Origin: a virus | IMG/VR virus record: IMGVR_UViG_3300045988_174698 | DNA: 64,000 bases | Reading direction: 5' to 3' (one strand) | Shown here: positions 1-64,000 of the stretch, one piece after another | Layout of the letters: every line of letters begins with the position of its first letter | How positions within the stretch are numbered: position 1 is the stretch's first letter | Program-made: the position numbers and the translations under genes | The notes under the pieces: generated by a model | What the model was told of the DNA's origin: nothing | The model's database searches: none | Seen by the model: only the letters and a program-made list of their open reading frames with translations

Positions 1-1761
1 ATATATCCAGAATTAGAAGAAGGGTCTTCATTATATAATTTCTATAATAAATACAATTTAATATATGAAGATATAAATGGTAATATTAGACATGGAGATT
101 TAGAAGCCAAACTTGGTAAACCTAAAGAAGCTATAAAGGCTAGACAAGATTACTTTAAGTCTAGAAAAGAAATGGCTAATATCTGGCAATCTTTTGACTT
201 AGTTAGATTTATTACCGATCCAATCTACAAACAGGAAAGTATTGAAAAATATGAACAAAATAAGGTTAATTTTAATATTTTGGAAGTAATCAGTGCAGTT
301 CCTCATTTTAGAGAAATGTTTAATGTTCTTGCAATTAACAAAAGTGTTCTTAATAGTTTATCATCTAGAAATAGGTTAGAAGATATAATTCTAAACCAAC
401 TTAGTAGGAACTTTGCTGGAGTTCGTATGGATGTAAGCAAACCACTAAATAAACTTGAAATTAGAACTATAAAAGATCAGATAGATAAGTATCTTATTAG
501 ATCTTGGATTATTAGTAAAGGAATTGAAATAAATGTTCCCGCTAGTCCTAAGAATCCAGCTCCTTATATATTAAGATTGGATAATGAAAATAATATTAAC
601 AAGTTTAGAAGTTATGTTGAAAACTACGCTATTCCTTTATTAAAGGATAAGTTGAAAAATAATAAGTTTGTTCAGCTATTAACTTTTGGACTAAGACAAG
701 GAGTTCCATTCTATAAGCTACCACTTAACATGGTTCAAGTTGATAACACTCAGAAGACTAGGGCTTTATACGAAGAAGCATTATATGCTTTTAATAACCT
801 TAATAAGGTCAAAATAACTGGTATAGATATGAACTTAGTGGATATGTTTTATCTATATAACTTAGTTGTTAATCAAGATAAATTTGGTCCTAATTCTATG
901 ACTAGGATATTTGAAGACTTAGTATCATCTGGTAATGAAGATCTTCTTATATATGATTTTAATAATTGAATTGATAGTCAAAATATTGAAGACTTAGTTA
1001 ACAGATTTAGAACAGAAGAAAATAGTATTAGGTTTAATTTAGTAGAATCAACTCCTATTGTAGATGACACAAATTCTGATATTGGATTTAAAGAAACTCC
1101 TTTAGAAGAGGATATTGAAGAGGCTCAATATGAAGAATTAGCAGATAATCCTGTTAAAGAAAATAATGAAGTAGCTGAATATTATCAAACTAACCCTTCA
1201 ACTAAATCAAAACTTATAACAATAATTAAAGAATCTAATTTAAAAGGACTTCACATAGTTACAGATTCTGATTTAGTTAATGAAGATTCTACTACTAGAA
1301 ATGCTAGGGGATTTGTGAAGAATGGTGAAATCTATATTAATGTAGATAGAGCCGAAGATGATACAGTAGTCCATGAATTTAGCCATTTATATTTAGCAGA
1401 TGCTAAAGTAAATAGTCCTAATGAATACTATTCAGTACTAAGTAGAGTTAGAAATACAGGTACTTGGAAATATATGAGAGAGATACCTGAATATCAAAAT
1501 AAAAGAGGATCTGATTTTGATGAAGAGGTTCTAGCAACTTTAATTGAGCGAGCATATAATGAGGGATTAGGAGGAGCAGATTATGATGTTGCAATAGATG
1601 CTCTGAATCTTACATCTCCAGAATTTAAATCATTTATAAAATCTGATATTCTACCATCATTAGGAGAGACATTAATAGAGAATTATAAGGTATCTCAAAA
1701 GATAGCTACACTTAAAAATAAGCTCATCAAAGATAATATTATTAAAGAGGATTGTAAATAA
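1..1761 (+). CDS. Large hypothetical protein, 5'-partial (open from position 1); one in-frame TGA at 967-969 read as sense
   Basis: Frame 1 is open from nt 1 through ORFs 172..969 and 1315..1761. The only interrupting codon is TGA. It ends with TAA at 1759-1761, overlapping the next ATG (TAATG). Confidence 0.55.
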
Positions 1762-4700
1762 TGGAATGTACATATGAAACTACAATAAACGGTAAGAAGA
1801 TAAAGTTCAGCTCCGAAATGGAGCTGGACAACTTCTTATCAAGTAAATTAGCAGATTATCAAATAAACGAATCAGATTTAACTTTTCAAATTAATCCTAT
1901 AGATAGTACTATAGAGAAGGTAAATGCTATTACAAGTAAAGTTAAAAATGCTTCTATAGAATCTGTAATTATAAATGATGATGGAGATTCAGAAACTATA
2001 CTTAAGATTCCTGACTCAATAGGTACTACTAGATTTATTACATCTAATGGGGATCCTTCTAATATGCAAAAGGAATTAGTTCCTCCTTTTAACTTAAATG
2101 ATTTCTTAAAAAAAGAAAGAGAAAGATTAAGTGCAGAAGGAATGACTAAATCTCAAATTGATTCATATTTAGAAAAGTTACAAAAGTCTTGAACTCAGTT
2201 AACTGATTATGGTACTGAAATACATTCCTTATTTGAAAGTATTATTAATAATACTACATTCAAACCAACTAATTTGAGTGAAGAACAGGTATTACGTTTA
2301 ACTGAAGAATTTAAATCCTTTATTGAAGATATTAAATCTAAATATGGTAAAAATGCTAAAATCTTAACAGAAGTTCCTATAATATCAGATAAAATTCATG
2401 AAGCATATCAATCAGAAGGAATTAAAAGTATTAATGGTAGAATTGATATGCTAGTTATTGACCAGAGAGGATTTGCTCATATTTATGATTTTAAAGTTTC
2501 TAGAAAAGAAGTAGGAATATGAGAGGATACTAGAAACATACAAGGATCAACTACATGGCACTCTACTAAAAAACGTTCTGTGGGGTATCAGTTAGGAATA
2601 TATAAGAATATTCTAGCACAATATGGCATTACTGTAGGAGAAACAAACGTTGTTCCTATTAAAATAGATCCAGAATATAATGAAGATGGAACTATTAATA
2701 AGCTAAATGATGCTTATATTGATTTTACTAAAATAAAAGTAAATCCTAATGCTCCATATACAGAAACTATAAATACTATTCTTCCAGTAAAAACATTACT
2801 TGATGATATTGATCTTATAAACTCAATTCAGGAACCAATGACTAAATTTGTTCCTAATTATGCAGTAGAAACTCAGGTACAGAGAAATACAGTTACTGTG
2901 GATAAATACATTAATAATCCTAGAATTGTACACTATATTGATGACACTGACCCAGAACGAAAGTTTGGAAAATACTGAATTTGGAATAAATATAAGAAGA
3001 ATCGTAAAGTATATGCTAAAACAGAGGAGGAACTCAGAGAAAAAGTACAAGAATTAGTAAATGAAGAAAATAAACATATTCACTCTGAAATGTCTACCTT
3101 AGCGGATACCATTCAACAAATTATTGAAGGATATGGATCCATTGATGACTTAGCTGCTGATAACCCATTTAAGTCTGATTATTGTAAAAAGATATTTAGA
3201 AAATATTTAGTAAAAAAGAGTGAAACTGACTATGGATGAACTTTTCAAAATAATCCTAAATTTATAGCTGCAGGTATATTTGTATTTACTAAGGATGGTA
3301 AAATGGAAATAATATCTGTTACTCATAATGATATTCATTCAGTTGTTAATTTAGGTCTTGGCAAATCTATTCAAGGAGCAACTAAAAAGGATAGTGATAT
3401 TGATAGTCATGTAATAATGCAAGCATCTAACGGTAATATTGACCTTGTTAAAGTTATGTGTTTATTAAATAATATGCCTGAGGTACTTAAAGGATACAAA
3501 GTTAATAAAATAGAATCACATAATATTTGAATTCAAAAAGGTACTGAGACCTATTTAGAAACTCTTTTAGATAATTTTTCTGAATTATGCAGGATACATG
3601 GTATTACCAATAATCTTACATCTCAAAATTTTGCAACAACATTAGAAGCAGCTGTAAATATAATAAGAGATACTGCTGGTGAAGAATTACTATCTCACAT
3701 GGGTAATTGAGAATTTAATTTTAGTCCTAATGATATTGTAAATGGAGTTCCATTCATCTTGCAGAAAATGGAACAACTAAGAAAATTAAAATCTGCAGAT
3801 GGCCTTCGTACTGCTTTAAGAGAAGGCAAATGAAATTTTGATGATCCTATTCAGCTAGCATATATGTTATTAGGCAGAGCACTAAATAAACTTAACGGAT
3901 ACTCTATTTATATTGAACAAGATCCTAAATTGTGAGTAAATTTTTCTAGGGAAGGATGATACACTGGTTCATATGTGAATAGTGCTAGTAACTCTTCTTC
4001 TAAAAATATTCAAACATTAAGTAAAATATTTTCAGTAGCAGAAGCTCATATTAGAAGGAAAGAATTATCATACAAACCTAGGATTAGTAAAGTAGTTAAG
4101 GCTTTATATGAATACAATCACAGAAATAGACTTATTGGAGGTGAGGTTAAGTTTTTTGATAACTTATTTGTTAAGGATACAAACGGTAATATAGATAAAT
4201 CATTTAGACTAAAAAATCCTTCAGATAGTAGTTTGGCTAAGGAAGAATCTGACTTTATTAAGATGTTTCTAGAGATAGTAAATGATTTTAGATTTGATGG
4301 TAATCAAAGTAAAATAGCTAAAGCCATTGAAGACGGTTCTTACTATGAAGTTCCTGTTTCTATGGGAAGTACATCTACTCAAATCCACAATAAAGGATAT
4401 AAACAAGCCTTTACATCTAAATATAATGAAGCTTTAAACTTTCTAAAACTTCTTCCTGAACAAGAGCAACAATTTAGGGAATCAAAAGGAGAGCCAAAGG
4501 TATATAATAAATATAGATTAAATGGACTTAGTAGATCTGATTTAATTGAAAATTATGGGATAGATGGTCTAGAAACTCAACTTGAAGATTTGCTATTAAA
4601 TGTCATCCATACATACACAATGGAAGAAGTAATGAATGAATATCTTCCCAGACTTCAAGGTATTAAGATTGCCTTACAATATCAAACTGGGATGTTTGGA

Positions 4701-6161
4701 GTAGTTACTGATCATGTTTTAGAATATATAGATAAATTTATTGATGCTAACGTTTATAGTAAGCCTATTATGGCTAAAGAATTGCAAGGTGCATATAAGA
4801 TGTTATCTGTAGTTAAATCAATAACAACAGCTACCGCTCTCGGTTTAAATCTTAGATCAGGTATTCGAGAAATGATGCAGGGAATGTGAATACATCTAAG
4901 TAGAACTATGGCAGAAGCTTATGGAAAGGATCAGTTTACTAAAAAAGATGTTGCTAAAGCATGGGCTATTATATTTAAACAAAGTGTTAAAGATATTAAT
5001 ACTTTAACATTAATTGATGCCTTAAATGTGGATTATGGAATGGCTAACGCCGATCCCCATCAAGTCCAAGAGAGACTAAGTTCATCTAAAGCAGGTATTA
5101 AAAATTTAGATTCTGATTCACTATACTTCTTTAATAGAGTACCTGACTCGTATCATAGAATGGGATTATTAATTGCTAAGATGTTGCATGACGGATGTTA
5201 TGAAGCTCATAGTATTGTCAATGACCAACTTATCTATGATTTCAAAAAGGATAAAAGATTTAGTTTATTGTCTGATTCTAAAGCTGATAAGAATTCTATA
5301 GAGTATAAAAAGCAACATGCTTTATATACTGCTATGAGAGAACAGTTTAATAGAGAAGGATGAAATATCCAAGATGGAGATGATTTACCACGGGCTTATA
5401 CTATTCAAGAAGGAACTAGTATTAAATCGTTTGCGGAATTATGCTTTGGGCACTATGATAAAAGTACGCAAATGCTTATGAAACAAATGTTTCTAGGTGC
5501 TATGATTCTACAATTCAGAACATTCCTATCAGCTAAGTTTGAACAGTGGATATTAAAGCCAGATACTTATAATCAAGGTCAATACACTGAAAAATTTGAT
5601 GAAAATGGAGTAAGATATATTCGTATATTTACATTTGATGAAAAAGGAATTCCATCTGTTAGAATCGGTCTTGAAACAGAATTAAAACCTGATGATATTT
5701 GGGAACCTTACATTGAATGGCAAGGCAGATTTATGGAGGGAATTGCATATTCAATAATTAGTTTTGGAAAAACATTATACAAGTTAGATTTTAATGGTTT
5801 TAAAGAACTATGAAAAAATCCAACTAAAAGAGCTAATTTCTATTTATTCTTACATGATATGATCTGAATGTCTATACTTATGTGAATTGTTAAAGCTCTA
5901 TTTTTATCTGAAGAAGAAGATCTTGGACCTGTGGGTCATTTAGTAGGTACTTCATTATATACATCTTTTTCTGACGGGCCAATTACTAATATTATGGCTT
6001 CAATGTTTGGAGATTTAAATCCACCTATGCATAGCATAGTTGTGAACTTATATAGACAAACTTCTGGAATAATTACAGGAGATGTTAATTTATTTGATGC
6101 TGGTGTCAATTCATTTGGAGCATTAAATAGTTTAAAATATATTGGTGATCAGTTAGAATAA
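1761..6161 (+). CDS. Very large hypothetical protein (~1466 aa) with >=8 in-frame TGA codons; internal PD-(D/E)xK-like segment (IDMLVID...IYDFKVS)
   Basis: The ORFs starting at 1761, 2274, 2580, 3303, 3975, 4908, 5472 and 5931 all share frame 0 and are separated only by TGA. It ends with TAA at 6159-6161, followed by a strong terminator. Confidence 0.55.
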
Positions 6162-6169
6162 AAAAAGAA

Positions 6170-6210
6170 CCCCTTTGTCGTACGCATAGTACAACAAAGG
6201 GGTATTTTAT
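6170..6210. terminator. Bidirectional rho-independent terminator between convergent genes
   Basis: Hairpin CCCCTTTG...CAAAGGGG with a T-run after it on the plus strand (TATTTTA) and on the minus strand (TTCTTTTTTTA). Confidence 0.75.
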
Positions 6211-6228
6211 AAATTTATAGTTAATAGA

Positions 6229-6735
6229 TTACTTGGGAATTAACACCATGTTCATTCTTTTACCTTCCAACTTTGGTTTAGATTCAACTTTAGCAATATC
6301 TTCAAGATCCGTAGTCAAACGTAACAAAAGAGATTCTCCCTGATCTTTAAACATAATTTCTCTACCTTTAAACATTATGTATGCTTTTACTTTAGCTTTT
6401 GAATTGATAAATTCTCTAGCATGTTTTAGTTTAAATTGATAATCATGTTCGTCTGTCTGTGGACCAAATCTTAGTTCTTTAACTATAACTTTCGCTTGAC
6501 CTGCTTTTAAGACTTTTTCCCGTTTTTTCTGTTGGTATAGAAATTTCTGATAATCTTGAAAAATACATACTGATACTTGGTTTTTATTGTTATCAATATA
6601 TACTGATAGTTCAATTAAATCAGTATTAGTATCTACAGCCTTCCTTAAAGCATCAGAAAGAGAAATTAACTCCCCGCTATCTTTTATTCTGATAATCTGA
6701 GAGTTAATTTCATAATTTATAGAGTAATTTTTCAT
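6229..6735 (-). CDS. infC: Translation initiation factor IF-3 homolog
   Basis: The C-terminal domain VKELRFGPQTDEHDYQFKLKHAREFI...IMFKGREI...KVESKPKLEGKRMNMVLIPK matches bacterial IF3 (KEIKFRPGTDEGDYQVKL...RFRGREM...MIMVLAPK). The N-terminal domain also aligns (DYQKFLYQQKKREK vs DYGKFLYEKSK). Confidence 0.85.
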   Translation of the reverse strand: MKNYSINYEINSQIIRIKDSGELISLSDALRKAVDTNTDLIELSVYIDNNKNQVSVCIFQDYQKFLYQQKKREKVLKAGQAKVIVKELRFGPQTDEHDYQFKLKHAREFINSKAKVKAYIMFKGREIMFKDQGESLLLRLTTDLEDIAKVESKPKLEGKRMNMVLIPK

Positions 6736-6903
6736 TTACTTCTTTACTTTCTTATCATTATTACATACTGTACAAGTACCTACTCCAGTTTTTTCATTTA
6801 TATTAAAAACTCTTTTAAATTTACCGTAAGTAGTATCTTGAAACTTGTGAACAATATTATTTTGTGCACAGCTGTTACAGTATTTTATTTCTGTATTTGC
6901 CAT
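6736..6903 (-). CDS. Small zinc-ribbon protein (55 aa; CxxC...CxxC)
   Basis: Manual translation gives MANTEIKYCNSCAQNN...TCTVCNNDKKVKK*. Its stop directly abuts the IF3 start. Confidence 0.4.
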   Translation of the reverse strand: MANTEIKYCNSCAQNNIVHKFQDTTYGKFKRVFNINEKTGVGTCTVCNNDKKVKK

Positions 6904-6937
6904 TTTTATATATTTTAAAATTAATTATTTAAGTATT

Positions 6938-7620
6938 TTAGAAGCTAAATCTGAAACTTTATTAAATAGATTCTCGATACTTCCATCATTATTAATGATA
7001 TAATCAAATTTATTATTTTGAAATAGTTCTATTACTTCACTTTCACTACGATGAGACCCTGGAATTTGATTTCTGTCTATATAAATAACTATTCCATTAT
7101 TATTTTTTACTTGTTCATATTCATTAATAAATCTTAAATCTGATATAATAATATTATCTTTATCTAATAAAGTTCTTAGTACTCAGAAGTTATTTCCAAA
7201 ATATTCTCTTATTATTTCAGTTCCAAATATTTGTAAAAGTTGTCTAATACTAATATAATAGTTTGATATAACATTTAACTTTTTTGATTTTATCATTCTG
7301 CTTAGTTGCTTATCTGTGATCATTAGATTATTATCAGGAAAAGCTGTAATATGGATACTCTGTAGGTTAATATATCAATTCTCCTTGAAATCTCTATCAT
7401 TAAATTTTTCAACTGGAACATTAATTAAAACAGATAAAGCTTCCTTCATTGAAGAGGCGAAACTTGTGATTTCATATTTAGATACAATAAAATCATATAC
7501 TAGGCAATACAACCAATATTGTCTCATTCATTTGGGAACTGAAAGACAATATCTTATCATATGGGCAGTTAAATCCTTACCAGAATTTTTAAGCCCAGAA
7601 ATTGCTATAATAGTCTTCAT
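6938..7620 (-). CDS. T4 gp1-like deoxynucleoside monophosphate kinase (3 TGA codons)
   Basis: MKTIIAISGLKNSGKDLTAHMI matches T4 dNMP kinase MKLIFLSGVKRSGKDTTADFI. ISDLRFINEYE and GSIENLFNKV also match. The TGA in NNF[TGA]VLRTL aligns with Trp in T4 (MYWVKLF). Confidence 0.8.
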
Positions 7621-7623
7621 TAG

Positions 7624-8838
7624 TTATTCAAGTGTAAATTTAGCAGTAAAGTTCATATTAGGATATGAATCCTTAAGGGACCCATTATACACTGAATATA
7701 ACTTTTTTATAATGCTGTCCTTAATAAAGTTTCTAGATAGTTCTTTGTCTTTGCTGTTAGTACTATTTAAGTACAATTTGTCTATTATATAGTTAATAAA
7801 CCCCTCATAAACTTCTTCTTTTTTTATCTCTAAAATAGATAATATATAGTTAAATGACTTAGAATTATAAATGTTAGATTCTTTAATAATTTTCCAATTG
7901 TGTAAGAGATAAATACTAATTATGCATTGGTACTTTTTTATATTATACGAAGATAGAAGCTTTATACCTAAAGTAATATCATCAAGATTAGTAGATAATA
8001 TCATTTTACCTAAGCTTACAACACTATCTTCTGTTAATTCAAGTTGATTATTAGCAACAATTTCATTTAAATCGGAATCATACATAATATCTGAATATTT
8101 TGTTTGTAAATTTTCGATAAATTCAACTTCTTTAATATTAGATAGTAAAACTACAGAACCATAATATATTTGTTTACAATCGTTTGGTAACACAGATCCA
8201 TTTATTAACATAGAGGCCCATCCATATAGTCCTTCAAGATTTGGATCTTTATATTTGTTAAATACAGAGTTGAAATATGAAGATTTATTAGGGTCTAAAA
8301 TCTTATCTATAATATAGTCTATAAAATAATAGCAGTTTTTACTTGAGGAATACAAAATTAAAACGTCCTTAATCTTTTTAGATGATACTAACGATGATAC
8401 TTCATAGGTCTCAAAAGATATTTTATCGCTTATAACAATAGCATCTGCTTTAGATGGGTCTAAGCAACGTTTAATATTAGTTAAACTATTAAGGTTACGT
8501 CGTGGATATTCACTGGTAGGATCAAAATATATCTTTTTTAAGTTAAGTTGACTACTAATTCTATGCTTAGAATTAATTTTATTATTAATACAAGTACTAT
8601 CTCCAAGATATATACCTTTTGCAGTCACAGGTGTAGTAACTATTTTACCATTCTTATAGTATAGATAAGAAGAACTATAAAAATCAGCATTATACCAAAT
8701 ATAACTGTGTTCAGTGTCTCCAAAGTCGTTTAATCATACCAGATCTGTTAAACTAGCATCCTCAACATTAGTATCAAATCTTGTTTTTTGGTTATATATA
8801 ATATATTTTATATTATTTTTATTAATATGTAATAACAT
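7624..8838 (-). CDS. Hypothetical protein (~404 aa, one TGA)
   Basis: ORF 7624..8628 extends upstream through a TGA to the ATG at 8836-8838. Confidence 0.45.
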
Positions 8839-8839
8839 T

Positions 8840-11462
8840 TTAAATAAGTTTTGCAGCTAATTTTGGGTTAAGTAATAGTTTATTACATTTACCAGGATAG
8901 TGTTTGTTTAGTGTTCTTACTAGGCTAAAGAGTAGATCTTCAGTTAACAATAACTTATCATTATCAACTATCCTAAGAATACGATCTATAATTAGGTCCA
9001 TTTTACACCCAGGTTTACTAAGATATAATAAGCTATAATTTATAAATCTAGTGGTAATTACAGAAGCTATATCGGCACGATACTTACCTTTATCATATAA
9101 TTGATTCTCAAGTATCCTTTTAATATCGTTCCAATCCGTATTAACTAGTTCTTCTGGGGAAGGAAGTTTATCTAATTTATTAGCTATGAATGTAGTAAAT
9201 AATCCCCCAACAATATCATCACTATCAAGAAAACATCCAGAAGCTATTTGCAGAATAAAGGATAAATTCTCAGGTTTAGACCAATCATCAATACTAGAAA
9301 TAGTATTAATAAACATAGTATAATTGCGAGCATTAATTTTAGACTGCCTAGATTTTGAACGGTCCATTAATTCATCACTATAAAGAAGCATAAAGTTAAT
9401 CGCCTGATTATTATACCCTTTTTCCTCGGCATATTTAGCCCAATCATATTTATCAAACTTAATATTAAAGTTTAACATACGGGTTTTTATAGCCTCATCA
9501 ATTTCTGTTACATTAAAATCTCCCCCTTCAGGATTAGCTGTTAAAATAACAGTACTATTAGGAGGTAATTTCCAAGAGAAATATTCTTGTCTTGATATAA
9601 GCTCCATAATAGCAGCCAATACAATTGGAGAGCTACGATTCACATCGTCAAGATTCAAAATTGTAGGTTTACTTAGATCAATACTTTTTATCCATTCTGG
9701 AATTGCATAGCTCATTCTAGTTTCCTCAGATATTTCCCAACCTGCTTTACTATAACTTTCTATAAGTTCTGCAGTTATCCATCTACATTCATCATTTTTA
9801 CATACATAGTGCTCTTTAATTGGCCACCCGCAAATTTCTCCTGGGTCTGAAATTTGACTAAGGTTTTTCTTGATGTAATTAGCACCAATTTCACTAGCTA
9901 TTTGTTCGATTAAACTCGTTTTCAATTTTGTTATCTCTAGAGCTTTTTATCTCTAGATTCTATATCTTCATATTCGATATAGTTCAGCATATCTTTTCAC
10001 CTCTAAAAATAGTAAGGTGGAGCACACTCGTGGGAAAATTATATTCTGTACAACAGGTTCATTTCCTATGCGTTGCACTGTAGCAAATCATTTAAATCTG
10101 CTATTAGCTCAGGATTAGCATCTCAGCCTTCCCTGAATTTGCGCTCTAATAATTTTAAAGATTTCTCTTTAAAACGGCAATCTTTGATTTTATTAAATAT
10201 TTGATATTTTCTATCTAAATAAATTGTTGATTTATAATATAGGTGATATAAGTAGGCAGTTGCCTTTATTCCCGAAAAACTAAATGCAAAAGTAAAATCG
10301 CTATGATTATTAGAAAACAAATGTCTAGGCTCTAAGTAGCTTACCATTTTACTTAAAAATTCTTTTGCACCTAAACAGCTTATTTCTGGTTTATCATATA
10401 ATCCTAATGACCCATCACCATCAAAATATCCTCTAATAAAATGTCTTATTAAATCTTTAGACTTAAAGATATTTTCATTAGGAAATTTTAAAGTCAGTGA
10501 CTTTTTAGGAGTACATCCGTAAGAATTTAATGTTTCTCATAAGTGTTTATTTGTTAGAGCAAATCTACATCTAAAATATTGCTTATTGTTACATATAATA
10601 GATGATATTTTTACTCTATTACCTGTTACTTGAAAAAACTTCTGTAATTTATATAAATGTTCCACATCAGATCCTTTTAAAGAAACTTCAAAATTATAAT
10701 GAGGTTTTCCATTTTTAGGAATTGAAGCAATATATCCATCAGCAAAAATAAAACCCAATCAATAAGCTTTTTCTTCGGTATCTATAATATCAAAAATGTG
10801 TTCATTAAATTTTAGCATATTTTGAGTATTAATAACTGGTATTCCAAGTTTCTTTAATCTAATAGAAAAATTGCTTCGACTAAATTTATATTTATTACTT
10901 ATTTGTGTTAGGCTATAACCATTACTATACATCTGCACTGCCTCTTCAAAGTAAGTATCTAAATTACTCTTTCGTATATTAATGTTATTATTATGAAGAA
11001 TAGTGGAAATAGTATTTCTGGATACATTATATAGTTTAGCTATATCACTACAAGTTTTACCCAAATTATATAGTTTACAAATATTAATTTTTTCAGATAA
11101 TATTAATTTACTACACTCTCTACAAAGAGAATTTCTATTAGCTACACGACTAACTGTAGTAGGATGTACTTTACAAATTTTACTTATATCTTTAATCTTA
11201 TAACCTTGATTATATAAATCAATAATCTTATTTTCTAAATCATTACTAATTTTTTGCATAATATTTAAATTTTAAATAAATTAAATCTATGCAAAAGTAA
11301 TAATATAAAACAATTTAATCAAATATTTTATAATAAATTACCTATACCAGGAAGTGAAGTAAGTTGAACACTTATTGGAAATTCTCCTCTTTCTTGGAGA
11401 GATCTATTATTGTTTATAATATATTTTAAAATAGGTTTTATTTCTCCTAATGTTAGTTCCAT
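8840..11462 (-). CDS. MoxR-like AAA+ ATPase, split by a group I intron: exon 1 at 11462..11340, exon 2 at 9922..8840 (~401 aa spliced)
   Basis: Exon 1 ends ...SLPGIG and exon 2 starts KTSLIEQIASEIG..., which reconstitutes the Walker A motif GIGKTSL. The ILTANPEGG sensor region is MoxR-like. The unspliced read-through hits a stop after 3 codons. Confidence 0.7.
9923..11339 (-). mobile_element. Group I intron (family R, copy 1) with LAGLIDADG homing-endonuclease ORF, inserted in the Walker A codons of the MoxR ATPase
   Basis: The 5' exon ends in T (GGT|) and the intron ends in G (...ACAAAATTG|). The 3' core (10130..9935) carries an S-like element GAAGATATAGAATC and blocks shared with four other loci. 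Confidence 0.65.
10123..11259 (-). CDS. Intron-encoded homing endonuclease: N-terminal repeated HTH modules plus double LAGLIDADG (GFIFADGYI, GYFDGDGSL); 3 TGA codons
   Basis: ORFs 10759..11259, 10537..10758 and 10123..10347 are in frame and joined by TGA (the TCA at 10759-10761 and 10537-10539 on the plus strand). Confidence 0.7.
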
Positions 11463-11467
11463 ATTTA

Positions 11468-12619
11468 TTACGGTATTAATACAGTTATTCCTGGAAACTT
11501 CTGAGATTTATTCCCATCAGATGTAATAATCCAGATTAAGTTTTTACAAGTTGAAAATGTAAATTTAGATAAGTAACCATCAGTAAATATCACACAAGAA
11601 CTAAATTCTTTGTGTTCTTTATAGAAGTCTAGAGCTGGGCAAACATCAGTACCTCCACGACCAATAAATTCAAATTTACTTTTTTTATCATATTTACATA
11701 TCTTAGTGATATTAGTATCACACTCTATAATTGTTATATCTACACCTGTTTTATATATATGATTAACTTCAGATATAAAATTAGAAAAGTCATTCATATT
11801 TATAGAACCTGAAGTATCAATAACAACACATATGTTTGGTTTTCTTTTTAAACGAGTTCCTCTAGCATCAGGTAATCTTTTTGAAGGTCTCATCCTAGTT
11901 AATTGTAGATCACTACTAATAGAATCTCCAACTACTCGTCTAAAATAGTTTCTCCAGTTAAAAACTGGAGGATTATTTCTTATTTTTTCAAGTATTTCTT
12001 TTAATTCTCCAGGTATGTGGCCTACTTGTTTATTAACAAGAGCTTCTGTTTCTTTTAACTTAGACTTTACTTGATTTTCATATAATTTACGTTCGGCTTC
12101 CGATATATCTTTAGGCCACATATCATGATTATCTATACTTTTAAAGTCGGCTAATCCTTCAGTACCAGGGATACATTTTTCAGGGTGTTCTTTAACAAAC
12201 TTTTGTATTTCATTATAATAATACCACGCCCCTCTATTGGGCTCTAGGTTCTTTCCAATTAACTTAGAAAGATTCTGTAAAGTAACACACCCATCAGGCA
12301 ATCCTGTAACTATTTGGTTCACAACTACATCTGTTGCTATATTCATATTATCATGATTATCTGCTTTGAAATCATCAGTAAGATGAAATAAACATATGTG
12401 TACTAACTCATGGGTGAGCACAGCAATACATTCAGTATCAGTAAGGTTATTCCAAAATGTTTCATTTACATATAATGTAAAATTGATACCATTAGGACCT
12501 ACAGCAGCTGTTTTTACAGGATGATTATCACTAACAATCTCCTTGCGTAGATTTAGCAAGAAAAGTCCATAAAAAGGTTGCTGAATAAGAAGCTCTTTAC
12601 ATGCTTTAATTAATTGCAT
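11468..12619 (-). CDS. VWA-domain protein with N-terminal HExxH putative metallopeptidase domain (MoxR partner)
   Basis: HELVHICLFH is an HExxH motif. The C-terminal segment VVIDTSGSINM is a MIDAS DxSGS motif. The gene sits directly upstream of the MoxR ATPase. Confidence 0.65.
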   Translation of the reverse strand: MQLIKACKELLIQQPFYGLFLLNLRKEIVSDNHPVKTAAVGPNGINFTLYVNETFWNNLTDTECIAVLTHELVHICLFHLTDDFKADNHDNMNIATDVVVNQIVTGLPDGCVTLQNLSKLIGKNLEPNRGAWYYYNEIQKFVKEHPEKCIPGTEGLADFKSIDNHDMWPKDISEAERKLYENQVKSKLKETEALVNKQVGHIPGELKEILEKIRNNPPVFNWRNYFRRVVGDSISSDLQLTRMRPSKRLPDARGTRLKRKPNICVVIDTSGSINMNDFSNFISEVNHIYKTGVDITIIECDTNITKICKYDKKSKFEFIGRGGTDVCPALDFYKEHKEFSSCVIFTDGYLSKFTFSTCKNLIWIITSDGNKSQKFPGITVLIP

Positions 12620-12790
12620 ATTCTATTTCATCTTTATTAAGCCAACGTTTAAATGTTAATCTAACAACGCCTTTTATAGGTGCATCTAACATTTTATAGT
12701 CAGCATTACATTCATAAAAAATCCTAGGATTGTTGGTATCATAAGTCCAACAAATCCCAGGATATTCGTTAGTTAAACAATATTTTCTCA

Positions 12791-13375
12791 TTAGTGTTGT
12801 TTACAATATATTACGCCTTGATAACGGCTATTAAAGCAAAGATTACATTTTCTGCAATCTCCTTTACATCTTACAGCATTATTTGGTAAATTATTAAATT
12901 GAAACTTATCTACACAGAAAAACCAACGGTGTGCTTTAATATTTGGAGAAGAAGAATTTACTATAAAGTGAACTCCGCTAAAATTTAAGTCCTCTCTACA
13001 GGTATAACAATATGTTTTAATTCCAAAAACTTTATATAACCATCGTCCAATATTAGATCACCTGTCAACAGACTGTTGATCTGGAAAATCACCCGCTTCA
13101 TTAAGTCTAACGTATTTAATCTTAACAGGAGCATTTAATATATAATACATTAGCATGTCCTTAAGATCTTTATCATCCCACAAATACATGTATGACTCAA
13201 TCAATGTGTTTTTGTGCAAGTATGCTTTATATATACGTTCACATTTTTTAGCATAACATACTTTACTACATCTACAGAAGCCTAATCTTTCCGAAGGACA
13301 ATGTACTGCAGATGTAATATTTACTATGAGTGTTTCTTTTGGTAATTTGGCATTCCCATATGAAAATACTTGCAT
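12791..13375 (-). CDS. Cys-rich hypothetical protein (one TGA)
   Basis: ORF 13058..13375 continues through the TGA at 13058-13060 to a TAA at 12791. Confidence 0.4.
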
Positions 13376-13403
13376 ATTACCTAAGCCTCATCGCTCTTGA
13401 AAT

Positions 13404-13859
13404 TTAATAATATTCGTATTCATCATAGTTTTCATTATAATAGTCTTCATCTCCAGTATCATCTCCTATAGGATTATTAAACCCATATTTAACGGAAGTT
13501 GCTTTGAAAAGAGGTAATCCATAGTAGGCATAATTATCATTAGACCAATTTTCCAAACCTTCTTCAAGGATCCAGTTCCACATCTGCACCACCTCAAACA
13601 TTAGACTCGAAGAAATGCCTCTTTTATCTAAGGCTTTCTCAAAACCAAAAGCAACATCTTCTTTAAGCTGCTTCAGTACATTCTCTCTGGTAAAAGGAAT
13701 AGTCTTTTTATCCCATTCTTCCTTAGTTACGTTATCTTGAAGAGTTAGACCACAAAAAGGAAACATTTCAAAGGGAATGAATTCTGCAAGTCTATATAAA
13801 TCTCTTCCATCTATCGTAGGACTTTTATATGCTACTTTAATCTGTTCAAGTGTTTTCAT
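13404..13859 (-). CDS. Hypothetical protein with acidic C-terminus
   Basis: ORF track only. Confidence 0.35.
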   Translation of the reverse strand: MKTLEQIKVAYKSPTIDGRDLYRLAEFIPFEMFPFCGLTLQDNVTKEEWDKKTIPFTRENVLKQLKEDVAFGFEKALDKRGISSSLMFEVVQMWNWILEEGLENWSNDNYAYYGLPLFKATSVKYGFNNPIGDDTGDEDYYNENYDEYEYY

Positions 13860-14154
13860 CTTCTATATGTTATATTTTAGCTGTCATCTTTAGATAATTT
13901 GATGTTAGTACTTGATAATATATCTTCTTTATCTTTTGTTAAGTTTAAATTTACCACAACGTAAAGAACCACTAAGCCCTAAATCTAAACTACCATAAAC
14001 ATAAGATTTATAGAAACTTCCATATGGGTTAGCCTCAAGACTCCAATCCTCTAAAGCTCCAATCTGATACATAATACTATCTATATTATCAATAGGAATC
14101 ATCGGTAAATCTAATTCTCTATTACTAGAATTGAGAAATTCTTCTATTAGTTGT

Positions 14155-15069
14155 TTAATCGTTTCCATCTAATAAGTTTCTTTTAATAAACTCTTCTTTT
14201 AAAGGAATAGCTAGTTCCTGAGCCTGAGGATGAGCTGCTTTATCAGTTCTAAGTTTAAAGAATCCTCTCCACTGTTCAATAGTACCAGTCATAATTAATT
14301 CTGTTTTTGTGCACAATGGAAGAATTTCTCTAGCCTCTTGAGCTTTACAACCTCTGTTAATAAGAGCTTTATAATTCACTTCAGCTGATTCACACTGAGA
14401 TAAGAAAATGTCAACAGAGTCTCCTTCAAAATGTTTTAGTATGGTATTGGGAATATTATTTTTATCTGCAGCATCTACCCAATCGTTATCCCAATATTGA
14501 TATCTAGCCTCCTTTAAATCAGTCCAATAAGGAATAATAAACGTAAGTTCGTTATTAAATTTATCGGAATTGTAATTGCAATATCTTGTTGATTGTTCCG
14601 CAAATGATAACACGCGATGGCGACAAAACTCACGACTTATAGAAATTGGAAGAATAAACTTTACTGTAATTCGTTTTTCATGATATTCAGTAGGTTCACA
14701 GAGATGTTTTAAATCGTCAAGCCAGCCATTTTCATATAAAACTCTGTAATTAGTTGTGATATGATAATTACCATAAGAATCTGTATTAATAACTGAGTAA
14801 GAATTAGAAAGGTATTGTTTAATTACCCAATTATCACCTATTATATTGGAAGCATGATCCTTATGAATATAAAGATATACAGTGCCATGTTCAAGCATTG
14901 CGGTATGCTGTCTATCCTTAATCATATTAACAAACTTCTCTGCAGAATCTTCTGTAATACGATCCTCTGACTTATAACATGTTCTTCCTGCTCTTTCAAT
15001 TTGTTTATATATTCCTTGAATACCTGGCTCTTGTTCTAAAATTTCAAAACTACTTTTAATAAGTTTCAT
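14155..15069 (-). CDS. thyX: Flavin-dependent thymidylate synthase
   Basis: The ThyX signature RHRxxSxxxxSxR is present as FCRHRVLSFAEQSTRY. Confidence 0.8.
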   Translation of the reverse strand: MKLIKSSFEILEQEPGIQGIYKQIERAGRTCYKSEDRITEDSAEKFVNMIKDRQHTAMLEHGTVYLYIHKDHASNIIGDNWVIKQYLSNSYSVINTDSYGNYHITTNYRVLYENGWLDDLKHLCEPTEYHEKRITVKFILPISISREFCRHRVLSFAEQSTRYCNYNSDKFNNELTFIIPYWTDLKEARYQYWDNDWVDAADKNNIPNTILKHFEGDSVDIFLSQCESAEVNYKALINRGCKAQEAREILPLCTKTELIMTGTIEQWRGFFKLRTDKAAHPQAQELAIPLKEEFIKRNLLDGND

Positions 15070-15077
15070 ATAATTAT

Positions 15078-15374
15078 TTATTCTTTTTGTTTATAAGTTA
15101 TAGTTGGAATTGCAATAAATTCTGAAACAAAACAGGGTTTATCAATATCTTTCCAACTATTCTCCTCACTATATAATTTAGAAGGCCCAGTTATACCAAT
15201 ATATCCGTTCTCACACTCATATACATCTGTTGAGATTTCATACCATCTATGTTCATCTATATACAGATTACTAGCAACCTTTTTAATTCTATTATTGATA
15301 AATTCTTCAGCACTATATAATGAATATAGAGGATAATTATCCCTTATTAAGTTTACTGCTTCATTAACTTTCAT
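15078..15374 (-). CDS. Small hypothetical protein, tandem paralog A
   Basis: Clear similarity to the adjacent ORF (YECENGYIGITG vs YQCEDGFVAITG; AIPTITY vs EIPTVMY). Confidence 0.4.
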   Translation of the reverse strand: MKVNEAVNLIRDNYPLYSLYSAEEFINNRIKKVASNLYIDEHRWYEISTDVYECENGYIGITGPSKLYSEENSWKDIDKPCFVSEFIAIPTITYKQKE

Positions 15375-15673
15375 TATCGACGATATTTTGGAGCATACAT
15401 TACAGTAGGAATTTCAATATATTCTTCTGCAAATGCTGCTATATTAAATTCCTCATAATCTTTCTTTTTTATATTATTCTTAAGACCTGTAATTGCAACA
15501 AACCCGTCTTCACATTGATAAATATTTGTTACTATATTAAAATATTTATGCTTTGTAATATTATAGTTCTCAACTACAATATCATCCTTATATAAACCTA
15601 CAGCTCTAGTTGCTTCAATTAAGGAATAATAATCAGTATTACTAATTATGGATATAACTTCTTTTACTTTCAT
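15374..15673 (-). CDS. Small hypothetical protein, tandem paralog B
   Basis: As above. Confidence 0.4.
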   Translation of the reverse strand: MKVKEVISIISNTDYYSLIEATRAVGLYKDDIVVENYNITKHKYFNIVTNIYQCEDGFVAITGLKNNIKKKDYEEFNIAAFAEEYIEIPTVMYAPKYRR

Positions 15674-15869
15674 TTTATTATATATTATATTTTAATAATT
15701 TTATCACAACTTTTCAAGTGAACTTTTCCACTAAGATCATATTTTAATTTGATTCTTTCTGCAGTAAATCCTATAACTTCTGCTTTTACAAACCAAGATG
15801 AAGTTCGTGATCGCTCAATACAAATAACTTGATCTCCAATTGCTAATATGTTACCTAACCAATCTTTCA

Positions 15870-16328
15870 TTATGTATTCATTTTATAAAACATTTGTATC
15901 TTTTCTTTCAAATCATATAGTATTGCTTTTTCCTGAACAGTATTTACAAATAGTTCGTACATATTATACTTTTCATCATTATATATTAACAACATATCAT
16001 TAATACTTACATCAATATAATTACCTCCTATATAATATCGTAATTTAAAATTAATATATGAATTATTACATTCATACTTAATATCTGTATAACATTCTGA
16101 AGCAATATTTAATAAATTATTAATAAAGTTCTTTGTATAAGATACAACCATTCTATTTGTAATTGGAATCCTACTCTTTGTTCGGTCTTCAATATTTCTA
16201 ATAACATCATTTACAACACTATCCCTTGCTATTATTGTAGCTTGATCTGATTCAATTTTACAAGTTCGAGATTGAAGATTAGAAACAAACAGTTGAATTT
16301 CTTTTAAAGTTAAATTTTCATCATTCAT
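15870..16328 (-). CDS. Hypothetical protein
   Basis: ORF track only. Confidence 0.35.
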   Translation of the reverse strand: MNDENLTLKEIQLFVSNLQSRTCKIESDQATIIARDSVVNDVIRNIEDRTKSRIPITNRMVVSYTKNFINNLLNIASECYTDIKYECNNSYINFKLRYYIGGNYIDVSINDMLLIYNDEKYNMYELFVNTVQEKAILYDLKEKIQMFYKMNT

Positions 16329-18662
16329 TAAAATAATTTTAATTGTTTATGCTTAAACATACATACGATTTTTTGTGCTGCAGCTATATAAAAAGAATAA
16401 TTAATATTAGATGGTAATTCATCAGATTTATTAATAGTATTCAAAATTGTTACGCCAGAGTCAGTTAATAGTTTAATATAGTTATATCGTCTACCATTAG
16501 AATCTATTTTACATTTATATAGCCATGGACCATCAGTAGATATATAATATCGGTTAATACGTTGAATTAACTGACCATCATATTCTACAGAATAATCTTT
16601 ACTAACTTTTTGATAAGTTATAAACTTATTAATATCCTTACAAGCATAAATAGTATCTGCAACAGGAATTCCATCTGCTAAACATTTATTAATAGCTTCG
16701 GGAATAATAACTGCATCCATACCTTTGCCAAGTTTTACCTTGTCGATAAACATACCTTTTGTCTTTAAAAGACTTGGATCTTTTGTTTCAGAATAACCTT
16801 CCTTAATTGCAAGATAGTCATTAATAGCAAACTGATACATTGCTTCAAATCTATCCTCTTCAAGAGTAAGTTTAGTTAAGATTTCCCAATTCTTGCAAAT
16901 TTCTTGTACATTGGTATATTTGTTTCGTTTTAATAGTACAAATAATCCATCAGTATTAGCTTGAATTATTCTACAACCTGCTTGAACTAATTTCTCCGCT
17001 AACATTAATAACATCAATTGTCCATTAATTCTAATTTGCATAACAGCATATGGAGAATAACAAAAATTATGTTCATTTTGTAGATTACCAGACAAACCGT
17101 TTAAAGCAAGTTTTAGAGTTTCATTCTTAACTTTATTTCCATTATGTTTAGCTTCTAATCGTTCATCTCGAATTTGAGAGTAAACTTCAAGGAATTCTTT
17201 ACCAAGATGTTTTGGATAAAATCCATATTGTATAATAATGCTAGGATATAGTGCATATCCATTTTAATTTTCGACTATATCTTAATTTTTATATCTAATT
17301 TGTTCTGAATTTAATTCAATGTAGTGTCATTTAAAGCCTTTATATGAAGCTTTTGTACCTTGACAACAACAATAAATGGATATAACCAAATTAAATTTAT
17401 AAAAATTCGCGGCGTTTCGAATAAAACCTTATAAAGTTTTATCCTACTCTCTTTCGAGATAGTCTGTGAACCTTGATCCTATAAGGATCCTTGGCTGCGG
17501 ATTATAATACTTATTAAGTTTTTACTTTCTCATAAGCGTTATCTTATGTGCTACACTATGTATTACTACTAGCTGCAGTATTAATAAGTTAAATTAAGTT
17601 CCCGCAATTAACCGCGTTTTACTTGCGCCACTATATTAACGCAACATCTATATCAATAAGCATTTCATCTTTTGTAGGTATAATTTCCTCAGGTTTATTA
17701 ACACTATGAATACCTCCAACTCCAACAGTATATTCTAATTCATCAAATATAAAATGTTTCTCATATCCTTTACGTCCAGGAGAAACTGTTTGCTTTTTCA
17801 TATCAGCTAATACACTTTTAAGTATAGGTGATTCAAACTCAATAAAAGGTAAAATAACCTCATTTAATGGAATTAAATCGCAAGGTGACCTCAAATCTTT
17901 AATTTGATTTCAGGTTTGTCCTGTTTTTTCAAGATACTTTTGAGTAATAATTTTCATTCCAATATTAACTCCATCTTTATTAAGTACCTTTACTCCATAC
18001 TCATCTTCAATAGCTATACGTAAATCAATATCCTTTTTACATCTATTTAATAATTCCTCAGTAGAATCAACATCATTAATATTATATTCTATCATTTTAG
18101 GAATTTCAGATACAGGAAGATAATCTTGGAAATCGCCTTCATATTCTTGAACATTTCGAAACTGCATAGTTACTTGCATCTCCTTTAACCCTACTCTCAA
18201 CTTTTGAGAATAAAGCATAGTTAACAAGTCTAATGTTTCAAAATAAATTTTATATTTCCACTTTGTTCAAGAACTAAAATTAGTATCAGTAGATTGAATT
18301 ATTAAATTACTAAGTTTAAATAAAGATGCGCATATCTCTGAATACGACATCTTTAACATTACTTTATGAAAATCAATAATATAATTAATAATAGGATTAT
18401 CATAATGAATATTATTGTATCCACAAAATATTTTATCTGTTTTAAACTGTAAGTTTGTAGTATAGTTTCTTTCTCAAATACCAATTTGAGATTGATTTCT
18501 AACAGTTCAAAATAAATCTACTAACTCTTGTAAATTATTCTTACGTTCAGATATTTCAAAAAATAAGCGTTCTCCTGTTTCTGTATTTTTTACAACACAG
18601 TGAAACACATTAGGAAATATTTCAATATCATAAACGTATACAGTTTTATTTCTAATTAACAT
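16328..18662 (-). CDS. Family B DNA polymerase (with 3'-5' exonuclease), split by a group I intron; exon 1 ~18662..17643, exon 2 ~17261..16328
   Basis: Exo I is VYVYDIEIF and Exo II is GYNNIHYDNPII. Motif A is split: the 5' exon ends ...DIDVA(L) and the 3' exon resumes (GYA)LYPSIII. Motif B-like KLALNGLSGN and motif C-like IIQANTDGLFV follow. The exons are in different frames and separated by a structured non-coding RNA. Confidence 0.65.
17262..17642 (-). mobile_element. ORF-less group I intron (Tetrahymena-like core) in DNA polymerase motif A; boundaries are approximate
   Basis: The minus-strand RNA contains AATTGCGGGAA (P), AATCCGCAGCCAAGGATCC (Q), GGTTCACAGACTATC (R) and TTAAGATATAGTCG (S), in that order. 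Confidence 0.7.
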
Positions 18663-19390
18663 TATACCTCATCATATGTAATTCTAAATATTTCAGGTTT
18701 GCAAGGATAAAATTCATTCCTAACTCCTCTGATAATATAATCTCCAACTGAAGCTTTCATTATACCTTCAAGAGTTGGAATTCCAAGCGAATAATCATTT
18801 TCTTCTTGTGTATTGTTATAACGCAAAAGTTGATTTCCGACAAACTCTTCAACTTCTTCAACATTATTTCCAATATACTGAATAGCCTCTATTTCTACAG
18901 GTTTTTTTCTATATTTCTTTATCATTTATAACGGTATATATTTTATTAAAATCATCTTCATTAATCCAAAATCTGTATCCGTTCCAGTTGCAATAAAAAC
19001 CATTTACTCTTTTATTCTCAGTATGCTGAACTTGCATTTTTAATATTTGATGATTATAATCAAATTTTGTCATTGGCTGAACTTCAACTTCGAGGTTTTT
19101 AACTTTTGCTTTCATTAAAACAAACTGCTAATCATCACACTTAAATATAACAAGTTATCTTGTAAAGCTATATTATTAAGCTCACATAGATTGTTATATA
19201 TCTTTATATAAAGTTTACAAATATTTAACATTTTCCTATTAATTTTAACCAATCTTCCTCTACAAAGTAAGACATTCAACCATATTGATCTAATCAACTC
19301 TCTTCATTAATAAGACAGGCATGTTCATTAAAGTCAGGATGTTCCATTAACTCCTGAGTATACGGTCATTCTACAATTACATATTTCACA

Positions 19391-19837
19391 TTATAGCTCA
19401 TCTAATTCTGTTTGTAACATTTCAGGATAATATTTCCGATAAAACATTCGAATTGTATCTTCTCCTACCTGTAAATCCCTATTTTTATCCCTTTTAATAG
19501 CTTCATAGTATGGGATAACTATTTCCTTATATTGAATATTTGCATTGAATTTAGACGCTATTTCTTCCCATTTAGCCTTAGTTTTAGGATTAAGATTAGT
19601 GGCATCAATAACTACATTATATCCATTAGTTAAAGCCTCTTCAATCATTAGTTTTTCATAGATACTAATTAACTTTTCTCTAGAAGGTACCCAATAATCT
19701 CCACACATTAATCTAATATCATCCCGATTTATTCTAATCCAAGTACTCTTATCTTTCACAAATTCTTTTGCAAAATAGGTTTTACCAGATGCTGGAGGTC
19801 CAACAAGTACTAATAATATCTTATTCTCGTCTTTCAT
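19391..19837 (-). CDS. Polynucleotide kinase-like P-loop kinase
   Basis: LLVLVGPPASGKTYFAKEF...INRDDIR resembles the T4 Pnk kinase domain. Confidence 0.5.
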   Translation of the reverse strand: MKDENKILLVLVGPPASGKTYFAKEFVKDKSTWIRINRDDIRLMCGDYWVPSREKLISIYEKLMIEEALTNGYNVVIDATNLNPKTKAKWEEIASKFNANIQYKEIVIPYYEAIKRDKNRDLQVGEDTIRMFYRKYYPEMLQTELDEL

Positions 19838-21074
19838 TACACTCTTTCCACATTTTGTATATAGGCTCAGAAATCGTTATAAAATCTTTAAGAGGATTAA
19901 CAATTTTTCCTTTGAAAACGTCAATTCTATTTACTTTAGATTCTTTGATAATCTGAATTCCCCATAAACATTCTCTGGTAATATCCATATCTATATTAGG
20001 TAAATCCTTATTTATACCTTGTAAATAAGTTACCCTGGCAATAATATATCTTCTAAGTTTAATAATATCAGGTTTTTCATAAATATTTACATATTCTTTA
20101 ATCTTACCTGATTTAGAAAGAATAGAACATACATACGGTAACAAACTACCAGATTTCATTCTTAAAAATCAATCATCTAAGCTAAAGAATGTAACATTAT
20201 CATTTTTAGAAGTTATATTATCTCCAACAACAATATATTCATAACCTTCTTCATAAAAAGAACAAGGAATCTTATATATAAATTTGATATCCTTGTTCTC
20301 TTTTAGTTGCCTTATTTCTTCTTTAGTCATTATACTAATGCATCAAATTCTCCAGGAACTGCTAAAATATCTTCAATATTCTTTTTAACATAATCCTCAA
20401 CCTTTATAGTTACTAAACCTACAACTTTTAATTTAATTTCATCTAGGATGAGGTAGGTAAAAATAATAGTATTACGGTTATCTATTCTTTTATATAGTGA
20501 TAAATAAACATTTGGTATATATTCTTTATTTTCATCTAACATAAGAGAAAATTCTATAGAGTAAACTTTATTTTTTCTTAGAATTATACTCATATCTCTA
20601 TATCTAATATAACCTTCTTCAACAGTTCAGGTGTTTAAAATAGTAAGTATTTGTTCGTTTGTTAACATATTATTCATATATCTATAGTACTTTATTAAGT
20701 TCTTCGGCTCCATATTAAGAATACTACTAACTTAAGTTTATAAGCTTCAATTTTACCAGGATCCATTAACATCTTTACTAGTACTTGATTTCATTTGATA
20801 CTACATCTTTTGGTACACATTTTTTACAATAAGGGCTAATCCAGCCTCTAGTTATATATTTAGCTTTGGCCCCACAACATATACATGTTCTTTCTGAAAG
20901 TTCTTCGTACGTATTAATGATAGGATATTCACAACCATTTGGAGAACCATTAGAATACCAAGCAAGCATCCCAAACTTCTCCTTAATCTGCATAATCCTA
21001 TACTTATATAGGTAATTATGCTTTTTGAGAACTTTCTTCAGATCCTTACACATCTGTATACCAAAAGCTTTCCT

Positions 21075-21686
21075 TCACCCAGTAGGCATATCATCTAGTT
21101 CTGTAGATGTAGGGATAAAACAGATTCTGTTTATAATATTATCCCAAATAAAAATAATAGAATTGTACACTTTCTTATAGAACTTATCTACGCAAATTTT
21201 GAGTGTTTTAAAAGCAAATCCATAATTATACTTTGTTATCTTATTTTTATGAACATGATATATAATATATGGATAATTAGTAAATATATTAGTAGAAGTA
21301 GTTATACCAGTAATAGTAAAGCCCTTTCCAACATGTTTCTGAAGATTAAATTCAAGCGGCGAATCAATGTATGTACTTTCAAATTTTAATATACCAGAAG
21401 GGGTTAAGTTAACATTGAAATTATATTTACCAACATCTCTAATGATAGAATTAAATTCAGTGCATTCTTTAGGGTCTTTATAAAATTTATATGATAAATT
21501 AATTTCAGTATAAGCTTTTTTGTAATATTTATTACTTAATTTCACAAGCCAATTAGGACTTACTTGATGTTTGTCTGTAAATCTATTTCTAGGGTATAAA
21601 AAAGGAAATCTAATACACAAGTAGACACACTTAGGAATTCTAAGTATCCTATTTATTTTATATTTTAATCTATGAAGGTATTTCAT
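21075..21686 (-). CDS. Hypothetical protein
   Basis: ORF track only. Confidence 0.3.
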   Translation of the reverse strand: MKYLHRLKYKINRILRIPKCVYLCIRFPFLYPRNRFTDKHQVSPNWLVKLSNKYYKKAYTEINLSYKFYKDPKECTEFNSIIRDVGKYNFNVNLTPSGILKFESTYIDSPLEFNLQKHVGKGFTITGITTSTNIFTNYPYIIYHVHKNKITKYNYGFAFKTLKICVDKFYKKVYNSIIFIWDNIINRICFIPTSTELDDMPTG

Positions 21687-22173
21687 CTACACATTTTTTA
21701 AAATCTAAAAACATCTTATTCTCCGAATGATTTTCAAGTAATTCATCTAATGATGATGCTACATCTGAAACTAATTCAGAATTAGGGTCAGAAAGGTAAT
21801 CATATAGCTCATTAAATGTAGAGAACTTGTTTTTATCTGAACCTATAGCATACAACCATATTAACTCAGAGTTGTATTCTCCAAAGTATAGTTCCAATAA
21901 AATACATACAGTACCACAAGCTAGTTGTTTTATTTCTATTAAATCTTTAGAGCACTTAGAATCTACAAACCGTGTTTTTTGAATGCATACTATTATAGCT
22001 AACAAATCTTCTCTGTTTAATTTATGTTTCATTATATATCAATTTTATATTTTAAAGTCTTCATAATAAGTAGTTAGGAATAGGCTTATCTGCGGCAGTA
22101 TAATTAAAATATTTAATTATTACTAGCTTTATATCTGATTTCGTCCTTGCAGTATCTCTTAAATAAATTAGTA

Positions 22174-23562
22174 TTAAGTATTATCATCCTTTTGATATAT
22201 AATTAAATCACTTGTAGTACGACTACAGGCTACATATTGTAACTGCCGAAGTTCTTCTTTATTTGTACATCTCCAGATATTCTCCATATCTATCATTACA
22301 ATAGAATATTGAGATGACTGTGATTTATGAGTTGATATACAATATCCATAATCTAGTGATTTACGTTTAATTATCCTATTATCGTATCTTATATCAAAAG
22401 TAGTTAAAAATGATTCTGATAAATCATAATATTTACGCCATAAAGCATTAACTCTTTTTTTATATACATTATTCTTATCAGCATTAACCGTAGATAACCT
22501 AAGTCATTCTAACCTATAAGCTAGATTATTAATATTTTTTTCTGAATTATCTTTAGATAATACTATTACTTTAAAAGTAGAATCATCTGATTTTAACCCT
22601 AATTCCCAAGCATTTAATTCTAAATACTTAGTTTTATTTACTGATGTTATAATATAATCACGAGAATTTTCTATTTTTAATCCTAAATAGTTAGTTGTGT
22701 CATAACCTGTTAGAACTTCTCCAACAACAAATTCTTCTTTATATCCTAAATATTCTCTAATTAATTTATTTAATGCTTTAATTCTATTATTAGTATAAGA
22801 AACTAATTTTATTAAATTAGAATCACTAAAATCTTTAGATATTTTAAATAAATAACTATACTTTTTAAGCATTTGTACAATATTGTTACATACTGTAATA
22901 TTAGAATAATCATCAGAAATGCTTTTAAATTTATATAATGGCTTTTCTCTTAAATAATTTAATACTTTAGATAAACAACTTTCTTTTTGTCTATATATCT
23001 TATTTAGATAAATTGTTCTATTACTAAATGCTTTAGAAGGTTTATTTTCTTTTACAGAATAAAGCTGTTTAGGATCTCCTACAAATACTATCTTTGATGA
23101 CTTATATTCTTTTAATAGTAAATCATATAGATCACTATTAATCATACTACACTCATCTACAATAAGAACATCATATTTATACACTTGATGTGATCTTTTG
23201 AAAGAAGTATCTAAAAATTTAAATTCTAATTGTGAAGCATCAAAATTTAATACATTTAAATTAGGTCTAAGATTTAGTAGAGAATGTATTGTTAAAGCTT
23301 CTCTTCCTTTCATTCCTTTTGATTCTAATACTAATTTTGCCTTATTTGTTGGAGCAATAAAAGCAGTCCAGTATCCGTTATCAGCTAATATGTCATATAA
23401 CATACTAGCAATCATACTTTTAGAAGTTCCCGCTGACCCAGTTAAACAAATGCAGTGTTCATCACTAGTTATAAAAGAAGTCAAATCGGATAATGCTTTT
23501 CTTTGAGCATCGTCCAATCTGACTTTGTATTCTTTTTCTAATTTATTTATATCATAATTCAT
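22174..23562 (-). CDS. Dda/RecD-like SF1 helicase (one TGA at 22504-22506)
   Basis: Walker A is LTGSAGTSKS and Walker B is VLIVDECSM. VFVGDPKQL is present. The C-terminal extension after the TGA contains GYCISTHKSQSSQY (motif VI). Stop at 22174-22176. Confidence 0.7.
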
Positions 23563-24077
23563 TACTTACCTGTTGATCCAAATCCACCACGAGAATAGGA
23601 ATCTAAATTATCAACCCATTCAAACTTGATTTTAGAAGTAAATAACCACTTAATTTTTTGCCAAATAGTAGCCTTCTGACTTAGTTGAATTCTAAATTGA
23701 CAAATACGATCTCCCTTTTTAATAACAGTACGTTCTAAAGAAATTGCAGGAAATTTCCATTCATCATCATTTCCAGAGTAAGTATTATCGATAATTCCAA
23801 GGGAATTAGATTGAACTATTTTAAAATTCTTAAATGTACTGCTTCGAGGTACTATATGAGCCTCAAATCCTTTTGGAAGAATCATAGCAAATCCGAGTCG
23901 TATAAGACAACTATCAAACGACACATCTCTAAATCGCTTACCATTTAACTCATATTGTACCCCAGCTTGCGGTGCTACAAGTTCTATATCTTCGGCTGCA
24001 TGGAGATCAATCCAATCTCCTTTTTCAATAATTTCAAATTTACTCCCTTCAATAATTTCTTTAACTTTAATCCTCAT
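23562..24077 (-). CDS. dut: dUTPase (trimeric dUTP diphosphatase)
   Basis: PRSSTFKNF, GIIDNTYSGNDDEW and the C-terminal RGGFGSTGK match dUTPase motifs. Confidence 0.75.
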   Translation of the reverse strand: MRIKVKEIIEGSKFEIIEKGDWIDLHAAEDIELVAPQAGVQYELNGKRFRDVSFDSCLIRLGFAMILPKGFEAHIVPRSSTFKNFKIVQSNSLGIIDNTYSGNDDEWKFPAISLERTVIKKGDRICQFRIQLSQKATIWQKIKWLFTSKIKFEWVDNLDSYSRGGFGSTGK

Positions 24078-24438
24078 ATATATGTTTATTTAAATATTTA
24101 TTTACAACGGATAGTATTTCATGTAACGTATCCCACTCATCATCATTCAAATCAAGATATCTATCAGATACAAATTCTGCTATATAATCATCATTATATT
24201 CGTTATATCTGAAAATTAATATAGTATAACAATTTTCCTTTGACTTAAAACAGCTTTTGTGTACTCTGACAGAATGAGTTCCGTCTAAATAAAATTCACC
24301 TTGTTTTTCAAAATTTGACTCAGTGCCATAATAACTATTCGGATAATACTTTACAATTTCAAATGAAATATATTTAGGTAATTCTCCAATATATGTACAT
24401 GGTTTGAATTCTAAATTTTTTATTCTATATGTTTCCAT
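24067..24438 (-). CDS. Hypothetical protein
   Basis: ORF track only. Confidence 0.3.
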   Translation of the reverse strand: METYRIKNLEFKPCTYIGELPKYISFEIVKYYPNSYYGTESNFEKQGEFYLDGTHSVRVHKSCFKSKENCYTILIFRYNEYNDDYIAEFVSDRYLDLNDDEWDTLHEILSVVNKYLNKHIYED

Positions 24439-24474
24439 ACTTATATCTTAAATAAAATATTAGTTACAACGACT

Positions 24475-27000
24475 TCAGCCGCAGGACATACAGCTTACAC
24501 ATCCTGAAGTAGCAACCAATGGTTCCCCACATTCTGGACATACGTTTTTATTATCATGATTGGCATTTATTGAAGGTTTTGTATCTGGAACACTAATCTG
24601 CTCTTTTTGAGGAATTTTTACATTATCTTTTATAGCTTCTGTAATTACTCTTGATATAATATCTGGGCATGACAAACCATCAATATTAATTTTTCTAGCC
24701 TTACATGTACTACAAGCAGGACAATTAATTCCTCTTATCTGATCAATTATCTCATCGACTTTAACACCACTTCTAAGATTAAGAGAAATTAATCTTGTTA
24801 CAGCATTCATGTTAGCTTGACAGATACCACCTTTAGATGTATGTGTGAACACTTCTACAAGATTACCCTTATTATCCTTATTGCAAGTTATATATAATGT
24901 TCCACATGCACATTTTTTACAAAAAGTTGCACCATGTGTTGTACCAAGTGTTTTGCGTGAAACTGGTGCAATGGAATCAAATTTGAAAGATTGTTTTTCT
25001 TCTTCAACTTTAATAGATTCCCCCATAATAGCTGGTCTACTATTTTCCCTAAATATCGTTAACCCTTTTAAACCAGCTTTCCATCCAGCTAAATATAATT
25101 TTTCTACATATTCTTGTGATGTATCTTTCTTAAGATTAATTGTAGAACTTATTGCTGTATCAATATACTTTTGTAATGCTGCTTGAAGCTTTATACGATC
25201 ATATGAATCAATATCATATGCTGTTACAAGAATATCATCATCTATAGAAGAATTAGGAACAGAATCAAGATATTCTTTTACAATTTTAGCATAAACATCA
25301 TATACCTTTTCTTCTTTATTAAGAGATACTGTTTTTCTCTGAAATTTCTTCATAAACAGGGGTTCCAAACCGCCCGATACTCCAAGCATAGTTGAAATTG
25401 ACCCAGTTGGTGCTATCGAAAGTAGTGAACAGTTTCTAAGACCAAATTTTTTCATTTTTTCAAGTTCATCGCTTGAAAAGGCTTCTTTCATTATACTAGA
25501 TTCAAATACCTTGTCTGAATAGCCAGGAAATGTTCCAAGTTCTTTAGCAAGATCATATGAGGTAAATACAGAATTTCTGAAAATAAGTCTCATAATATTT
25601 TCTGCAAGTTTTATCGACTCTAGGCTTCCATATTTAATATTCAATTTTATAAACATATCATGAAGTCCCATAATTCCTATGCCAAGGTTTCGGTATTTAG
25701 CAATTTGTTCTTGTTGTTCCTTAAGAGGGTGGTTATGAAGATTTTCATCTATAATCCTATCCATTTCCCTAACAATAATCTTTATATCTGAAACTAGTTC
25801 AGAATAATTAACTGTTGCAAATTTTGTAAAAGGATCTTTTACATATTCAGATAGATTTATTGAGGATAAGTTACAGGACATATTTTTTGGCAAAGGTTGT
25901 TCCTATATATTACCTATTTAGCTTTTTATCTAGATATTCTGGAAGTTTCCTTCATACTCTTTATTGCCATTAGAGATACGTCTGTCAATTCAGACCAGTT
26001 TAGCATATATTTTCACTATAAAGTGTTGGGCACTCTTGGTGGAATTATATTTATTCATCCACTATGCGTTACAATGTTTCATAGCCTATTCGTAATCTAT
26101 GAAATTATCTCGGTATTATCATGCAATAATTTGTTTAGACTTCACCGATTTTACCCAATTTTTTACATGAGGCAAACAATACAACTAACTGATAACCAGC
26201 CATTTACTACCACATGGATTACTAGTATCTATTTGATACTCAGTAATATACTCCATCAAATTATAATTTCTGAATCTATTCATAAACATGACTCCAGGCT
26301 CTGCATGTTCATATGCATTTTTCATCATAAGTTTATAAATTTCAATTGGAGTTATATCATAATCAGGATATCCCTTAAACTTAGATTTAATATGAAGGGT
26401 TATAACTTCTCCTGTCTCATAAAACTTATCTACGGCATTCATAAAGTTATCATCAACTTCCACAGAAAGGTTTGCATTATTGATCTTTCCAAGATTGCTT
26501 TTAATAGTTATGAAATCTTTTATTTGTGGATGATCTGCTGAAAGAGACATCATTAATGCGCCTTTACGTGATCCACCCTGAGAAACAGAAGCAGTTACAG
26601 TATTAAATATCTCCATAAATGGAACAATACCATCTGTTTCATATCCTGAAGAAAGTTTTGATCCTTTTGGACGAATATCAGATAAAGATAATCCTTGACC
26701 TCCCTGAGCTTTGAACGTTAATCCTATATTTTTTGCCGTTTGAAGAATATCATCAAGATTATCTGCAATTTTACCAGACGAGTAGCAATTTGAGTACGAA
26801 GCCTGTCTGTCTGTTTGTCTGTTTGATAGAGTTCTTCCTCCAAATAAGAACTTTTTAGCAACAATTAACTTTCTTAGTTCTTCATTTCCACCACTAACTC
26901 TATCAAACCACTCGTCTAAAGACTCATTATTATATCTATACTTTTTATTTCAAATATCAATTCCTAATTGATCATTATTAAGCCATTCTTCAACAGTCAT
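24475..27000 (-). CDS. Ribonucleotide reductase catalytic subunit (class II-like, C-terminal Cys-rich zinc ribbon), split by a group I intron: exon 1 at 27000..26199, exon 2 at 25912..24475
   Basis: The N-terminus reads ...VPFMEIFNTVTASVSQGGSRKGA. Exon 1 ends ...SNPCG and exon 2 starts EQPLPKNMSCNLSSINL, reconstituting NPCGE...CNLxSINL. PTGSISTMLGVSGGLEP and the C-terminal CPECG...C..C are also RNR features. Confidence 0.7.
25913..26198 (-). mobile_element. ORF-less group I intron (family R, copy 4) at the NPCG|E active-site codons of RNR
   Basis: The 5' exon ends TGT GGT| (T at -1) and the intron ends ...ATATAG| (G). It contains the family blocks ...AGCATATATTTTCAC..., CACTATGCGTTACAATG and CTCGGTATTATCATGC. 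Confidence 0.65.
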
Positions 27001-27023
27001 ATATTATATACTTAATTAATAAT

Positions 27024-27596
27024 TTATTCAAACTCTCTATTTTTTCTTTTACTTATTCTCACATCTGCTTCATCTACTCCAAACACAATATACTGACCTA
27101 ATTGAGTTCGTACTGAAGGAGTATATTCCATCTCAAAATCAATATCACTAGAATAGTACACTGTTTTCCCATATATATTCTCTTGACACTTCTTTATTAG
27201 TTCTTTTGATAACTCTATTGCTTCTGTTTTATTACTAGCAGTTCCTAAGAGTTGATTATCTTTTTGAGTTCGAATTTCTATAACCCGCTTAAGTTTACAA
27301 CGACCTTTTCTACGGACACTGTTAATTTTAAAAGGATTTTTTCTAGTATCTTCAACTCCAGAAGTAACGGTAATAATTATACCTGCTCCTTTAAAATCAA
27401 ACATACCCTTTTCCTCTAAAAAATCTGCGGCGTATATATTTAAGTCTTTCGTAAGTATAGGAGAGCCTGCTTTCTTCCAATTTTTTGTAGCATCTTGTAC
27501 TACGGTAATACCTGCTTGAAAAGCTATAAGTTTTGCCTCCTCTAAGGAGTGAGCTTGAATTTCTATCTTCTGCATACTAAACAAATATAATATCAT
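27024..27596 (-). CDS. Hypothetical protein
   Basis: ORF track only. Confidence 0.35.
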   Translation of the reverse strand: MILYLFSMQKIEIQAHSLEEAKLIAFQAGITVVQDATKNWKKAGSPILTKDLNIYAADFLEEKGMFDFKGAGIIITVTSGVEDTRKNPFKINSVRRKGRCKLKRVIEIRTQKDNQLLGTASNKTEAIELSKELIKKCQENIYGKTVYYSSDIDFEMEYTPSVRTQLGQYIVFGVDEADVRISKRKNREFE

Positions 27597-28617
27597 CGGA
27601 ATAATAATTCATCTCACAATATGCAACCATCTTAAGAAGTTTACAAAATTCTTTACGCCCTTGTTCTAGTACCTCCTTGTTAATTGGGTATACTCCAACA
27701 CTATTAGTAGATGTAGTTTCAACAACAATAACATTACATTTTACAGTTCATTCTTCTGAATTGTATCCATACTTTTTTTCACAATATCTAAGTAGAACTC
27801 AAATATAATATGCGAATTGTCTTGAATAAGAAAATATTTCAAATGATCCACCAGGTTCCATAAATTGATATAATAAATGACCTGTTGTTTTTAAATCATT
27901 TAAGGTGATAATTTTATTTTCAAGATCAATTGTTCAATTATCAGCTTTCATTTTAAGCTTAAGAGTATGTTGATTACCATTATAAGATGCGTTTATATCA
28001 ATAAAGAATGCTTCCTCATTATATGTTTCAATAGCATCTCCAAAGATATCAGTAGGATATAATAGATTATTTACTTGTCTATTAGAATTAAGATTATTAA
28101 TACACTTTTCTACTGTATCTCGATCCTTAGATGATAGAATAATAGTATTATTATCTGTTATAAGTTTAAGATTATAGTAATATCTAAACCCATCTTTAAT
28201 AATACTTTTTATTCTAGAAGGGGTTAAGCTTAATTCATAATAATGTATCTTTCCACAAGCTTCTACTATGGCACTATATATAGGTAGATTCTTTTTTCGT
28301 AGCTTAAATATTTCATCAATTACCAGTCCTAACTTAGCTGAGGGTTTACCTATGTCTGGGCCTAAAGTAAAGACATCTTTCTGGAGTAGTAGTTCATGGA
28401 TTGCACTGCCAATACTTAATGATATTGTGGTTTCTCCAGTAAATCCTTCTTTATATTTGCTTGGAGACCCATTTTGATTAGGATTAATCAACTTTAAACG
28501 AGAATTTGATATATAGTTGGTATATTTACTTGAAAAATATTCCTCATCAGACATTTTCTCACGACGGACACTTTCTAAATTAGGAGATAGTTTTATATCA
28601 TTTAAATTAACTGTCAT
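27581..28617 (-). CDS. Hypothetical protein (possible nuclease), one TGA at 27934
   Basis: ORF 27934..28617 extends through a TGA to a TAG near 27581. Confidence 0.35.
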
Positions 28618-29043
28618 AATGTTTTATAAAGTGGTACTTATTATTAGAAATACCCATAAGAACTTTGTTAGCTTCTTCTACTTTATATTGTGAAACTAAA
28701 TTATATTTAACTTTCAAGTTTCCTTTTTGGTCTATCATCTTCTATCTTTGTATCTCCTGTTTTATTCATATTAACTAAAGCAGTTAAAAATAGCTCGCAT
28801 AGTCTCGCAGAAAGACCTAAATTTGCTTTTAAATCTGTGATTTTTGGTTCAAAGGAAGGTTTATAGTCCAAGTTTCCTTTATCGTCTAGACTAAAATCTA
28901 GAACGATTTTCTGTCCTGTGCTGTGAATAAATTCTACTTTACAAGTTTCCATATTTCTTAATTAATTCATAAAAAAAATCTTTCGGTATCATAACCACTT
29001 CTCCAACTGACCTAAATGTAGACTCTGTTGGTTTAATTTTTTT

Positions 29044-29358
29044 TCAAAAGATAACAAATGGTTTATCTTTAAAAGGACATGAGTTTAAAATTCCAAAATA
29101 ATCTGGAGTATTAATAGTTGCTTTTAACTGAGGATTAAAAAATAGTTTATTTTCAACATCAACTAAATCAACCTTTCTATCATCCATACTTTTACTTTCT
29201 GATCTAGAGGTAACAACACCTGTAAAACCAAGGTCTCGTAACTCTTTTGCTATCTGTACCTCATAAGCATTTCCTCTAGCTCTATTCCTCTTTAAATTTC
29301 TTGATTTCTTCTCTTTCCCCCTCTGATTTTCCTTTAATATATTCTTTTGCGCTTTCAA
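29044..29358 (-). CDS. Hjc-like PD-(D/E)xK Holliday-junction resolvase-like nuclease
   Basis: RGNAYEVQIAKELRDLGF..VTSRSESKS..KVDLV resembles archaeal Hjc. Confidence 0.4.
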   Translation of the reverse strand: MKAQKNILKENQRGKEKKSRNLKRNRARGNAYEVQIAKELRDLGFTGVVTSRSESKSMDDRKVDLVDVENKLFFNPQLKATINTPDYFGILNSCPFKDKPFVIF

Positions 29359-30319
29359 TTAGACTAACAGTTTTATCATGTTTATATTTGGCATAAAAGT
29401 CAGATATATCTTTAGCTTTATATTCTCAAGGTATTCATATTGGAATAACTTCAGGGAATTTCTTTTTAATAGATATCATTGCTCTCAATCCTGGACGATC
29501 ATTATCATATAATAAGATTATATGTTTAAATCTTTCTTTAAGACGATGATATTGAGCCTCAGATAAGAAACAATTTTCTGATATTGGGGCTATTGCGGGA
29601 ATTCCTAAATTATACAATGTCATTACATCTTTTAATGACTTAGTAACAACAAGATATTCTCCCATTTTTGGTAACATGTGAGATCCTTGTAGTCTTAGTG
29701 ATTTTCAATTAGATATAAATTTATATTTTCTATTATTAGGGAAATAAATCCGTCAACGTTCAATATCTTCTCTTATACCTCCATAATATCCAAATACTAA
29801 TTGTTTATCTTTAAACAAATGAAACAAATTATTATTAAGGAATACATTTTTACAAGAAAATACCTTGAACTTGTTTAGTGTTCGCAAATCAATACCAAAC
29901 TTAGCCCATCAATCTAACTCATATTGTTCGAAATCTTTTATTTCAACTTGAATAATAGCATCAGTAGTATCTTCAAGTTTTGTATTAGAATACTTAATCT
30001 CCTGCGGTATATTATTTTGTCTGGGAATTAAACCTATATCACTTGCAACTATGTTTAATGCCTTATAATACCCACAGCCATATTTATTCATAACCACATA
30101 TACTCAATCTCCGCAATAATTACTTCCAAAGTCTTTTATAATAATCCTACCCATGCGATTTTTATAATATGCTACAGTAGGTTTTGAATCGTTTCTTACT
30201 TTAGACCTAAAAAGACCCTTTTTTACAGGTTGCCCATAATAAGTATACATTAATGTTTCTTGAGAAACCTTAGATTCAATTAAATCTCTAGTTATAACAG
30301 CAGGAAACTTGTATTCCAT
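29282..30319 (-). CDS. DnaG-type DNA primase with Toprim domain (several TGA codons)
   Basis: ORFs 30104..30319, 29909..30097 and 29435..29677 share a frame. The Toprim segment is HIILLYDNDRPGLRAM. Stop TAG at 29282-29284. Confidence 0.55.
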
Positions 30320-30438
30320 ATCTTACCTCTTTATACATAAGTTTACGATTATTTATAATATAATGTACAAGCATACTTCTTTCAGTAACGAAGAAGATAT
30401 GCTTGTACATGCGTCATATAACTATAACTTATTTATTA

Positions 30439-31101
30439 TTAGAAAGGCAGATCACTGTCGTCATTGTTCATACTATCTTCTTGAGGAGAAAAGTCTTCAC
30501 GCAGATCATCAAGTTCATTATTACGTTGGCGCATATCAGTAGGCTTTGCATTTGCTGCACTGTCAATAGCTGTTTTTTCTTTTGCGGTTAATACAAGATC
30601 ATGACCAATTATTTTTGTAGTCATATAAATTGCGTTATCCTTACTGAGACGTGCTACAAACCCAGGAAAACCTACAAAGTTCCCAGTAGTTGGCACAAGC
30701 TTAATTTGTGTCTGAGTTCCAACTTTCTTATCAAGATATTTCTTAAGAAGAGCAATGAAGGAGTCAAAATCTGGAGCAGCAAACTTATCTCCATCTGCTT
30801 CAATCTTATGTGCAAGTTCAGGATCAAGAGCATCAATTACTTGCTTGATTTTACACATAAACTGCTCAGATTCAGATGGATTTGTACCATATTGACTTTG
30901 GGTTCTTTCTTCTGAGCGGGGTTCGAAAATTCGTTCATTGTGAATACCACTACCATCTACTGCCTCAAAACGAAGTTCAATTGCATTAAATCCATCCGCT
31001 TTATCAATTCCTTTAAAGATTACATTGTGAATTCCAGCACGAAGGAAATTATTAGATACTACCTTAGCGTCCTTGACGCCACCCATATTAAACATACTCA
31101 T
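30439..31101 (-). CDS. ssb: Single-stranded DNA-binding protein with acidic C-terminal tail ending DLPF
   Basis: The C-terminus ...NNDDSDLPF resembles the conserved DDDIPF tail of bacterial SSBs. Confidence 0.55.
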   Translation of the reverse strand: MSMFNMGGVKDAKVVSNNFLRAGIHNVIFKGIDKADGFNAIELRFEAVDGSGIHNERIFEPRSEERTQSQYGTNPSESEQFMCKIKQVIDALDPELAHKIEADGDKFAAPDFDSFIALLKKYLDKKVGTQTQIKLVPTTGNFVGFPGFVARLSKDNAIYMTTKIIGHDLVLTAKEKTAIDSAANAKPTDMRQRNNELDDLREDFSPQEDSMNNDDSDLPF

Positions 31102-31108
31102 ATTATTA

Positions 31109-31564
31109 TTAAATTAAAGTTAATTCATTATTTTCAGTAATTAAACTAAGATCAGCGGGGATGAGGTCTGCCTCGTTAATTGGATCCATTCTAAACATCC
31201 CAGGTTTATACTCCTTAATTTTAAACAACTGACCATATTTAGTTAAGATTGTTTTCTGTGTTCCCTTAAAAGACACAGTATTGTTCTTGCTTACTTTATT
31301 ACCAGCATTTGGATCAGCAAAAGCTTCCGCTTTACCAATTACAGGAATTGTAATTTCATTATTTTTTTGAATATAATTCACAGCAATTCTATCTCCATAT
31401 TTGACTGACATAAGTTCTATTGCTTTAGGGGAGATAATTAGTCTACTATCTTCAACTTCAACAACTGGTAAGTTTATGTTATCATACTTAGGAGGTACAT
31501 CTACTACCTTAACGTTAGTAACAGCCCGTGATTCTATATCAAAATCAAAAGATATTTTTAACAT
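31109..31564 (-). CDS. Hypothetical protein
   Basis: ORF track only. Confidence 0.3.
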   Translation of the reverse strand: MLKISFDFDIESRAVTNVKVVDVPPKYDNINLPVVEVEDSRLIISPKAIELMSVKYGDRIAVNYIQKNNEITIPVIGKAEAFADPNAGNKVSKNNTVSFKGTQKTILTKYGQLFKIKEYKPGMFRMDPINEADLIPADLSLITENNELTLI

Positions 31565-31571
31565 AAAATTT

Positions 31572-32312
31572 CTATTTTACAAGAGATGGGTAAATACGTT
31601 CCCAATGTGGTACAAATGTTCCATCTTCTTTACGTTCAGCAATAATAATATCTTTACCAGCTAAATGTTTGCATCGAGACCCAGTTAAGATTTCACCATT
31701 GTTTCCAAAATTAACACATAAATTACCATCTAGATCTCTATGACAGAACCCAATACCATCTGACTTAGCGGAAAGAATTCGTTTTGTTTTTCCAACAAGA
31801 TCAAGATCTTTTACACTACCTTCAAGTCCCTCGTTCAATGATATACCTTTTACATGGCCACATAAGATGATATTTGGAGCACATTTTGATACCATATCAA
31901 TAATCTTTTCTAAGGCTAAGCGCGTCCACATATATCCCTGACCAGAAGGGAGATGAGTTACATCCGTAACATCGGCGTATTTATCACTATACACAGGAGA
32001 AGCCTTATATAAATTCAAAGCTAGAGGTTTTACCATTTCCTCTAGAGCAGTAATAGTATCAATCGTTATGTACTTATAAGGCTTCCCTGCATCGATAATT
32101 GCTTTACAGACCTCTTTAATTTCTTTAACTGTATTTACTTTAATCTTAAGTGCATCGATGTAATCAGTTCCTGACTCACAATCGATAATTAGATTGTTAT
32201 CAAGAGTTGAAAGAGTTGTAGTCTTCCCGCACTTTGGCAATCCATAGAGAATCAAGTACTTAGGGTCTTGTGTAGATGCTGGAATTTTACTTTTTGGTAA
32301 TTCAATAGCCAT
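31572..32312 (-). CDS. RecA-fold P-loop ATPase (Sak4/AAA_24-like recombination ATPase)
   Basis: Walker A is YGLPKCGKTT and Walker B-like is YITIDTITAL, in the context of the replication module. Confidence 0.45.
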   Translation of the reverse strand: MAIELPKSKIPASTQDPKYLILYGLPKCGKTTTLSTLDNNLIIDCESGTDYIDALKIKVNTVKEIKEVCKAIIDAGKPYKYITIDTITALEEMVKPLALNLYKASPVYSDKYADVTDVTHLPSGQGYMWTRLALEKIIDMVSKCAPNIILCGHVKGISLNEGLEGSVKDLDLVGKTKRILSAKSDGIGFCHRDLDGNLCVNFGNNGEILTGSRCKHLAGKDIIIAERKEDGTFVPHWERIYPSLVK

Positions 32313-32395
32313 ATTTAAAAACTAAATTTATTTTTATTTCTGATATCTTTTACTTCTGTATCTTTTACAGTTGCATCTTTTATTTCTTTTTCTCT

Positions 32396-34860
32396 TCATG
32401 AAAGATAATCTTCATAATTTATTTCATCAGATTTAGGTAAAGGATAGAACATACCAATACTACCTTTGAAAGCAGACATGATAATTCTATTAGAAATACC
32501 ATATCTATTTTTAAGAATAATAATAGATCTACAAATATCTTGTAAACCATATCCTTCGTTATCATCCATTATTTTATATCCTCTATAACTTTTTAGTTGG
32601 GTTTTAAATGGACTAAATAATGCAATACAAATATCAGCAGCTTGTAATGGTTCACCTGACTGTTGAATTTCATCCGCAGTAGGCTCTTCCATACCAGCTT
32701 TTCTCCTATCCATAGTTGTACTATTTCTATTTTCTTGCATTATAATATCAAAACTAGTCTGACATAGTTCTCTAAATCTGACACAATAAGTTGATATAAG
32801 ATCCATTTCTTCTTTTTTAGTTCTCCCTTTTTGAGGATTTACTAAAAGTAAATGATCAATAACAACATTAACTATTTGATTAGGATTATTTGGGGTATAT
32901 ATAGTTCTTTTTCCATCAGGACTTTTTTGAAAGGTTCCTAAACTTTTGTGGAGTTCCATCATTTCTGCATAAAAAGAATCTGCAGAGAGCTGTTTATCAT
33001 ATATAATAAACTTATGACTTATAGATTCTAATCACTCACGAGCTTCAATTACATACTTATGTATATCATCTGGTAACTTATTAGTAAATGACATTAATTG
33101 CATATATGTAACTTCAATACCATAAGTTTCATATAAATATAAGCTTAATAATTTCGCCAACAATGTATTAGCACTTAGTTCAAGAGAAAAATAAACTATA
33201 ATTATATCTTTATCTGGATAATCTTTTAAAATACGATATATATCTGTATATATAACAAAAGAGCTTTTCAATTTGTTATCTTACTTGCTTTTTATCAAGT
33301 AATTCTTATAGTTTCCTATAAGTTCAGCATATATTTTCATCTCTTTGAGATGTCGGATACTCTTGGGAAAATTATATTCTGTATAACAGGTTCATTTCCT
33401 ATGCGTTACAATATAAAATAACTGTTAAATTACTTTATTATCTCGGGGTTAACATGCTTATATACAAAATTTGGATAATTATTCTGTACATATAGTTTAG
33501 CCTTCTCCGATATTACCCGATCATTATCTCTAAAATCACTTTTAGAGACGGCAAAATTATGATTTTTAAAACACAAATATCTATAATATTTCCTATTTAA
33601 ATAAATTGTAGAATTTTCATAAATTCACTGTAAAAATTTAATACTATTATTTATATTACTTTTTATATCAAATATTAGATCACTTGTTTTATTTGCAACA
33701 TATCATGTTCATGAAGTATTTGAATATACTTCTATATTTTGTAAAATATTTTTAGTTCCAACAATACAACATCTTGGTTTAAAAATATTTTTACTACCTC
33801 CATAAGATAAACATCCATCACCATCAAAATATCCTCTAATAAAATGTCTTATTAAATCTTTAGATTTAAAAATATTTTCATCAGGAAATTTTAAGACATA
33901 ACTTTTATTTGGAACACATCCTTTTTCTATTAGAGCATCTTTAATATGTTTACAAGAAATAGCAAATCTACATCGTTGCAATTTATTATCAGTTCTTGGT
34001 AATCTGAAAATATTTAAGGCACTATATAATTTTTCTAGATGTTCAATATCATCAATATGTAAATCACATGAGATATGGTAAGAATTTGTAGAAACATTAC
34101 CATCAGCATATAAAAATCCCAATCAATATGCTTTTGTTTCTGTGTCTATTACATCAAAAAATGATTCATTTACTGTTTTACGATTTAGGTTGAAATTATG
34201 TTTTTTTTAGAAACTTTGAAATAACACAACCTTGAGTATTATATAATTTACCTATTTCTTTCAGAGACATACCGTTATTAAAACAATCAATCATATTTTT
34301 TAAATCATTTAATTTAAACGTATATGATATCCTATTACTTTTATGTGATAAATAAATTCCGCATCGTTTAAATAAATTACCTAATGCAGCAGATGTACAA
34401 TTGCACAATTTAGAAACAGATTTAAGTGATATTTCAGGATTTTCATGAAATTTACATAAGGCTTCTTTAACTTTTACATCATTTACTTTATGTTTTCTAA
34501 CATTCTTAAAATAAAAATCTAAAAGAATTAAATCTACAGCTTGTTTTGAAATATTTAATTTGTTGGATATTTCAAATGAATTTAAATTTTGTTTTCTTAG
34601 TTCTATTATTTTGTTTATCATAGTAAAAATTATTTTAATTTTTACTACAAAAATAACGCAATTTATTTATATTTACAAATATCTGCGTTGGAAATTATTA
34701 ATGTTTTACCAACACTACTTTTGCTGAATATTAACTTATATACACCCTTTTTAAATCCTCCAGTATAAAAATCCAATTTTAAAAGTCCTGTTTTAAGACC
34801 TATATTTTTACCTTCTCGCCCGTCTTCTATTTTAGAATATAATTCACCTACCAAACTCAT
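32396..34860 (-). CDS. DnaB-family replicative helicase (RecA-like domain), split by a group I intron: exon 1 ~34860..34690, exon 2 at 33267..32396
   Basis: Exon 1 reads GLKTGLLKLDFYTGGFKKG...SKSSVGKTLII (Walker A). Exon 2 reads ...IIIVYFSLELSANTLLAKL... and ...GEPLQAADICIALF (DnaB IEQDADVVLFL). Confidence 0.65.
33268..34690 (-). mobile_element. Group I intron (family R, copy 2) with LAGLIDADG homing-endonuclease ORF, in the DnaB helicase; the 3' end is exact and the 5' end is approximate
   Basis: The intron ends ...ACAAATTG| and the 3' exon begins AAAAGCTC. The core blocks GTTCAGCATATATTTTCATC and CATTTCCTATGCGTTACA are shared with copy 1. Confidence 0.6.
33435..34621 (-). CDS. Intron-encoded homing endonuclease, paralog of 10123..11259 (HTH repeats plus LAGLIDADG x2: GFLYADGNV, GYFDGDGCL)
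   Basis: ORFs 34196..34621 and 33709..34122 extend through TGA to 33435. An ~80-nt stretch is nearly identical to 10400-10480. Confidence 0.65.
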
Positions 34861-35470
34861 TAAGCAGTTGTATAAACATCATAAGTACTGGTCTTACCTT
34901 GTATTCCCTTTATTTTCATTTCTTCAAATTCGTTTCACTTACAAGAAGCAACAAATTCAATAATAGGAATATGAATAAGATCGTTCATCTTAGCTCATTC
35001 TAATATTTCTAATACTTCTCGATGTTTACTTATACTATGTCCAATAGTTGATGCGTATCAAAAATAAAATTCTTGTAGGTCTCTAAATTTCTTAGAAATA
35101 TTCTTTAAACTTACAATCTTACCATTTAGATACAACGTTGTTGGATATGCATCCATTAACTCTTGTCCTAGTTCTCCAGTTAATTTGAAATACTGTTTAA
35201 TAAAGTTTTGATTAAACTCTATTTCATCAGGATCATAACAATTAGGATTATAATTTTTCTTAATAATACCTTTATCTTTGAGAGAATTAAATAAACTTTT
35301 TAATCGTTTATTACCACCGCCGTCATATCATTTTTTGAAATAAATACGATGCTCTTCGGGATTTCCATTCTCCGTTTGTGCAATAAAAGTTAAATATATT
35401 AACAAAACTTCATCAGCTGTTAACTGATATTTAGTCATAATATTTAAAATCGTATCTAACTTCATATAAT
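34860..35470 (-). CDS. Hypothetical protein upstream of DnaB (possible helicase-associated N-terminal domain or loader)
   Basis: Manual translation reads MKLDTILNIMTKYQLTADEV... through 3 TGA codons, with TAA overlapping the DnaB ATG. Confidence 0.35.
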
Positions 35471-35513
35471 ACGATTAAAAGTAAACATAACGTATTACGT
35501 TAGATCTTTTAAA

Positions 35514-36737
35514 TTAAAATCTATGCTCTATATCTATTATGCCTTTTTTGGGTCTAGTAGAAATTTCACCACCTTTTAATATAACATCTAACTGATCCTC
35601 AGTAATAGTTATATAAGATTGATTTTTATTAGCATTATTATACCAAGTTTCTTCTATAGAACCTGCAATCACTAATGTAAAAAACTCTGCAACTTTATTT
35701 TCTTCAGCTCTGATCACACGGCCAATACGTTGTAAATCAGTCACTTGAGAAGAATTACAAGTTAAAGCTATACCTACAGATAATCCTCTAACATCGACAC
35801 CAGCATCTAAAGCTTTAGGAGAAACAATATTAGCAATATCTAATTGATTAAATGTTTCAAGAATTATCCTATTCTCCTTTTTCTTTTTCTGACTATGCAA
35901 TACTAAAGCTCTGGATTTAAATAGCTCTGCATCTTTTACAGTAGCAGTAAACAATATACATTTCTTGTCTCGTCTAAAGTCTAGAATTTTATTTGCAACT
36001 TCAAACTTTTTAGGATGAGTCATGACAAAAGTTTTTCTTAGCTTTAAGTATTTCATAAACTGAGCTAAGTAACCTCTTGTAGCATTATCACTTTTCCCAT
36101 ATTTTTGGGCCCAAATTTTCACTTTTTTGGGTGATTTGACTAGCTCCATCACCAGTTTAAAATCGTGATTAAAATAAGCAAATAATTGTTGGAATTTAGC
36201 ATTATACTCTCAATATTTCTCCATATCAACATGTAGAAGAACTTTATATTTTCTGTATGAAGATACTCAGTTATTTTCTAATGCTTCTTGTAATGTAATT
36301 GTATCACAAACGGACATAAACTGTTCAAGATATTTTTCACTTCCGTCTAGACGAGTTCAGGTTGCAGTTAATCCTAAAAGATATTTATATTCTACACAGT
36401 TATAGATATTGATAAACGTTGGACTTGCAGATAAATGACATTCATCTACTACTAATAGGTCAACTTGATATTGCTGTTTAATGATAGTATTAAATATTTC
36501 TACTTTACAGATAGAAAAGAGTTGGTTTTTAGCCAACTCTCTATTTCACTGTTCTTTCAAAACATCTGTTGGAACAGCAACTAATACTACGATGTTAGGA
36601 TTATGCTTATATAACGATTTAATAACCATTATACTACCATTTGTTTTACCTGTGCCAGTAGCCCATTCAAGTACACCTCTACCACCACTATCAATTCAGC
36701 GTCTTATACCTAATTTCTGACGTTCATCTCGGTTCAT
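35514..36737 (-). CDS. SF2 DEAH-box DNA helicase (UvsW/Rad25-like)
   Basis: Walker A is EWATGTGKT, the DEAH box is LLVVDECH, and motif VI is TDLQRIGRVIR. The N-terminal half was reconstructed through TGA codons. Confidence 0.6.
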
Positions 36738-36773
36738 TAAAGATACAAAAAATTGATTAGATATAAAAATAAG

Positions 36774-37619
36774 CTACTCTTTACTTGTCTTTTCGAATAT
36801 TGGTAATGAAATATTTCTTGCTTCAGCCACTCGTTGAATATTAGACATTAAAGTATTCCACTTATTTATATGATAATTTAAATCATTATCTAGTAATAAT
36901 AATATTTTATCTCTTAATGTCTTTAGTGCTATAGTTGACAATGATGTTATCTTAGGTAAAGAGGTAAGCTGAACTAATGAACGAAATTCAGAAAAAGATA
37001 ATCCTGTTGGACTAACTCGAAGTTTAATATCAGGATTCAAACATAATCTTTCCTTAATTACTTCCATTCTGTTACGTACTCTACCATTACTATCGACTTC
37101 AGTTAACTCAACTTTTTCATTATCCGTTAACCAGATTCCCTGTGCTAAAATAAACTTATCAGTAATCATTTTCTTATTTAAAATATCAAGTTTATCAAAA
37201 CAAGCATCCATGAGACGACTAACAGTTACCTTTTCAAAAATAGGCTCAAGTCCGTTAAATAGAACTGAAATAGATTCATTAAGTATATCCTCTTCATGGG
37301 AGGATCTTTGACTATTTATATAGTCAAGAATATCTTTCTTTGTTTTTATATCAGTGTCGCAGTCATGTAAAAGATATCTTACAAATAACTCTGTATTACA
37401 AGCATCCCATGTTTTATGAATATTTTCTCGAACGACATATTTGCCAGGGGACCATGGATATGCATTGTATAACATCTCATAACAGTGCTTATATCATTTC
37501 CTAATATCCTCTTCAGGAGCTGTCATAAGTTTTACATCGTTACCACTTTTATCTTTCCACGTTAATGATTCAATAGAATCCATTGCATTTTGCAATTTTT
37601 CACCAAATTCTGTACACAT
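36774..37619 (-). CDS. Hypothetical protein
   Basis: ORF 36774..37475 extends to the ATG near 37619. Confidence 0.35.
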
Positions 37620-37918
37620 ACTATTCAAAATCAAATTTGTCTTGTTTACATATATCTTTTTGTTTAAAGAAATTTATAAAATAATTATTACTATAATTAT
37701 AAACTTCAAAATCTTTTAAATTTTTGTTAAACCATTGAGTAATACCACCTTCTACATATTGAAATTGTAAATAACCAATATCACCAACTTCAAATGTGTC
37801 AGCAGTATCCCAGTTTGGAAGTCTAACTATTGTAACATATTTTAAATCGTCTGTTATATTACGATTTAGGTCTTCAACAACTATTTCAGTATATTGTCCT
37901 TCTTGAATAACTAAGACT

Positions 37919-38725
37919 TTACAATATATTGTTACTGCTTGAGGGGTCATAATATCTACAGGTTTCTCCAATGTTAAGTAATCGAAAACAGATATTATCT
38001 ACAATTTGAGTATTGCTTTGATGGAAATGTCCGTAATACCAATTAGTAATATCATCTTTATAATCATTATAGACCATATCCATAACAGCTCTCTCCTCTT
38101 CTATATCCTTTAATAATTCATTATCGTATTGAGAGTATTCTTGTACAATACTCCCCTTATCTGTTGGAAAACAGAATGAAGGAGCTGTATGAGAACAGAT
38201 AATATCTATTTTCGCGTCAACTTTAGGTCGATATTGAACAATCTCATCTTCCCAATACGTCTTAGGAGCATTTAGTTCTGCTGTTTTATAGTCACAATTG
38301 TGGTATTTCATATATCTAACTATATTAATAGAATCATTTTGCTTCCTAATAATTCTATCTACAGATGTAGCTCCTCCAATACAAAGAATATTAAGATTAC
38401 AAGTATTTATTATAGTATAGTCAGGAACACACTTAACATAATTAGTATTAATAAGTTGATTATTGTAATACTTTGGGTTACTGTGATTTCCTCTAATCCA
38501 AATAAATATATCATTAAACTTTTTTAATACTTTATGTAATTCAGGAATTACATGATCTGTATAATGTTTCAACCGCTCAAATCCTATTCCCACATCTCCG
38601 CAGAAAATAAATACTGAATTTTTTATTTTATATTGTCGAATGTTATGTATAACTGAATTCCATTCTCCATGTACATCTCCAACTATGTAGAGGTCTTTAA
38701 TTGTATCAGGAAGATTAATTGTCAT
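37919..38725 (-). CDS. Calcineurin-like metallophosphoesterase
   Basis: GDVHG, GDVGIGF, GNHS and GHFH motifs are present. Confidence 0.65.
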   Translation of the reverse strand: MTINLPDTIKDLYIVGDVHGEWNSVIHNIRQYKIKNSVFIFCGDVGIGFERLKHYTDHVIPELHKVLKKFNDIFIWIRGNHSNPKYYNNQLINTNYVKCVPDYTIINTCNLNILCIGGATSVDRIIRKQNDSINIVRYMKYHNCDYKTAELNAPKTYWEDEIVQYRPKVDAKIDIICSHTAPSFCFPTDKGSIVQEYSQYDNELLKDIEEERAVMDMVYNDYKDDITNWYYGHFHQSNTQIVDNICFRLLNIGETCRYYDPSSSNNIL

Positions 38726-38731
38726 AACTTT

Positions 38732-39100
38732 TTATATTTTAAACCCTCCGATTGGAAGGGAATAAATATTATATATTTTGTTGTTAATCTCTATATAATA
38801 TCTATAAGAGTTAAAGATATTAATACAATAAAAGAAATCATTCTTATACTTAATATCACTAAGATAAAAACCTGATTCCTCAGGATTACTAAGGAGGTTT
38901 ATATCAAATTTTAGAAGATATGGTGGCAAGATATTCACATTACTAACTCTAAAGACTATTTTTAGTCCAAAACTAGAGTTGAATTTAGTTTTTGGTACAT
39001 ATGCTAAAACCCCCATTCCAATATTTAAACAGGCTTTAATATAATTAGGATCGTTTCTGTAGACAATTATGTTATGCTGTTCGAGCTCCAGTATAGACAT
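38732..39100 (-). CDS. Hypothetical protein
   Basis: ORF track only. Confidence 0.3.
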   Translation of the reverse strand: MSILELEQHNIIVYRNDPNYIKACLNIGMGVLAYVPKTKFNSSFGLKIVFRVSNVNILPPYLLKFDINLLSNPEESGFYLSDIKYKNDFFYCINIFNSYRYYIEINNKIYNIYSLPIGGFKI

Positions 39101-39101
39101 A

Positions 39102-40753
39102 TTAGTCTATGTCCCCCTTATAGGCATTCATAATAGATTTTTCCTTTCTAAGCCAAGAGCCCTCAGTTTCTGCTATATCTAGAACAGTACGGCTAATAGA
39201 TTCTTCTTCTCAATTTTGTTATCGTATAGCTTTTTATCTATACTTCTTATACTTCATTTTGTATAAGCTCAGCATATATTTTCACCTTCAGCATTATCTG
39301 TTAAGGGTAAATCACTCGTGGGTTTATTTTATTCTAATCTGTTATTAATATTTTATAATTGTATATAGCGTTGTATACCTGTTTTGGAAGTATATTTTTA
39401 TATTTGTTAGCATATTCCTTTAAACAAGTTTCTTTCTCTTTCTTATATGCTCTAAATGCTTCTTCAATTGTAGAAAAAGTTCCTATATGTTTTTTCTTAT
39501 TCATATAATTAATTTGAGCAATTATTTTATTGTTTTTGATTCTGACTCCTATTGGAGTATTACCTCTACATTGAAATCTTCAAGTAATAGCAGTATTAAT
39601 TTCCTTTGGGATAAAACAACAATAATTTGGAGAATAAATTTTATTCCCCTTTACCAAGAAATCTTTATCTATAACAAATGATTCGTTATAACAATTATTA
39701 TAATATCAATCCGCAAAATTCTGAAAATTTAATCATTCTTTACAAACAGTAACTCCATTTCCTCCATAGTTATTATATTCAGAAACTTTTGGACAATAAC
39801 ATCTTCCAATCATTTCTTTCCAAATTTTATAACATCGAGTTTGTTTACCGTTTTTGTCCCTAGAACTATATTGACCTACTCCAAAATAACCTGTATTGTA
39901 TACAGACGGATAATAAGGATCTTTAACAGAGCCCTTTTTTAGATTACCTAGTTCAGCAGTAATAATAGTACCTGTTTGTAAAAATTTTATTATTACATTA
40001 TATGAATCAATATATTCTAGAATGATAAAATCTCCAGAACTATTTGAAGTCATAATTTTATTTTCATAAATTTGTTTGTTATTTGTCATATATCATAATA
40101 TTTTAATTAAACATAGTACAAATATACAAATTCTTTTTCAGACTCACAAACAAATTAGGTTCAAAACCTATGCGTTACACTGACTTAATATATTACTATT
40201 AAGTTTAGCACGGTATTAGCATCTCAGCCTTCACCGTTTTTGATTTATTCTATTCTACTTATTTCTAAGCAGACAGGCAGAATTCTACCTGCTCGTTCAC
40301 TAACATTCCTGTCTCTTTATCATGCCCGTTCAACCAGTTGAAAGTAGCCCAATCACCCTCATTAGCTGCCTGATCAACAATTTCATTAATCATTTGAGTA
40401 GTTTCAATTTCAAGATCTACGGTAATCTTAAAAGGATCTACCATATCTTCTACTTTCTTATCAAACTGCTCAATAGTAGGATAAATATACTCTGCATCGT
40501 TTTCATTTAAATATTTACGAATCCAGGAATGATGTAAGTATTCTTCATCTGCTCTTTGTTTGTAATACTCTTCAAGAATAACAAATCCTCTAACACCAAA
40601 GTAATTTGCAAAATTCATATACGCATTATGATTTTGCAATTCATGCTTAAGCTGACGAAGAAGTAGTTTTTGAATTTCAGCACTTAAAGTGCATTCACGC
40701 CTACTAACATCCTTTTTTTCTACAGGATCATTTGCCTCATTTTTAATTATCAT
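39102..40753 (-). CDS. Ferritin-like protein, split by a group I intron: exon 1 at 40753..40287, exon 2 at 39210..39102
   Basis: Exon 1 aligns to bacterial ferritin FtnA (E..EExH..., DWATFNWL vs DYPTFNFL) and ends ...VNEQ(V). Exon 2 EEESISRTVLDIAETEG... continues the FtnA C-terminus (EQHEEEKLFKSIIDKL). Confidence 0.65.
39211..40286 (-). mobile_element. Group I intron (family R, copy 3) carrying an AP2-domain endonuclease ORF between the 5' and 3' core halves
   Basis: The 5' exon ends CAGGT| and the intron ends ...ACAAAATTG|. The 5' half (40250..40130) has ...AGCATCTCAGCC... and ...CCTATGCGTTACACTG... blocks; the 3' half (39330..39250) has ...CACTCGTGGG...AGCATATATTTTCACC. Confidence 0.65.
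39342..40089 (-). CDS. Intron-encoded putative homing endonuclease with W..M..RC...YGG.G motif and C-terminal AP2 DNA-binding domain
   Basis: YKIWKEMIGRCYCPKVSEYNNYGGNGVTVCKEW, then GVRIKNNKIIAQINYMNKKKHIGTFSTIEEAFRAYKKE (AP2-like). Confidence 0.5.
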
Positions 40754-40790
40754 AAATTAGGTAATTTAAAGTATAAAACATTTCTGCTAT

Positions 40791-41153
40791 CTAGTAAATA
40801 TGGATCCTATAACTCTCCTTATGAAAGTTAAAGTTAAATTGATTTTCTAATAACCAGTAAATATCAGAATATATTGTGAATTCATGATTATTAATTACAA
40901 ATCTAAGATAAAAACTATCATAAGTAGTTAAATACCTAGTAATATCTTGTTCATTAAAATAGATAATATTTATACCCTCAAGTTCAATACCTAGATTCTC
41001 AAACTCTACTGTAAGTTCTTCACTTCCACAAACATCAATGATAGATAAGTACCTGTCAGTTTTTTTGTCAAATCCATCAATATACCCTCTCATGTGATTA
41101 ACACAAGGATACCAATGATTACCAACTCTTTTCAAAGTTAATTTCTTTTCCAT
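40791..41153 (-). CDS. Hypothetical protein
   Basis: ORF track only. Confidence 0.3.
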   Translation of the reverse strand: MEKKLTLKRVGNHWYPCVNHMRGYIDGFDKKTDRYLSIIDVCGSEELTVEFENLGIELEGINIIYFNEQDITRYLTTYDSFYLRFVINNHEFTIYSDIYWLLENQFNFNFHKESYRIHIY

Positions 41154-41155
41154 AG

Positions 41156-41626
41156 TTAATTCTGTTTAATATCTTCCTTTGGATTGATTACTGTTGCAGC
41201 AATATTAGCATAACAATCTGCAAGTTCATTAAATTTATTATTATTGTGGCCTTTTAATCAAAAGAACTTTACTTTATGAAAGTGTAATAGATTAACTATT
41301 TTAACTCATAGATCCATATTCTTCTTTGAATTATCTTGCTCTGCAATTCATCTATATACATGACCATTGTTAATACTACTAACAATATAACTTGAATCAG
41401 AATATATTTCTAAATTCCTAGGTTCCTTAAAATATTCTAAGGAGTATAGAACTCCCATTAATTCTGCTCTATTGTTAGTAGTATGTATATAACCTTGATA
41501 TAAAATCTTAATTACTTTGTTGTCCTCAGTAATTATAGAGGCATAACCCCCTTGGTCTGTTGTTGGTTTGTAACTTCCATCAGTATAGATTCTAATCATC
41601 AATAATTTCAGCATCGTCAAACTCAA
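41156..41626 (-). CDS. rnhA: Ribonuclease HI (2 TGA codons aligning with conserved Trp)
   Basis: IYTDGSY..., TNNRAELMGV and IYSDSSY match RNase HI. After the TGA, ...R[W]IAEQ and FF[W]LKGH align to E. coli QWIHNW and EWVKGH. Confidence 0.7.
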
Positions 41627-41749
41627 TAACTCTTATAGTTCCCTTAAAGGCAGCCTCTCTAGAAACTAGAAAGTTATTAAAATCTTCTATAAATGCATCT
41701 TTGTTTTTATCTTCTATACTAATATAACCATTAAAAATGATGTCAACCA

Positions 41750-42130
41750 TTACTCAACAAAATAATTGGAATTAAAAAGCTTAGGATTATGTCTTTTTAA
41801 AAGTTTCTTCTCCTTTTCTATCATAATACTCATGACTTCATCAGCATAGTCATTTCTACGACCTCCAAAGTTTTCAATAACATGAAACGGATTCTCTAAA
41901 GCATTACGCTCAGCAATCTTTCGACCAATAGCTTTATTAAAGTTATCTACAGGCTGACATACTGCAAGTCCAAACTTAATAGTATGACTATTATCATCAT
42001 AAACTGCAGCTATAGTATACCTACGACATGGTTTAACATCATAAACAACAGTTTTCTCAATAATAGGATTCACAGAAACAGTGCCTTGATATACAGGAGC
42101 ACTGTAATAATACTTAACTACTCTACTCAT
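41750..42130 (-). CDS. Hypothetical protein
   Basis: ORF track only. Confidence 0.3.
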   Translation of the reverse strand: MSRVVKYYYSAPVYQGTVSVNPIIEKTVVYDVKPCRRYTIAAVYDDNSHTIKFGLAVCQPVDNFNKAIGRKIAERNALENPFHVIENFGGRRNDYADEVMSIMIEKEKKLLKRHNPKLFNSNYFVE

Positions 42131-43199
42131 ATCTTTCTTATTTTTTTATGATTTACATTTTAAATTGTTACTTCCTAGAAAGCTTACACCTCCATTTTTC
42201 TAGATTTTTACCAAATCTAGCATCAAATATATAATCACAGTAACTATAATCATTAACTATTGTTCTAGGATTAGGAATATTACAATCAAAGTCTTTATCT
42301 TGAAGTTTAAAAAAATTACTTTTTAAGTAATTCTTTATTCTTCTTTTAACAATTCGATGATAAATATTCTTTATACCTTTATCCTTGTAAACTGGAACCT
42401 TATAACTCTTTGACATATTAAGATAATATTAAATATAATTAAGTTACTATATTTTTCATAAATGATATTCTAGCAATGTTTCGTAAATCACTAGATAATA
42501 CTTTAACAACTATATCTTGTCGGCCATTTCTTTGATAATAAGTATATAAAGACCTAGACTTATCTATACTCTTATTTGTTACCTTAGAATCAATTAGTTT
42601 AATTATGTCAGTTCGTCTACATACAATTCAATCTTTCTCTCCTTCAAATGCTATATAATCAGCCTTTCCAAATAGTCATCCAGGATTTCCTCGAACATTT
42701 TTTAGTTCTACTCAGTTGATATTATAATCTGGAGTATTATCAGCTCTACGATTTTTTTTTGCGCTCTTGATGTCAAATGTAAAAGTTCTATTATTATATG
42801 TTCATATAATATCAATATGATCATACATATCTTGATACTTAGATGGAATCTGAACAGTTCCTCCAACCTGAGATAGTAACAATTCAGAAAACTCAGATTC
42901 TTTTATCTTTCCTAATTTAGAGCAATCTATATATTTATTCATAATTGTGACCCCATTTTTCAGCTTCTTCAAATGTACTAAAAACAAGATATTCTGGAAT
43001 CATTGTTACTATATCTTCAAAAGCATAAAATATATGAGGACCAGAATCTAAATATGAGACTATAATATCCTTAACTGTTCTAGGAGTAGTATCTACAGTA
43101 TAAGTATCTACAAAAACTCCTGCTTCAAATTGATGGGTCTTTTGACAAATAAATACTGTCTGCCCAATATCAAATTTGGTTTCTATACTAATTTTCATT

Positions 43200-43808
43200 T
43201 TAGTTATCTATTATTTCAATATATCTCTGTTTAGGAGTAGTAACGTAAGGATTTTGATCTATAATAATAACTTCTATAACAGTATGTTTTCTAGTAAACC
43301 ATCGTGGTAGAAACCATTTTCGTGGTTTAATAGGTTCTTTATGAGAACTTAGAGTTATATACTTTTCATTATTATACTCATTACTTAAAGCTATTGTTCC
43401 TGGATAGGAAAGGTGTAGACAACTTCTGTTTCATTTATCTACAATACAAGTATCTAACACAAACCCAGGTTCTCTAAATATTGTATCTCTAATAACAATA
43501 GTATCTTTCTTAGAAAAATGTTCTAATTGATATTGTAACGCTTTAATTTTATTATCCTTAACTTTGTTCTCATTAGCTACTTTTTTCATTTTAAGCATTA
43601 AAGAATCGCTAAAGTATTCTAATTGCTCAATTGAAAGCTTAAATACACGATTACTTTCTTTTAATCATGAATTTTCCGCAGCATATGCTTTTTCATTATT
43701 TATAGAATTATCTAACGCAATATTCAGATTTCTAATTTTATTGGTCATAAAAATTATAGCCAATACAAGTAAAGTATAACTTAATATTCTTAAAATTATT
43801 TTTTTCAT
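43200..43808 (-). CDS. Hypothetical membrane-anchored protein (N-terminal TM helix), 2 TGA codons
   Basis: Manual translation reads MKKIILRILSYTLLVLAIIFMTNK... to ...QRYIEIIDN*. Confidence 0.35.
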
Positions 43809-44204
43809 TATATTAATTCTCTGTTAAAAGTTGAAACTACAAAACTTCGGAATAGAATTAAATCTTCTAGAGCATTATCTAACGATGCTACTTGTTTTTT
43901 AACTCTTAAATATTTTTCAGTAATAATTTGTATAATATTTTTAATATCTCTAATAGAACAAGGATCGTATTCAAACATACATAATCTTCTATTTAAAACA
44001 CCAATAGGCTCATTTGTTAAAATTATAGGAATTCTCTTGTTAGATTGAATTTTTATAACAAAAGGAATAGATCCAAGGTCTACTAATAATTTTAGATATC
44101 TTATATCTACATTATTTGGAAATATAAATCCTGCCTGTTTAAGATTTCTAGTAATTAACATAGTATTAAAAAATAAGGCATTAGAAAACTAATGCCTTAA
44201 TATT

Positions 44205-44778
44205 TTATTGTTTATTAACAGTGTATCCATGATGTTCTAAAACTAGTTTACATAAGTTTAAGTACTCTTCTACAGTTAAATCACTTTTAGAATAATTAGC
44301 TGCAGGAGTTGTAATACCTAAATTTGATAAATCATTCGACCCGCCTTTAGAAACTGGTATTATATGATCAAAACAATAATCATCTTTTTCTAAATCAATA
44401 GGAGTGCCTGTTAAATAGCACTTTGTTTTTGTGCCAAATTTATTAATAATATCTAAAGTCTTAATTTTATTTAAACTCTTCATTCCTCTATTTTGAAAAT
44501 GTTCAATATATCTCCTTAAACGTTTACGTCATGTTCTATTAGAGATTCTTCTACATCCATGAGAGATTCTAGCACAAAAAGTACATAGTCTAGATTTAAT
44601 TCTCCCCTTAAGTGTATTACGTCATAATGAAGTAGATTTTCGTTGTTTACTATTAGTTATATCATTACAATAATATCCAACAATACTTTTGCTACATCCA
44701 AGTATCTTAGCAATTTCATTATAACTTTTATTATCACTTCTTAAAATAAGAATTTGTTCCTTTAACTTACTCATAATC
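44205..44778 (-). CDS. HNH endonuclease with N-terminal HTH (sigma-70 region-4-like) extension
   Basis: The C-terminal HNH motif is CYLTG...DHIIPVSKGGSNDLSNLG. Upstream in frame, through TGA codons, is SYNEIAKILGCSKSIVGYY. It starts 11 nt after the tRNA 3' end. Confidence 0.55.
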
Positions 44779-44788
44779 AACTTATTAG

Positions 44789-45226
44789 CACGAGCTCTCC
44801 GATTCGAACAGAGACCGTAGGGTTTGGAGCCCTACAATACGGTTTTGCTTACCACTATAGTTTTCACTACCAGTTTTACTGTTTGTAGTCTGGACTATAT
44901 CAGCTTGATATACAAGTGTGGCATTTAGTCTCTACACATTTATAGAGTAAAGTAGGATACATAGAGAAGTGTACGGCTTTAATTTTCGACCTACTAAGCA
45001 CTCCGCCTATTTTACACGGCATAAACAGCCTATGTTCTCTACTGTATTTTACTCTAATTTAGCTCGGTATTATCAGCTATCCATATTTCAGGACCTTAGA
45101 CTTTCTTAGAAAGCTGATTCGCATGATTTTTATCATCTTATTTCGCTTTTACCGAATTTGCCACAATTTTCACGCCAAGCGTGCTCCAATTCGAAGACCG
45201 CTGTGCTACCATTACACTAAGCTCGC
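44789..45226 (-). tRNA. Intron-containing tRNA gene; its 5' half (45226..45193) and 3' half (44848..44789) splice to a ~93-nt class-II-like tRNA with anticodon UCA; the alternative fold is tRNA-Trp(CCA)
   Basis: The acceptor pairs as GCGAGCT/AGCTCGT+G. The D-arm is GTGT-AATGGTA-GCAC and the T-arm is CTCTG-TTCGAAT-CGGAG. The 5' exon ends ...GCGGTCTT| (U) and the intron ends ...GTAAG| (G), giving the anticodon loop CTT|CAAA. The variable arm is GTAGGG-CTCCAAA-CCCTAC. Confidence 0.55.
44849..45192 (-). mobile_element. ORF-less group I intron (family R, copy 5) inserted in the anticodon loop of the tRNA gene
   Basis: Shared blocks are AGCTCGGTATTATCAGC and CCTATGTTCTCTACTG. The S-like element is GCTGATATAGTCCAGAC. 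The 3' end GTAAGCAAAACCG... resembles GATAACAAAATTG of copies 1-3. Confidence 0.5.
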
Positions 45227-45295
45227 ATTTATTATCTTTAGTTATACAGCAAAGATAACAAAAATCTGTGAACAATCAAAAATTTAATTAACAAA

Positions 45296-46501
45296 TTATA
45301 AAGAAAATTTGCGAATTTTGGTTAAATAAATCTCTTTACGATATTGGTTAACTCCACCATAGTCACCATAACTCATCTGCACTTTACGAAGATGGTATAG
45401 CTTACCTCCCTCTAATTTTAATTTATCTGCTATATCCTTTGGAAAAGTAAAATCAATAACCTTGTCAACTGTTATTTTTTTATAGTTACTATCCTTTGAA
45501 TTTATAACATATATTAAGAAAGCACTTAATATAAGCAGGTACCACTTAATTTCAGAGTAATCTGTAGTGGGTCTTAAAAATCTGAATTCTACAGTTTTAT
45601 GGGCATCACCTGAAATTAAATGCATTATATTCATATTAAAATATCTACCGTGCACTTCCCACTTACGCTCCTCTGTTGAATCATATGAATTAGGTAAATA
45701 AAAACTTTGGTCATCATTATACTTATTACCAGTGAACCTTTTGTAGAATGTAGGGAGAGATGCAATACTCGGAAAAGGTTTATTGTAAGCTTTACCATTA
45801 CTTTTATAGCGTTCTGTATAGTAACTATATCTTGGTATGTACATACTAATAGACCATTGAAAATGGCACCAGAACTTACACAGACGATTAATATAACTAT
45901 TATTAATTGGAAAGTTACCAAAATGAATATGCAAAGAGCAGTTTTTATCGTAAAACGTGTATCTTTCAAGCAGTTTCAAATGCTGTTTAATAATAGGTAA
46001 ATCTATATGTGTTAATGGAAAAGTTACATATTCATGCCCATTAATTGAACCATCATACAGTGGTACTAGATTTGTATCAATACAACTTAACCAAGGTATG
46101 TTTCCTGCGGATGTTTCATATTCAAGGCCAAAGGTAAAGTCTTCAATATATGTAAATTCTTTATCAGGTATTAATTTAATATACTTAGGTTTTAAAGATA
46201 GTTTTGAAAAATTGTAACATCTATCTATTGGATAATTAAACACATATTTAGAATCTGTAATGATATTATTAGATAGTTTTAAATCTATCGTATAGCAACA
46301 AATATTATTTACCCAATATAATGGTATTTTGCAGTTCTCGCGTCTTTCCAAATAGGTAATTTTCCCTTCTATTACTAGAGGAATATTTAGTGGGTCTATT
46401 TCAAAATAACCATATTCTATATATGCGTAATCAATATAGATCACACCTCTTAGTAAGGTATCTCCAGTTTCCCACCTTTTTTTAGTATTATTGTACAGCA
46501 T
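45296..46501 (-). CDS. Amidoligase-like (COOH-NH2 ligase) protein, paralog 2
   Basis: It has a HIHFG motif and lies in the amidoligase/GATase/ATP-grasp neighbourhood. Confidence 0.4.
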   Translation of the reverse strand: MLYNNTKKRWETGDTLLRGVIYIDYAYIEYGYFEIDPLNIPLVIEGKITYLERRENCKIPLYWVNNICCYTIDLKLSNNIITDSKYVFNYPIDRCYNFSKLSLKPKYIKLIPDKEFTYIEDFTFGLEYETSAGNIPWLSCIDTNLVPLYDGSINGHEYVTFPLTHIDLPIIKQHLKLLERYTFYDKNCSLHIHFGNFPINNSYINRLCKFWCHFQWSISMYIPRYSYYTERYKSNGKAYNKPFPSIASLPTFYKRFTGNKYNDDQSFYLPNSYDSTEERKWEVHGRYFNMNIMHLISGDAHKTVEFRFLRPTTDYSEIKWYLLILSAFLIYVINSKDSNYKKITVDKVIDFTFPKDIADKLKLEGGKLYHLRKVQMSYGDYGGVNQYRKEIYLTKIRKFSL

Positions 46502-47810
46502 CTAAATTAACAAGTCTATTAGTTATAAACTGTAAAATCTGTGTTTCTAGTACTTCAAAATCGAATGTTGTATTTTCTGCATTATTCTTGAAAATTTCAA
46601 AAGCGCTAGGAGCATAGGTATATGTTGTAGAACTTACTCCATCTTTTACATTAACTTTATCAGGAGCATTAAATAGAGTAACATATGATCCTTCCATGTA
46701 CTTCATATAATTGAAGTCTTTGTCAACAGTAGTTAAGACACCATTAATAATTCGAGGATTATATGCAAAGTAATCAATAACTTCGGGACAATAAACAGAA
46801 AGAACATCATTTGTAAAAAGGTCATCTATATTTTCAAGGAAATCATAACTTTCTTTATTGGGTAACAATCGCCCATAGAAGAAGTAGAAAGTATGTCTAT
46901 ATGCGTTAGAGCTGGCATATGCTTCGGGTACTAAATGCCCAGAAGGATAAGCTAGATACATACCGTGTGCTGGAATTTCATTTAACATATACGTACCTGT
47001 AGTTTGACTGTAATATAAGTTATTAGAGGTATATGCTGGGGAATTATCCTTATAAGAAGCACCATATACTGGTATGCAAAGGGTTCTCCTTAATTTTTCA
47101 CGATTAATATTTCTAATACAGTAAACCTTGTTATCCTTAATTCGGCATAACTTATTTACAGGAAATTCATAGATTGTTTTTTTACAGTTGATGGAATATA
47201 GAGAAGCATACATCGACGAAAAATAAAGTTTACCCTCGTTAATCATATAAACTAAAGGTCGCTCAGATTTTGTTTTGTTTTCATTATAACAAGAGCTCCC
47301 TTTGAACATGAGTACTTCTGGAGTCAAAGATCTATAATCTACCATTATAAGAACAGCACAACCTGTATATTCTTCTAGAACATCATATCCATGTTCATAA
47401 ATAATTTCTGCCAAAATTTGAGAATCAGACATACCAAGAGTATTAGGTTCTGGAAGATATTTATTAGATAATTCTCCAATATTAAGAATAGTACCATTAT
47501 GCATTAGTACAAACTCAATTTTGTTACCACGTCTAATAACAACTGGCTGAGCCTGATCTAAATTCACAGGATATCCAGGAGAGGCCTTTCGACAATGTAA
47601 TAAAGCAATAGAAGCTGACTTTGGATAATTTATACTAGTAGTAAAGTTCCTAAATAATTTTCTGTCACTGACTCCATATTCTACCTTACCATCAATAAAA
47701 ATACCACAACTATCTCCCCCTCTTTCATCGTTTAGGGTTCCAAGTATATTAAAGTGGTTTATGTTAAATTCAGTCTTTTCAGTAGAAATTATTCCAGCTA
47801 GTCCGCACAT
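46488..47810 (-). CDS. Class II (Ntn) glutamine amidotransferase-like protein
   Basis: The N-terminal MCGLAGI has the catalytic Cys2. Confidence 0.55.
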   Translation of the reverse strand: MCGLAGIISTEKTEFNINHFNILGTLNDERGGDSCGIFIDGKVEYGVSDRKLFRNFTTSINYPKSASIALLHCRKASPGYPVNLDQAQPVVIRRGNKIEFVLMHNGTILNIGELSNKYLPEPNTLGMSDSQILAEIIYEHGYDVLEEYTGCAVLIMVDYRSLTPEVLMFKGSSCYNENKTKSERPLVYMINEGKLYFSSMYASLYSINCKKTIYEFPVNKLCRIKDNKVYCIRNINREKLRRTLCIPVYGASYKDNSPAYTSNNLYYSQTTGTYMLNEIPAHGMYLAYPSGHLVPEAYASSNAYRHTFYFFYGRLLPNKESYDFLENIDDLFTNDVLSVYCPEVIDYFAYNPRIINGVLTTVDKDFNYMKYMEGSYVTLFNAPDKVNVKDGVSSTTYTYAPSAFEIFKNNAENTTFDFEVLETQILQFITNRLVNLDAVQ

Positions 47811-48589
47811 ATTCCATAAAGTTTAATTAGATGTTCTGCCAGTACTTTATTAGATGTATTAATACACTTTTGAACTAAATCTCCTTCTGGCAAAGGAAAT
47901 CCTTCATTAAACATATCTACAGCTAACATAGTTTGTTTATAAATCATTGGAAGGTATTTGTCATTAAGCATAAAGCTACTTAGACATCTTGCTTCTACTC
48001 CCCACTCAGGACAACGGAAACTTCCTGCTTGACCATATAGAGTTCTTCTAAAAGTATCTCTATCATATAATACAGAAGGAACTCCACAGCATAGATCAAA
48101 GAACTTAATAAGCTTAACAGATGTATCAAAATTAGGGTTATCATATCCTATGTGAATGTGTGAACCTGCCACTCTTCTATTATCAGGATAACCTTGTGGC
48201 TTATCGTTTTCACACTCTGTATAAGCATCATAATCACTAGAACATCCAATTTCATTTGCTTTAGGATCAAGTAATTGATCTTCAGGCACGGGCATAGATG
48301 CACTACAACAAATATCAAGATTGTTATCGAATTGTTTAACCCAATTACGAATCCAATCTTTCATATATTTAATAGAATCTACAAATTCATTACTAGAAGT
48401 ACAAGGTGGGATATTAAATTCTCCTAAAATACAGTCAATCTCCACACCAAATCCTTTTGGCATGCCTTTAGTATATGGTTTACCTTTTTCTCCTGGAATT
48501 ATTCCAATTGCAGATACTACTTGGTTTGTTTTTGTATTAAAAATAAATAACTCGGGGTCTGCTCCAACTGTAATATTTTTAATTTTCAT
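47798..48589 (-). CDS. Amidoligase-like (COOH-NH2 ligase) protein, paralog 1
   Basis: It has a GSHIHIGYD motif and is Cys-rich. Confidence 0.4.
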   Translation of the reverse strand: MKIKNITVGADPELFIFNTKTNQVVSAIGIIPGEKGKPYTKGMPKGFGVEIDCILGEFNIPPCTSSNEFVDSIKYMKDWIRNWVKQFDNNLDICCSASMPVPEDQLLDPKANEIGCSSDYDAYTECENDKPQGYPDNRRVAGSHIHIGYDNPNFDTSVKLIKFFDLCCGVPSVLYDRDTFRRTLYGQAGSFRCPEWGVEARCLSSFMLNDKYLPMIYKQTMLAVDMFNEGFPLPEGDLVQKCINTSNKVLAEHLIKLYGICAD

Positions 48590-49226
48590 CTGCTATTAAT
48601 TTATCAATTATTTCATTTATTCTTATAACAATTGGTGATTCAGGTCTCATATATTCAGGATGTCCTTGGATAGCCAAACACTTTGGAAGATTTGGTCTGT
48701 CATACAAAACAATTTCAGGTTCACAAGGAGGAGACATAACATTATCTCCCTCATATATACTTGACCGATGACTAGTTGAATAAAACAAACATGTCCAATA
48801 CTTATATGGTATTATAAATGGATACTGCATTTGATGGTGTGTACTGGTAATTTCATACATTTTATTCGTACTTATCTCTGTAATAGAGTGAGTTATTCGA
48901 ATAGCATGATTTTCCACATTCTGAATAAGTATGCCACCATTCATAATACATAAATATTGACTGCCTCGGCAGATCCCCACAGCTAACTGATCAGGTCTGA
49001 TTTTCTCAAATTCTTTCTTTTCTGCGAGATCCCTTTGTAAATTAGCACAAGTAGTAGGATGAGGTTTACAGTTATACAAAGAAGGGTGTACATCTTCTCC
49101 ACCTGTAAAAATAACAATATCTGCATCGTTAATATCATCTACTAGCTCACGCTTAGTAATAAAATTAGCATAGTGTACTTGATTACCAACGACATATACT
49201 TTTTTTGTTTTTAGCATAGTATTCAT
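48579..49226 (-). CDS. Class I glutamine amidotransferase-like / gamma-glutamyl hydrolase-like protein
   Basis: The nucleophile elbow is GICRGSQ and the C-terminal HPE is present. Confidence 0.5.
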   Translation of the reverse strand: MNTMLKTKKVYVVGNQVHYANFITKRELVDDINDADIVIFTGGEDVHPSLYNCKPHPTTCANLQRDLAEKKEFEKIRPDQLAVGICRGSQYLCIMNGGILIQNVENHAIRITHSITEISTNKMYEITSTHHQMQYPFIIPYKYWTCLFYSTSHRSSIYEGDNVMSPPCEPEIVLYDRPNLPKCLAIQGHPEYMRPESPIVIRINEIIDKLIADEN

Positions 49227-49881
49227 TCGCTATAAAATTAATTCCCTTGACAATTTGAGGTAATTGCTTCGAGTTAAATACTCGAAGCAAATGGCACAAA
49301 CTATTATGTTCAGCCATAATCCTACAAAAACTTTCACTATAGTTAAAGTCCCTTCTAATTAAATTAAACTGGCACTTAGGATTAATGTTATAAAATGTTA
49401 GGTTATCTAATCCTGGGCAATGACATCTTCTTCCATCATGAAACAATGTAATATAAAGTTGCATAATTTGAGTAATATCCAATTCTGGAAAGTTTGCTCT
49501 ATTTTGCCATGCAGAGTATAATAATAACCAAAACGGATTTTCGTATACATATCTAATATACATAGCACTATAGACAAAGAATCTATTGTCAGGAGCACAC
49601 CTAATTTGTAATTTGTATGAATGTGTACTCTTTACAAGTGATATTAATGTAAACCCCAGTAGTCTTGAGATTTCCTTAAAGTACTCAATTAATGTTTTCG
49701 TATCAAATGTACAGTAGTTAAGCTGAACTTGTCTACTTCGAGGCCATATAATAGTAGCATAATAATAACCATTAAATTCACCTTGAGAACATCCCCTACT
49801 AAAACAAGCCATATTTTCATAAAAGTAATTACCAGCATAGTAATTACATTTATATTCTTTTCCTCTAAAATCTAGTATCAT
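49183..49881 (-). CDS. Hypothetical Cys/His-rich protein
   Basis: ORF track only. Confidence 0.3.
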   Translation of the reverse strand: MILDFRGKEYKCNYYAGNYFYENMACFSRGCSQGEFNGYYYATIIWPRSRQVQLNYCTFDTKTLIEYFKEISRLLGFTLISLVKSTHSYKLQIRCAPDNRFFVYSAMYIRYVYENPFWLLLYSAWQNRANFPELDITQIMQLYITLFHDGRRCHCPGLDNLTFYNINPKCQFNLIRRDFNYSESFCRIMAEHNSLCHLLRVFNSKQLPQIVKGINFIANEYYAKNKKSICRW

Positions 49882-50608
49882 AGTACTTTTTTAAATGATT
49901 CCCATAATAAGTTATCCCAAAAGAAGCCAGAGAAGGAGCTGTATTACTTTCAACAATGATATAACTATTATCACTACACAATATATCAAAGCAGGCAATT
50001 GTGAGGTCCATTTGTTTTAATGCCTTAATACAATCACTAATTATATTTTCCCAACATACAGGTAATTTGTGTTCCTCTGTTACTAAAACAAATATTGAAT
50101 TATCAGCATGTTTATGCCATTGTACTTCAGCGTCTTGTTTCAGCACTTTTTTACAAGCATAAAAACAACCATGATGAACATCAATATGTACTCTATATTC
50201 ATTTGGGAAGAAGTAATACTTTTCAAACACGAAATCCCTTATATTAACATTATTACATAGATCGTCTAAAGATTTGGGATTATCAATATAATAAATATTC
50301 TTCCCTTTCGATGAATGTTTATGTTTTGCTATAAGAATTTTGTGCTGCATAAAAAACTTATAAATGCTTGCTTTGTTAGAAGAACTAATCCATTCACTAT
50401 GAGATACACCCGCTTTGTCAAAGGCACGCTTCATTAATATTTTATTCCCAGAAGTTTTAACTCCCTCTATAGTATTAATTTCCAAATATTTATATTTAGA
50501 AATTAAAGGAGTTGTGCTCCCTAAACGTAGTAGTACTCTTTGATTAAAAGGTATACTACGTAAAGGAGCACAACTTGTATTTGGACTGAAAACTCGAAGT
50601 TTTAACAT
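49865..50608 (-). CDS. ATP-grasp enzyme (RimK/GshB-like)
   Basis: ILMKRAFDKAGV... and IIVESNTAPSL resemble the ATP-grasp C-terminal region. Confidence 0.45.
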   Translation of the reverse strand: MLKLRVFSPNTSCAPLRSIPFNQRVLLRLGSTTPLISKYKYLEINTIEGVKTSGNKILMKRAFDKAGVSHSEWISSSNKASIYKFFMQHKILIAKHKHSSKGKNIYYIDNPKSLDDLCNNVNIRDFVFEKYYFFPNEYRVHIDVHHGCFYACKKVLKQDAEVQWHKHADNSIFVLVTEEHKLPVCWENIISDCIKALKQMDLTIACFDILCSDNSYIIVESNTAPSLASFGITYYGNHLKKYYDTRF

Positions 50609-50609
50609 A

Positions 50610-51152
50610 CTATAGTTCTAATGCCTTATTATAGCAGTACACAGCCAGTTCCTTCTGGGTTAACTTATTATAATCAGCAAATTCAGCCCCATGGTCCTGT
50701 AAAAGCTTTGCAATATACTGTAGTTCGTGTTTTTTTAGTTTGCTAAATTGAGTGGCCGAGAATTCTGCGACCTTCTTATCAAGAGCAATTAATTTGAGGA
50801 ATACTTTTCCAAATGGTTTATTATTAAATTTATTAATATATACCTTTTGGTCAATATTATCCTCTACTGGGATAGCTTTAGGTTCAGGGTTAGGAACAAC
50901 CTCGTCATATGGGATAATCATAAATTCAGGTACCCATATGCCTATAGATAGAAAATATGGAATATCTGGGTCATTCTTATCTACATCCTCAATAACAGCA
51001 ACATTACCAAAATAGGGAAAATCAGAAAATAAGACATATTTCATGTCTTTGTTACAATAAACACCTTCTAAGTCAGGTGCTTCCTTGAGTAGATTATCCT
51101 TAAGTAAACAATCAAGATTTTTAATGATAACTTTGTCTCCTTGTTCAAACAT
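50610..51152 (-). CDS. Hypothetical protein
   Basis: ORF track only. Confidence 0.3.
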   Translation of the reverse strand: MFEQGDKVIIKNLDCLLKDNLLKEAPDLEGVYCNKDMKYVLFSDFPYFGNVAVIEDVDKNDPDIPYFLSIGIWVPEFMIIPYDEVVPNPEPKAIPVEDNIDQKVYINKFNNKPFGKVFLKLIALDKKVAEFSATQFSKLKKHELQYIAKLLQDHGAEFADYNKLTQKELAVYCYNKALEL

Positions 51153-51166
51153 AACTATTTTTATTT

Positions 51167-52243
51167 TTATTTGAAAAATGATAAATATTCTAATGGACTA
51201 ACAATTCTATATTTAGTCTTTCTAAACTCTAAAAGGTCAAAAGAATCTGAATAACTCATCATTGACCTTAAGTAGTCAACGAAATTTTCACACCAATCTT
51301 GTAACTTATACAAAACTGGAACTGTGGTTTCAATACCCTCAGCAGTTTTGAGTTTTTGGTTTCCTATTTCTATCTGTGCTTTTTTAGTAGACATACCATA
51401 GTATTTACGTCTGAGTCCTAGATTTGGATCTGTAACAGGTAGTAACTCTCCACAGGCTTCTTGAGATTGTGCAAAGAGTTTTCCAACCATTACATAATCA
51501 GCTCCAAGAGCTAGTGCTTTAATAATCTTATCATAATTATCAAATCCTCCGTCCGCAATAATAAATGGAACACTTTTGTATGGATGAGTTATTGAGTTAC
51601 AACCCAAGTAAAAACCAGAGTCACCCGCTATATTAACTACTTTTGTTTCTTCAATACATTTTTCTATAGCCCGCTTTTTATCAACAACTTCCTTAATTAA
51701 GGAAGCCATTGCATAGTGTATTCCACCATTAGCAGAAGTAGTACATACAGAACCTCCCCCTACACCTATCCGTACAAAATCAATTCCTGCTAGTGAATAA
51801 TCAGCATAAGTATCAGGGTTAGCAATATTGCCCGCCATTAATGACAATCGACCTCCAAATATAGACTTTGCTTGTGAGCATAAATCAATTAACTTTAACA
51901 TGTGGCCATTAGCAATATCAACACACACATAACGAATATCATTGGTGGTATCATATATATTTTCAAAATCTGTAATAAATCTTTCAAACTCAGATAAGCC
52001 AAGTGCAACAAACGTACTTGTAGACAACTCCCATCGTTTATCATAATCTACTCCTCTTGGAATAATTGTATTGATCTTATTTCTAAGAAAAACTTCATAA
52101 TTATTCTCATTAATAACAGAATTCATAGGAGCAGTAAATAACGGCAGCATACCATCAAAGTTATATGGATTACAGTCTGCACGATGTTCTATTCTACTGG
52201 TTCTAGCTGGTACTAAACAAATATCATTTAACCCATATGTCAT
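51167..52243 (-). CDS. guaC: GMP reductase (IMPDH/GuaC family TIM barrel without CBS domains)
   Basis: CVDIANGH, GIDFVRIGVGGGSVCTTS, IIADGG and ALGADYVMVG are present. Confidence 0.7.
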   Translation of the reverse strand: MTYGLNDICLVPARTSRIEHRADCNPYNFDGMLPLFTAPMNSVINENNYEVFLRNKINTIIPRGVDYDKRWELSTSTFVALGLSEFERFITDFENIYDTTNDIRYVCVDIANGHMLKLIDLCSQAKSIFGGRLSLMAGNIANPDTYADYSLAGIDFVRIGVGGGSVCTTSANGGIHYAMASLIKEVVDKKRAIEKCIEETKVVNIAGDSGFYLGCNSITHPYKSVPFIIADGGFDNYDKIIKALALGADYVMVGKLFAQSQEACGELLPVTDPNLGLRRKYYGMSTKKAQIEIGNQKLKTAEGIETTVPVLYKLQDWCENFVDYLRSMMSYSDSFDLLEFRKTKYRIVSPLEYLSFFK

Positions 52244-52416
52244 TTTTAATCTCTCTTAATTAGTTTATTTTTCTGTTCCTCAGTATCCCTAAATTTTTTT
52301 ATTTTTCTTTTCTTATTTAGACGAGCAATCTCTTCCTCGTACCTATTATATTTATCCAATTGATTACCTCGAATAAATTTACCCATGATAAAAAACAGAA
52401 TTTCAATTTTGATTTA

Positions 52417-53199
52417 CTATTGAATCTCTAAAGTACCTGGTTCCAGTCCAAGTTCTTTCTCGACTTCTGCGATTGTTTTCTTTACAACCTTATTCTTTAC
52501 TTTTGGCCAAGCAACATCCATTTTTGTGTAATCACTAAGTTTAAAACAGTGTGGTGTTGGAACAAAAATCTTCTTAACTTGGTAGAAACTCCCATTTTTA
52601 GGGGAATTAAAGCATCCACTTAAATAACCCTTAATTTCTCCTTTATTGTTAACATAAACAATAGCTTTAGAAGAAATAATAAATCCAAAATACTCTTGAT
52701 CTTTAACTATTAACTGTACTATTCGCCCAGGTAAAAACTCAGACTTAAAATCATTATTAAGATTAGAATCTACCTTATTATCCTCAACCTTATTTTTTTC
52801 TTTACCTAGAATCTTTTCAAACTGGTCTATAATAGATATGTCATTTGATTTTAATTCAGGTGATTCAAGTAATTTTAATAGATTCTTTTCTGATTTTAAA
52901 ATAATATCACTATATAGAGCAAGTTTATTCTCTTCTATATCATTAATACCTAACTCTTTAAGGATAGTGTTGTCATCATCTGAACAGAAGATATCACTAT
53001 CTCCAGTAAGGTAATGAATATTCTGATTATATGTAACAACATAATAAGATCTTTTATCTGTATCAATTAAGATCTTATAAGGGTGTCCTGAAAGTAATAA
53101 AGATATACTTACCTTAGGATAGTTTAATGTATATCCGTATCTACTTAAGATAAACAAAATGGTATTTAAACTGTTACCATTATATAATAAATAACGCAT
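52417..53199 (-). CDS. Hypothetical protein
   Basis: ORF track only. Confidence 0.3.
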   Translation of the reverse strand: MRYLLYNGNSLNTILFILSRYGYTLNYPKVSISLLLSGHPYKILIDTDKRSYYVVTYNQNIHYLTGDSDIFCSDDDNTILKELGINDIEENKLALYSDIILKSEKNLLKLLESPELKSNDISIIDQFEKILGKEKNKVEDNKVDSNLNNDFKSEFLPGRIVQLIVKDQEYFGFIISSKAIVYVNNKGEIKGYLSGCFNSPKNGSFYQVKKIFVPTPHCFKLSDYTKMDVAWPKVKNKVVKKTIAEVEKELGLEPGTLEIQ

Positions 53200-53252
53200 A
53201 ATTTGATTTTTTTGTTCTTTTTAGTTAAAAAACAGTAACAAGTGAAGGCTCA

Positions 53253-54185
53253 CTATTCTTTTACTTCTATAATTTTATATACAGAATTTTGAGTATGAAA
53301 ATGATTTTTATCTACGATTTTAGTTACAGGTGAGGTTGAGAAGCGAAATCCAAGACAAGCTCGAAACCCTACAGTTATAGGTAGACTTAAATATCCTTGA
53401 GTAAGGTACCCTTTATTGATTCCATTTGGATGATGACCTGGCTTATAATTACAAGTATCAGTATCTTCTAACTTTTCAATCTGAACTTTAGTTTGTGCAG
53501 GATAACTACACACCTCATAATATAATTCACGTACACTCCTCAAAGTTTCCTCATGGTGATCATCTGATTCAGGTATTGATCCTTCACAATCACATTTCTT
53601 TAATAGTAGTAATGCTTCGAAGTCAATACACTCTAGATTATTAGCTAACCTTAGAATAGCCGACTTGATATCTCTTTGTTTTAAAATATAAAGAGGTTGC
53701 ATGTGACACCTTACCAAAGAAAGAATAGCTCTTTTGTACTGAGGTTTAATATCAGAAATATATGTATCTAAAATATGTTCAGCAATTGGAACTCCTTTAA
53801 TTGCATGGTCCTTACAGTGGTAAAGTCCATCTTCTCCCTTTTTTGTAGTAACTGGTTTACCTATATCATGTAATAGAGCAGCAAAGATTAGAATATTTCG
53901 ATAGTCCATGTCTTGAAAAAGTACTTCATTACTGTTTTCAATATGCTTCAACATACATTTTGTAACCATACAAGTATGGGTGAAAGCGTCTCCCTCTTTA
54001 TGCCAAAGTATATTCTGAGGAGTTTCTGACAACGCTTTAAATTCAGGAATTTTTAAAAGTTCATCCCAAAAGACAATATTAGTTTTTGGATCATAAATCA
54101 TATTATATAATAAGATTATAAGAGATAATAGTAGTAACAAATAAAATAGCTGAAGATTTTGCAAAATGTATAAAAGTTGAATCAT
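53253..54185 (-). CDS. HD-domain phosphohydrolase with N-terminal hydrophobic segment
   Basis: ILIFAALLHDIGKP is an HD motif. Confidence 0.55.
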   Translation of the reverse strand: MIQLLYILQNLQLFYLLLLLSLIILLYNMIYDPKTNIVFWDELLKIPEFKALSETPQNILWHKEGDAFTHTCMVTKCMLKHIENSNEVLFQDMDYRNILIFAALLHDIGKPVTTKKGEDGLYHCKDHAIKGVPIAEHILDTYISDIKPQYKRAILSLVRCHMQPLYILKQRDIKSAILRLANNLECIDFEALLLLKKCDCEGSIPESDDHHEETLRSVRELYYEVCSYPAQTKVQIEKLEDTDTCNYKPGHHPNGINKGYLTQGYLSLPITVGFRACLGFRFSTSPVTKIVDKNHFHTQNSVYKIIEVKE

Positions 54186-54582
54186 AATCCGACATTATTA
54201 GAGATCCTATAGTAATTGCAAATAAAAGGGCAATTGACACTATAAAAATATCTCTATACACTTTGTATGTTTTGTTATTAGATACTACCCACCCTTTAAG
54301 TTTATATGTTAATATAACACCAGGTTTGTTATGGTATATATGGTAATCTTCTGGAGTAGCCTCAAAACTAAGTATTTTATTAGTTTTTATATCTTTTGCA
54401 ATAAGATACATCTTACCATTAGTTTTATAGCCTCCAGATATCTTTTCTCCTCCTATAATCTCACATTGATATGGATTAGTATTTACATAGTTACTAAATT
54501 CAGAGTAATGTAGATTCAAACTTATAAGTATAACTACTATAGAAGGAACCCAATAAGCTAAAATTTTAGAAGGTATATCCAT
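54103..54582 (-). CDS. Membrane protein
   Basis: Two hydrophobic segments. Confidence 0.3.
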   Translation of the reverse strand: MDIPSKILAYWVPSIVVILISLNLHYSEFSNYVNTNPYQCEIIGGEKISGGYKTNGKMYLIAKDIKTNKILSFEATPEDYHIYHNKPGVILTYKLKGWVVSNNKTYKVYRDIFIVSIALLFAITIGSLIMSDYDSTFIHFAKSSAILFVTTIISYNLII

Positions 54583-54583
54583 T

Positions 54584-55006
54584 TTATATCCATGTCTTTA
54601 AAGCTTCCAAAAAAGCTGATTCTAAAGCTTCTTCATATGTATTATAATCTACTCCACTTGCATCTATACTATGAGGAGGTCTTACAATTTTCTTAGAAGG
54701 ATCTATCTGAATATCAACGATTTTATATGTCCAATATCCATGAATAGTGGGAACTATTATAATATGTATCTTATGAATATCTCTTAACCATTTTTGAAGT
54801 TTAGATTGAGTTGGAGCTAAATAATAATTATCTGTAGGATCATAAAACTTACAATTCCAAAGCACTCCTTTTTCATCATAACAAGGGCTACAATTTACAT
54901 ATCCTAATTTTGGAAATAGTTTAGATATTCTATTTCCATCCATATAATGTTTTTCCTTTGCAAGTTTAGCAGTATCAAAAGTAATATGTGATTCCATTAT
55001 TCCCAA
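54584..55006 (-). CDS. Hypothetical protein
   Basis: ORF track only. Confidence 0.3.
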   Translation of the reverse strand: MGIMESHITFDTAKLAKEKHYMDGNRISKLFPKLGYVNCSPCYDEKGVLWNCKFYDPTDNYYLAPTQSKLQKWLRDIHKIHIIIVPTIHGYWTYKIVDIQIDPSKKIVRPPHSIDASGVDYNTYEEALESAFLEALKTWI

Positions 55007-55642
55007 GGTAAAATTTTCTGAGTTATTCTTTTATAGTTATTTAATATTCCTAAGATGTTTGCTCGACCTACAGGATTTGCAGATTGACTTGCAAACTGTG
55101 GAAGGACATATCCTTCATCTATACATTTATCTACAATATACTTGGCTATATCGTATCCAGATTTTTCCTCTCCTAAATCATGATCGAGACAAATTGCATA
55201 AGGTCATTCTTTTTCAAGGAAGTCAATAGCTTCTTGATAAGACTGAGCCCATACAACTTTACAATTTCTGCCAATTGGACTAAAATTCATCCAATCATCT
55301 TCCATTGGATTACGAGCATCATCTATCCAAAAAAGTGTTTTCATAATCATCTAATTCTTAAATGAGAAAGTAAATTAAAAACTATTAATATAATACAAGC
55401 CATAGTTGGAATAAAGTTTAAAGGAGTCCAAATGAGTATTATAAAGACAAAGCTACTAATATATTTATCCTCAGTATAGTATAAATACATATCTCCTAGA
55501 GTAGTTCCTTCTTTAGATTTTATCCTCCAATAAACGTAGAGAATAATATGATTAATAATTATACATACAAACCAGCAATATACAAATTCCATAATTATAT
55601 TTTATTTAAATGAAATTTTCACTACCTAATTATTTATAAAAG

Positions 55643-55714
55643 TATCCCCACCTTGATTCGAACAAGGACCTTTCGGGTAGAAGCCGAAGATTCTCTCCAT
55701 TGAACTATGGGGAC
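55643..55714 (-). tRNA. tRNA-Arg (anticodon UCU)
   Basis: Cloverleaf: the acceptor is GTCCCCA/TGGGGAT, the anticodon arm is TTCGG-CTTCTAC-CCGAA, and the T-arm is CCTTG-TTCGAAT-CAAGG. Confidence 0.7.
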
Positions 55715-57926
55715 TAAATAAATAGTTTATCTTACTATTTATATAAATATTATTATTAAAGTTTTTGAATATTCTTCATAAAAACTCTAGTAATAATATC
55801 TATATTCATCTTACATTGCTCAAATATATCTATTTTATAAGAATCTTTCAGTGGGCTATCCTCTTTGTATGGCCAATGTGCAATTATAAATTCATATTCA
55901 CATCTAGCCCAGTATTGATACATTAATTTTCTCGTTACAAAATCCTTACACTGCTCAAAATTTTCTTTAGAAGGTTTATCTGCTTTATAAGCATCATTAT
56001 ACTTTCTAACTAGGTAAGGCATTATATCATAATAGGTTGGTTTATTTTTATTATATTCTAACCATAATACTTTGAATGGTATCATAAATTTTACTATTAC
56101 AATTTTTCACCTAAATAATTAACTTCTATAACATTTAAATAGTTAACTTTAAATGGATAATCATCAACTATAGTATTATACTGTATACAAACACTTCTTT
56201 TATCTGTATCATGAAAGCAAGATACAACATGATTGAAATTGATATTACAGTTATATCCTTCACCTATAATATTAATAATATTTATCTTTTTCATATTGTA
56301 TTTATGTAAAAGCTCTTAGTAATAAAATCTTAACTTAAAATTCTAAGTGGTTTTTATACTTGGCAGCACATCGAAGAAACCTATATGGATCCTTTATAAA
56401 AATGCGTTTTATATTAGGATTTAAATGGCTAAGATCTGGGTAAAAACAAAAAAAGCCAAACTTACCTGTATCATCTAAAACAACAACAGAGCTCTGGATT
56501 TTATTACCTTTCATGTATATCTGAACGTCGAAATATGGCCTATACCCAAGTTTAACTAGACTGCTGTAAAATAAAAGGAATTGTTTAGATAATATTATAG
56601 TATATGGATATTCTTTCATTATAGTAGTGAATTAATTATTAAGATAGCTTTTTTACTGTCATAACGACCCTTGTAATCAGATTTAGGTATAATATTCAAT
56701 ACCTTATTGACAATATTCTCACCACTAGTAGCATATAATGCTCCACTTGGATGATAAAAATCATGTCGTAAATCTACAACAATTAATGTACGCTTCATAT
56801 AGTTAAATTAAGCATAATAAAATTTGAATAAAGTGTAGACTTTGATCAATATAATATGAAGTAAAATCCTTCATATACTTTTTATAAAGTCCTCTACACT
56901 TCCAGTAATCAATAGCATAATGTCCAACTAGTAACATTATTAATTTCCAAATTGCAGCTAATCCCAAAAAGTGTAATGCAATATAAATACCTAACGCCCA
57001 AATTGCACAATGTACAAACAAGACATAATTATTTTCACATTTATACTTCTTACAAAACTCATCTTGCAACGGATAGTCTAAAACTAAATTTAGAAAGTAA
57101 AGTATAATAAAATTTATCATTATCTAATCTTTATTTTTGAGAACAAACTTCCAATATCTAAGAAGATTTGTATTATCAATACAATAGTATTTACTACAGG
57201 AACCCATATTAAAAGGAAGATCCAATCATTATCTTGATCTACATAAAAAGAATAAAGATCACCTATTGTGCTTCCACACTTGTCTTCTTCAATCCAATCA
57301 AAATACAGGGAAACGTGTAAATAAACAACTCCTATTAGATAAATACCTAAAATAATTAAAAATGTATACATATTAATCCAGTTTTTCCCAGCATTCTTGA
57401 TCAAAATTCCAATGTCTAATATCACAAATATTAAACTCGAAACATAATCCAAGAATGCCGATATTAAAACAAAAGCCTGCATGATCCCCTTTATTATTAT
57501 AACTAATATGGAAATCAAGCAAGCCAAATGTATTGATGTTTATAAACAAATAATAACAAATACCAAATAGTTGAATATCAAAGTCAAAAAATTTTGATAA
57601 CTTAAAGATTTTAAATCTAATAGACATTTCTAATGATTTAAACTCTCCTATAGGGTGCACAAACACCCACCACAAAAAATCTAATTTACAAAGCTTCATA
57701 TTTTTCTTAAATTAGAGTAATAAGCGGTTATAGACTATACTTCTAATTTGGGTTAATAACTAATATTATTGTAATACTTTATATCTTCAATATAAGTTTT
57801 CTGTGTATCTCCAGTAGGCCCTATCATAATATTAGGTTTTATTGTTCCGCATGATATATTAAGTATTACTAAGACTATTATAACTATTTTTACTATTGTT
57901 TTCATCTTTATGTTATTAATGTTTAG

Positions 57927-57999
57927 AGTAGGTAACAGGATTCGAACCTGTGATATAGCTTTTGCAGAGCTGGGCCTTAACCAACTTGGCGATACCTAC
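57927..57999 (-). tRNA. tRNA-Cys (anticodon GCA)
   Basis: The acceptor is GTAGGTA/TACCTAC, the T-arm is CAGG-TTCGAAT-CCTG, and the anticodon loop is CTGCAAA. Confidence 0.65.
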
Positions 58000-58004
58000 A
58001 TGTG

Positions 58005-58095
58005 CGGTAAGGGTGGGATTCCAACCCACGCAGCGATTTCTATACGCTCTAATGCATTTCAAGTGCATCCTCTTAAAGCTCTTGAGTACCTTACC
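58005..58095 (-). tRNA. tRNA-Ser (anticodon UGA), class II with long variable arm
   Basis: The acceptor is GGTAAGG/CCTTACC+G, the anticodon arm is ATGCA-CTTGAAA-TGCAT, the T-arm is GTGGG-TTGGAAT-CCCAC, and the variable arm is 22 nt. Confidence 0.65.
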
Positions 58096-58133
58096 AAATT
58101 TATCTATCTATAAACTTTCTAGTAAGTTATTTG

Positions 58134-58206
58134 CTGGACCGATAGGATTCGAACCCACGTTACCCAAATTAACAGTTTGGTGCTTAAACCACTCAGCCAC
58201 AGTCCA
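58134..58206 (-). tRNA. tRNA-Asn (anticodon GUU)
   Basis: The anticodon arm is CCAAA-CTGTTAA-TTTGG, the T-loop is TTCGAAT, and the acceptor is TGGACTG/CGGTCCA (one G-U pair). Confidence 0.6.
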
Positions 58207-58358
58207 GTACATTTTATATATTTATTACAGATAACTCTGCAAAAGTATTTGCAGAAATATTATAAATTAATTAGTCGAGAATGATAGTAATGCTCTATCC
58301 CCTAGAAATCCCAAATTTCTCGTGCTACTTCCACACCCCATTCTCGATAAACTATCCT

Positions 58359-58592
58359 TTATTCAAGGATAGCGTTTAATTTTGCAAGAACACCTTCGTT
58401 TTTCTTACGAATGTTTTCAAGAGCTTCTTTTTCAGCTTGAGCTGCTTTGATTTCCTCGTCTCTTGCTGCAATTTCTAATTCTGCAGAAGCATTTACTTCT
58501 TTAAGACCATCAATTGCAGTTTTGAAAGCATTTAAAACATTGTCTACTTTCTTAGACAGATCTACAGATGTTTTACTTTTTGAATTAAACAT
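58359..58592 (-). CDS. Small coiled-coil protein
   Basis: ORF track only; the sequence is charged and helical. Confidence 0.3.
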   Translation of the reverse strand: MFNSKSKTSVDLSKKVDNVLNAFKTAIDGLKEVNASAELEIAARDEEIKAAQAEKEALENIRKKNEGVLAKLNAILE

Positions 58593-58639
58593 GTTTAATA
58601 GTTTTTTAAATTAATGCTGTGAGGAGATTTTTGGGACCC

Positions 58640-58711
58640 CCAATAATAGTGAACCATATGAGACTCGAACCCCTCTATTTCCTTGCAAAGGAAATGTGCT
58701 CGCCTTTACAC
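58640..58711 (-). tRNA. tRNA-Ala (anticodon UGC); T-stem and acceptor contain G-U pairs or mismatches
   Basis: The anticodon arm is TTTCC-TTTGCAA-GGAAA, the T-loop is TTCGAGT, and the acceptor is GGGCCAT/ATGGTTC. Confidence 0.5.
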
Positions 58712-58941
58712 TACATGGCCCAAAATACTTAAAGTTTAATACGAAATTGTCTTATTTTATTACATATTTTACAACGCTGTATATAAACTTTTTCAACTTT
58801 AACTGGGCGACTTTGATAGTCATTTTCAAACACCTTTTTTAATTTTTCTTCAACTGTCTCCCAATCATGTACATGAAATTTCAATTCAAACCATTTCTTT
58901 ATAAGTTCTAACATATTATAAAGTTTTTAATAAAATTTTAG

Positions 58942-59024
58942 AGCCTCCTGTCGGACTCGAACCGACGCGTTCAAATGAAGACGGATTACAAAACCGTTGC
59001 AGTCGCCGCTGTGCCAAGGAGGCT
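58942..59024 (-). tRNA. Class-II-like tRNA (83 nt, 15-nt variable region); the anticodon loop TTTTGTAAT is readable as UGU (Thr) or GUA (Tyr)
   Basis: The acceptor is GCCTCCT/AGGAGGC and the T-arm GTCGG-TTCGAGT-CCGAC is perfect. The anticodon stem is ACGG/CCGT. Confidence 0.5.
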
Positions 59025-59998
59025 TATAAACACTATCGTAGTTTGCACGTCTGATTTTTATTGCCACAGAAACTCCATACAAATGATCAATTTATATGTT
59101 AAGAGTTGTTACGCCGCTAATGTCAAATTTAGAAATAACTTATAATGACATAAATTGGTTATAGTTATCCTTGTATCCTATAGAAGTATTCACAAGAAGC
59201 TCGCCATGCATGCTTCTACCAGGCATTGGCACCATAAAGTCATTTCCATATATGTTAGTTAAAACACTTAAATATACTTCTGGAGCAGGAAACATTCCTC
59301 ACTCAAATTTAAGGTAAACCTTATTGTTATAGTCTCTAGCGTTTCTAAGACTTTGTATCTTATTTGGAAATGTAAGATTACCAAATGACTCTGTGGAGAG
59401 TACATTATATCGTTGTCGTAGCTCTTGATATTTTTCTCTAAGATATAAAAGTCTAGATGTGTTTTCCTTAGAAGAATCATAACATTGTATTCTTGTTTTT
59501 ACAGCCAGTGCTTCTAGTTTAATTAAGTGAAGCTGGTGCATAAACTTTTGTCTCTCAACTAGATCATCTGGAACATTATCAAAAGGACATATATCTATAA
59601 AGATCCCTTGGTTAAAGGTAAAATGACCTTCTAAATCCTTTTTGTGAATACATGTTGTGTCACTTCTTCTTAACTTCGTACAGCAATAAAAGGTACTGTC
59701 TGTTCAGTCATTTTGAACAAAATATGGATAATTCAACTCTTTAACTGCACACTCTAAAAATCTATCATAGTCTGTTCTAGGCATAGCAATATCAATATCA
59801 TCGTCCCATGGAATAAATCCACCATGTCTGACAGCACCAAGTAATGTTCCTCCATCTAAATAGTGCTTCAAATGATATTTATCACAGATATTTTTAAACT
59901 GTCATAGCAAATCTAGCTCAACTCCTCAAAGTTCTTTTCTTTCTTTAGACACCAAGAATCCATTTTTTACTTCTGCTTCAAAAAAGTTATCTGGTAAT

Positions 59999-60679
59999 TT
60001 AATATTTAAGTTTACCATTAAATAAAAATTTAGCCAACTCTAAATCATCAGGACTTGTAATTTTAAAATTCATAAGTTCTCCCGAGATATATAAGCATTT
60101 ATTTCCATTATGCTCATATAAGTCAGGTAAAGTCTGATAATTATCTATATTTTTAATCTTTGTAATTATATTATAAAGGCTTCTAAGCATAAAAGTTTCA
60201 GGAGTCTGTAAGATAGCAATTGGCTCCGTTCTTACTCCAGGAACATGTAACGAACTAAGATCTTTTAAAGTGCTAACTGTTGGAATGTATGGAACAACAG
60301 CCGAATTATTAGAATCACAAGAAGACAAACATCTTGTAATTAAATTTGAAGTGAAAAAAGGTCTAACAGAATCATGAAACATAATTTTTTCAATAGAAGG
60401 ATAGTAAGTCATTATGTATTCAAGACCAGCAATTCTAGATCTTAAGCATGAGTACCCTCCTTCTATAATTTTGATATAAGAAAATGGAAAAAGCTTTCGA
60501 AGAATAGGAATATATTCAGGTAGAGTAACTATAACAATTATGTTAAACAGTCTTAACCTAACAAACTTTTCAACAGTCAAATATACTATAGGATGTCCAT
60601 TAATATCTATAAACTGCTTAGGAATATTCATTCCTACCCTAGTTCCTTTTCCAGCAGCATTAATAACTAAGGCATTCAT
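59999..60679 (-). CDS. IspD/TarI-family cytidylyltransferase
   Basis: The N-terminal segment NAAGKGTRVGMNIPKQFIDING and MFHDSVRPF resemble IspD (AAGxGxRMG...PKQYL; VHDAARP). Confidence 0.6.
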   Translation of the reverse strand: MNALVINAAGKGTRVGMNIPKQFIDINGHPIVYLTVEKFVRLRLFNIIVIVTLPEYIPILRKLFPFSYIKIIEGGYSCLRSRIAGLEYIMTYYPSIEKIMFHDSVRPFFTSNLITRCLSSCDSNNSAVVPYIPTVSTLKDLSSLHVPGVRTEPIAILQTPETFMLRSLYNIITKIKNIDNYQTLPDLYEHNGNKCLYISGELMNFKITSPDDLELAKFLFNGKLKY

Positions 60680-60882
60680 ACACTTAATCTTATACTCTTT
60701 TTCTTTTAATACTAGTTAATACACTAAAATAAAGATTCATTTCTATTCCTAAAGTAAAGGATAGTACATAGTACTATTACCACAAACCAGATAAAAAGAA
60801 ATAGTAATATTAGACAGTTAATTAGTACTGTTGCCATAGTATTATTTATTATATGTGAGAAATATTTATTTAATTTTAATAG

Positions 60883-60957
60883 TTGCTCGTTAAAGATTCG
60901 AACTTTAACTTTCACGTTCAAAGCGTGACGTGCACAAACCAAGTACACCAACGAGCA
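60883..60957 (-). tRNA. tRNA-Gln (anticodon UUG)
   Basis: The acceptor is TGCTCGT/ACGAGCA, the anticodon arm is TCACG-CTTTGAA-CGTGA, and the T-arm is TAAAG-TTCGAAT-CTTTA. Confidence 0.6.
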
Positions 60958-61085
60958 GAAGCAAATCCGCAGCAAGAATCCACCACAAATATAAAGATAA
61001 AAGTCAATATAACCAAATATTTGTACACTTATTTCTATAATTTGTACAAATTTTTGAGATTACTATTCAGTATAATAACTAACAC

Positions 61086-61445
61086 TTACTTTTGCTTCTC
61101 TTTTAAATAAGTATAGATAATAATGATCATTAAAGTGATAACAATCATCACGAAGAAATATGTTAATACTGTAACAAAGAAGTTTATCCCTAATATGTTA
61201 TTAACAAAGTGTAATAAATAGCACACTAGAACACAATACAACAAAATTCTATGATAAATACAAAATTTGAATGTAAGAGATAAAACAATGAGACCTATTA
61301 GTACTACCATAACTGTTACCAAATCTACACAACTAATAATTACTGTAGAAATTGTATAGTAACGTAGTAGTATTTTAAATAATATGTTTAGTGCTAGTAA
61401 GAAAGGTGCAAAACGAATGAATATTAAACTAAGTTTCTTTAACAT
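61086..61445 (-). CDS. Polytopic membrane protein
   Basis: Highly hydrophobic 119-aa ORF. Confidence 0.3.
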   Translation of the reverse strand: MLKKLSLIFIRFAPFLLALNILFKILLRYYTISTVIISCVDLVTVMVVLIGLIVLSLTFKFCIYHRILLYCVLVCYLLHFVNNILGINFFVTVLTYFFVMIVITLMIIIIYTYLKEKQK

Positions 61446-61563
61446 TCTATAAAATAAAATATCAAATTAATAATTAATATAATAATCACCCAGCTAATTA
61501 TTGTTAATAATCTCGATAAACACCCTAATCTAGTAAGAATATCATGTGATGTAAGTTTCATTA

Positions 61564-61824
61564 TTAAAATTCAGGTTCAAACATACTAGACGCCCATGAC
61601 CAATAGCCACCATCTTCTTCTATAGAATACAAATAGCCATCATCAGGAAGTCTACCGTCTTGCATTTTATGCCAATATTTAGCTTTACTAATAGTGCATA
61701 CTCTTCCTCCATATTCTGTAAGCATATTTTCTGCAAACCAGTACGAATAATCGAGATCCTTACATCCTGGATCATACTTTTCCTTTATTAAAACATTATC
61801 TCCAATTTTGTATAATGATTCCAT
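61564..61824 (-). CDS. Hypothetical protein
   Basis: ORF track only. Confidence 0.3.
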   Translation of the reverse strand: MESLYKIGDNVLIKEKYDPGCKDLDYSYWFAENMLTEYGGRVCTISKAKYWHKMQDGRLPDDGYLYSIEEDGGYWSWASSMFEPEF

Positions 61825-61845
61825 AAGTTAAAAAGATTTTTGTGT

Positions 61846-62262
61846 GGCTGATGAGAATTGAACTCATGTCCATTCAACTATTAATAATAATTTTATTTAC
61901 ATGCTAGGTTATTTTATTCTCCTATTCCGAAAAATAACAAAACGTATCAGATAGTTTTTATCTTATCTCCTACAACTTATCTGAAATAACTCGGTTCTAT
62001 AATAGTAGTTAGTAATGATTAACTTACATCATCTGCATTAATCTATACAGAAAATCTTTGTCTATTATTTCTCCAGACTTGGATAGCTTAAGCTGCAAAA
62101 GCTACTTGAGCACGCATAGGAGTTGCAAGAGGCATAACCTTGTTAGCCATCTTACGTACAGTGTTCTTAGCGTTTATTTTTTGGTCCAGTTGTTAAAGAA
62201 GTTATACCAGCTCCTGCATGAATTGTTATCAACTATCTTGAATGTCAAAAACCTGGCAGGCC
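61846..62262 (-). ncRNA. ssrA: tmRNA (ssrA)-like RNA; the predicted tag peptide ends ...AQVAFAA*
   Basis: The 5' region is GGGCCTGCCAGGTTTTTGACA (compare GGGGCUGAUUCUGGAUUCGAC). About 92 nt downstream is CAAAAAATAAAC-GCT AAG..., with a tag ORF ending GCTTTTGCAGCTTAA (E. coli GCUUUAGCAGCUUAA). About 250 nt further is the T-arm ATGAG-TTCAATT-CTCAT plus CAGCCAC-A. It lies in a ~700-nt ORF-free gap. Confidence 0.55.
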
Positions 62263-62580
62263 CAAAGACAGGGCAGTTTATACTTATACCCTAGAAGTGG
62301 TCCATAATAGCTAAAGTGTTTAATGCTCTAATTATATAGCAGCGACTAGTATACTGTTATACTTTTCTTGTAACTTCAAGAACTATTACTAAAACTTCAA
62401 TGTGAAGTTCCTAAAAGCCACTTGAGTATTTTTTGGGTTCACTCAAGAATACCGTGTTTTATTGTCGGGATCAAACAACCAAACTACCACCTTTCTATAT
62501 ACAAAGGCAAACTCATACTATCTGGCGTAACCCGTTACTATTATTTATATACCGCTAAGTAACCTAATGCGGTTTACTTT

Positions 62581-63171
62581 TTATCCTTTAAAGTATAATA
62601 ATGTTGGATTATTCTTATGCACATCAATATTCGGATATCGTTTTGCAAAAGTTGACATATCAAAAGGAGTTGTAATTAAATGAAAACCATTTTTAGTAGG
62701 AATCAAAGCCTTAAACTTTGAACCAATAGGTTGACATTCTCGTTCAATAAACAGTAAGATATTATTTACCGCACGATTATCTGTAGGTCCATCAATATCA
62801 ACAACCCATGTTTTATCGTCTTTATTACATGTTGATCCACAAGCATGATCATAACAACGATAAACTTCTTCCATCTGATCATATCGTATTCGTTCAGCAA
62901 GATTCTCTAAACAAACTAACGCTACATCTTTATAGCTTCGCTTGTTTAAATGAATATAAGCACGTGCTTTAAATATAGAACACATTTGCTTAATTTCCTT
63001 TTTCTTGCCTTCGAAATATTCAAGAGAACGTATACAATAGGAACGAACTAAACGGTTATTTACTCCTATATCGGGATTATCCTTTGATCTTTGTATAATC
63101 TGAAGATAATAAAAATCATCTTTAGATTCAAATTTCAAAAGACTTTTAATTAAGTCAAAATTATCTACCAT
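62581..63171 (-). CDS. Archaeo-eukaryotic primase (AEP)/PrimPol-like small protein
   Basis: Motif I-like is WVVDIDGP and motif II-like is IPTKNGFHLITTPFD. Confidence 0.4.
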   Translation of the reverse strand: MVDNFDLIKSLLKFESKDDFYYLQIIQRSKDNPDIGVNNRLVRSYCIRSLEYFEGKKKEIKQMCSIFKARAYIHLNKRSYKDVALVCLENLAERIRYDQMEEVYRCYDHACGSTCNKDDKTWVVDIDGPTDNRAVNNILLFIERECQPIGSKFKALIPTKNGFHLITTPFDMSTFAKRYPNIDVHKNNPTLLYFKG

Positions 63172-63250
63172 TTTCTTTAATAAGTAAATTTAATTTGCAT
63201 ATACAAAATATTTTTATTATATTTGATTTAATTATTAAATCAAATAAATC

Positions 63251-63628
63251 ATGAATATATTAATAAAAACATGTACGGTTTGTAAAGAATCAAAAGCCTT
63301 AGATGAGTTTCCAAAGCATCCACAGCATAAAGATGGATACAATAGTGTTTGTAAAAAATGTATGCAAAAAAGCAATAAAAAATGTAGATCAAATAAAAAG
63401 ATTCATTTTATAAAGAAAATAGGAGGAGAATGTACAAATTGTAAAATAAAATTGACTGAAAATAATTGACCAATATTTGATTTTCATCATATAGATCCTT
63501 CCCAAAAAGAAGTTTCTTGATCAACATTAAGAAATTGAAGTAATGATAAAATTGAAAAAGAATTAAACAAATGCACTTTACTATGTGCTAATTGTCATAG
63601 ACTTTTACACGCAAAGACTAAAGATTAA
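63251..63628 (+). CDS. HNH endonuclease (plus strand, 3 TGA codons)
   Basis: CTVC...C..C, then after the TGA ...FDFHHIDPSQKEVSW...LLCANCHRLLHAKTKD*. Confidence 0.55.
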
Positions 63629-63668
63629 CTTTAGTCTTTTATTTTTATCTATTACTATTATTCTAGTC

Positions 63669-63712
63669 AATAAAAAATAGAGCCTACACCTCCGATCAAG
63701 GAGATGTAGGCA
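63669..63712. terminator. Strong hairpin terminator (GCCTACACCTCC...GGAGATGTAGGC) followed by T-rich tract
   Basis: Perfect ~12-bp inverted repeat immediately after the HNH stop. Confidence 0.6.
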
Positions 63713-63840
63713 ATGTTTATCGTCTTTTAAGAGCTTCATAATTTTTATATGGGCCCCTCCTCTTAGTAAAGGTTTTTCCTTTACCGTGTTAGAGGAAACT
63801 ATAGTGTTCTACTATAGAGACTACACCTTTGATTTAGCAG

Positions 63841-63999
63841 GTAGGCTTTTCTGCTTTGTAATTAGGTAAGTATAGAGCATTATGCCTTACTCTACGGTAA
63901 ACAGTTCTATACGAAAGTTCTCCTGTCTTTTTATCAAAAACAGGGTTGCCTTCTTCATCTACTTTAACTTCTTTAAAGGGCATTGTAATAGCCTTCATT
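63841..63999 (-). CDS. Small hypothetical protein (53 aa), start near the window end
   Basis: Manual translation reads MKAITMPFKEVKVDEEGNPVFDKKTGELSYRTVYRRVRHNALYLPNYKAEKPTC*. Confidence 0.3.
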
Positions 64000-64000
64000 T

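What the first reader, a model, noticed from the sequence alone, without database searches (positions are those of the whole stretch)
25913..26198. Group I intron splitting the ribonucleotide reductase at its NPCG|E active-site codons
- ORF 26185..26616 ends ...SNPCG and then stops after SKWLVIS in the unspliced reading.
- ORF 24475..25893, read 6 codons upstream, begins EQPLPKNMSCNLSSINL.
- Joining TGT GGT| to GAA CAA restores the catalytic NPCGE motif followed by the CNLxSINL stretch.
- The 286-nt intervening sequence has T at exon -1 and a 3'-terminal G, and shares blocks with the other R-family introns (...AGCAUAUAUUUUCAC..., CACUAUGCGUUACAAUG).
- Active-site intron insertions in phage nrd genes are known in T-even phages. 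This one is a new family member in a TGA-recoded genome.
Basis: partly seen in the sequence, partly recalled or inferred. Interest (0 to 1): 0.55.

Follow-up and report, generated by a model that had tools for sequence, protein, structure and literature searches.

The report
Group I intron in phage RNR
A 306-base self-splicing-type (group I) intron with no gene of its own interrupts the active-site codons of a gut phage's ribonucleotide reductase gene; it is real, but it is an ordinary new member of a well-known kind of phage element.

Summary
The intervening sequence is 25903..26208 on the minus strand, 306 nt rather than 286. It lies between ...AAT CCA TGT GGT and GAA CAA.... Joining the exons gives a 744-aa class II-type RNR that aligns without a break through NPCGE...CNLSS with Thermotoga NrdJ and with uninterrupted phage homologues.

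The sequence folds into the full group I topology. It has P1 with a U·G pair at the 5' splice site, P10, the P3/P7 pseudoknot, P4-P6, P7.1, P8, a P9 domain and a terminal G. Its core family occurs in at least 113 viral contigs. In 47 aligned members, 94.8% of proposed pairs form, against 35-48% in slid controls. P1, P10 and P9 show compensatory changes among homologous introns at the same RNR site.

A covariance model built from the family matches all three introns annotated as group 1 in phage Twort orf142. Rfam's RF00028 reaches only 23 bits against a cut-off of 50.

Related phages carry other elements at the same codons: a homologous intron with a GIY-YIG gene, a different LAGLIDADG intron 5 nt upstream, or an intein. 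The host is a crAss-like phage that reads TGA as Trp, a group already reported to be intron-rich.

Verdict: supported, new member of a known kind, low-to-moderate interest. Splicing itself is inferred, not shown.

The parts
26209..27000 (-). RNR exon 1 (ATG at 27000; ends ...AAT CCA TGT GGT = N P C G; in-frame TGA = Trp at codon 17)
   Evidence: Aligns from residue 1 with uninterrupted homologues L009-L014.
25903..26208 (-). Group I intron, 306 nt, no ORF of its own (intron position n = 26209 - n in window coordinates)
24460..25902 (-). RNR exon 2 (starts GAA CAA CCT TTG = E Q P L; ends ...CGWSRCN plus TAA; includes the TSCPD and Cys-rich C-terminal part)
26209..26216 (-). P1 5' strand: last 8 exon bases CAUGUGGU, with U(-1) at 26209
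   Evidence: Pairs with the internal guide GCCUCAUG in 7 of 8 positions, with U(-1)·G. Compensatory changes at -2, -4 and -7 in 9 homologous introns.
26186..26202 (-). Hairpin inside an unusually large P1 loop of 35 nt. It carries the in-frame stop TAG (26185..26187) that ends translation from exon 1.
   Evidence: P1 loops of homologues are 9-26 nt.
26166..26179 (-). Internal guide sequence UUGUUU|GCCUCAUG: the P10 guide (26174..26179) abuts the P1 3' strand (26166..26173)
   Evidence: P10 pairs 6 of 6 with 3' exon GAACAA (25897..25902). Position +4 covaries (C with G in three introns, G with C in two, G with U in one).
26152..26158 (-). P3 5' strand UUGGGUA
   Evidence: Pairs with 26026..26032. 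98.5% paired in 47 sequences, and 6 of 7 pairs have double changes.
26110..26148 (-). P4 (UCGGU/ACCGA), A-rich J4/5 and J5/4, and P5 (GUC/GAU) with a 17-nt L5
26074..26108 (-). P6 and P6a hairpin (UUUCAUAG/CUAUGAAA)
   Evidence: All 10 pairs covary in the family.
26063..26073 (-). J6/7 (UGUA) and P7 5' strand A-C(bulge)-GCAUA. G at intron position 142 paired with C206 is the presumed guanosine-binding pair.
   Evidence: Invariant in the pattern-selected family. Compensatory P7 changes relative to the Twort, L002 and L003 introns, read by eye from the alignment.
26039..26062 (-). P7.1 hairpin (GUGGA/UCCAC), the extra helix between P7 and P3' that subgroup IA introns have
   Evidence: 99.6% paired, and 4 of 5 pairs have double changes.
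26026..26032 (-). P3 3' strand UGCCCAA (closes the P3/P7 pseudoknot)
26002..26025 (-). P8 hairpin (CACU/AGUG), J8/7 AAAAUA, and P7 3' strand UAUGCU
25939..25998 (-). P9 domain: P9 (CUGG/CCAG) closing three hairpins, the last capped by a GAAA tetraloop
   Evidence: 99.2% paired and 13 of 21 pairs with double changes in 6 same-site homologues. P9 is swapped to CCAG/CUGG in L069.
25915..25936 (-). P9.1 hairpin (UAUCUAG/CUAAAUA, one C×A mismatch) with the conserved loop AUAAAAAG
25903..25903 (-). Terminal guanosine (omega-G) at the 3' splice site
   Evidence: G precedes GAA in all 7 homologous introns whose 3' end was found.

Best explanation
Window 25903..26208 (minus strand) is a 306-nt group I intron of subgroup IA type, without a homing endonuclease gene. 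It is inserted between the Gly and Glu codons of the NPCGE active-site motif of a class II-type ribonucleotide reductase gene in a crAss-like phage that reads TGA as Trp.

**Shown by sequence and comparison.** The RNA has a contiguous internal guide, UUGUUU|GCCUCAUG. This guide pairs with the last eight exon-1 bases (P1, with a U·G wobble at the splice site) and with the first six exon-2 bases (P10). It also has a covariation-supported catalytic core: the P3/P7 pseudoknot, P4-P6, P7.1, P8 and a P9 domain. It ends in G.

**Inferred mechanism, by analogy with characterised group I introns.**
1. Free guanosine docks at the G-C pair of P7, next to the bulged C, and attacks the bond after U(-1).
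2. The terminal G then takes its place in the binding site.
3. The freed exon-1 3'-OH, held by P1 and P10, attacks after the terminal G. The exons join and TGT GGT GAA (C-G-E) is restored.

Ribosomes that follow the polymerase stop at the TAG eight codons into the intron, inside the P1 loop and before the core, so folding is not disturbed.

**Likely origin.** The copy in this window is probably an endonuclease-less descendant of a mobile intron, because homologues at the same site carry GIY-YIG genes in the P8 loop.
For: 1. **Exon continuity.** The spliced ORF is a single Ribonuc_red_lgC domain (4e-99). It aligns through the junction with 1xje and with uninterrupted homologues L009-L014.
2. 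**Core structure.** In 47 family members, 94.8% of cells pair against 35-48% when the 3' partners are slid by 1-3 columns. 29 of 40 pairs have double changes, and 0 of 500 shuffles reach any measure. RNAalifold independently recovers P3, P4, P5, P6, P6a, P7.1 and P8.
3. **Splice sites.** Nine homologous introns after the NPC[G/A] codon all keep U(-1)·G, with compensatory changes at -2, -4 and -7. P10 position +4 covaries. All seven introns whose 3' end was found end in G.
4. **3' domain.** 99.2% paired, with 13 of 21 pairs showing double changes.
5. **Homology to known ribozymes.** Model R1, built from the family, matches all three introns of Twort orf142 over its full length, with E from 1e-7 to 6e-4. 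The record annotates these as group 1 introns and Rfam confirms them at 64-101 bits. P7 differs from the Twort intron by compensatory changes (read from the alignment).
6. **Rfam.** RF00028 is the only family with E<1 when the intron is searched alone: 23.3 bits, E=5e-4, model positions 1-253.
7. **Not an assembly artefact.** The same intron, with one substitution, is in an independent metagenome contig (L007).
8. **Early stop codon.** A stop within the first 27 nt is a reported habit of bacterial and phage group I introns (PMC2504315).
Against: - RF00028 stays far below its gathering score (23.3 vs 50 bits). It gave no hit at all in the whole-window scans or the 1.5-kb scan.
- The minimum-free-energy fold is no better than shuffles (z = -0.48).
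- P1 has a U×U mismatch at -4 and an unusually large 35-nt loop.
- P5 is only 3 bp and includes a G·U pair, and P9.1 has a C×A mismatch.
- P7 is invariant in the pattern-selected alignment. Its support comes only from a few more distant homologues read by eye.
- No transcript or splicing data exist for this phage.
Confidence: 0.9

Rival explanations
1. A group I intron that no longer splices on its own. It would need a protein helper, for example a maturase-like LAGLIDADG protein from one of the sibling introns in the same genome, or a host RNA chaperone.
For: The intron has weak spots: a U×U mismatch in P1, a 35-nt P1 loop, a 3-bp P5 and a C×A mismatch in P9.1. It is AT-rich at 32% GC. The window encodes at least two LAGLIDADG proteins inside sibling introns.
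Against: All core helices and joining segments are intact, and they are nearly identical to those of many family members. Nothing in the sequence requires a cofactor.
Confidence: 0.15
2. A dead intron remnant. The RNR would then be either a pseudogene or expressed as two polypeptides that assemble, as in the genes-in-pieces NrdA of Aeromonas phage Aeh1.
For: Split phage RNR genes that work without splicing are documented (PMC3045599 and PMC3653736). There is a TTG codon at 25893, near the start of exon 2.
Against: The cut would separate the catalytic Cys from the Glu of NPCGE. Every ribozyme element is conserved, including the P1 and P10 guides matched to these particular exons. Both exons are free of frameshifts, and the near-identical copy in L007 differs by a single base.
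Confidence: 0.06
3. Some other kind of interruption: a group II intron, an intein, or a translational bypass.
For: None was found. An intein does occupy the neighbouring NP|C position in a distant homologue, L016.
Against: The in-frame TAG after 7 codons rules out an intein. At 306 nt, with AGUAAA...AUAG ends and no match to any group II family in Rfam, it is not a group II intron. The gap is six times longer than the T4 gene 60 bypass (own knowledge), and the ribozyme covariation is not explained by bypassing.
Confidence: 0.01

Closest known systems
Staphylococcus phage Twort group I introns (three in orf142, one of them crystallised; two more in nrdE)
   Same: Same helix order: P3-P4-P5-P6-P7-P7.1-P3'-P8-P7'. 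Same bulged C before the G-C pair in P7 (AACGACUA/UAGUCU in Twort, AACGCAUA/UAUGCU here). The J8/7 segment ends in AUA in both. The family model R1 aligns to all three orf142 introns over its full length. Twort nrdE also carries group I introns near conserved catalytic residues (PMC3653736).
   Different: Sequence similarity is weak (22-36 bits, against 143 bits for the query itself). Rfam scores the Twort introns at 64-101 bits but this one at 23 bits. This intron has no P2, a single P7.1 hairpin, a branched P9 and a 35-nt P1 loop. The host gene is a class II-type RNR rather than class Ib.
Group I introns of crAss-like phages (Yutin et al. 2021, PMC7886860)
   Same: Same phage group, since the polymerase DNA is about 74% identical to cr125_1, cr114_1 and related phages. 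Same combination of TGA=Trp recoding and many introns and inteins in core genes. The intron core is 72-81% identical to unannotated stretches in cr131_1, cr7_1, cr128_1 and cr6_1.
   Different: That study found introns through their endonuclease domains. This copy has no ORF and would be missed that way. The RNR active-site position was not singled out in the passages read.
Introns in other RNR genes: T4 nrdB and nrdD, Bacillus SPbeta and B. cereus-group nrdE and nrdF
   Same: Group IA introns inserted in frame in conserved RNR codons, with early in-frame stops. Copies with and without an endonuclease gene occur at the same site (PMC2504315 and PMC3653736).
   Different: Different RNR classes and subunits, different insertion points, and no detectable close sequence relationship was tested here.
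RNR (RIR1-type) inteins at the thiyl-radical cysteine
   Same: They target the same few codons. The position just N-terminal to the catalytic Cys is the commonest intein site in class I and II RNRs (PMC2677866). Homologue L016 has such an intein at NP|C.
   Different: An intein is a protein-level element translated in frame. The element here is removed at the RNA level and sits two codons downstream.

Membership tests
Group I intron | Conserved core helices P3-P8 in the canonical order, with the P3/P7 pseudoknot | tested here: met
   All helices are placed in the 306 nt. In 47 family members 94.8% of cells pair, against 35-48% in slid controls. P3 is 98.5% paired, and 6 of its 7 pairs have double changes. 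RNAalifold agrees.
Group I intron | P1 formed by the 5' exon end and an internal guide sequence, with a U·G wobble at the 5' splice site | tested here: met
   CAUGUGGU pairs with GCCUCAUG in 7 of 8 positions, including U(-1)·G. Nine same-site homologues keep this pairing, with compensatory changes at -2, -4 and -7.
Group I intron | P10 pairing of the 3' exon with the guide, and a terminal G (omega-G) | tested here: met
   UUGUUU pairs with GAACAA in 6 of 6 positions. Position +4 covaries. G is the last base in all 7 homologues whose 3' end was found.
Group I intron | Guanosine-binding G-C pair in P7, next to a bulged nucleotide | tested here: inconclusive
   The arrangement A-C(bulge)-G142...C206-U is present and matches the Twort intron. 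P7 shows compensatory changes in the Twort, L002 and L003 introns, but these were read by eye from the alignment. P7 is invariant in the main alignment because the search pattern fixed it. Binding of G cannot be tested here.
Group I intron | Reaches the curated score of Rfam RF00028 (Intron_gpI) | tested here: not met
   23.3 bits against a gathering score of 50, E=5e-4, when the intron is searched alone. No hit in the whole-window scans or the 1.5-kb scan. Sibling introns in GenBank phages are also missed. The model does detect the Twort introns at 64-101 bits.
Group I intron | Detectable homology to recognised group I introns | tested here: met
   Model R1, built from the family, hits the three introns of Twort orf142 at 35.5, 27.1 and 22.5 bits, with E from 1.4e-7 to 5.8e-4 (rough calibration). 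The record annotates these as group 1 introns and Rfam scores them at 64-101 bits.
Group I intron | Guanosine-initiated self-splicing that yields ligated exons | not testable with these tools
   Needs in-vitro GTP labelling or RT-PCR.
Subgroup IA (IA2-like) | Extra helices P7.1/P7.2 between P7 and P3' | tested here: met
   A P7.1 hairpin is present and covaries. Longer family members have a nested second hairpin. Assignment to IA2 rather than IA1 or IA3 was not tested. It rests on the resemblance to the Twort intron, whose IA2 classification I take from my own knowledge.
Class II-type ribonucleotide reductase (host gene) | Single continuous RNR barrel domain with the NPCGE catalytic motif after joining the exons | tested here: met
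   PF02867 at 4e-99 in one stretch covering residues 78-547, plus TSCPD. The best solved relative is the B12-dependent T. maritima RNR 1xje, 1e-63, which aligns across the junction. B12 dependence itself was not tested.
Group II intron | About 600 nt or more in six domains, GUGYG...AY ends, and the domain V catalytic hairpin | tested here: not met
   306 nt with AGUAAA...AUAG ends. No Rfam group II family matched at E<=10.
Intein | In-frame insertion with no stop codons, flanked by Cys/Ser/Thr...HN|Cys/Ser/Thr | tested here: not met
   TAG after 7 codons, and several stops in all frames. A true intein is seen at NP|C in L016 for comparison.

The most novel reading that the evidence does not exclude
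This intron may represent a large, coherent lineage of phage group IA introns. The lineage occurs in at least 113 viral contigs and in unannotated gaps of Staphylococcus, Clostridium and crAss-like phage genes. Rfam's curated model misses it in ordinary scans, and it has multiplied to at least four copies in one 64-kb stretch of a crAss-like genome.

The NPCGE codons of phage class II RNR would then be a three-way contested homing site. Nearly identical host genes (97-99% identical RNR protein) carry either this intron or a different LAGLIDADG intron 5 nt upstream, never both in the contigs seen. More distant genes carry an intein. That would give a natural system for studying exclusion between selfish elements at overlapping targets.
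Probability: 0.3. Interest if true: 0.4.

Novelty: new member of a known kind. Interest (0 to 1): 0.27.

Why it matters
The practical value is in annotation. Without recognising the intron and the TGA recoding, this phage's RNR is called as two or three fragments. The same happens to terminase and other core genes in deposited Staphylococcus, Clostridium and crAss-like phage records that carry siblings of this intron. Rfam's group I model does not flag these siblings at its threshold, so a dedicated covariance model such as R1 would recover many split phage genes.

Biologically, it adds one more case of selfish elements piling onto the most conserved codons of RNR. Here two different introns and an intein sit within about seven bases of each other, and copies with and without an endonuclease gene occur at the same site. 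That pattern fits the known gain-and-loss cycle of homing elements. None of this would surprise a specialist.

Tried and rejected
- **Rfam scans that found no group I match.** The whole window at gathering threshold, the whole window at E<=5, the 1.5-kb region, and three GenBank sibling loci. Only a search of the intron alone gave a sub-threshold RF00028 match.
- **Single-sequence folding.** The fold was not better than shuffles and did not give the group I fold. That is expected for an AT-rich pseudoknotted RNA, so I abandoned it for comparative analysis.
- **First hand-drawn P1 helices.** Short pairings close to the splice site (GCUG with UGGU, or CCAU with AUGG) were rejected. The guide at intron positions 30-43 pairs with both exons and covaries in homologues.
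- **First hand-drawn P5 and P8.** Positions 79-94 for P5 and 173-189 for P8 were replaced by the pairings that covary in the family.
- **Alternative splice register.** TGTGG|...A|GGAACAA also restores C-G-E, but it gives an intron ending in A with G at -1. No homologue supports it.
- **Other element types.** Group II intron, intein and translational bypass were rejected on the sequence.
- **Failed or corrected tool calls.** The paper on the Twort nrdE introns (PMC113830) is not held. Pfam scans of neighbouring ORFs given as window references failed because the tool translates TGA as stop, so I repeated them with code-4 translations.
Full report
**What is in the sequence**

The gene lies on the minus strand. 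The upstream frame ends ...GAT ACT AGT AAT CCA TGT GGT (D T S N P C G), with its last base at 26209. It then runs on as AGT AAA TGG CTG GTT ATC AGT TAG. Immediately after a TAG, the downstream frame starts GAA CAA CCT TTG CCA AAA AAT ATG TCC TGT AAC TTA... (E Q P L P K N M S C N L S S I N L) at 25902.

The intervening sequence is therefore 26208..25903, which is 306 nt at 32% GC.

The N-terminal third of the gene (27000..26617) is hidden from a standard-code ORF list because codon 17 is TGA. That codon aligns with an invariant Trp in nine homologues (GIDIWNKKY). The window has 59 in-frame TGA codons in 39 long minus-strand ORFs, so TGA = Trp is real.

**The two exons are one gene**

The joined product is 744 aa under code 4. 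It matches Pfam Ribonuc_red_lgC in one stretch (residues 78-547, E=4e-99) and also has a TSCPD domain. Its best solved relative is the B12-dependent RNR of Thermotoga maritima (1xje, 1e-63). That alignment passes straight through 'tsnpcgeqplpknmscnlss' / 'STNPCGEIGLSDYEACNLGS'. Six phage homologues of about 38% identity (L009-L014) match residues 1-744 with no interruption.

**What the intervening sequence is**

Single-sequence methods were unhelpful. Rfam found nothing in the window at curated or relaxed thresholds, and the minimum-energy fold is no better than shuffles. Similarity searches were informative.

- The central 180 nt resemble unannotated gaps that split terminase genes in Staphylococcus and Clostridium phages, and stretches of several crAss-like phages.

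By hand, the 306 nt can be laid out as a complete group I intron:

- **Guide:** UUGUUU|GCCUCAUG (intron 30-43). Its 3' half pairs with exon bases -8..-1 (P1, with U(-1)·G). Its 5' half pairs with exon-2 bases +1..+6 (P10).
- **Junctions and P3:** an A-rich J1/3, then P3 (51-57 with 177-183), then J3/4 AAA.
- **P4-P6:** P4 (61-65 with 95-99), with A-rich J4/5 and J5/4 around a short P5, then P6 and P6a (101-135).
- **P7:** J6/7, then the P7 5' strand A-C(bulge)-GCAUA (140-146), pairing with 202-207.
- **P7.1 and P8:** P7.1 (147-170), then P8 (184-195), then J8/7 AAAAUA.
- **3' domain:** a branched P9 domain (211-270) ending in a GAAA-capped hairpin, then P9.1 (273-294).
- **Tail:** GGUAAUAUAUAG, ending in G306.

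**Tests of that structure**

- **Core, 47 sequences.** On a MAFFT alignment of 47 distinct core sequences (A1), the proposed pairs form in 94.8% of cells. With the 3' partners slid by one to three columns, only 35-48% form. Of 40 pairs, 29 show changes on both sides, and no shuffle out of 500 reaches any of the five measures.
- **P3.** The long-range P3 helix defines the pseudoknot. It is 98.5% paired, and six of its seven pairs covary through three to five pair types.
- **Independent prediction.** RNAalifold, run without my structure, returns the same P3, P4, P5, P6, P6a, P7.1 and P8.
- **P7.** This helix cannot vary in A1 because the search pattern fixed it. In the model-guided alignment A2, the Twort intron (GACUA/UAGUC), L003 (GCGUA/UACGC) and L002 (closing G-C instead of A-U) differ from GCAUA/UAUGC by changes on both strands. 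I read these by eye, so this support is thinner.

**Splice sites**

Nine family members sit at exactly the same place in diverse RNR genes, after the NPC[G/A] codon. All keep U(-1)·G.

- Exon position -2 is G or C, and the guide has C or G opposite it.
- Position -7 is A or U, with U or A opposite.
- Position -4 is U or C, with U or G opposite.
- In P10, exon position +4 is C or G. The guide has G opposite every C and C (U in one intron) opposite G.
- Every 3' end that could be located (7 of 7) is a G directly before GAA.

The 3' domains of six of these introns pair in 99.2% of cells, with 13 of 21 pairs changed on both sides. In L069, P9 changes from CUGG/CCAG to CCAG/CUGG.

**Link to established ribozymes**

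A covariance model of the core (R1) scores the RNR intron at 143 bits. It also matches, over its full length, all three introns of Twort orf142, at 35.5, 27.1 and 22.5 bits with E from 1.4e-7 to 5.8e-4 under rough calibration. The GenBank record states that orf142 'contains group 1 introns', and Rfam RF00028 scores them at 64-101 bits.

RF00028 does give a full-length match to the RNR intron when it is searched alone (23.3 bits, E=5e-4, the only family below E=1). That is well under the gathering score of 50. Membership by Rfam's own criterion is therefore not met. Membership by structure, covariation and homology is.

**Mobile-element context**

- An independent contig (L007) carries the same intron with one substitution.
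- Homologous introns at the same site carry a GIY-YIG-type gene in the P8 loop (read from the sequences of L015 and L020). L042 and L069 are 989 and 1105 nt long, so they also carry inserts, which I did not examine. The window's copy, L126 and L040 have no ORF at 306-316 nt.
- Four contigs whose RNR proteins are 97-99% identical to the window's (L004, L005, L006, L008) lack this intron. They carry instead a different 847-nt intron with a LAGLIDADG-type ORF, inserted 5 nt upstream (CCGT|...G|GTGGT), and a second intron with an HNH-type ORF at SIAPTG|S. R1 still detects the first of these weakly (24.5 bits).
- A 35%-identical RNR (L016) has an in-frame intein at NP|C. That is the position described as the commonest intein site in class I and II RNRs (PMC2677866).
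- L017 is interrupted elsewhere, at residues 145/148.

**Host and prior knowledge**

The window's polymerase DNA is about 74% identical to crAss-like phages cr125_1, cr114_1, cr4_1 and cr115_1. Yutin et al. [quoted passage not shown] They found these introns through their endonuclease domains.

RNR is reported as the phage nucleotide-metabolism gene most often interrupted by group I introns (PMC3653736). In-frame stops within the first 27 nt are a noted feature of bacterial and phage group I introns (PMC2504315). Here the stop is at intron nt 22-24.

**Mechanism and confidence**

I am about 90% confident that this is a group I intron whose removal restores NPCGE. The chemistry is inferred from the family, not shown here: guanosine attack at U(-1), exchange of guanosine for the terminal G in P7, and exon ligation on the P1/P10 guide.

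The intron has weak points: a U×U mismatch in P1, a 35-nt P1 loop, a 3-bp P5 and one mismatch in P9.1. These leave room for dependence on a protein helper (about 15%, as a variant of the main view) and, less likely, for a dead remnant with a split or inactive RNR (about 6%). Intein, group II intron and translational bypass are excluded by the sequence.

**Verdict**

This is a new member of a known kind. Its main uses are for annotating recoded, intron-rich gut phages, and as an example of several selfish elements competing for the same active-site codons.

Noticed in passing
window 33281..34690 (-), core 33322..33525: A sibling intron (R1 122 bits) splits a DnaB-like helicase between the Walker-A region (...SSVGKTLIISN) and the DnaB_C part (ORF 32318..33280). 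It carries a LAGLIDADG ORF (33433..34206) and an upstream ORF of about 156 aa (34199..34666, not scanned), placed before P3. The end of the LAGLIDADG ORF overlaps P3-P5.
   Followed up: partly
window 9982..10151 (-), with ORF 10069..11271 (-): Another sibling intron core (R1 140 bits), directly downstream of and overlapping a 401-aa ORF with HTH and LAGLIDADG domains. The flanking ORF 8843..9946 has a faint AAA_5 ATPase match (E=0.008, below Pfam's cut-off) and may be its second exon. The first exon was not identified.
   Followed up: partly
window 40081..40252 (-) and 39267..39336 (-): Two partial R1 matches (69 and 29 bits) look like the 5' and 3' halves of one intron. The P3 strands UAAAUCA and UGAUUUA are complementary. 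They are separated by a 277-aa ORF (39337..40167) with no Pfam match. A ferritin-like ORF (40268..40756) lies just upstream.
   Followed up: partly
window 16331..18683 (-): The crAss-like DNA polymerase is in two ORFs (17634..18683 and 16331..17263), separated by about 370 nt that R1 does not match. This may be an intron of another family.
   Followed up: no
window 61842..62263 (-): Rfam calls a tmRNA at 52.3 bits against a gathering score of 47. ARAGORN, which also searches for tmRNA, did not report one. A phage-borne tmRNA would be unusual.
   Followed up: no
window 55642..60957 (-): A cluster of seven tRNA genes: Arg-tct, Cys-gca, Ser-tga, Asn-gtt, Ala-tgc, Thr-tgt and Gln-ttg. None has anticodon TCA, so the TGA suppressor that the recoding implies is not in this window.
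   Followed up: no
L004/L005/L006/L008 (e.g. L004 654..1500 and 2005..3229): Near-identical RNR genes carry two other introns in place of the window's. One has a LAGLIDADG-type ORF and sits 5 nt upstream of the window's site. The other has an HNH-type ORF and sits at the conserved SIAPTG|S motif. Its 3' part contains GATATAGTCT, like the Twort P7' strand.
   Followed up: partly
L016 2292..3256; L017 1950..2866: More distant RNR homologues are interrupted by an in-frame intein at NP|C (CFSGD...VVHN|C) in L016, and by an unexamined insertion of about 915 nt at residues 145/148 in L017.
   Followed up: partly
L001 (NC_055902.1), L002 (MH356730.1), L003 (MW478292.1): Deposited phage genomes contain siblings of this intron (R1 85-134 bits) with no intron annotation. 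The terminase large subunit is listed as two CDS in Staphylococcus phage SA2 and Clostridium phage vB_CpeS-1181, and as a CDS that ends at the intron in crAss phage cr131_1.
   Followed up: partly

What the first reader, a model, noticed from the sequence alone, without database searches (positions are those of the whole stretch)
33268..34690. Second LAGLIDADG-encoding group I intron, in the DnaB-family helicase just after the Walker A motif
- The DnaB RecA-like domain is split between ...GLKTGLLKLDFYTGG...SKSSVGKTLII (34860..~34690) and ...KDIIIVYFSLELS...GEPLQAADICIALF (33267..32396).
- The ~1.4-kb insert ends ...ACAAAUUG| and carries the R-family core blocks (GUUCAGCAUAUAUUUUCAUC, CAUUUCCUAUGCGUUACA).
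- It encodes a 395-aa HTH plus double-LAGLIDADG endonuclease that is a clear paralog of the one in the MoxR intron.
- The two ORFs share a nearly identical ~80-nt stretch (33800-33880 vs 10400-10480), which suggests recent duplication or gene conversion between intron copies.
Basis: partly seen in the sequence, partly recalled or inferred. Interest (0 to 1): 0.6.

Follow-up and report, generated by a model that had tools for sequence, protein, structure and literature searches.

The report
Self-splicing intron splitting phage helicase
A 1.4-kb mobile self-splicing (group I) intron carrying a homing-endonuclease gene interrupts the ATP-binding loop of a gut phage's replicative helicase; this is a real but ordinary example of the intron load already described for this kind of recoded gut phage.

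Summary
A DnaB-type helicase gene on the minus strand is interrupted by a 1,439-nt group I intron (window 34707..33269). "GKTLII" is read-through.

The ribozyme core (33556..33269) belongs to a large phage intron family. A P3-P9.1 structure with the P3/P7 pseudoknot and P7.1/P7.2 (subgroup IA-like) is strongly supported by covariation on a structure-blind alignment of 44 members. A related phage has an ORF-less 305-nt intron at the identical site; another has no intron.

The HTH + double-LAGLIDADG endonuclease gene sits in the P1 loop. In this window an A8 run shifts it by +1, giving two ORFs; four ~99% relatives have A7 and an intact 396-aa ORF.

The ~90-nt near-identical stretch shared with the MoxR-intron endonuclease is real, but it encodes a family-wide conserved motif, so gene conversion is not needed.

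The genome uses TGA=Trp and holds at least five group I introns in 64 kb, matching crAss-like "Zeta" phages (Yutin 2021). Verdict: new member of a known kind.

The parts
34708..34860 (-). Helicase exon 1 (MSLVGELY...FSKSSVG). It ends with GGU, the Gly codon of the Walker A GK[ST].
   Evidence: ORF. The junction comes from the alignment with 45 uninterrupted homologues. Coordinates.
33269..34707 (-). Group I intron, 1,439 nt. It begins AAAACAUUAAU... and ends ...GAUAACAAAUUG (terminal G at 33269).
   Evidence: the ORF-less intron in L008 sits at the same codon boundary; relatives L131 and L134 have a 1,438-nt intron.
34704..34711 (-). P1 5' strand, UGGU|AAAA (the last 4 exon nt plus the first 4 intron nt). 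The splice-site U is 34708.
   Evidence: Pairs with the guide sequence UUUUGCCG (33556..33549). Duplex energy is -6.7 to -7.0 kcal/mol, with U.G at the splice site. L008's minimum-energy fold recovers the same P1.
34622..34691 (-). 5' leader of the endonuclease cassette. It starts with CCAACGC (34691..34685), which can pair locally with exon GUGUUGG, and it contains two strong hairpins, the second of which includes the AUG in its stem.
   Evidence: Fold of 34722..34612: -24.7 kcal/mol, z = -4.6. The local hairpin is -8.4 kcal/mol. The leader is absent from ORF-less L008.
34196..34621 (-). N-terminal (HTH-repeat) part of the homing endonuclease: a 141-aa ORF that ends prematurely at ...KFLKKT* because of the A8 run.
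   Evidence: The paralogue's equivalent region hits HTH_7 / HTH_23 / HTH_38. The window's own N-part has no significant Pfam hit.
34201..34208 (-). A8 homopolymer that causes the +1 frame break. It is A7 in L131-L134 (with a single intact ORF confirmed in L131 and L134) and A6 in L130.
33430..34206 (-). Double-LAGLIDADG part of the endonuclease (258 codons with no ATG; motifs YWLGFLYADG and FIRGYFDGDG). The last ~42 codons overlap the guide sequence, P2, P3, P4, P5, P4' and P6.
   Evidence: Pfam LAGLIDADG_3 E 5e-6 and LAGLIDADG_1 E 7.5e-4. 5,065 homologues, many intact at 387-410 aa. Overlap coordinates.
33815..33906 (-). The 94-nt stretch that is 92.6% identical to 10412-10505. It encodes KFPDENIFKSKDLIRHFIRGYFDGDG, the family signature around LAGLIDADG motif 2.
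   Evidence: It is also 95% identical to MT835492.1.
33549..33556 (-). Internal guide sequence UUUUGCCG. GCCG pairs with exon UGGU (G33552 opposite U34708). UUUU pairs with the intron's AAAA (P1) or with exon 2's AAAA (P10).
   Evidence: Identical in ORF-less L008. The MoxR intron has GAUUGCC pairing with GGU|AAUU, with compensatory changes; cognate duplexes are -7.0 and -8.5 kcal/mol against -5.3 and -5.4 for swapped pairs.
33527..33548 (-). P2 hairpin UCUCUAAAA-GUGA-UUUUAGAGA.
   Evidence: Perfect 9-bp stem with a GNRA loop. L008 has UCCAUAGAA-GUGA-UUUUAUGGA, with two compensatory pairs.
33282..33520 (-). Catalytic core. Helix coordinates: P3 33520-14 / 33359-53; P4 33510-05 / 33448-43; P5 33502-00 / 33453-51; P6 33438-30 / 33421-13; P7 33404-00 / 33331-27; P7.1 33399-95 / 33370-66; P7.2 33389-79; P8 33352-38; J8/7 ~33337-32; P9 33321-06 (GAAA loop); P9.1 33301-282.
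   Evidence: Coordinates. Covariation on the MAFFT alignment A1 of 44 family members: 94.3% of cells paired, 46/55 pairs changed on both sides, score 0.632 vs 0.17 (shuffles) and <=0.135 (slid). The window keeps all 83 columns that are >=90% conserved.
33269..33280 (-). Conserved 3' tail GAUAACAAAUUG with the terminal (omega) G at 33269.
   Evidence: The GAUAACA block is invariant in A1. Homology to other phages stops at this point.
32315..33268 (-). Helicase exon 2 (KSSFVIYTDIYRILKDYPDKDIIIVYFSLELS...NKFSF*). It contains an in-frame TGA = Trp at 32396-32398.
9923..11339 (-). Paralogous intron in the MoxR/AAA+ gene (intact 397-aa endonuclease at 11259..10066, full core at 10168..9923). It is also inserted between the G and K codons of Walker A (LPGIG|KTSLIEQ).

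Best explanation
This is a mobile group I intron with a subgroup IA-like architecture (P7.1/P7.2). It is inserted between the Gly (GGU) and Lys (AAA) codons of the Walker A P-loop of a DnaB-type replicative helicase, in a TGA-recoded, intron-rich gut phage.

Shown:
- The exon junction.
- The intron boundaries.
- The conserved, covarying core P3-P9.1.
- An ORF-less intron and an intron-free allele at the same site in relatives.
- The position of the endonuclease cassette in the loop of P1.

Inferred mechanism:
1. In the pre-mRNA the guide sequence UUUUGCCG (33556..33549, just 5' of P2) pairs across the 1.15-kb loop with UGGU|AAAA. This forms P1, with U34708.G33552 at the cleavage site.
2. An exogenous guanosine bound at P7 attacks after U34708.
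3. The terminal G33269 then replaces it, the guide's UUUU holds exon 2's AAAA (P10), and the exons are ligated.
4. Ligation restores GGU-AAA-AGC (G-K-S) and a 368-aa helicase.

The HTH + double-LAGLIDADG protein, where intact (A7 relatives), would cut intron-less helicase alleles at the P-loop-coding DNA and drive homing. In this window's sequence the gene is disabled, or dependent on slippage, because of a +1 shift in an A8 run.
For: - Junction: about 45 uninterrupted 365-379-aa homologues read ...SSVG|KSSFVIY.... The spliced product covers Pfam DnaB_C 1-244/255.
- Group I splice-site rules hold: U before the 5' splice site, G as the last intron base.
- Same site in relatives: L008 has an ORF-less 305-nt intron that is 77% identical to window 33565..33273, and L009 has no intron.
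- Rfam Intron_gpI aligns to the whole L008 intron (model 1-253, 39.6 bits, E 8.9e-9).
- The family is widespread: 72 GenBank phage records and at least 120 IMG/VR loci. In the relatives examined, members sit in split genes (TerL, RecD helicase) or directly upstream of tape-measure genes, ending where the downstream gene begins or resumes.
- Covariation supports P3, P4, P5, P6, P7 (pseudoknot), P7.1, P7.2, P8, P9 and P9.1: 94.3% paired, 46/55 pairs with double changes, 0/500 shuffles as good, slid controls 27-43%.
- The window's core keeps 83/83 highly conserved columns and has one true mismatch.
- P1, P2 and the guide sequence are conserved with L008 and covary with the MoxR paralogue.
- Endonuclease: Pfam LAGLIDADG_3/_1, two motifs, intact 396-aa ORF in L131/L134, 5,065 homologues.
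Against: - Rfam's group I model does not hit the window's own core even at E<=10, nor other family members. The one positive (L008) is below the curated 50-bit threshold.
- The exon part of P1 is only 4 bp, and P1 must form over a 1.15-kb loop. It competes with a more stable local hairpin (-8.4 vs about -7 kcal/mol).
- P4 carries an A.C mismatch.
- Splicing itself has not been observed.
- The endonuclease is frame-shifted here.
Confidence: 0.87

Rival explanations
1. The A8 run is a sequencing or assembly error (true length A7). This genome then encodes an intact, active 396-aa HTH-LAGLIDADG homing endonuclease, exactly.
For: Four related IMG/VR contigs have A7 (L131 and L134 are ~99% identical across the intron), and L131 and L134 carry one open 396-aa frame. 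The difference is a single base in a homopolymer. Intact 387-410-aa relatives are the norm.
Against: The window as given reads A8. Other close relatives carry different frame-breaking lesions: L130 has A6 plus a 46-nt deletion, and L121 has a 1-nt insertion. Inactivating indels therefore do occur in this lineage, although L130 has only ~4x coverage.
Confidence: 0.35
2. The A8 allele is real, and the endonuclease gene is a recently inactivated pseudogene. This would be the decay phase of the homing cycle, while the ribozyme stays under selection because the helicase is essential.
For: Three different frame-breaking lesions appear in three close relatives (window A8; L130 A6 + 46-nt deletion; L121 +1 nt), while the core shows only 4 substitutions, one of which preserves a P9 pair. 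An ORF-less intron exists at the same site in L008. The LAGLIDADG frame has no ATG of its own.
Against: Four relatives are intact. Apart from the single extra A the ORF has no other lesion. A homopolymer error cannot be excluded.
Confidence: 0.4
3. The insert is not spliced. The helicase is made as two polypeptides or is a pseudogene, and the insert is a free-standing endonuclease cassette that split the gene.
For: Phage genes split by free-standing endonuclease genes are known (own knowledge). No splicing data exist. Rfam does not call the window's core.
Against: - The break falls between the G and K of the P-loop, which cannot work as two chains.
- Exon 2 has no start codon in context.
- The 290 nt after the cassette are a conserved, covarying ribozyme core retaining all 83 conserved positions.
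- A 305-nt ORF-less version interrupts the same codon boundary in L008.
- All ~45 full-length homologues are single chains.
Confidence: 0.04
4. The endonuclease-containing intron uses the nearby CCAACGC (34691..34685) as its guide sequence, forming a local P1 with exon GUGUUGG, and not the distal UUUUGCCG. Alternatively, this local hairpin is a regulatory decoy that delays splicing.
For: The local hairpin has 7 bp plus 2 A-U pairs at -8.4 kcal/mol, more stable than the long-range P1. It lies 16 nt from the splice site, where P1 normally closes. It is conserved in L130, L131 and L134.
Against: It places U.U, not the near-universal U.G, at the cleavage site. The distal guide is identical to the one used by ORF-less L008, sits in the canonical place just 5' of P2, offers P10, and covaries in the MoxR paralogue.
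Confidence: 0.1
5. The 94-nt near-identity between the two endonuclease genes reflects recent gene conversion between intron copies.
For: 92.6% nucleotide identity over 94 nt within genes that are otherwise ~38% identical at the protein level. The same stretch is 95% identical in an unrelated faecal phage.
Against: The encoded 26-aa block is a family-wide signature: median 79% identity in 120 homologues vs 34% elsewhere, and 18 proteins keep >=90% of the block (the listed examples are ~30% identical elsewhere). Synonymous-codon identity inside the patch (23/28) is not significantly above that outside (50/71; p = 0.31), as expected for 29%-GC codon bias.
Confidence: 0.1

Closest known systems
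Group I introns with LAGLIDADG ORFs in crAss-like phages of the Delta/Zeta groups (Yutin et al. 2021, PMC7886860)
   Same: TGA is read as sense, there are many tRNAs, and several group I introns sit in core replication and structural genes (at least 5 in this 64 kb). The ORFs include LAGLIDADG endonucleases. Family members were hit in cr6_1, cr7_1, cr128_1 and cr131_1. The helicase is 27-28% identical to crAss-like 'replicative DNA helicase'.
   Different: I did not verify membership of the Zeta group with marker genes. That paper found introns through their protein domains and did not describe this helicase P-loop site or the RNA structure, as far as the text I read shows.
Subgroup IA phage group I introns, e.g. 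T4 td and Staphylococcus phage Twort orf142-I2 (own knowledge; class features per Hausner et al. 2014, PMC3984707)
   Same: Compact core of ~230-300 nt. An extra helical pair sits between P7 and P3' (P7.1/P7.2). P9 carries a GNRA loop. The 5' splice site has U.G and the intron ends in G. The insertion lies in a conserved codon of an essential DNA-metabolism gene, and the endonuclease ORF sits in a peripheral loop.
   Different: According to PMC3984707, phage introns most often carry GIY-YIG, HNH, PD-(D/E)xK or EDxHD enzymes, whereas here it is a LAGLIDADG with N-terminal HTH repeats. The ORF is in the P1 loop and reads ~42 codons into P2-P6. Rfam RF00028 scores the family poorly.
DnaB-helicase inteins and other P-loop inteins (own knowledge)
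   Same: A selfish element with a homing endonuclease targets the DNA that encodes the Walker A / P-loop of a replicative helicase. The host tolerates it because it removes itself.
   Different: Removal is at the RNA level (ribozyme), not the protein level. The insert has stop codons in the exon frame, and a 305-nt ORF-less form exists, which excludes an intein.
Introns with the endonuclease ORF in the P1 loop, e.g. Physarum PpLSU3 / I-PpoI (own knowledge, recalled, not checked here)
   Same: The ORF lies between the 5' splice site and the guide sequence, so P1 closes over a long loop.
   Different: That is a nuclear rDNA intron with a His-Cys box enzyme; there is no sequence relationship.

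Membership tests
Group I intron | Core helices P3-P9 in two domains (P4-P6 and P3-P8/P7), with the P3/P7 pseudoknot | tested here: met
   Hand-derived structure mapped onto the structure-blind MAFFT alignment of 44 family members: 94.3% paired, 46/55 pairs with changes on both sides, 0/500 shuffles as good, slid controls 27-43% paired. The window has one true mismatch.
Group I intron | 5' splice site after a U that forms a U.G wobble with an internal guide sequence in P1; P10 with the 3' exon | tested here: met
   The homologue-defined junction is after GGU. The guide UUUUGCCG, just 5' of P2, gives UGGU|AAAA / UUUUGCCG with U34708.G33552. UUUU can also pair with exon 2's AAAA. The guide is identical in L008 and covaries in the MoxR paralogue. 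The exon part is only 4 bp, and a competing local hairpin exists.
Group I intron | Terminal (omega) G immediately before the 3' splice site | tested here: met
   The intron ends ...AACAAAUUG|AAAAGC. In most of the 106 unique family 3' tails listed, a G follows the invariant GAUAACA block within a few nt.
Group I intron | Conserved P7 guanosine-binding helix and J8/7, J3/4 and J6/7 joiners (classical P, Q, R, S blocks) | tested here: met
   In A1, P7 contains invariant G-C and A-U pairs and a near-invariant C-G pair. The blocks AAAAUCGGUGAA (P), AAUACCGAG (Q), GUAACGCAUAGG (R) and AAAAURUAYGCYGAAC (S) are conserved. The window deviates at 0 of 83 conserved columns. Identification of the exact G-binding pair is by analogy only.
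Group I intron | Match to the curated Rfam model RF00028 at its gathering score (50 bits) | tested here: not met
   The window's intron gets no hit at gathering or at E<=10. ORF-less L008 at the same site gets a full-length match of 39.6 bits, E 8.9e-9, below the cut-off. Family members in L001 and L003-L006 were not hit at E<=0.1, nor L003 alone at E<=10. The generic model appears insensitive to this subfamily (extra P7.1/P7.2, short P1).
Group I intron | Guanosine-dependent self-splicing | not testable with these tools
   Needs an in-vitro splicing assay or RT-PCR.
Subgroup IA of group I introns | Extra helices P7.1/P7.2 between P7 and P3' | tested here: met
   P7.1 (all 4 variable pairs covary, 98.9% paired, plus one invariant G-C closing pair) and P7.2 (present in ~60% of members) lie between P7 5' and P3'. 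Assignment to IA1, IA2 or IA3 was not attempted.
LAGLIDADG homing endonuclease (monomeric, two-motif) | Two LAGLIDADG motifs in one chain with conserved acidic residues | tested here: met
   Motifs YWLGFLYADG and FIRGYFDGDG. Pfam LAGLIDADG_3 E 5e-6 (27.1 bits, cut-off 22.5). LAGLIDADG_1 E 7.5e-4 (20.8 bits, below the cut-off of 23.1). No solved structure is detectable by sequence.
LAGLIDADG homing endonuclease (monomeric, two-motif) | Intact reading frame able to yield the enzyme | tested here: not met
   The window has a +1 shift at A8 (34208..34201), and the LAGLIDADG frame lacks an ATG. The ORF is intact in L131 and L134, which have A7 (as do the partial loci L132 and L133).
DnaB-like helicase (Pfam DnaB_C, RecA-fold) | Contiguous DnaB_C domain with Walker A GK[ST] after exon joining | tested here: met
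   The spliced protein hits DnaB_C 1-244/255, E 2.7e-13, 50.3 bits (cut-off 27). 149 homologues were found, the best at 722 bits, and the uninterrupted ones read SSVGKS/T.

The most novel reading that the evidence does not exclude
This intron family, or a sub-lineage of it, is a 'P-loop hopper'. Its guide sequence (..UUGCC) and its HTH-LAGLIDADG endonucleases would recognise the DNA that encodes the Walker A G|K[ST] step (GGT|AAA...). That would let one element spread ectopically among unrelated ATPase genes.

In this one genome, two paralogous copies sit at exactly the same P-loop position of a DnaB-type helicase (GTGTTGGT|AAAAGC) and a MoxR/AAA+ ATPase (GTATAGGT|AAAACG). About 9 of 106 distinct family junctions elsewhere, including a RecD-like helicase of Bacillus phage PJN02, are also G|K[ST].
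Probability: 0.25. Interest if true: 0.5.

Novelty: new member of a known kind. Interest (0 to 1): 0.27.

Why it matters
- **Annotation.** Without recognising the code-4 reading and the intron, the replicative helicase is called as two or three fragments, its ATP-binding loop seems to be missing, and the apparent 'GKT' is an artefact of read-through.
- **A usable RNA family.** The analysis yields a structure-supported alignment (A1) for a very widespread phage intron family that Rfam's generic group I model largely misses. This could improve intron calling in gut-phage genomes.
- **Evolution.** The site offers all three states in close relatives: no intron, an ORF-less intron, and an intron with endonuclease. 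This makes it a clean natural system for studying the homing cycle.
- **A testable idea.** The shared G|K insertion point in two different ATPases suggests how such elements move between genes.
- **Limit.** None of this departs from known biology of phage group I introns.

Tried and rejected
- **Rfam scans.** I scanned the whole window at gathering threshold, then both insert regions, then the bare core at E<=10. No intron model hit, so Rfam alone would have wrongly dismissed the finding.
- **First hand-fold.** My first attempt paired UUGCGUUA (~34650) with UAACGCA (~33405) as P4 and placed the ORF in L5. I rejected it once ORF-less relatives showed that UAACGCAUAGG is the J6/7-P7 (R) block, and that P3-P6 lie inside the 3' end of the ORF.
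- **Group II intron.** Rejected. Only ~85 nt precede the ORF, there is no GUGYG...AY, no RT gene and no Rfam hit.
- **Intein.** Rejected. There are stop codons in the exon frame, and a 305-nt ORF-less form exists.
- **'Decaying endonuclease lineage'.** The lesions in the window, L130 and L121 suggested this as the sole reading. It was tempered when four relatives proved to have A7, with the ORF intact in L131 and L134.
- **Gene conversion for the 94-nt patch.** Not supported.
- **Solved structures.** The PDB sequence search for the endonuclease gave nothing useful; the best match was E 0.0038 to a V-ATPase subunit entry.
- **Near-identity search in GenBank phages.** It found no close genome, only short intron and endonuclease patches.
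- **Not built.** I did not build a covariance model, because A1 has 470 columns, over the 400-column limit.
Full report
**Context and reading frame.** The window is 29% G+C. Reading TGA as Trp (code 4) raises the summed length of ORFs of at least 100 aa from 16,102 to 24,429 aa and joins many fragments. All genes discussed here are on the minus strand. Under code 4 the region reads as follows:
- an exon-1 ORF (34860..), MSLVGELY...FSKSSVGKTLIISNADICKYK*
- two ORFs inside the insert
- an exon-2 ORF ending at 32315, ...KSSFVIYTDIYRILKDYPDKDIIIVYFSLELS...NKFSF*

**The gene is one helicase, and the junction is inside Walker A.** The joined exons match Pfam DnaB_C over profile positions 1-244 of 255 (E 2.7e-13).
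- A search of 5.8 billion proteins found 149 relatives. Most are uninterrupted chains of 359-382 aa that cover 91-100% of the query.
- In an alignment of 45 of them, every uninterrupted sequence reads ...FSKSSVG-KSSFVIY..., with variants such as GQSGSG-KSS. There is no room for 'TLII'.
- The Walker A motif is therefore G-K-S. The G (GGU, ending at U34708) is in exon 1, and the K-S (AAA AGC, starting at 33268) is in exon 2.
- The insert is 34707..33269, 1,439 nt. It follows a U and ends in G, as a group I intron must.
- Intron and exon 2 both begin AAAA, so the same mRNA would result from boundaries shifted by up to 4 nt. The U/G rule selects the boundaries given here.

**Three allelic states exist at this site.**
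- L009, a 119-kb Logan contig, has the uninterrupted gene.
- L008, a 166-kb ENA contig, has an ORF-less 305-nt insert at exactly the same codon boundary (GGT|AAAATG...AATGTG|AAAAGT).
- The window has the 1,439-nt insert.
- L008's insert aligns to window 33565..33273 at 77% identity, while the flanking exons are 84% identical.
- The window's insert is thus an L008-type element with a ~1.15-kb cassette placed 16 nt after the 5' splice site.

**Is it a group I intron?** Rfam gave a mixed answer.
- There is no hit in the window at the gathering score, and none at E<=10 on the whole insert or the bare core.
- Rfam's Intron_gpI model does align end-to-end (1-253/253) to the ORF-less L008 insert. The match starts 2 nt before the inferred 5' splice site, at 39.6 bits and E 8.9e-9, below the curated 50 bits.
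- Other family members (L001, L003-L006) were also missed.

I therefore tested the structure directly.
- The last ~190 nt of the insert have relatives at about 67-82% identity in 72 GenBank phage records: Bacillus, Staphylococcus, Clostridium/Clostridioides, Streptococcus, Oenococcus and crAss-like phages.
- In the annotated relatives the element lies in the sense orientation and ends where the downstream gene begins or resumes. It sits inside a split terminase gene (Staphylococcus phage BE02) and a split RecD-like helicase (Bacillus phage PJN02), both after an endonuclease ORF. In phiCDIF1296T and TPWB06 it lies directly upstream of the tape-measure gene, in ORF-less form.
- A scan of IMG/VR with the conserved J8/7-P7' block returned at least 120 loci, and a profile search gave 156 hits.
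- I aligned 44 non-redundant full-length cores with MAFFT, which knows nothing of structure. I then mapped onto the alignment a structure read from the ORF-less members: P3, P4, P5, P6, P7 (crossing P3), P7.1, P7.2, P8, P9 and P9.1.
- Result: 94.3% of 2,286 cells form standard pairs, against 68.9% in shuffles and 27-43% when partners are slid by 1-3 columns. Of 55 pairs, 46 change on both sides. The covariation score is 0.632, against 0.172 (shuffles) and at most 0.135 (slid). None of 500 shuffles reaches any observed measure.
- The conserved single-stranded blocks correspond to the classical P, Q, R and S elements.
- The extra P7.1/P7.2 between P7 and P3' is the hallmark of subgroup IA (class features as listed in PMC3984707). 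It probably explains why the generic Rfam model performs poorly.
- The window's own core keeps all 83 alignment columns that are at least 90% conserved. Its only real defect is an A.C mismatch in P4, which this lineage shares (A.G in L008). The other flagged pairs are MAFFT gap artefacts in P8 and a terminal P3 pair that most members lack.

**P1, P10 and where the cassette sits.**
- Immediately 5' of P2 (UCUCUAAAA-GUGA-UUUUAGAGA, 33548..33527) lies UUUUGCCG (33556..33549), which is identical in L008.
- It pairs with UGGU|AAAA across the splice site: 8 bp at about -7 kcal/mol, with U34708 opposite G33552. Its UUUU can then hold exon 2's AAAA as P10.
- In ORF-less L008 the minimum-energy fold recovers exactly this P1 plus P2.
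- P2 differs between the window and L008 by two compensatory pairs.
- The paralogous MoxR intron, whose ORF is in the same place, has GGU|AAUU pairing with GAUUGCC. Cognate duplexes are more stable than swapped ones (-7.0 and -8.5 against -5.3 and -5.4 kcal/mol).
- The endonuclease cassette therefore occupies the loop of P1.
- A caveat: the first 7 nt of the cassette (CCAACGC) can pair with exon GUGUUGG in a local hairpin (-8.4 kcal/mol). That hairpin would put U.U at the splice site and would compete with the long-range P1. I regard it as a possible decoy or remnant and have not explained it.

**The endonuclease.**
- The cassette encodes an N-terminal region with three HTH-like repeats and a two-motif LAGLIDADG domain (YWLGFLYADG, FIRGYFDGDG). 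Pfam gives LAGLIDADG_3 at E 5e-6. The HTH assignment rests on the paralogue's hits to HTH_7, HTH_23 and HTH_38.
- In the window the two halves are in different frames. A run of eight A's (34208..34201) ends the HTH ORF at ...KFLKKT*, and the LAGLIDADG frame has no ATG.
- Four IMG/VR relatives (L131-L134) have seven A's. L131 and L134, ~99% identical across a 1,438-nt intron, have a single 396-aa ORF.
- L130, at 4x coverage, has six A's plus a 46-nt deletion. L121 has a different 1-nt insertion.
- Intact 387-410-aa relatives covering the full length are common among 5,065 homologues.
I cannot tell without reads whether A8 is an error, a null allele or a slippage site.
- The last ~42 codons of the ORF run through the guide sequence, P2, P3, P4, P5, P4' and into P6 (33556..33430). 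The MoxR copy does the same.
- The leader upstream of the AUG forms strong hairpins (z = -4.6), and the last one contains the AUG. By analogy with T4 intron endonucleases (own knowledge), this might restrain translation from the pre-mRNA.

**The paralogue and the 'nearly identical 80 nt'.**
- The endonuclease at 11259..10066 is a clear paralogue: 38% identity over 261 aa, E 3e-46. The two intron cores are 78% identical over their last 158 nt.
- The stretch 33906-33815 vs 10505-10412 is 92.6% identical over 94 nt. The same stretch is 95% identical in MT835492.1.
- It encodes KFPDENIFKSKDLIRHFIRGYFDGDG. Across 120 homologues this block has a median identity of 79%, against 34% for the rest of the protein. 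Eighteen homologues keep at least 90% of the block, and the listed examples are only ~30% identical elsewhere.
- At identical residues the codon is also identical in 23/28 cases inside the patch and 50/71 outside (p = 0.31).
- Strong protein-level constraint plus AT-biased codon usage is sufficient, so gene conversion is not needed.

**A shared insertion point.**
- The MoxR intron (11339..9923) also lies between GGT (Gly) and AAA (Lys) of a Walker A motif. LPGIG|KTSLIEQ is restored on joining, and the joined N-terminus hits Pfam AAA.
- The two targets share GT.T.GGT|AAAA.
- Among 106 distinct 3' junctions in the family, about 9 are followed directly by K[ST] codons, including the RecD-like helicase of Bacillus phage PJN02. 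Most members are elsewhere.
- This recurrent P-loop targeting is the basis of my 'novel case'. It is a hypothesis, not a result.

**What is known.** Yutin et al. 2021 (PMC7886860) described crAss-like phages of the 'Zeta' group with these features:
- genomes of 145-192 kb
- TGA/TAG recoding
- many tRNAs
- an 'unprecedented' density of group I introns (up to 14 per genome) and inteins in core genes
- LAGLIDADG intron ORFs

The window fits this description:
- Relatives' contigs are 166-167 kb.
- The code is 4.
- There are seven tRNAs and a tmRNA.
- There are at least five group I introns in 64 kb.
- The helicase's distant GenBank relatives are crAss-like 'replicative DNA helicases'.

I did not confirm Zeta membership with marker genes. 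Hausner et al. 2014 (PMC3984707) note that phage introns mostly carry GIY-YIG, HNH, PD-(D/E)xK or EDxHD enzymes, so a LAGLIDADG is the less usual partner, but it has already been reported for these gut phages.

**Verdict.**
- The finding is real and its main interpretation is correct.
- Corrections apply to the 5' boundary, the position relative to Walker A, the state of the endonuclease ORF and the meaning of the conserved patch.
- It is a new member of a known kind. Its value lies mainly in annotation and in providing an RNA alignment for a family that Rfam misses.
- Splicing itself remains inferred.

Noticed in passing
whole window; e.g. 32396-32398, 34124-34126: The genome reads TGA as Trp (code 4) and is 29% G+C. 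Summed ORF length rises by about 50% under code 4. Standard-code gene calls fragment many genes here.
   Followed up: partly
window 9923-11339 (-): The paralogous 'MoxR' intron is inserted between the Gly and Lys codons of the AAA+ Walker A motif (LPGIG|KTSLIEQ). This is the same P-loop position as in the helicase, with similar flanking DNA (GT.T.GGT|AAAA). Its 397-aa endonuclease is intact and also reads through P2-P6 into the R block.
   Followed up: partly
window ~17259-17647 (-): A further group I intron, ORF-less and ~370 nt, splits the DNA polymerase gene (ORFs 18683..17631 and 17263..16328). It has textbook P/Q/R/S blocks. Rfam Intron_gpI matches the full model at 37.8 bits, E 3e-8 (below gathering). 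It belongs to a different subfamily from the helicase intron.
   Followed up: partly
window 25990-26162 (-): The family profile hits (78.6 bits) between the two halves of a ribonucleotide-reductase-like gene (27003..26185 and 25902..24460), suggesting another intron of the same family with a divergent 3' part.
   Followed up: no
window 39214-40242 (-): Another member of the same intron family sits in a ferritin-like gene (exon 1 at 40756..~40265, Pfam Ferritin E 6e-14). The core halves at 40242-40156 and 39336-39214 are separated by a 277-codon ORF (40167..39334) that has no Pfam hit and may be a different kind of endonuclease.
   Followed up: partly
window 61842-62263 (-) and 55643-60957 (-): A phage-encoded tmRNA (Rfam 52.3 bits, full model) and seven tRNA genes. 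This is of interest in a TGA-recoded phage. I did not check the tRNA anticodons for a UGA reader.
   Followed up: no
window 34685-34715 (-): A local hairpin, GUGUUGG-U-AA / UU-U-CCAACGC (-8.4 kcal/mol), mimics P1 but has U.U at the splice site. Its 3' strand is the first 7 nt of the endonuclease cassette and is absent from the ORF-less intron of L008. It may be a splicing decoy or a remnant.
   Followed up: partly
window 33430-33556 (-); L008 3756-3930: The frame used by the endonuclease through the ribozyme core is also open in the ORF-less L008 intron, where it continues directly from exon 1 (GKMINNNFAVHRSDFMDNDRAISEKAKLYVQ...). The peptides are similar because the RNA is conserved. It is unclear whether this dual coding has any function.
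   Followed up: no
proteins P0034, P0040, P0048, P0056, P0073, P0077 (~58% coverage) and P0041, P0050, P0052, P0061 (~70%): Many relatives of this helicase are called as C-terminal fragments of two recurring lengths, some on contigs of about 146-163 kb. This suggests further intron or intein insertion sites in the same helicase in other phages.
   Followed up: no
L001 7537-7830; L011, L014, L057, L069, L088, L102, L105, L113, L114, L127: Many phage contigs carry two or three copies of this intron family within a few kb, or mix it with other group I subfamilies (L001: Rfam 48.5 bits near the capsid gene).
   Followed up: no

What the first reader, a model, noticed from the sequence alone, without database searches (positions are those of the whole stretch)
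44789..45226. Split tRNA gene with a group I intron whose spliced product is a long-variable-arm tRNA with anticodon UCA, a candidate UGA decoder carrying a Trp-anticodon-loop mimic
The ends of a 438-nt non-coding structured region form a canonical 7-bp acceptor stem (GCGAGCT / AGCTCGT + G73).

Elements present:
- 5' half: a normal D-arm (GTGT-AATGGTA-GCAC).
- 3' half: a normal T-arm (CTCTG-TTCGAAT-CGGAG).
- Between them: the family-R intron blocks and an S-like element (GCTGATATAGTCCAGAC).

Splicing in silico under group I rules:
- U precedes the 5' splice site (...GCGGTCTT|).
- G is the last intron nucleotide (...GTAAG|).
- The junction falls between anticodon positions 34 and 35, the classic tRNA-intron site.
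- The result is the anticodon stem-loop GCGGT-CTTCAAA-ACCGT, i.e. anticodon UCA, which reads UGA (and UGG).
- The tRNA then has a 25-nt variable arm, GTAGGG-CUCCAAA-CCCUAC, whose 7-nt loop is identical to a canonical tRNA-Trp anticodon loop (CCA).

An alternative fold uses that hairpin as the anticodon arm and gives tRNA-Trp(CCA), but it needs a non-canonical splice site after an A between D-arm and anticodon stem. Either way this is an intron-containing tRNA in a UGA-recoded genome. The UCA version would be the element's own UGA-decoding tRNA. Whether the variable-arm loop acts as a TrpRS identity mimic is speculation.
Basis: partly seen in the sequence, partly recalled or inferred. Interest (0 to 1): 0.85.

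Follow-up and report, generated by a model that had tools for sequence, protein, structure and literature searches.

The report
Intron-split opal suppressor tRNA with decoy anticodon arm
This phage carries a gene for a tRNA that reads the stop codon UGA as tryptophan; the gene is split by a self-splicing intron, and the tRNA has an extra arm that copies the normal tryptophan anticodon loop, a design shared by a large and apparently undescribed family of gut-phage tRNAs.

Summary
On the minus strand, 45226-44789 is a tRNA gene made of a 33-nt 5' exon, a 346-nt group I intron and a 59-nt 3' exon.

- **Splice site:** it lies between U34 and C35. The internal guide 5'-UUGGAG-3' pairs with the ligated CUU|CAA. 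18 distinct related introns all end in G. One relative without the intron has exons identical to an intron-bearing one.
- **Product:** a 92-nt, five-arm, Trp-like tRNA with anticodon UCA and discriminator G73. Its variable arm has the loop CUCCAAA.
- **Family:** in a search that did not constrain the variable region, 92 of 103 distinct relatives carry this arm. All 92 have UCCA in the loop while the stems covary. About 27 of 61 viral loci with the five-arm tRNA carry the intron.
- **Genetic code:** in-frame TGA aligns with Trp. The gene sits where Trp codon use changes from TGA 1/TGG 44 upstream to TGA 54/TGG 80 downstream.
- **Parallel case:** phage tRNA-Ile(UAU) genes carry a variable-arm loop with GAU, the normal Ile anticodon.

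That the extra arm presents the CCA identity element to host TrpRS is inference (about 0.5). I found no prior description. ARAGORN labels the intron-less members tRNA-SeC and misses the split ones.

The parts
44789..45226 (-). Whole split tRNA gene (pre-tRNA, 438 nt). No CCA is encoded; the next bases are CTA.
   Evidence: ARAGORN with intron search; coordinates computed
45194..45226 (-). 5' exon (33 nt): acceptor 5' strand GCGAGCU, U8 A9, D-arm GUGU-AAUGGUA-GCAC (45203-45217), A26, and the 5' half of the anticodon arm GCGGU-CUU, ending at U34
   Evidence: aligned with 42 relatives
44848..45193 (-). Group I intron, 346 nt, no ORF (type B). First base C (45193); last base is the omega-G (44848).
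   Evidence: RF00028 18.5 bits, E=0.033, below the cut-off; core similarity to other phage group I introns; comparative structure
45184..45189 (-). Internal guide sequence 5'-UUGGAG-3'. GAG plus the second G pair with C32 U33 U34 (P1, with a U34.G wobble at the splice site). UUG pairs with C35 A36 A37 of the 3' exon (P10).
   Evidence: read from the sequence; the GGAG motif is conserved in all 18 introns
45171..45183 (-). P2 hairpin CACGC-UUG-GCGUG
   Evidence: C-G becomes U.G in L064/L065; in type A introns P2 covaries extensively and has a GAAA loop
45159..45165 (-). P3 5' strand UGUGGCA (pairs with 44917-44923)
   Evidence: two pairs with compensatory double changes: UGUGGCA/UGCCACA, UAUGGCA/UGCCAUA, UAUAGCA/UGCUAUA
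45151..45156 (-). P4 5' strand UUCGGU (pairs with ACCGAG at 45063-45068); the P5 extension lies between them
44943..45056 (-). P6 (UAGAGUAAA / UUUACUCUA) closing a roughly 100-nt peripheral extension
   Evidence: RNAalifold consensus; several pairs inside the extension show compensatory changes
44927..44932 (-). P7 5' strand G(A)GACU with a bulged A (pairs with AGUCC at 44892-44896); presumed G-binding helix
   Evidence: covaries between intron types: GAGACU/AGUCC, GAGAGUA/UACUCC, GAGAGCA/UGCUCC
44917..44923 (-). P3 3' strand UGCCACA
44904..44916 (-). P8 hairpin CUUG-UAUAU-CAAG
44892..44903 (-). J8/7 CUGAUAU followed by the P7 3' strand AGUCC.
   Evidence: matches the RF00028 consensus GAUAUAGUC; blastn matches to other phage introns
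44849..44889 (-). 3' domain: P9.0-like helix ACUAC (44885-44889) / GUGGU (44851-44855) enclosing P9a CAG-UAAAA-CUG and P9b GUAGU-GAAA-ACUAU (GNRA loop), followed by two unpaired As (44849-44850) that lie between the GUGGU strand and the omega-G at 44848.
   Evidence: compensatory changes: ACYAC/GURGU and GUAGU/ACUAU versus GCAGU/ACUGU
44789..44847 (-). 3' exon (59 nt): C35 A36 A37 A38, ACCGU, linker AUU, variable-arm hairpin, GGU, T-arm CUCUG-UUCGAAU-CGGAG (44797-44813), acceptor 3' strand AGCUCGU, G73 (44789)
44817..44835 (-). Variable-arm hairpin GUAGGG-CUCCAAA-CCCUAC. The loop (44823-44829) is identical to a tRNA-Trp(CCA) anticodon loop.
   Evidence: stem covaries (5/5 pairs with double changes); UCCA invariant in 92/92 unbiased relatives
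45250..45280 (-). Promoter-like motif of the Bacteroidota type, TTTG-N19-TAtcTTTG, about 24 nt upstream of the tRNA 5' end
   Evidence: 7 matches in the window against 3.2 expected, 6 of 7 just upstream of gene starts. The consensus is recalled from memory, so this is a lead only.
44205..44774 (-). Free-standing HTH-HNH endonuclease gene with 2 in-frame TGA, starting 15 nt downstream of the tRNA. It is the first recoded gene and possibly an intron-mobility factor.
   Evidence: PHROG 6050 HNH endonuclease, E=5e-21; Pfam HNH_4/HTH_38; the L003 relative has different sequence immediately downstream of the tRNA, where the window has this gene

Best explanation
The locus is the phage's own UGA-decoding (opal suppressor) tRNA gene, interrupted by a self-splicing group I intron.

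**Expression and splicing.** The gene is probably transcribed from its own promoter at the end of a block of standard-code genes. The 438-nt precursor folds so that the guide sequence UUGGAG pairs with C32-U33-U34 (P1, with a U34.G wobble). After guanosine attack, the same guide pairs with C35-A36-A37 (P10). The omega-G at 44848 then directs exon ligation.

**Product.** The result is a 92-nt tRNA with:
- a class I, tRNA-Trp-like body (4-bp D stem, 7-nt D loop, G73);
- an anticodon arm GCGGU-CUUCAAA-ACCGU, anticodon UCA, which reads UGA (and UGG by wobble);
- a fifth arm inserted in the variable loop, whose 7-nt loop CUCCAAA copies the anticodon loop of ordinary tRNA-Trp(CCA).

**Role.** The tRNA lets the many in-frame TGA codons of the downstream and opposite-strand genes be read as tryptophan.

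**Inferred step (about 0.5).** The copied CCA loop gives the host tryptophanyl-tRNA synthetase the anticodon identity element that the decoding arm lost when C34 became U. Charging identity is thereby separated from decoding.

**The intron.** It is most likely a mobile, selfish element that homes into this conserved anticodon loop. Its side effect is that code switching depends on self-splicing.
For: **Structure and splice site**
- Cloverleaf ends and intron.
- P1/P10 complementarity to CUU|CAA can be read directly from the sequence.
- Omega-G and the 3' exon start CAAAAC are conserved in 18 distinct introns of two types.
- L146 (605-nt intron) and L016 (no intron) have identical exons. L082 and L036 differ by 1 nt.
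- Ten pairs show compensatory changes among only five type B introns, including P3 and P9.0.
- P2, P3, P7 and P9 covary between intron types.
- The core is similar to annotated phage group I introns, including one in a phage tRNA-Arg gene.
- RF00028 is known to miss tRNA introns (PMC13011429).

**tRNA family**
- Alignment of 43 members: 98.7% of cells paired, 20 of 26 pairs with double changes, 0 of 500 shuffles reach the observed values.
- RF00005 scores the intron-less L016 member at 56 bits.

**UGA = Trp**
- All three TGA codons of the RNase H gene fall on Trp positions of solved RNase HI structures.
- 3 of 12 aligned TGA positions of the 1466-aa protein align to W in a 25%-identical homologue, compared with 2 of 6 for TGG.

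**Placement**
- Trp codons are TGA 1/TGG 44 in the 16 genes upstream and TGA 54/TGG 80 in the 45 genes downstream, Fisher p=1.4e-7.
- The window holds no other tRNA(UCA) or tRNA-Trp gene.

**Mimic arm**
- 92/92 unbiased long variable regions have UCCA in the apical loop, across 67 distinct variable regions.
- G73 is invariant and A1-U72 is present in 36/43. These fit bacterial Trp identity, which rests on the anticodon, G73 and pair 1-72 (PMC9976931).
- Parallel case: 9/9 tRNA-Ile(UAU) relatives have a variable-arm loop (C/U)(A/U)GAUAA on covarying stems.
- Among non-class-II isotypes in the same loci, long variable arms concentrate in UCA (30/39) and UAU (6/21).
- No class I synthetase motif is found in the window.
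Against: - No transcript, splicing or charging data exist for this element.
- RF00028 reaches only 18.5 bits (cut-off 50), and RF00005 only 16.6 bits on the unspliced gene.
- The close relatives L001-L007 are nearly identical, so covariation for this exact intron rests on L064 and L065.
- P1 is only 3+1 bp and P10 only 3 bp.
- The window tRNA has G1.U72 instead of the A1-U72 of most relatives.
- Geometry argues against simple substitution. A variable arm leaves the tRNA core, so its loop cannot lie where a real anticodon lies. The Ile versions have only 3-4 bp stems. How a synthetase would use the loop, in cis or in trans, is unknown.
- 11 of 103 relatives manage with an ordinary 4-5 nt variable loop.
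- Only 64 kb of a genome of roughly 130-175 kb is visible, so another suppressor tRNA or a phage TrpRS could lie elsewhere.
Confidence: 0.85

Rival explanations
1. The mature product is an ordinary tRNA-Trp(CCA). The CCA hairpin is the true anticodon arm, and the whole UCA hairpin plus intron is removed.
For: From the CCA hairpin to the 3' end, the sequence reads as a normal tRNA-Trp 3' part with a 4-nt variable loop CGGU.
Against: - 92 distinct intron-less relatives retain both hairpins, so there is nothing that could remove the first one.
- The excision would need a 5' splice site after A26, with no U.G pair and no guide sequence.
- The observed guide sequence matches CUU|CAA.
- The gene family tracks TGA-recoded loci.
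Confidence: 0.02
2. The long variable arm converts the tRNA to class II identity, as in nematode nev-tRNAs or allo-tRNAs. It would then be charged by SerRS (G73 fits Ser), and UGA would be read as serine. The loop sequence would be incidental.
For: - SerRS recognises the size of the extra arm, not its sequence, together with G73 (PMC9976931).
- nev-tRNAs show that a variable arm can override the anticodon (PMC3333845).
Against: - TGA aligns to conserved Trp in RNase H and in the 1466-aa protein.
- The D-arm is class I (4-bp stem, 7-nt loop) and the body is Trp-like.
- The loop motif UCCA is invariant in 92/92 although the stems vary. A size-only determinant does not explain this.
- The tRNA-Ile(UAU) parallel carries the Ile anticodon GAU, not a generic arm.
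Confidence: 0.06
3. The conserved CCA loop is read by something other than TrpRS. Candidates are an anticodon-loop modification enzyme, a tRNA-targeting host defence nuclease for which it acts as a decoy, or another tRNA-Trp-binding factor. It could also be a second decoding arm used after a conformational switch (a dual UGA/UGG decoder).
For: - Loop conservation shows only that some partner reads U-C-C-A-A.
- The geometry problem for synthetase binding leaves room for other readers.
- The Trp hairpin has 5-6 bp and flexible 3-5 nt linkers.
Against: - A UCA anticodon already reads UGG by wobble, so a second decoder is not needed.
- The Ile arms have 3-4 bp stems, too short to decode.
- Both cases involve synthetases for which the anticodon is a major identity element, and anticodons changed at position 34. 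This fits identity rescue best.
- No nuclease or modification gene is linked in the window.
Confidence: 0.2
4. The gene is a dead remnant: a suppressor tRNA inactivated by invasion of a selfish intron that no longer splices.
For: - The intron carries no endonuclease gene.
- It scores poorly with RF00028.
- Intron presence is polymorphic in the family.
Against: - The exons are intact and canonical.
- The intron core helices are kept by compensatory changes.
- The same split gene is conserved in 7 contigs.
- The window has 77 in-frame TGA in its predicted genes and no other decoder in view.
Confidence: 0.04
5. It is a selenocysteine tRNA, which is how ARAGORN labels the intron-less relatives.
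For: UCA anticodon, G73 and a long variable arm; ARAGORN calls the relatives tRNA-SeC(tca).
Against: - It has 7/5 acceptor/T stems and a 4-bp D stem, not the 8/5 arrangement with a 6-bp D stem.
- TGA is frequent (about 40% of Trp codons downstream) and aligns with Trp.
- Genuine tRNA-Sec genes picked up in the genome scan look different.
Confidence: 0.01

Closest known systems
Bacterial and plastid tRNA group I introns: cyanobacterial tRNA-Leu(UAA), Azoarcus tRNA-Ile(CAU), Synechocystis tRNA-fMet carrying I-Ssp6803I, and Patescibacteria tRNA-Asn/Asp
   Same: - Self-splicing intron in the anticodon loop.
- Insertion at 34/35, as in tRNA-Leu(UAA).
- Very short P1 and P10.
- Small core resembling Azoarcus (AAAUUCGG..., GUGUAGAGACUA...).
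- Relatives carry PD-(D/E)XK (PF11645) endonuclease genes.
- Missed by RF00028, as reported for other tRNA introns (PMC13011429).
   Different: - The host gene is a phage opal suppressor, not a sense tRNA of a cell.
- Several intron endonuclease ORFs contain in-frame TGA, so they would need the spliced product to be translated.
- The window copy has no ORF and has a free-standing HNH gene next to it.
- Subgroup IC3 was judged by eye, not by a subgroup model.
Suppressor tRNAs of stop-codon-recoded gut phages (crAss-like, Lak, Jade, Agate and others; Borges et al., Yutin et al.)
   Same: - A phage-encoded tRNA(UCA) in a genome where TGA is Trp mainly in a subset of genes, with a standard-code host.
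- The gene lies at the border of the recoded block.
   Different: - Those papers report ordinary tRNAscan-detectable suppressors and found them in only about 35% of TGA-recoded genomes. They suspected undetectable divergent suppressors.
- Neither the intron nor the anticodon-copy arm is described in the papers I could search.
tRNA-Trp(UCA) of Mollicutes and mitochondria (genetic code 4)
   Same: UCA anticodon on a tRNA-Trp body with G73; reads UGA and UGG.
   Different: - Those are 4-arm class I tRNAs charged by a co-evolved TrpRS.
- This one has a fifth arm and presumably must use a standard-code host's TrpRS.
Class II tRNAs and variable-arm identity switches: tRNA-Ser/Leu/Tyr, nematode nev-tRNAs, allo-tRNAs, engineered aptamer-tagged tRNAs
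   Same: A five-arm tRNA in which the variable arm is (or is proposed to be) a synthetase determinant independent of the decoding anticodon.
   Different: - In those cases size and orientation matter, not the loop sequence.
- Here the loop is a sequence-exact copy of the cognate anticodon loop on an otherwise class I body.
Anticodon-arm mimicry in synthetase ligands (E. coli thrS mRNA operator bound by ThrRS; viral tRNA-like structures)
   Same: A hairpin copying an anticodon loop is used to engage a synthetase's anticodon-binding domain. This comparison is from my own knowledge and was not tested here.
   Different: Those mimics sit in mRNAs or viral genome ends and serve regulation or replication. 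Here the mimic sits inside a translating tRNA.

Membership tests
Group I intron | 5' splice site after a U that forms a U.G wobble with the internal guide sequence (P1) | tested here: met
   C32-U33-U34 plus intron C1 pair with G-A-G-G of UUGGAG, and U34.G is the wobble. GGAG is conserved in all 18 related introns.
Group I intron | Terminal guanosine (omega-G), and P10 formed between the guide sequence and the 3' exon | tested here: met
   All 18 introns end in G (AAG, ACG, AGG). UUG of the guide pairs with C35-A36-A37, giving 3 bp in the window and 2-3 bp in most relatives.
Group I intron | Conserved catalytic core: P3-P8 with the P3/P7 pseudoknot, bulged P7, J8/7 | tested here: met
   P3, P4, P6, P7 (bulged A), P8 and J8/7 GAUAUAGUC are located. 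Compensatory changes occur in P3 and P7.
Group I intron | Rfam RF00028 gathering score (50 bits) | tested here: not met
   18.5 bits, E=0.033 for the window; 15.7 bits for the 207-nt relative. RF00028 is reported to miss divergent tRNA introns (PMC13011429).
Group I intron | Self-splicing with exogenous guanosine | not testable with these tools
   Indirect support only: intron-less alleles with identical exons (L016 and L146).
tRNA (RF00005) | Cloverleaf with 7-bp acceptor stem, D, anticodon and T arms, and conserved T-loop and D-loop bases | tested here: met
   ARAGORN accepts the spliced sequence. The intron-less relative L016 scores 56.2 bits against a cut-off of 29. The unspliced gene scores only 16.6 bits. 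All helices covary.
tRNA-Trp opal suppressor (UGA to Trp) | Anticodon UCA in a 7-nt loop with U33 and A37 | tested here: met
   The loop is CUUCAAA after splicing.
tRNA-Trp opal suppressor (UGA to Trp) | Bacterial Trp identity elements outside the anticodon: G73 and A1-U72 | tested here: inconclusive
   G73 is present and invariant in the family. The window has G1.U72, whereas 36/43 relatives have A1-U72. G5-C68 is present (element list from PMC9976931).
tRNA-Trp opal suppressor (UGA to Trp) | In-frame UGA corresponds to Trp in the encoded proteins | tested here: met
   RNase H: 3/3 TGA fall on Trp positions of RNase HI structures. The 1466-aa protein: 3/12 align to W.
tRNA-Trp opal suppressor (UGA to Trp) | Charged with tryptophan by TrpRS | not testable with these tools
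No synthetase motif was found in the window.
tRNA-Sec | 13-bp acceptor/T domain (8/5 in bacteria) and 6-bp D stem | tested here: not met
   The stems are 7/5 and the D stem is 4 bp.
Class II tRNA (Ser/Leu/Tyr type) | Long variable arm together with the class II D-arm (3-bp D stem, enlarged D loop) and a Ser, Leu or Tyr anticodon | tested here: not met
   A long arm is present, but the D stem is 4 bp, the D loop is 7 nt and the anticodon is UCA.

The most novel reading that the evidence does not exclude
Gut phages use a general and so far undescribed tRNA design. When the decoding anticodon is changed at position 34 (CCA to UCA for UGA; GAU/LAU to UAU for AUA), and so loses a major synthetase identity element, a copy of the cognate anticodon loop is installed as a variable arm. 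The host TrpRS or IleRS can then still recognise and charge the tRNA, so charging identity is physically separated from decoding. In many phages the UCA arm is also the homing site of group I introns. This hides the suppressor from annotation tools and makes the code switch depend on ribozyme activity. It would explain many of the 'missing' suppressor tRNAs of TGA-recoded phages.
Probability: 0.5. Interest if true: 0.95.

Novelty: new variant of a known kind. Interest (0 to 1): 0.86.

Why it matters
**A candidate for the 'missing' suppressors.** Surveys found a suppressor tRNA in only about 35-40% of recoded phage genomes and suspected undetectable ones. Here is a concrete class:
- split members are invisible to default ARAGORN and to Rfam;
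- intact members are mislabelled tRNA-SeC.

An intron-aware model of this family could be run over phage catalogues at once.

**An open question becomes testable.** How does a phage get a standard-code host's TrpRS to charge a UCA tRNA? The invariant CCA-loop arm is a specific hypothesis that can be tested by mutation. The tRNA-Ile(UAU)/GAU-loop parallel suggests a general rule.

**Use in engineering.** A natural design that separates synthetase recognition from decoding would be useful for genetic-code engineering.

**Regulation.** Placing a ribozyme inside the suppressor, with intron endonuclease ORFs that themselves need UGA suppression, adds a regulatory layer to phage code switching.

Tried and rejected
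- **Default detectors.** ARAGORN and Rfam at gathering threshold find nothing at the locus. RF00028 and RF00005 are sub-threshold in the permissive scan, and RF00028 is also sub-threshold on the shortest relative.
- **Close relatives in reference phages.** Megablast of 10 kb around the locus against INPHARED phages found no match. The 1466-aa protein finds only 25%-identical, unannotated human-gut phage records, so the phage lineage could not be named.
- **RNAalifold on the intron**. It recovers P2, P3, P4, P6, P9 and P9.0, but it cannot draw the P3/P7 pseudoknot and mis-pairs P7 and P8. Those two helices were assigned by hand and by comparing intron types.
- **Separating hosts by code use.** I compared code 4 with code 11 ORF coverage in loci with four-arm and five-arm tRNA(UCA). 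Both look TGA-recoded, so the comparison is uninformative.
- **Genome-collection scan**. Because the pattern required UCCAAA, it mainly picked up genuine tRNA-Sec genes whose arm loop happens to contain it. It says nothing about conservation. It did show family members in MAG bins and in a Bacteroides neonati prophage.
- **Phage TrpRS.** A motif search (HIGH/KMSKS) in the window found none. Pfam and PHROGs on neighbouring genes show nucleotide and amide-ligase metabolism, not translation factors.
- **Sigma-70 promoter and intrinsic terminator scan** around the gene: nothing above chance.
- **Literature.** Nine searches found no description of this tRNA architecture or of introns in phage suppressor tRNAs. 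The library lacks most subscription journals, so prior description cannot be excluded.
- **Rejected readings.** tRNA-Sec, tRNA-Trp(CCA) with a non-canonical splice, and ARAGORN's own intron placement (cttcg|...|caaaa, which gives 'tRNA-Ala(cgc)').
Full report
**1. What is at the coordinates**

The feature lies on the minus strand, read from 45226 to 44789.

- Default ARAGORN reports seven tRNAs and Rfam reports those tRNAs plus a tmRNA, all between 55.6 and 62.3 kb. Neither reports anything at this locus.
- With intron search switched on, ARAGORN finds a cloverleaf spanning c[44788,45226] with an intervening sequence of about 344 nt and a long variable arm. It places the intron by eukaryotic rules and so miscalls the anticodon.
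- A permissive Rfam scan gives RF00028 (group I intron) at 18.5 bits, E=0.033, against a cut-off of 50. It gives RF00005 at 16.6 bits for the 5' half.

The one correction is that the acceptor stem has a G1.U72 wobble.

The exact parts are:
- 5' exon 45226-45194 (33 nt);
- intron 45193-44848 (346 nt);
- 3' exon 44847-44789 (59 nt, ending at G73, no CCA encoded).

**2. The splice site**

The start of the intron contains 5'-UUGGAG-3' (45189-45184).
- Its GAG pairs with C32-U33, and its second G forms the U.G wobble with U34 that defines a group I 5' splice site. Its first G pairs with intron nucleotide C1.
- After the first step, the same first G and the two preceding U residues can pair with C35-A36-A37 of the 3' exon (P10).
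- The guide is therefore complementary to the ligated sequence CUU|CAA. The last intron base is G.

This fixes the anticodon loop as C-U-U-C-A-A-A, anticodon UCA.

The comparative data confirm it.
- A search for the 5' exon pattern alone recovered many relatives in which ...GGUCUU is followed by different introns.
- I extracted 18 distinct introns of 207-633 nt. All are inserted after U34, all end in G, and in all the 3' exon begins CAAAAC.
- L146 (605-nt intron) and L016 (no intron) have identical mature sequences. L082 and L036 differ at one base. A natural intron-less allele equal to the predicted ligation product is the classical proof of intron boundaries.

**3. It is a group I intron**

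Two intron types share the 3' domain.
- Type B is the window's type: 341-360 nt, no ORF.
- Type A has a 207-nt core. The longer type A copies carry an ORF in the P1 loop.

The core helices can be located in the window:
- P2: CACGC/GCGUG.
- P3: UGUGGCA/UGCCACA.
- P4: UUCGGU/ACCGAG.
- P6: UAGAGUAAA/UUUACUCUA, closing a large extension.
- P7: G(A)GACU/AGUCC with a bulged A.
- P8: CUUG/CAAG.
- J8/7: CUGAUAU.
- P9.0-like helix: ACUAC/GUGGU.
- P9: a hairpin with a GAAA loop.

The comparative support is as follows.
- Among only five type B sequences, RNAalifold finds 10 pairs with compensatory double changes. Two are in P3 (UGUGGCA/UGCCACA, UAUGGCA/UGCCAUA, UAUAGCA/UGCUAUA) and one is in P9.0.
- Between types, P2, P3, P7 (GAGACU/AGUCC, GAGAGUA/UACUCC, GAGAGCA/UGCUCC) and P9 (GUAGU/ACUAU, GCAGU/ACUGU) covary.
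- The P7-P3'-P8-J8/7 segment matches group I introns in other phages by blastn. These include DnaB introns with GIY-YIG genes in crAss-like phages, a capsid-gene intron in a Pelagibacter phage, and a 286-nt annotated tRNA-Arg in a Microcoleus phage.
- Type A ORFs are PD-(D/E)XK endonucleases (PF11645, E=2e-17) or HNH-like proteins.
- The failure to reach the RF00028 cut-off is a real negative and I report it as such. A 2026 survey states that RF00028 misses divergent tRNA introns and that 81% of bacterial tRNA introns are subgroup IC (PMC13011429).

Resemblance to the Azoarcus intron (IC3) is my judgement by eye.

**4. The mature tRNA and its family**

The spliced 92-mer folds at MFE -34.1 kcal/mol into five arms. 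ARAGORN calls it tRNA-Trp(tca) under code 4.

- A pattern search for UCA loop, CCA loop and T-loop found about 22 intron-less relatives.
- To remove the bias of that pattern, I searched viral contigs and metagenome contigs with patterns that constrain only the D-arm and the UCA loop.
- This gave 103 distinct intron-less tRNA(UCA) sequences. Of these, 11 have an ordinary 4-5 nt variable loop and 92 have a 21-28 nt variable region.
- All 92 carry U-C-C-A in the apical loop of the hairpin (CUCCAAA 49, GUCCAAA 19, and others), spread over 67 distinct variable regions with different stems.
- In an alignment of 43 members that includes the window, every helix is supported. 98.7% of cells are paired, 20 of 26 pairs show double changes, and 0 of 500 shuffles reach the observed values.
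- The extra hairpin has double changes in 5 of its 5 pairs.

The conserved GGU before the T stem matches positions 46-48 of the four-arm relatives. The hairpin is therefore an insertion in the variable loop, that is, a true variable arm. The rest of the body is class I and Trp-like: a 4-bp D stem, an AAUGGUA D loop, invariant G73, and A1-U72 in 36/43.

Among the viral loci fetched, 34 have the five-arm tRNA without an intron, 27 have it with an intron, and 11 have the four-arm form. ARAGORN labels the intron-less five-arm members tRNA-SeC(tca). RF00005 scores one of them at 56 bits.

**5. Genetic code and placement**

- Treating TGA as sense merges ORFs strongly. Coverage by long ORFs rises from 0.62 to 0.84, compared with 0.65 when TAG is treated as sense.
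- The three in-frame TGA codons of the RNase H gene (41156-41614) fall on Trp positions of solved RNase HI structures.
- In the 1466-aa protein (1761-6161), 3 of 12 aligned TGA positions align to W in a 25%-identical homologue. The rate for its TGG codons is similar, 2 of 6.
- The tRNA gene sits exactly at a change in codon use along the minus strand. The 16 genes upstream (45296-58000) have TGA 1/TGG 44. The 45 genes downstream have TGA 54/TGG 80, Fisher p=1.4e-7. The first gene after the tRNA already has two TGA codons.
- TGA is almost never used as a stop codon anywhere in the window.
- The window contains no other tRNA(UCA) and no tRNA-Trp gene.
- A motif of the Bacteroidota promoter type, TTTG-N19-TAnnTTTG, lies at 45250-45280. 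Six of the seven such motifs in the window lie just upstream of gene starts. The consensus is from memory, so this is a lead.
- A five-arm tRNA(UCA) also lies beside terminase genes in a 1.48-Mb contig of Bacteroides neonati MS4. This fits standard-code Bacteroidota hosts.

**6. How it most likely works**

Shown by the data:
- the gene structure;
- the splice junction;
- the five-arm fold;
- family-wide selection on the UCCA loop;
- TGA = Trp;
- the position at the code boundary.

Inferred:
- the intron self-splices;
- the tRNA is charged with Trp;
- the extra arm helps that charging.

The reasoning for the last point is this.
- In bacteria, Trp identity rests on the anticodon, G73 and pair 1-72 (PMC9976931). 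A C34-to-U change therefore removes a major determinant for a standard-code host's TrpRS.
- The one feature that is invariant in the added arm is exactly the lost element, in its native loop context (U33-C-C-A-A37).
- The same loci contain tRNA-Ile(UAU) genes with long variable arms. A search constraining only their anticodon arm gave 9 distinct sequences. All have a variable-arm loop (C/U)(A/U)GAUAA, which contains the anticodon of the major tRNA-Ile, on covarying stems (CGA/UCG, CAA/UUG, CGC/GCG, CUA/UAG).
- Among isotypes that are not normally class II, long arms concentrate in UCA (30/39) and UAU (6/21). The four amber-type tRNAs (CUA) have none.

The caveat is geometric. A variable arm cannot place its loop where the anticodon normally sits, and the Ile arms have only 3-4 bp. 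The way a synthetase would use the loop is therefore unknown. I put this step at about 0.5.

**7. The intron's role**

The intron is polymorphic between near-identical tRNAs. It comes in two types with three kinds of endonuclease gene. It targets the most conserved sequence of the family. The simplest reading is a mobile selfish element.

Two consequences are worth noting.
- The suppressor cannot function until the ribozyme has acted.
- Several intron ORFs contain in-frame TGA, as does the free-standing HNH gene next to the window's intron. Their translation would require the spliced tRNA.

**8. Comparison with what is known**

The following are all known:
- group I introns in tRNA anticodon loops;
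- suppressor tRNAs in recoded phages;
- tRNA-Trp(UCA) in code-4 organisms;
- variable arms acting as identity elements.

I did not find the following described in nine literature searches:
- a suppressor tRNA interrupted by a group I intron;
- a variable arm that copies the cognate anticodon loop.

The recoded-phage papers explicitly note missing suppressors and suspect undetectable ones. I therefore rate the locus as a new variant of known kinds. There is a substantial chance that the arm represents a new identity mechanism. The library searched is incomplete, so prior description elsewhere cannot be excluded.

Noticed in passing
L039:11311-11401(+), L067:5569-5659(-), L123:7445-7536(-), L116:1957-2046(-), L080:6045-6138(-), L398-L406: Phage tRNA-Ile(UAU) genes carry a long variable arm whose loop holds GAU, the major Ile anticodon, as (C/U)(A/U)GAUAA. 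All 9 distinct sequences found with a pattern constraining only the anticodon arm have it, and the stems covary. L039 carries both this tRNA and a five-arm tRNA(UCA).
   Followed up: partly
window 44205-44774 (-): A free-standing HTH-HNH endonuclease gene starts 15 nt downstream of the tRNA and has two in-frame TGA. The relative L003 has different sequence immediately downstream of the tRNA, where the window has this gene. It may mobilise the ORF-less intron ('collaborative homing').
   Followed up: partly
L074, L090, L091, L086 introns (ORFs start 16-28 nt after the 5' splice site): Intron-encoded PD-(D/E)XK and HNH-like endonuclease ORFs contain 1-2 in-frame TGA. Translating them would need the suppressor tRNA that their own intron interrupts. 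In L086, L109 and L142 the ORF looks degraded.
   Followed up: partly
L016:13002-13098 and about 30 other loci; L184, L163, L221, L158: ARAGORN annotates the intron-less five-arm suppressors as tRNA-SeC(tca). Catalogues probably hold many of them under that wrong name.
   Followed up: yes
L184:2950-3043 (-) (Bacteroides neonati MS4, 1.48-Mb contig): A five-arm tRNA(UCA) of a different lineage, apparently with only a 4-bp anticodon stem (UAGU/ACUA). It lies next to terminase small and large subunit genes, and the large subunit gene is disrupted by an IS4-type transposase. It is probably in a prophage.
   Followed up: partly
window 61842-62263 (-) and 55642-60957 (-): A phage-encoded tmRNA (RF00023, 52 bits) lies beside a seven-gene tRNA array (Arg, Cys, Ser, Asn, Ala, Thr, Gln). 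Related loci (L081, L082, L090) also combine large tRNA arrays with a tmRNA.
   Followed up: no
window 45227-45262 (-), compared with L001-L007: An 8-bp hairpin just upstream of the tRNA (UUAUCUUU...AAAGAUAA) shows two compensatory changes in the relatives (CUACCUUU...AAAGGUAG), with a conserved loop GCUGUAUAACU. Its 5' arm overlaps the TAnnTTTG promoter-like element. Function unknown.
   Followed up: no
window 45296-49226 (-): The standard-code block directly upstream of the tRNA encodes an amidoligase, a class II glutamine amidotransferase-like protein, a COOH-NH2 ligase and a peptidase C26. Further upstream lie a GMP reductase/IMPDH-like protein (51170-52243) and an HD-domain protein (53256-54185). 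This looks like a metabolite or modification cassette.
   Followed up: partly
whole window: TGA is almost never used as a stop codon, even in the block that has no in-frame TGA: only 1 of its 16 ORFs has a TGA when ORFs are delimited by TAA/TAG alone. This fits loss of TGA stops before or during recoding.
   Followed up: partly
L065:3660-3925 (-): A different group I intron in the same related phage scores 84 bits with RF00028, well above the cut-off. These genomes therefore carry several introns, of which only the tRNA ones escape the model.
   Followed up: no

What the first reader, a model, noticed from the sequence alone, without database searches (positions are those of the whole stretch)
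45296..51152. Seven-gene cluster of amidoligase-like, Ntn-glutamine amidotransferase, class-I amidotransferase/gamma-glutamyl-hydrolase-like and ATP-grasp enzymes
Consecutive co-oriented genes, in minus-strand transcription order:
- hypothetical (51152..50610)
- ATP-grasp (50608..49865)
- Cys/His-rich hypothetical (49881..49183)
- GATase1-like with GICRGSQ...HPE (49226..48579)
- amidoligase-like with HIHIG (48589..47798)
- Ntn-type GATase starting MCGLAGI (47810..46488)
- second amidoligase-like with HIHFG (46501..45296)

This combination matches the phage and prokaryotic neighbourhoods predicted to make or ligate gamma-glutamyl or peptide-like moieties. Possible products are a novel small metabolite, a peptide tag on a protein, or a nucleotide/DNA modification. 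None of these has a biochemically defined product.

The cluster sits between the intron-containing tRNA and guaC, within a nucleotide-metabolism-rich region. This is compatible with, but does not prove, a role in base hypermodification.
Basis: partly seen in the sequence, partly recalled or inferred. Interest (0 to 1): 0.75.

Follow-up and report, generated by a model that had tools for sequence, protein, structure and literature searches.

The report
Phage glutamate-type amide-ligase gene cassette
This is a real, intact operon of three ATP-dependent amide-bond ligases and two glutamine/gamma-glutamyl amidohydrolases. It is a crAss-phage-type copy of a cassette already known, but never biochemically solved, in many phages, so it is a new member of a known puzzle.

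Summary
Seven co-oriented, overlapping minus-strand ORFs sit exactly at 45296-51152.

Five are enzymes with intact catalytic motifs:
- a RimK-like ATP-grasp
- a class-I GATase (Peptidase_C26)
- a phiEco32-type COOH-NH2 ligase (PF14395)
- an Ntn class-II GATase
- an Amidoligase_2 (PF12224)

The other two are conserved non-enzymatic or unknown proteins. All seven are under purifying selection.

The set is the crAss-type version of the cassette predicted by Iyer et al. 2009 and Hardies et al. 2013 (phiEco32, RIO-1, LUZ24, PA11; labelled a "peptidoglycan modification module"). crAss-like phage cr108_1 has the same gene order. I found no experimental product in the literature.

The enzymes most plausibly build and trim a glutamate or gamma-glutamyl amide-linked moiety on a cytoplasmic acceptor. 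A peptidoglycan precursor is the leading but unproven candidate. Nothing supports DNA base hypermodification.

New here:
- A structure- and profile-supported accessory family (the Cys/His ORF matches cr108_1 gp029/gp030).
- A lineage-specific link to GMP-reductase-like and HD genes.
- The phage reads TGA as Trp, yet the whole block is TGA-free.
- The block is followed 69 nt downstream by an intron-containing tRNA(UCA).

Interest is moderate.

The parts
50610..51152 (-). 180-aa protein of unknown function, first gene of the tightly packed run. It has an N-terminal ~85-aa beta-rich part, a variable linker, and a conserved C-terminal helical part (KPFGKLFxKLIxLDxKIAEFS..LKKHELQYIAKLL). It is specific to this lineage.
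   Evidence: No Pfam, PHROG, NCBIfam or PADLOC hit. 70 database relatives at >=43% identity (alignment A3). Always sits between the IMPDH-like gene and the ATP-grasp in relatives L011, L012, L013 and L014. dN/dS 0.18 against L011. Absent from cr108_1, LUZ24-like, PA11 and BUCT695 cassettes.
49865..50608 (-). ATP-grasp carboxylate-amine ligase, closest to the RimK / MptN / CofF alpha-L-glutamate ligases.
   Evidence: phrog_2599 at 6e-21. NCBIfam rimK_fam 31 bits and MptN 29 bits, both far below their cut-offs. Pfam RimK 18.5 bits, below the cut-off of 21. Invariant across six phages: K56, E72, G102, E137-x-R139-x-H141, K154, D208, E220-x-N222. 40% identical to cr108_1 gp028.
49183..49881 (-). 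232-aa Cys/His-rich accessory protein of a crAss-type family. Fold and function are unknown. Conserved residues in the wider family are C26, R110, E114, P116 and H154.
48579..49226 (-). Class-I glutamine amidotransferase / gamma-glutamyl hydrolase-type enzyme (Peptidase_C26) with an intact Cys-His-Glu triad.
   Evidence: PF07722 48.7 bits against a cut-off of 20.5. phrog_7218 at 6e-29. The alignment to PDB 3fij pairs GICRG with AICRG and QGHPE with QWHPE. Motifs are conserved in cr108_1, L011 and PA11. In relative L003 a group I intron (RF00028, 61.9 bits) splits the gene just after the catalytic Cys codon.
47798..48589 (-). phiEco32-type COOH-NH2 ligase type 2, a glutamine-synthetase / gamma-glutamylcysteine-ligase-like fold.
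   Evidence: PF14395 30.8 bits against a cut-off of 25. phrog_3815 at 8.9e-55. tblastn finds it in 313 phage records; the best is cr108_1 at 46%. Invariant residues include G9-x-D11-P12-E13, D52, E57, H144-x-H146, R181-R182, E199-x-R201. In relatives the gene is split by an insertion just before HIHIG.
46488..47810 (-). Class-II (Ntn) glutamine amidotransferase / gamma-glutamyl amidohydrolase domain (residues 1-240), a disordered linker (245-261), and a well-folded C-terminal domain (262-440) that matches no known synthase domain.
45296..46501 (-). Amidoligase_2 (GS-like carboxylate-amine ligase) with an N-terminal ~115-aa extension shared with the crAss-type copies.
   Evidence: PF12224 24.2 bits against a cut-off of 22. 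phrog_2443 at 1.5e-8. 31% identical to cr108_1 gp034, and also found in Cellulophaga phi14:2. Invariant G125-x-E127-x-E129, D150-G-S, E157-Y, H191-x-H193, R231, E305-F-R307.
51167..52243 (-). IMPDH/GMP-reductase-family enzyme with no CBS insert and a GGGSVCTT catalytic loop. It is probably a GMP-reductase-like nucleotide-pool enzyme. It is linked to the cassette only in this lineage.
   Evidence: PF00478 at 5e-35. The best NCBIfam models are GMP reductase (112 bits, far below the cut-off of 397). PDB hits are split between IMPDH and GMPR. Conserved directly upstream of the cassette in L003, L011, L012, L013 and L014. Absent next to the cassette in cr108_1, L015, L017, UFV-P2, PA11 and BUCT695.
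52417..54185 (-). A 260-aa unknown protein (52417-53199) and an HD-domain phosphohydrolase (53253-54185), conserved upstream of the IMPDH-like gene in this lineage. Both are TGA-free like the cassette.
   Evidence: HD PF01966 at 1.7e-8. Orthologues in L003, L011, L012, L013 and L014. TGA counts.
44789..45226 (-). tRNA with anticodon UCA (reads UGA), interrupted after position 34 by a 346-nt intron. It starts 69 nt downstream of the Amidoligase_2 stop codon on the same strand.
   Evidence: Exons read. The spliced sequence folds as a canonical cloverleaf in ARAGORN. Intron-aware ARAGORN calls tRNA(tca) with introns of 633 nt (L002, L003) and 1216 nt (L011) at the same place. The 5' exon is 100% conserved in L002-L007.

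Best explanation
**What it is.** The cluster is one operon. It is a crAss-phage-type copy of the known phage amidoligase / ATP-grasp / amidotransferase cassette, the phiEco32 / RIO-1 / LUZ24 'peptidoglycan modification' module.

**How it most likely works.**
- Three soluble cytoplasmic ATP-dependent carboxylate-amine ligases each make one amide bond through an acyl-phosphate. They are a RimK-like ATP-grasp and two glutamine-synthetase-fold ligases.
- Two thiol amidohydrolases that recognise glutamine or gamma-glutamyl groups act alongside them. One is a Peptidase_C26-type class-I enzyme and one is an Ntn class-II enzyme. They either deliver ammonia to ligase-activated carboxylates (amidation) or remove a gamma-glutamyl handle.
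- The net result is a glutamate/glutamine-derived amide-linked moiety that is built and trimmed on a cytoplasmic acceptor during the early or middle phase of infection.

**Likely acceptor.** The leading candidate is a peptidoglycan precursor stem peptide (roughly 0.25-0.3 on its own). That would mirror known wall chemistry, from my own knowledge: GatD/MurT (class-I GATase plus ligase) amidates D-iso-Glu, AsnB1/LtsA (class-II GATase) amidates mDAP, and ATP-grasp ligases add side-chain amino acids.

**Accessory proteins.** The Cys/His protein and the 180-aa protein are non-catalytic or unknown accessories, possibly substrate adaptors.

**Shown:** gene content, intact catalytic residues, operon packing, conservation, membership of the cassette.

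**Inferred:** the chemistry theme, the pairing of amidohydrolases with ligases, the timing, and the acceptor.
For: Family assignments and intact catalytic motifs for all five enzymes.

All nearest characterised relatives act on Glu, Gln or gamma-glutamyl substrates:
- RimK / MptN / CofF alpha-L-Glu ligases
- YbdK / GCS2
- Peptidase_C26 and gamma-glutamyl-CDP-amidate hydrolase
- PurF / GlmS / AsnB / EgtC

The Ntn domain keeps R74 and D129. By position these correspond to the residues that hold the alpha-carboxylate and alpha-amino group of glutamine in GlmS (my own knowledge).

Overlapping reading frames indicate co-translation.

The gene order is the same in cr108_1, L011, L013, L014, L015 and L017. 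The core set recurs in unrelated phage families next to primase/helicase genes.

Other phages add a gamma-glutamyl cyclotransferase to the set.

No cassette protein has a transmembrane-grade hydrophobic segment.

The block has zero in-frame TGA in a genome that otherwise uses TGA for about 36% of Trp codons. This fits translation before suppression is established.

The same phage carries other envelope-modifying genes, LicD plus an IspD-like cytidylyltransferase.

The published prediction is for peptidoglycan side-chain linkages (PMC5498523; PMC11945000).
Against: - I found no experiment anywhere that defines a product.
- The acceptor is pure inference.
- The ligase-amidohydrolase pairing is only partly conserved. 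LUZ24-like and BUCT695 cassettes lack the class-I GATase. In PA11 the Ntn gene is next to the other ligase.
- The Ntn C-terminal domain matches no synthase or docking domain.
- A lytic phage can modify only newly made peptidoglycan, so the benefit is unclear.
- The cassette occurs in phages of hosts with different wall chemistries.
Confidence: 0.5

Rival explanations
1. Small-molecule gamma-glutamyl metabolism. The cassette makes or recycles a glutathione-like or gamma-glutamyl-amine compound, for example gamma-glutamyl-polyamine. This would parallel GshA (GCL fold) plus GshB (ATP-grasp), PuuA/PuuD, EgtA/EgtC, and GGCT or Dug3-type degradation. The purpose would be to adjust host thiol, polyamine or nitrogen pools for phage replication or DNA packaging.
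Against: No characterised orthologue reaches any curated cut-off. Three ligases plus conserved non-enzymatic accessory proteins suggest a macromolecular or more elaborate acceptor. There is no transporter or further tailoring gene in the block.
Confidence: 0.2
2. Protein modification. The RimK-like ATP-grasp and the GS-fold ligases add glutamate or another amino-acid tag to a host or phage protein, as RimK does on ribosomal protein S6 or PafA does with Pup. The amidohydrolases would process the tag, as Dop does. The goal would be to reprogram translation or another host machine.
For: The nearest family of the ATP-grasp is RimK. GS-fold ligases include the Pup ligase PafA (my own knowledge). 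Conserved small accessory proteins could be the tag or the adaptor. The block is early and TGA-free and sits next to a UGA-decoding tRNA, which places it among translation-related features.
Confidence: 0.15
3. Nucleotide or DNA/RNA base hypermodification. The ligases attach a glutamyl or amide moiety to a base or nucleotide, with the GMP-reductase-like and HD enzymes supplying or processing a purine substrate.
Against: The guaC/HD linkage is absent from every other cassette type examined. The ORFs I scanned include ThyX, RNR, primase and helicases. They show no 5-hmdU kinase, aGPT-Pplase, hydroxymethylase or DpdA, though the scan was partial. DNA of LUZ24-like phage U17, which carries the cassette, was cut by 11 of 16 restriction enzymes (PMC11945000). 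The little-finger match is near noise. In a 29% GC genome, guaC is simply explained as shifting G nucleotides towards A.
Confidence: 0.1

Closest known systems
crAss-like phage cr108_1 (NC_055878) genes gp028-gp034
   Same: The order is the same: ATP-grasp, Cys/His-family protein(s), class-I GATase, COOH-NH2 ligase, Ntn GATase, Amidoligase_2. Identities are 31-46%. The accessory family is shared by both sequence profile and predicted structure. Both lie in the replication region.
   Different: cr108_1 has two paralogous accessory proteins (300 and 329 aa) where the window has one of 232 aa. It lacks the 180-aa protein and the guaC-like/HD genes; its cassette sits between primase and uracil-DNA glycosylase. 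The C-terminal domain of its Ntn protein is not detectably similar by BLAST.
phiEco32 / RIO-1 / LUZ24 / PA11 'peptidoglycan modification cassette' (Iyer et al. 2009; Hardies et al. 2013; PMC5498523)
   Same: The core is shared: COOH-NH2 ligase type 2, Amidoligase_2, Ntn GATase and ATP-grasp, clustered next to replication genes. The function is predicted, not measured.
   Different: Those cassettes usually include a gamma-glutamyl cyclotransferase and a different ~185-aa protein, plus two ~280-310-aa unknown proteins. None of these is detectable here. LUZ24-like and BUCT695 versions lack the class-I GATase. The gene order differs.
Peptidoglycan amidation and side-chain enzymes GatD/MurT, AsnB1/LtsA and ATP-grasp D-Asp ligase (my own knowledge)
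   Same: The logic is the same: a class-I GATase plus an ATP-dependent ligase, a class-II GATase amidating a stem-peptide carboxylate, and an ATP-grasp adding an amino acid. All act on cytoplasmic precursors.
   Different: There is no sequence-level membership. MurT is a Mur-ligase fold, not a GS fold. AsnB1 and LtsA carry a PP-loop synthetase domain, which the phage Ntn protein lacks. This is an analogy only.
Gamma-glutamyl handle pathways: PuuA/PuuD, EgtA/EgtC, GshA/GshB with GGCT (my own knowledge)
   Different: No protein reaches the curated cut-offs of those families. The substrate-defining partners (EgtB/D, Puu dehydrogenases) are absent.
RimK (ribosomal protein S6 alpha-L-glutamate ligase)
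   Same: It is the best-scoring named family for the ATP-grasp, and the ATP-grasp catalytic motifs are shared.
   Different: The score is 31 bits against a family cut-off of 143. The protein is 247 aa. No RimA/RimB partners are present.

Membership tests
Phage amidoligase/ATP-grasp/GATase cassette (phiEco32-RIO-1-LUZ24 type) | COOH-NH2 ligase type 2 (PF14395) present | tested here: met
   30.8 bits against a cut-off of 25; phrog_3815 at 8.9e-55; catalytic residues invariant.
Phage amidoligase/ATP-grasp/GATase cassette (phiEco32-RIO-1-LUZ24 type) | Amidoligase_2 (PF12224) present | tested here: met
   24.2 bits against a cut-off of 22 (marginal); phrog_2443 at 1.5e-8; the ExE, HxH and EFR motifs are invariant across six phages.
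Phage amidoligase/ATP-grasp/GATase cassette (phiEco32-RIO-1-LUZ24 type) | Ntn (class-II) glutamine amidotransferase present | tested here: met
Phage amidoligase/ATP-grasp/GATase cassette (phiEco32-RIO-1-LUZ24 type) | ATP-grasp ligase present | tested here: met
   Below the Pfam cut-off (18.5 against 21), but phrog_2599 at 6e-21, 40% identity to the cr108_1 ATP-grasp, and invariant ATP-grasp motifs.
Phage amidoligase/ATP-grasp/GATase cassette (phiEco32-RIO-1-LUZ24 type) | Gamma-glutamyl cyclotransferase (AIG2/GGCT) in the cassette | tested here: not met
   tblastn with the UFV-P2 and BUCT695 GGCT proteins gives no hit in the window. cr108_1 also has no annotated GGCT in the 18.8-kb region shown around its cassette, so this is an optional component of the crAss-type variant.
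Phage amidoligase/ATP-grasp/GATase cassette (phiEco32-RIO-1-LUZ24 type) | Genes contiguous, co-oriented, and in the early/replication region | tested here: met
   Overlapping ORFs. Neighbours are RNR, ThyX, primase, helicases and DNA polymerase.
Phage amidoligase/ATP-grasp/GATase cassette (phiEco32-RIO-1-LUZ24 type) | Modifies peptidoglycan side chains (the function the name claims) | not testable with these tools
   This is a prediction only in the literature. It needs muropeptide analysis.
Class-I GATase / Peptidase_C26 | Cys-His-Glu triad in the nucleophile-elbow and HPE motifs | tested here: met
   GICRG and QGHPE align to PDB 3fij and are conserved in four cassettes.
Class-II GATase fused to a synthase domain (PurF, GlmS, AsnB type) | A recognisable acceptor/synthase domain after the Ntn domain | tested here: not met
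RimK family alpha-L-glutamate ligase | Score above the curated family cut-off | tested here: not met
   TIGR00768 31.4 bits against a cut-off of 143.4. It works like an ATP-grasp ligase, but membership is not shown.
GMP reductase (GuaC), for the flanking gene | Score above the equivalog cut-off; catalytic Cys loop; no CBS domains | tested here: inconclusive
   The best models are GMP reductase, but 112 bits against a cut-off of 397. GGGSVCTT is present and the protein is 358 aa without an insert. PDB hits are split between IMPDH and GMPR.
Thymidine hypermodification clusters (Lee et al. 2021) | 5-hmdU DNA kinase, aGPT-Pplase, dUMP hydroxymethylase or TET/JBP next to the amidoligase genes | tested here: not met
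   None was found among about 40 ORFs scanned. ThyX (PF02511), which makes canonical dTMP, is present. The scan did not cover every small ORF.

The most novel reading that the evidence does not exclude
In this lineage the cassette may not be a wall-modification module. It may instead attach a glutamyl or amide group to a purine nucleotide, a tRNA, or a translation factor.

It would then form one early, TGA-free programme together with the GMP-reductase-like and HD enzymes and the intron-containing tRNA(UCA) that ends the block. Under this reading the operon helps switch the infected cell to reading UGA as Trp, or creates a new nucleic-acid modification.
Probability: 0.08. Interest if true: 0.85.

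Novelty: new member of a known kind. Interest (0 to 1): 0.35.

Why it matters
This cassette was predicted in 2009 and occurs in at least 313 annotated phage genomes as well as in gut crAss-type phages. It is one of the most widespread phage enzyme sets with no known product.

This copy adds three things:
- It shows the cassette extends into a roughly 165-kb, TGA-recoded gut phage lineage.
- It defines a crAss-type accessory protein family.
- It shows that the block avoids the recoded codon and is followed by the UGA-decoding tRNA, which suggests early expression.

It does not itself reveal the chemistry. The real pay-off would come from experiments on cultured carriers such as LUZ24, phiEco32 and PA11.

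Tried and rejected
**Similarity and structure searches that gave nothing**
- Megablast of the cluster against phages: no match.
- PDB sequence searches for Amidoligase_2, the COOH-NH2 ligase, the Ntn GATase and the ATP-grasp: nothing.
- Pfam on 46 members of the Cys/His family and 28 members of the 180-aa family: only scattered single weak hits. My impression that the 180-aa C-terminus is HeH/SAP-like remains untested.
- PADLOC: no defence-system hits in the seven genes.
- A PDB search with the RNR C-terminus, to read the residue at its TGA codon, found nothing.

**Context checks**
- Promoter and terminator scans were at or below shuffle expectation.
- NAD-salvage genes (NAPRTase, NadE, NMNAT-like, NUDIX, R2K) lie upstream in relatives L011 and L012. 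They are absent from the window apart from a YqeY remnant, so they are not part of the system.
- Host: the MAG labels of relatives disagree (Bacilli, Bacteroidales 'Ca. Scybalousia', Anaeroplasmataceae, Peptococcaceae, Alistipes, Romboutsia). The host therefore stays unresolved.
- I tried using archaeal (Poseidoniales) viruses to test the peptidoglycan idea. It was inconclusive because those host assignments are themselves predictions.

**A corrected false negative**
- Default ARAGORN and Rfam gave a false negative for the flanking tRNA. Intron-aware searching corrected it.

**Unavailable sources**
- The Iyer 2009 and Hardies 2013 papers were not available to read. Their content is cited through papers that quote them.

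Full report

Yes.
- 50610-51152
- 49865-50608
- 49183-49881
- 48579-49226
- 47798-48589
- 46488-47810
- 45296-46501

They are packed like an operon: a 1-nt gap, then overlaps of 17, 44, 11, 13 and 14 nt.

Profile searches confirm five enzyme families:
- Amidoligase_2: PF12224, 24.2 bits, just above the cut-off of 22.
- Ntn class-II GATase: GATase_6 at 4e-12.
- phiEco32-type COOH-NH2 ligase type 2: PF14395, 30.8 bits; phrog_3815 at 9e-55.
- Peptidase_C26 / class-I GATase: 48.7 bits.
- ATP-grasp: below the Pfam cut-off, but phrog_2599 at 6e-21 and nearest to the RimK, MptN and CofF glutamate ligases.

The HIHIG protein is therefore the PF14395 family rather than Amidoligase_2. Both are glutamine-synthetase-like ligases.

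Against a relative at about 55-70% protein identity, all ten genes of the wider block have dN/dS between 0.10 and 0.24. This includes the two unassigned ORFs, so they are real genes.

**2. Are the enzymes likely active?**

Alignments across very different phages keep the catalytic signatures.

| Enzyme | Conserved residues |
|---|---|
| Amidoligase_2 | G-x-E-x-E, DGS, E-Y, H-x-H, E-F-R |
| COOH-NH2 ligase | G-x-D-P-E, D52/E57, H-x-H, RR, E-x-R |
| ATP-grasp | E-x-R-x-H and the Mg2+ triad D208/E220/N222 |
| Class-I GATase | G-x-C-R-G and Q-G-H-P-E, aligned to PDB 3fij |
| Ntn protein | C2, R74, N105-G106, D129 in 36 homologues |

None of the seven proteins has a membrane-grade hydrophobic segment.

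**3. The two unassigned ORFs.**

*The Cys/His-rich 232-aa protein.* It belongs to a small family: 16 close database relatives and 88 representative clusters by profile search.
- Its profile detects cr108_1 gp030 and gp029, which occupy the same position in that phage's cassette.
- Its AF2 model (pLDDT 77.5, pTM 0.82) matches those two proteins and two from another crAss-like virus in BFVD, at E 5e-7 to 7e-4.
- A tentative GS-fold lead failed profile-profile testing.

It is therefore a conserved accessory component of the crAss-type cassette, with unknown fold and role.

*The 180-aa protein.* It is restricted to this lineage (70 relatives). It has two conserved parts joined by a variable linker and matches no library family.

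**4. What genome and context?**

The window is 26-34% GC.

Close relatives at 80-100% protein identity across the ten genes of the block are IMG/VR contigs of 100-168 kb.

The cassette proteins are closest to crAss-like phage cr108_1 and Cellulophaga phi14:2. The helicase is closest to uncultured human-gut phages and crAss-like phages.

The host is unresolved because MAG bin labels disagree.

The surroundings are replication and nucleotide-metabolism genes: RNR, ThyX, DNA polymerase, primase, helicases and a Sak4-like ATPase.

In this lineage the order is kept down to about 43-50% identity in L011, L012, L013 and L014:

HD - (unknown) - IMPDH/GMP-reductase-like - 180-aa - ATP-grasp - Cys/His - Peptidase_C26 - COOH-NH2 ligase - Ntn GATase - Amidoligase_2

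The HD and guaC-like genes are not next to the cassette in cr108_1, L015, L017, UFV-P2, PA11 or BUCT695.

**5. Comparison with what is known.**

The core set recurs in LUZ24-like phages, PA11 and Aeromonas phage BUCT695, always beside primase/helicase genes. tblastn finds the PF14395 ligase in 313 phage records.

The literature calls it a "peptidoglycan modification cassette" and credits Iyer et al. and Hardies et al. 2013 (PMC5498523; PMC11945000). All the statements are predictions.

I found no experimental product.

The window's version is the crAss-type variant:
- It has a class-I GATase and the Cys/His accessory family.
- It lacks GGCT.
- It lacks the ~185-aa and ~280-310-aa unknown proteins of the LUZ24-type cassettes.

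**6. How it most likely works.**

Every nearest characterised relative handles glutamate, glutamine or gamma-glutamyl amides. The best-supported reading has three parts:
- Three ATP-dependent ligases each form an amide bond.
- Two thiol amidohydrolases either feed ammonia to activated carboxylates or remove gamma-glutamyl groups.
- Together they build and trim a Glu/Gln-derived moiety on a cytoplasmic acceptor.

The leading acceptor is a peptidoglycan precursor. From my own knowledge, D-iso-Glu is amidated by GatD/MurT (class-I GATase plus ligase), mDAP by AsnB1/LtsA (class-II GATase), and side-chain amino acids are added by ATP-grasp ligases. This is an analogy, not homology.

The phage also carries LicD and an IspD-like cytidylyltransferase. 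It therefore appears to manipulate the envelope in other ways too.

The rivals are a small gamma-glutamyl metabolite (analogous to GshA/GshB, PuuA/PuuD and EgtA/EgtC), protein glutamylation (RimK-like), and nucleotide or nucleic-acid modification.

The nucleic-acid option is the least supported:
- The guaC/HD link is lineage-specific.
- ThyX, and no known hypermodification enzyme, was found among the ORFs scanned.
- DNA of a cassette-bearing LUZ24-like phage was cut by 11 of 16 restriction enzymes (PMC11945000).

A GMP-reductase-like enzyme in a genome of roughly 29% GC is simply explained as shifting guanine nucleotides towards adenine.

**7. Things found on the way that change how the region should be read.**

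*(a) The phage reads TGA as Trp.*
- With TGA as sense, many long ORFs appear. One has 1,466 codons and 14 TGAs at 1761-6161 (+).
- Opposite the window's in-frame TGAs, relatives have TGA 69 times, TGG 14 times, and other codons twice.
- The block from 45296 to 54997 has no in-frame TGA. The ten genes from Amidoligase_2 to HD alone hold 24 TGG and 0 TGA. Elsewhere TGA makes up about 36% of Trp codons. The chance of that under uniform usage is about 2e-5 (my arithmetic).

- It lies at 45226-44789 (-), 69 nt after the last cassette gene.
- It has a 346-nt intron after position 34 and, once spliced, the anticodon UCA.
- Relatives carry the same tRNA with introns of 633 nt and 1,216 nt.

*(c) Relatives have introns in two cassette genes.*
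- In L003 the class-I GATase gene is split by an insertion just after the catalytic Cys codon. This insertion is a group I intron by Rfam (61.9 bits).
- The COOH-NH2 ligase gene is split just before H-x-H.
- The window's copies are uninterrupted.

Together these facts suggest the cassette is translated early, before UGA suppression is established. That is an inference.

**8. Verdict.**

The cassette is already known as an unsolved predicted system, so this is a new member of a known kind with some lineage-specific features. Interest is moderate at 0.35. It would rise sharply only if the product proved to be something other than the long-standing predictions.

Noticed in passing
whole window; e.g. 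1761-6161 (+), 29282-30319 (-), 35514-36737 (-), 43200-43808 (-): TGA is read as a sense codon, almost certainly Trp. There are 77 in-frame TGAs against 137 TGGs in ORFs called with TAA/TAG stops only, including a 1,466-codon ORF with 14 TGAs. In relatives TGA interchanges almost only with TGG. Table-11 ORF lists therefore fragment many genes in this window. For example the Dda-like helicase becomes 462 aa at 22174-23562.
   Followed up: yes
45296-54997 (-): The cassette, the guaC-like gene, the 260-aa ORF, the HD gene and two further ORFs contain no in-frame TGA, although neighbours on both sides do. The ten genes from Amidoligase_2 to HD alone have 24 TGG and 0 TGA. This suggests the block can be translated before UGA suppression is set up.
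   Followed up: partly
44789-45226 (-): A tRNA with a long variable arm and anticodon UCA, split after position 34 by a 346-nt intron. Default ARAGORN and Rfam missed it. Relatives carry the same tRNA with larger introns of 633 and 1,216 nt that hold HNH- or LAGLIDADG/PD-(D/E)XK-type ORFs. Which amino acid it carries was not determined. Rfam did not score the window's intron as group I.
   Followed up: partly
L003 9357-9588 and about 10430-10793 (relatives of window 48579-49226 and 47798-48589): In close relatives the class-I GATase gene and the COOH-NH2 ligase gene are each interrupted at a catalytic motif, after GICR and before HIHIG. The first insertion is a group I intron by Rfam (61.9 bits). 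The second shares its 3' end motifs. The window's copies are intron-free.
   Followed up: partly
61842-62263 (-): A phage-encoded tmRNA (RF00023, 52.3 bits against a gathering score of 47). It lies next to a cluster of seven standard tRNAs at 55.6-61 kb.
   Followed up: no
59140-60679 (-): A LicD-family transferase (136 bits, containing 4 in-frame TGAs) next to an IspD-like cytidylyltransferase (96 bits). This pair looks like a system for making and transferring a CDP-activated alcohol phosphate onto a cell-surface polymer.
   Followed up: no
L011 1-4900 and L012 1-2500; window 56338-56681: Relatives carry an NAD-salvage set (NAPRTase, NAD synthase, NMNAT-like, YqeY, NUDIX) and an R2K ATP-grasp upstream of the HD gene. 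The window retains only a YqeY C-terminal remnant and the following small ORF.
   Followed up: partly
53253-54185 (-): The HD-domain ORF as listed begins with a strongly hydrophobic stretch (Kyte-Doolittle 2.33) and overlaps the upstream ORF by 83 nt. The true start is probably the internal Met at residue 29, or else the protein has a membrane anchor.
   Followed up: no
24460-25881 (-), 16328-17095 (-), 17631-18662 (-): The RNR and DNA polymerase appear as partial pieces matching only parts of their profiles. This suggests further split genes (introns, inteins or homing-endonuclease insertions) in addition to the TGA effect. HNH and LAGLIDADG-like ORFs are scattered nearby (11468-12619, 10066-11259, 44205-44774).
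   Followed up: no
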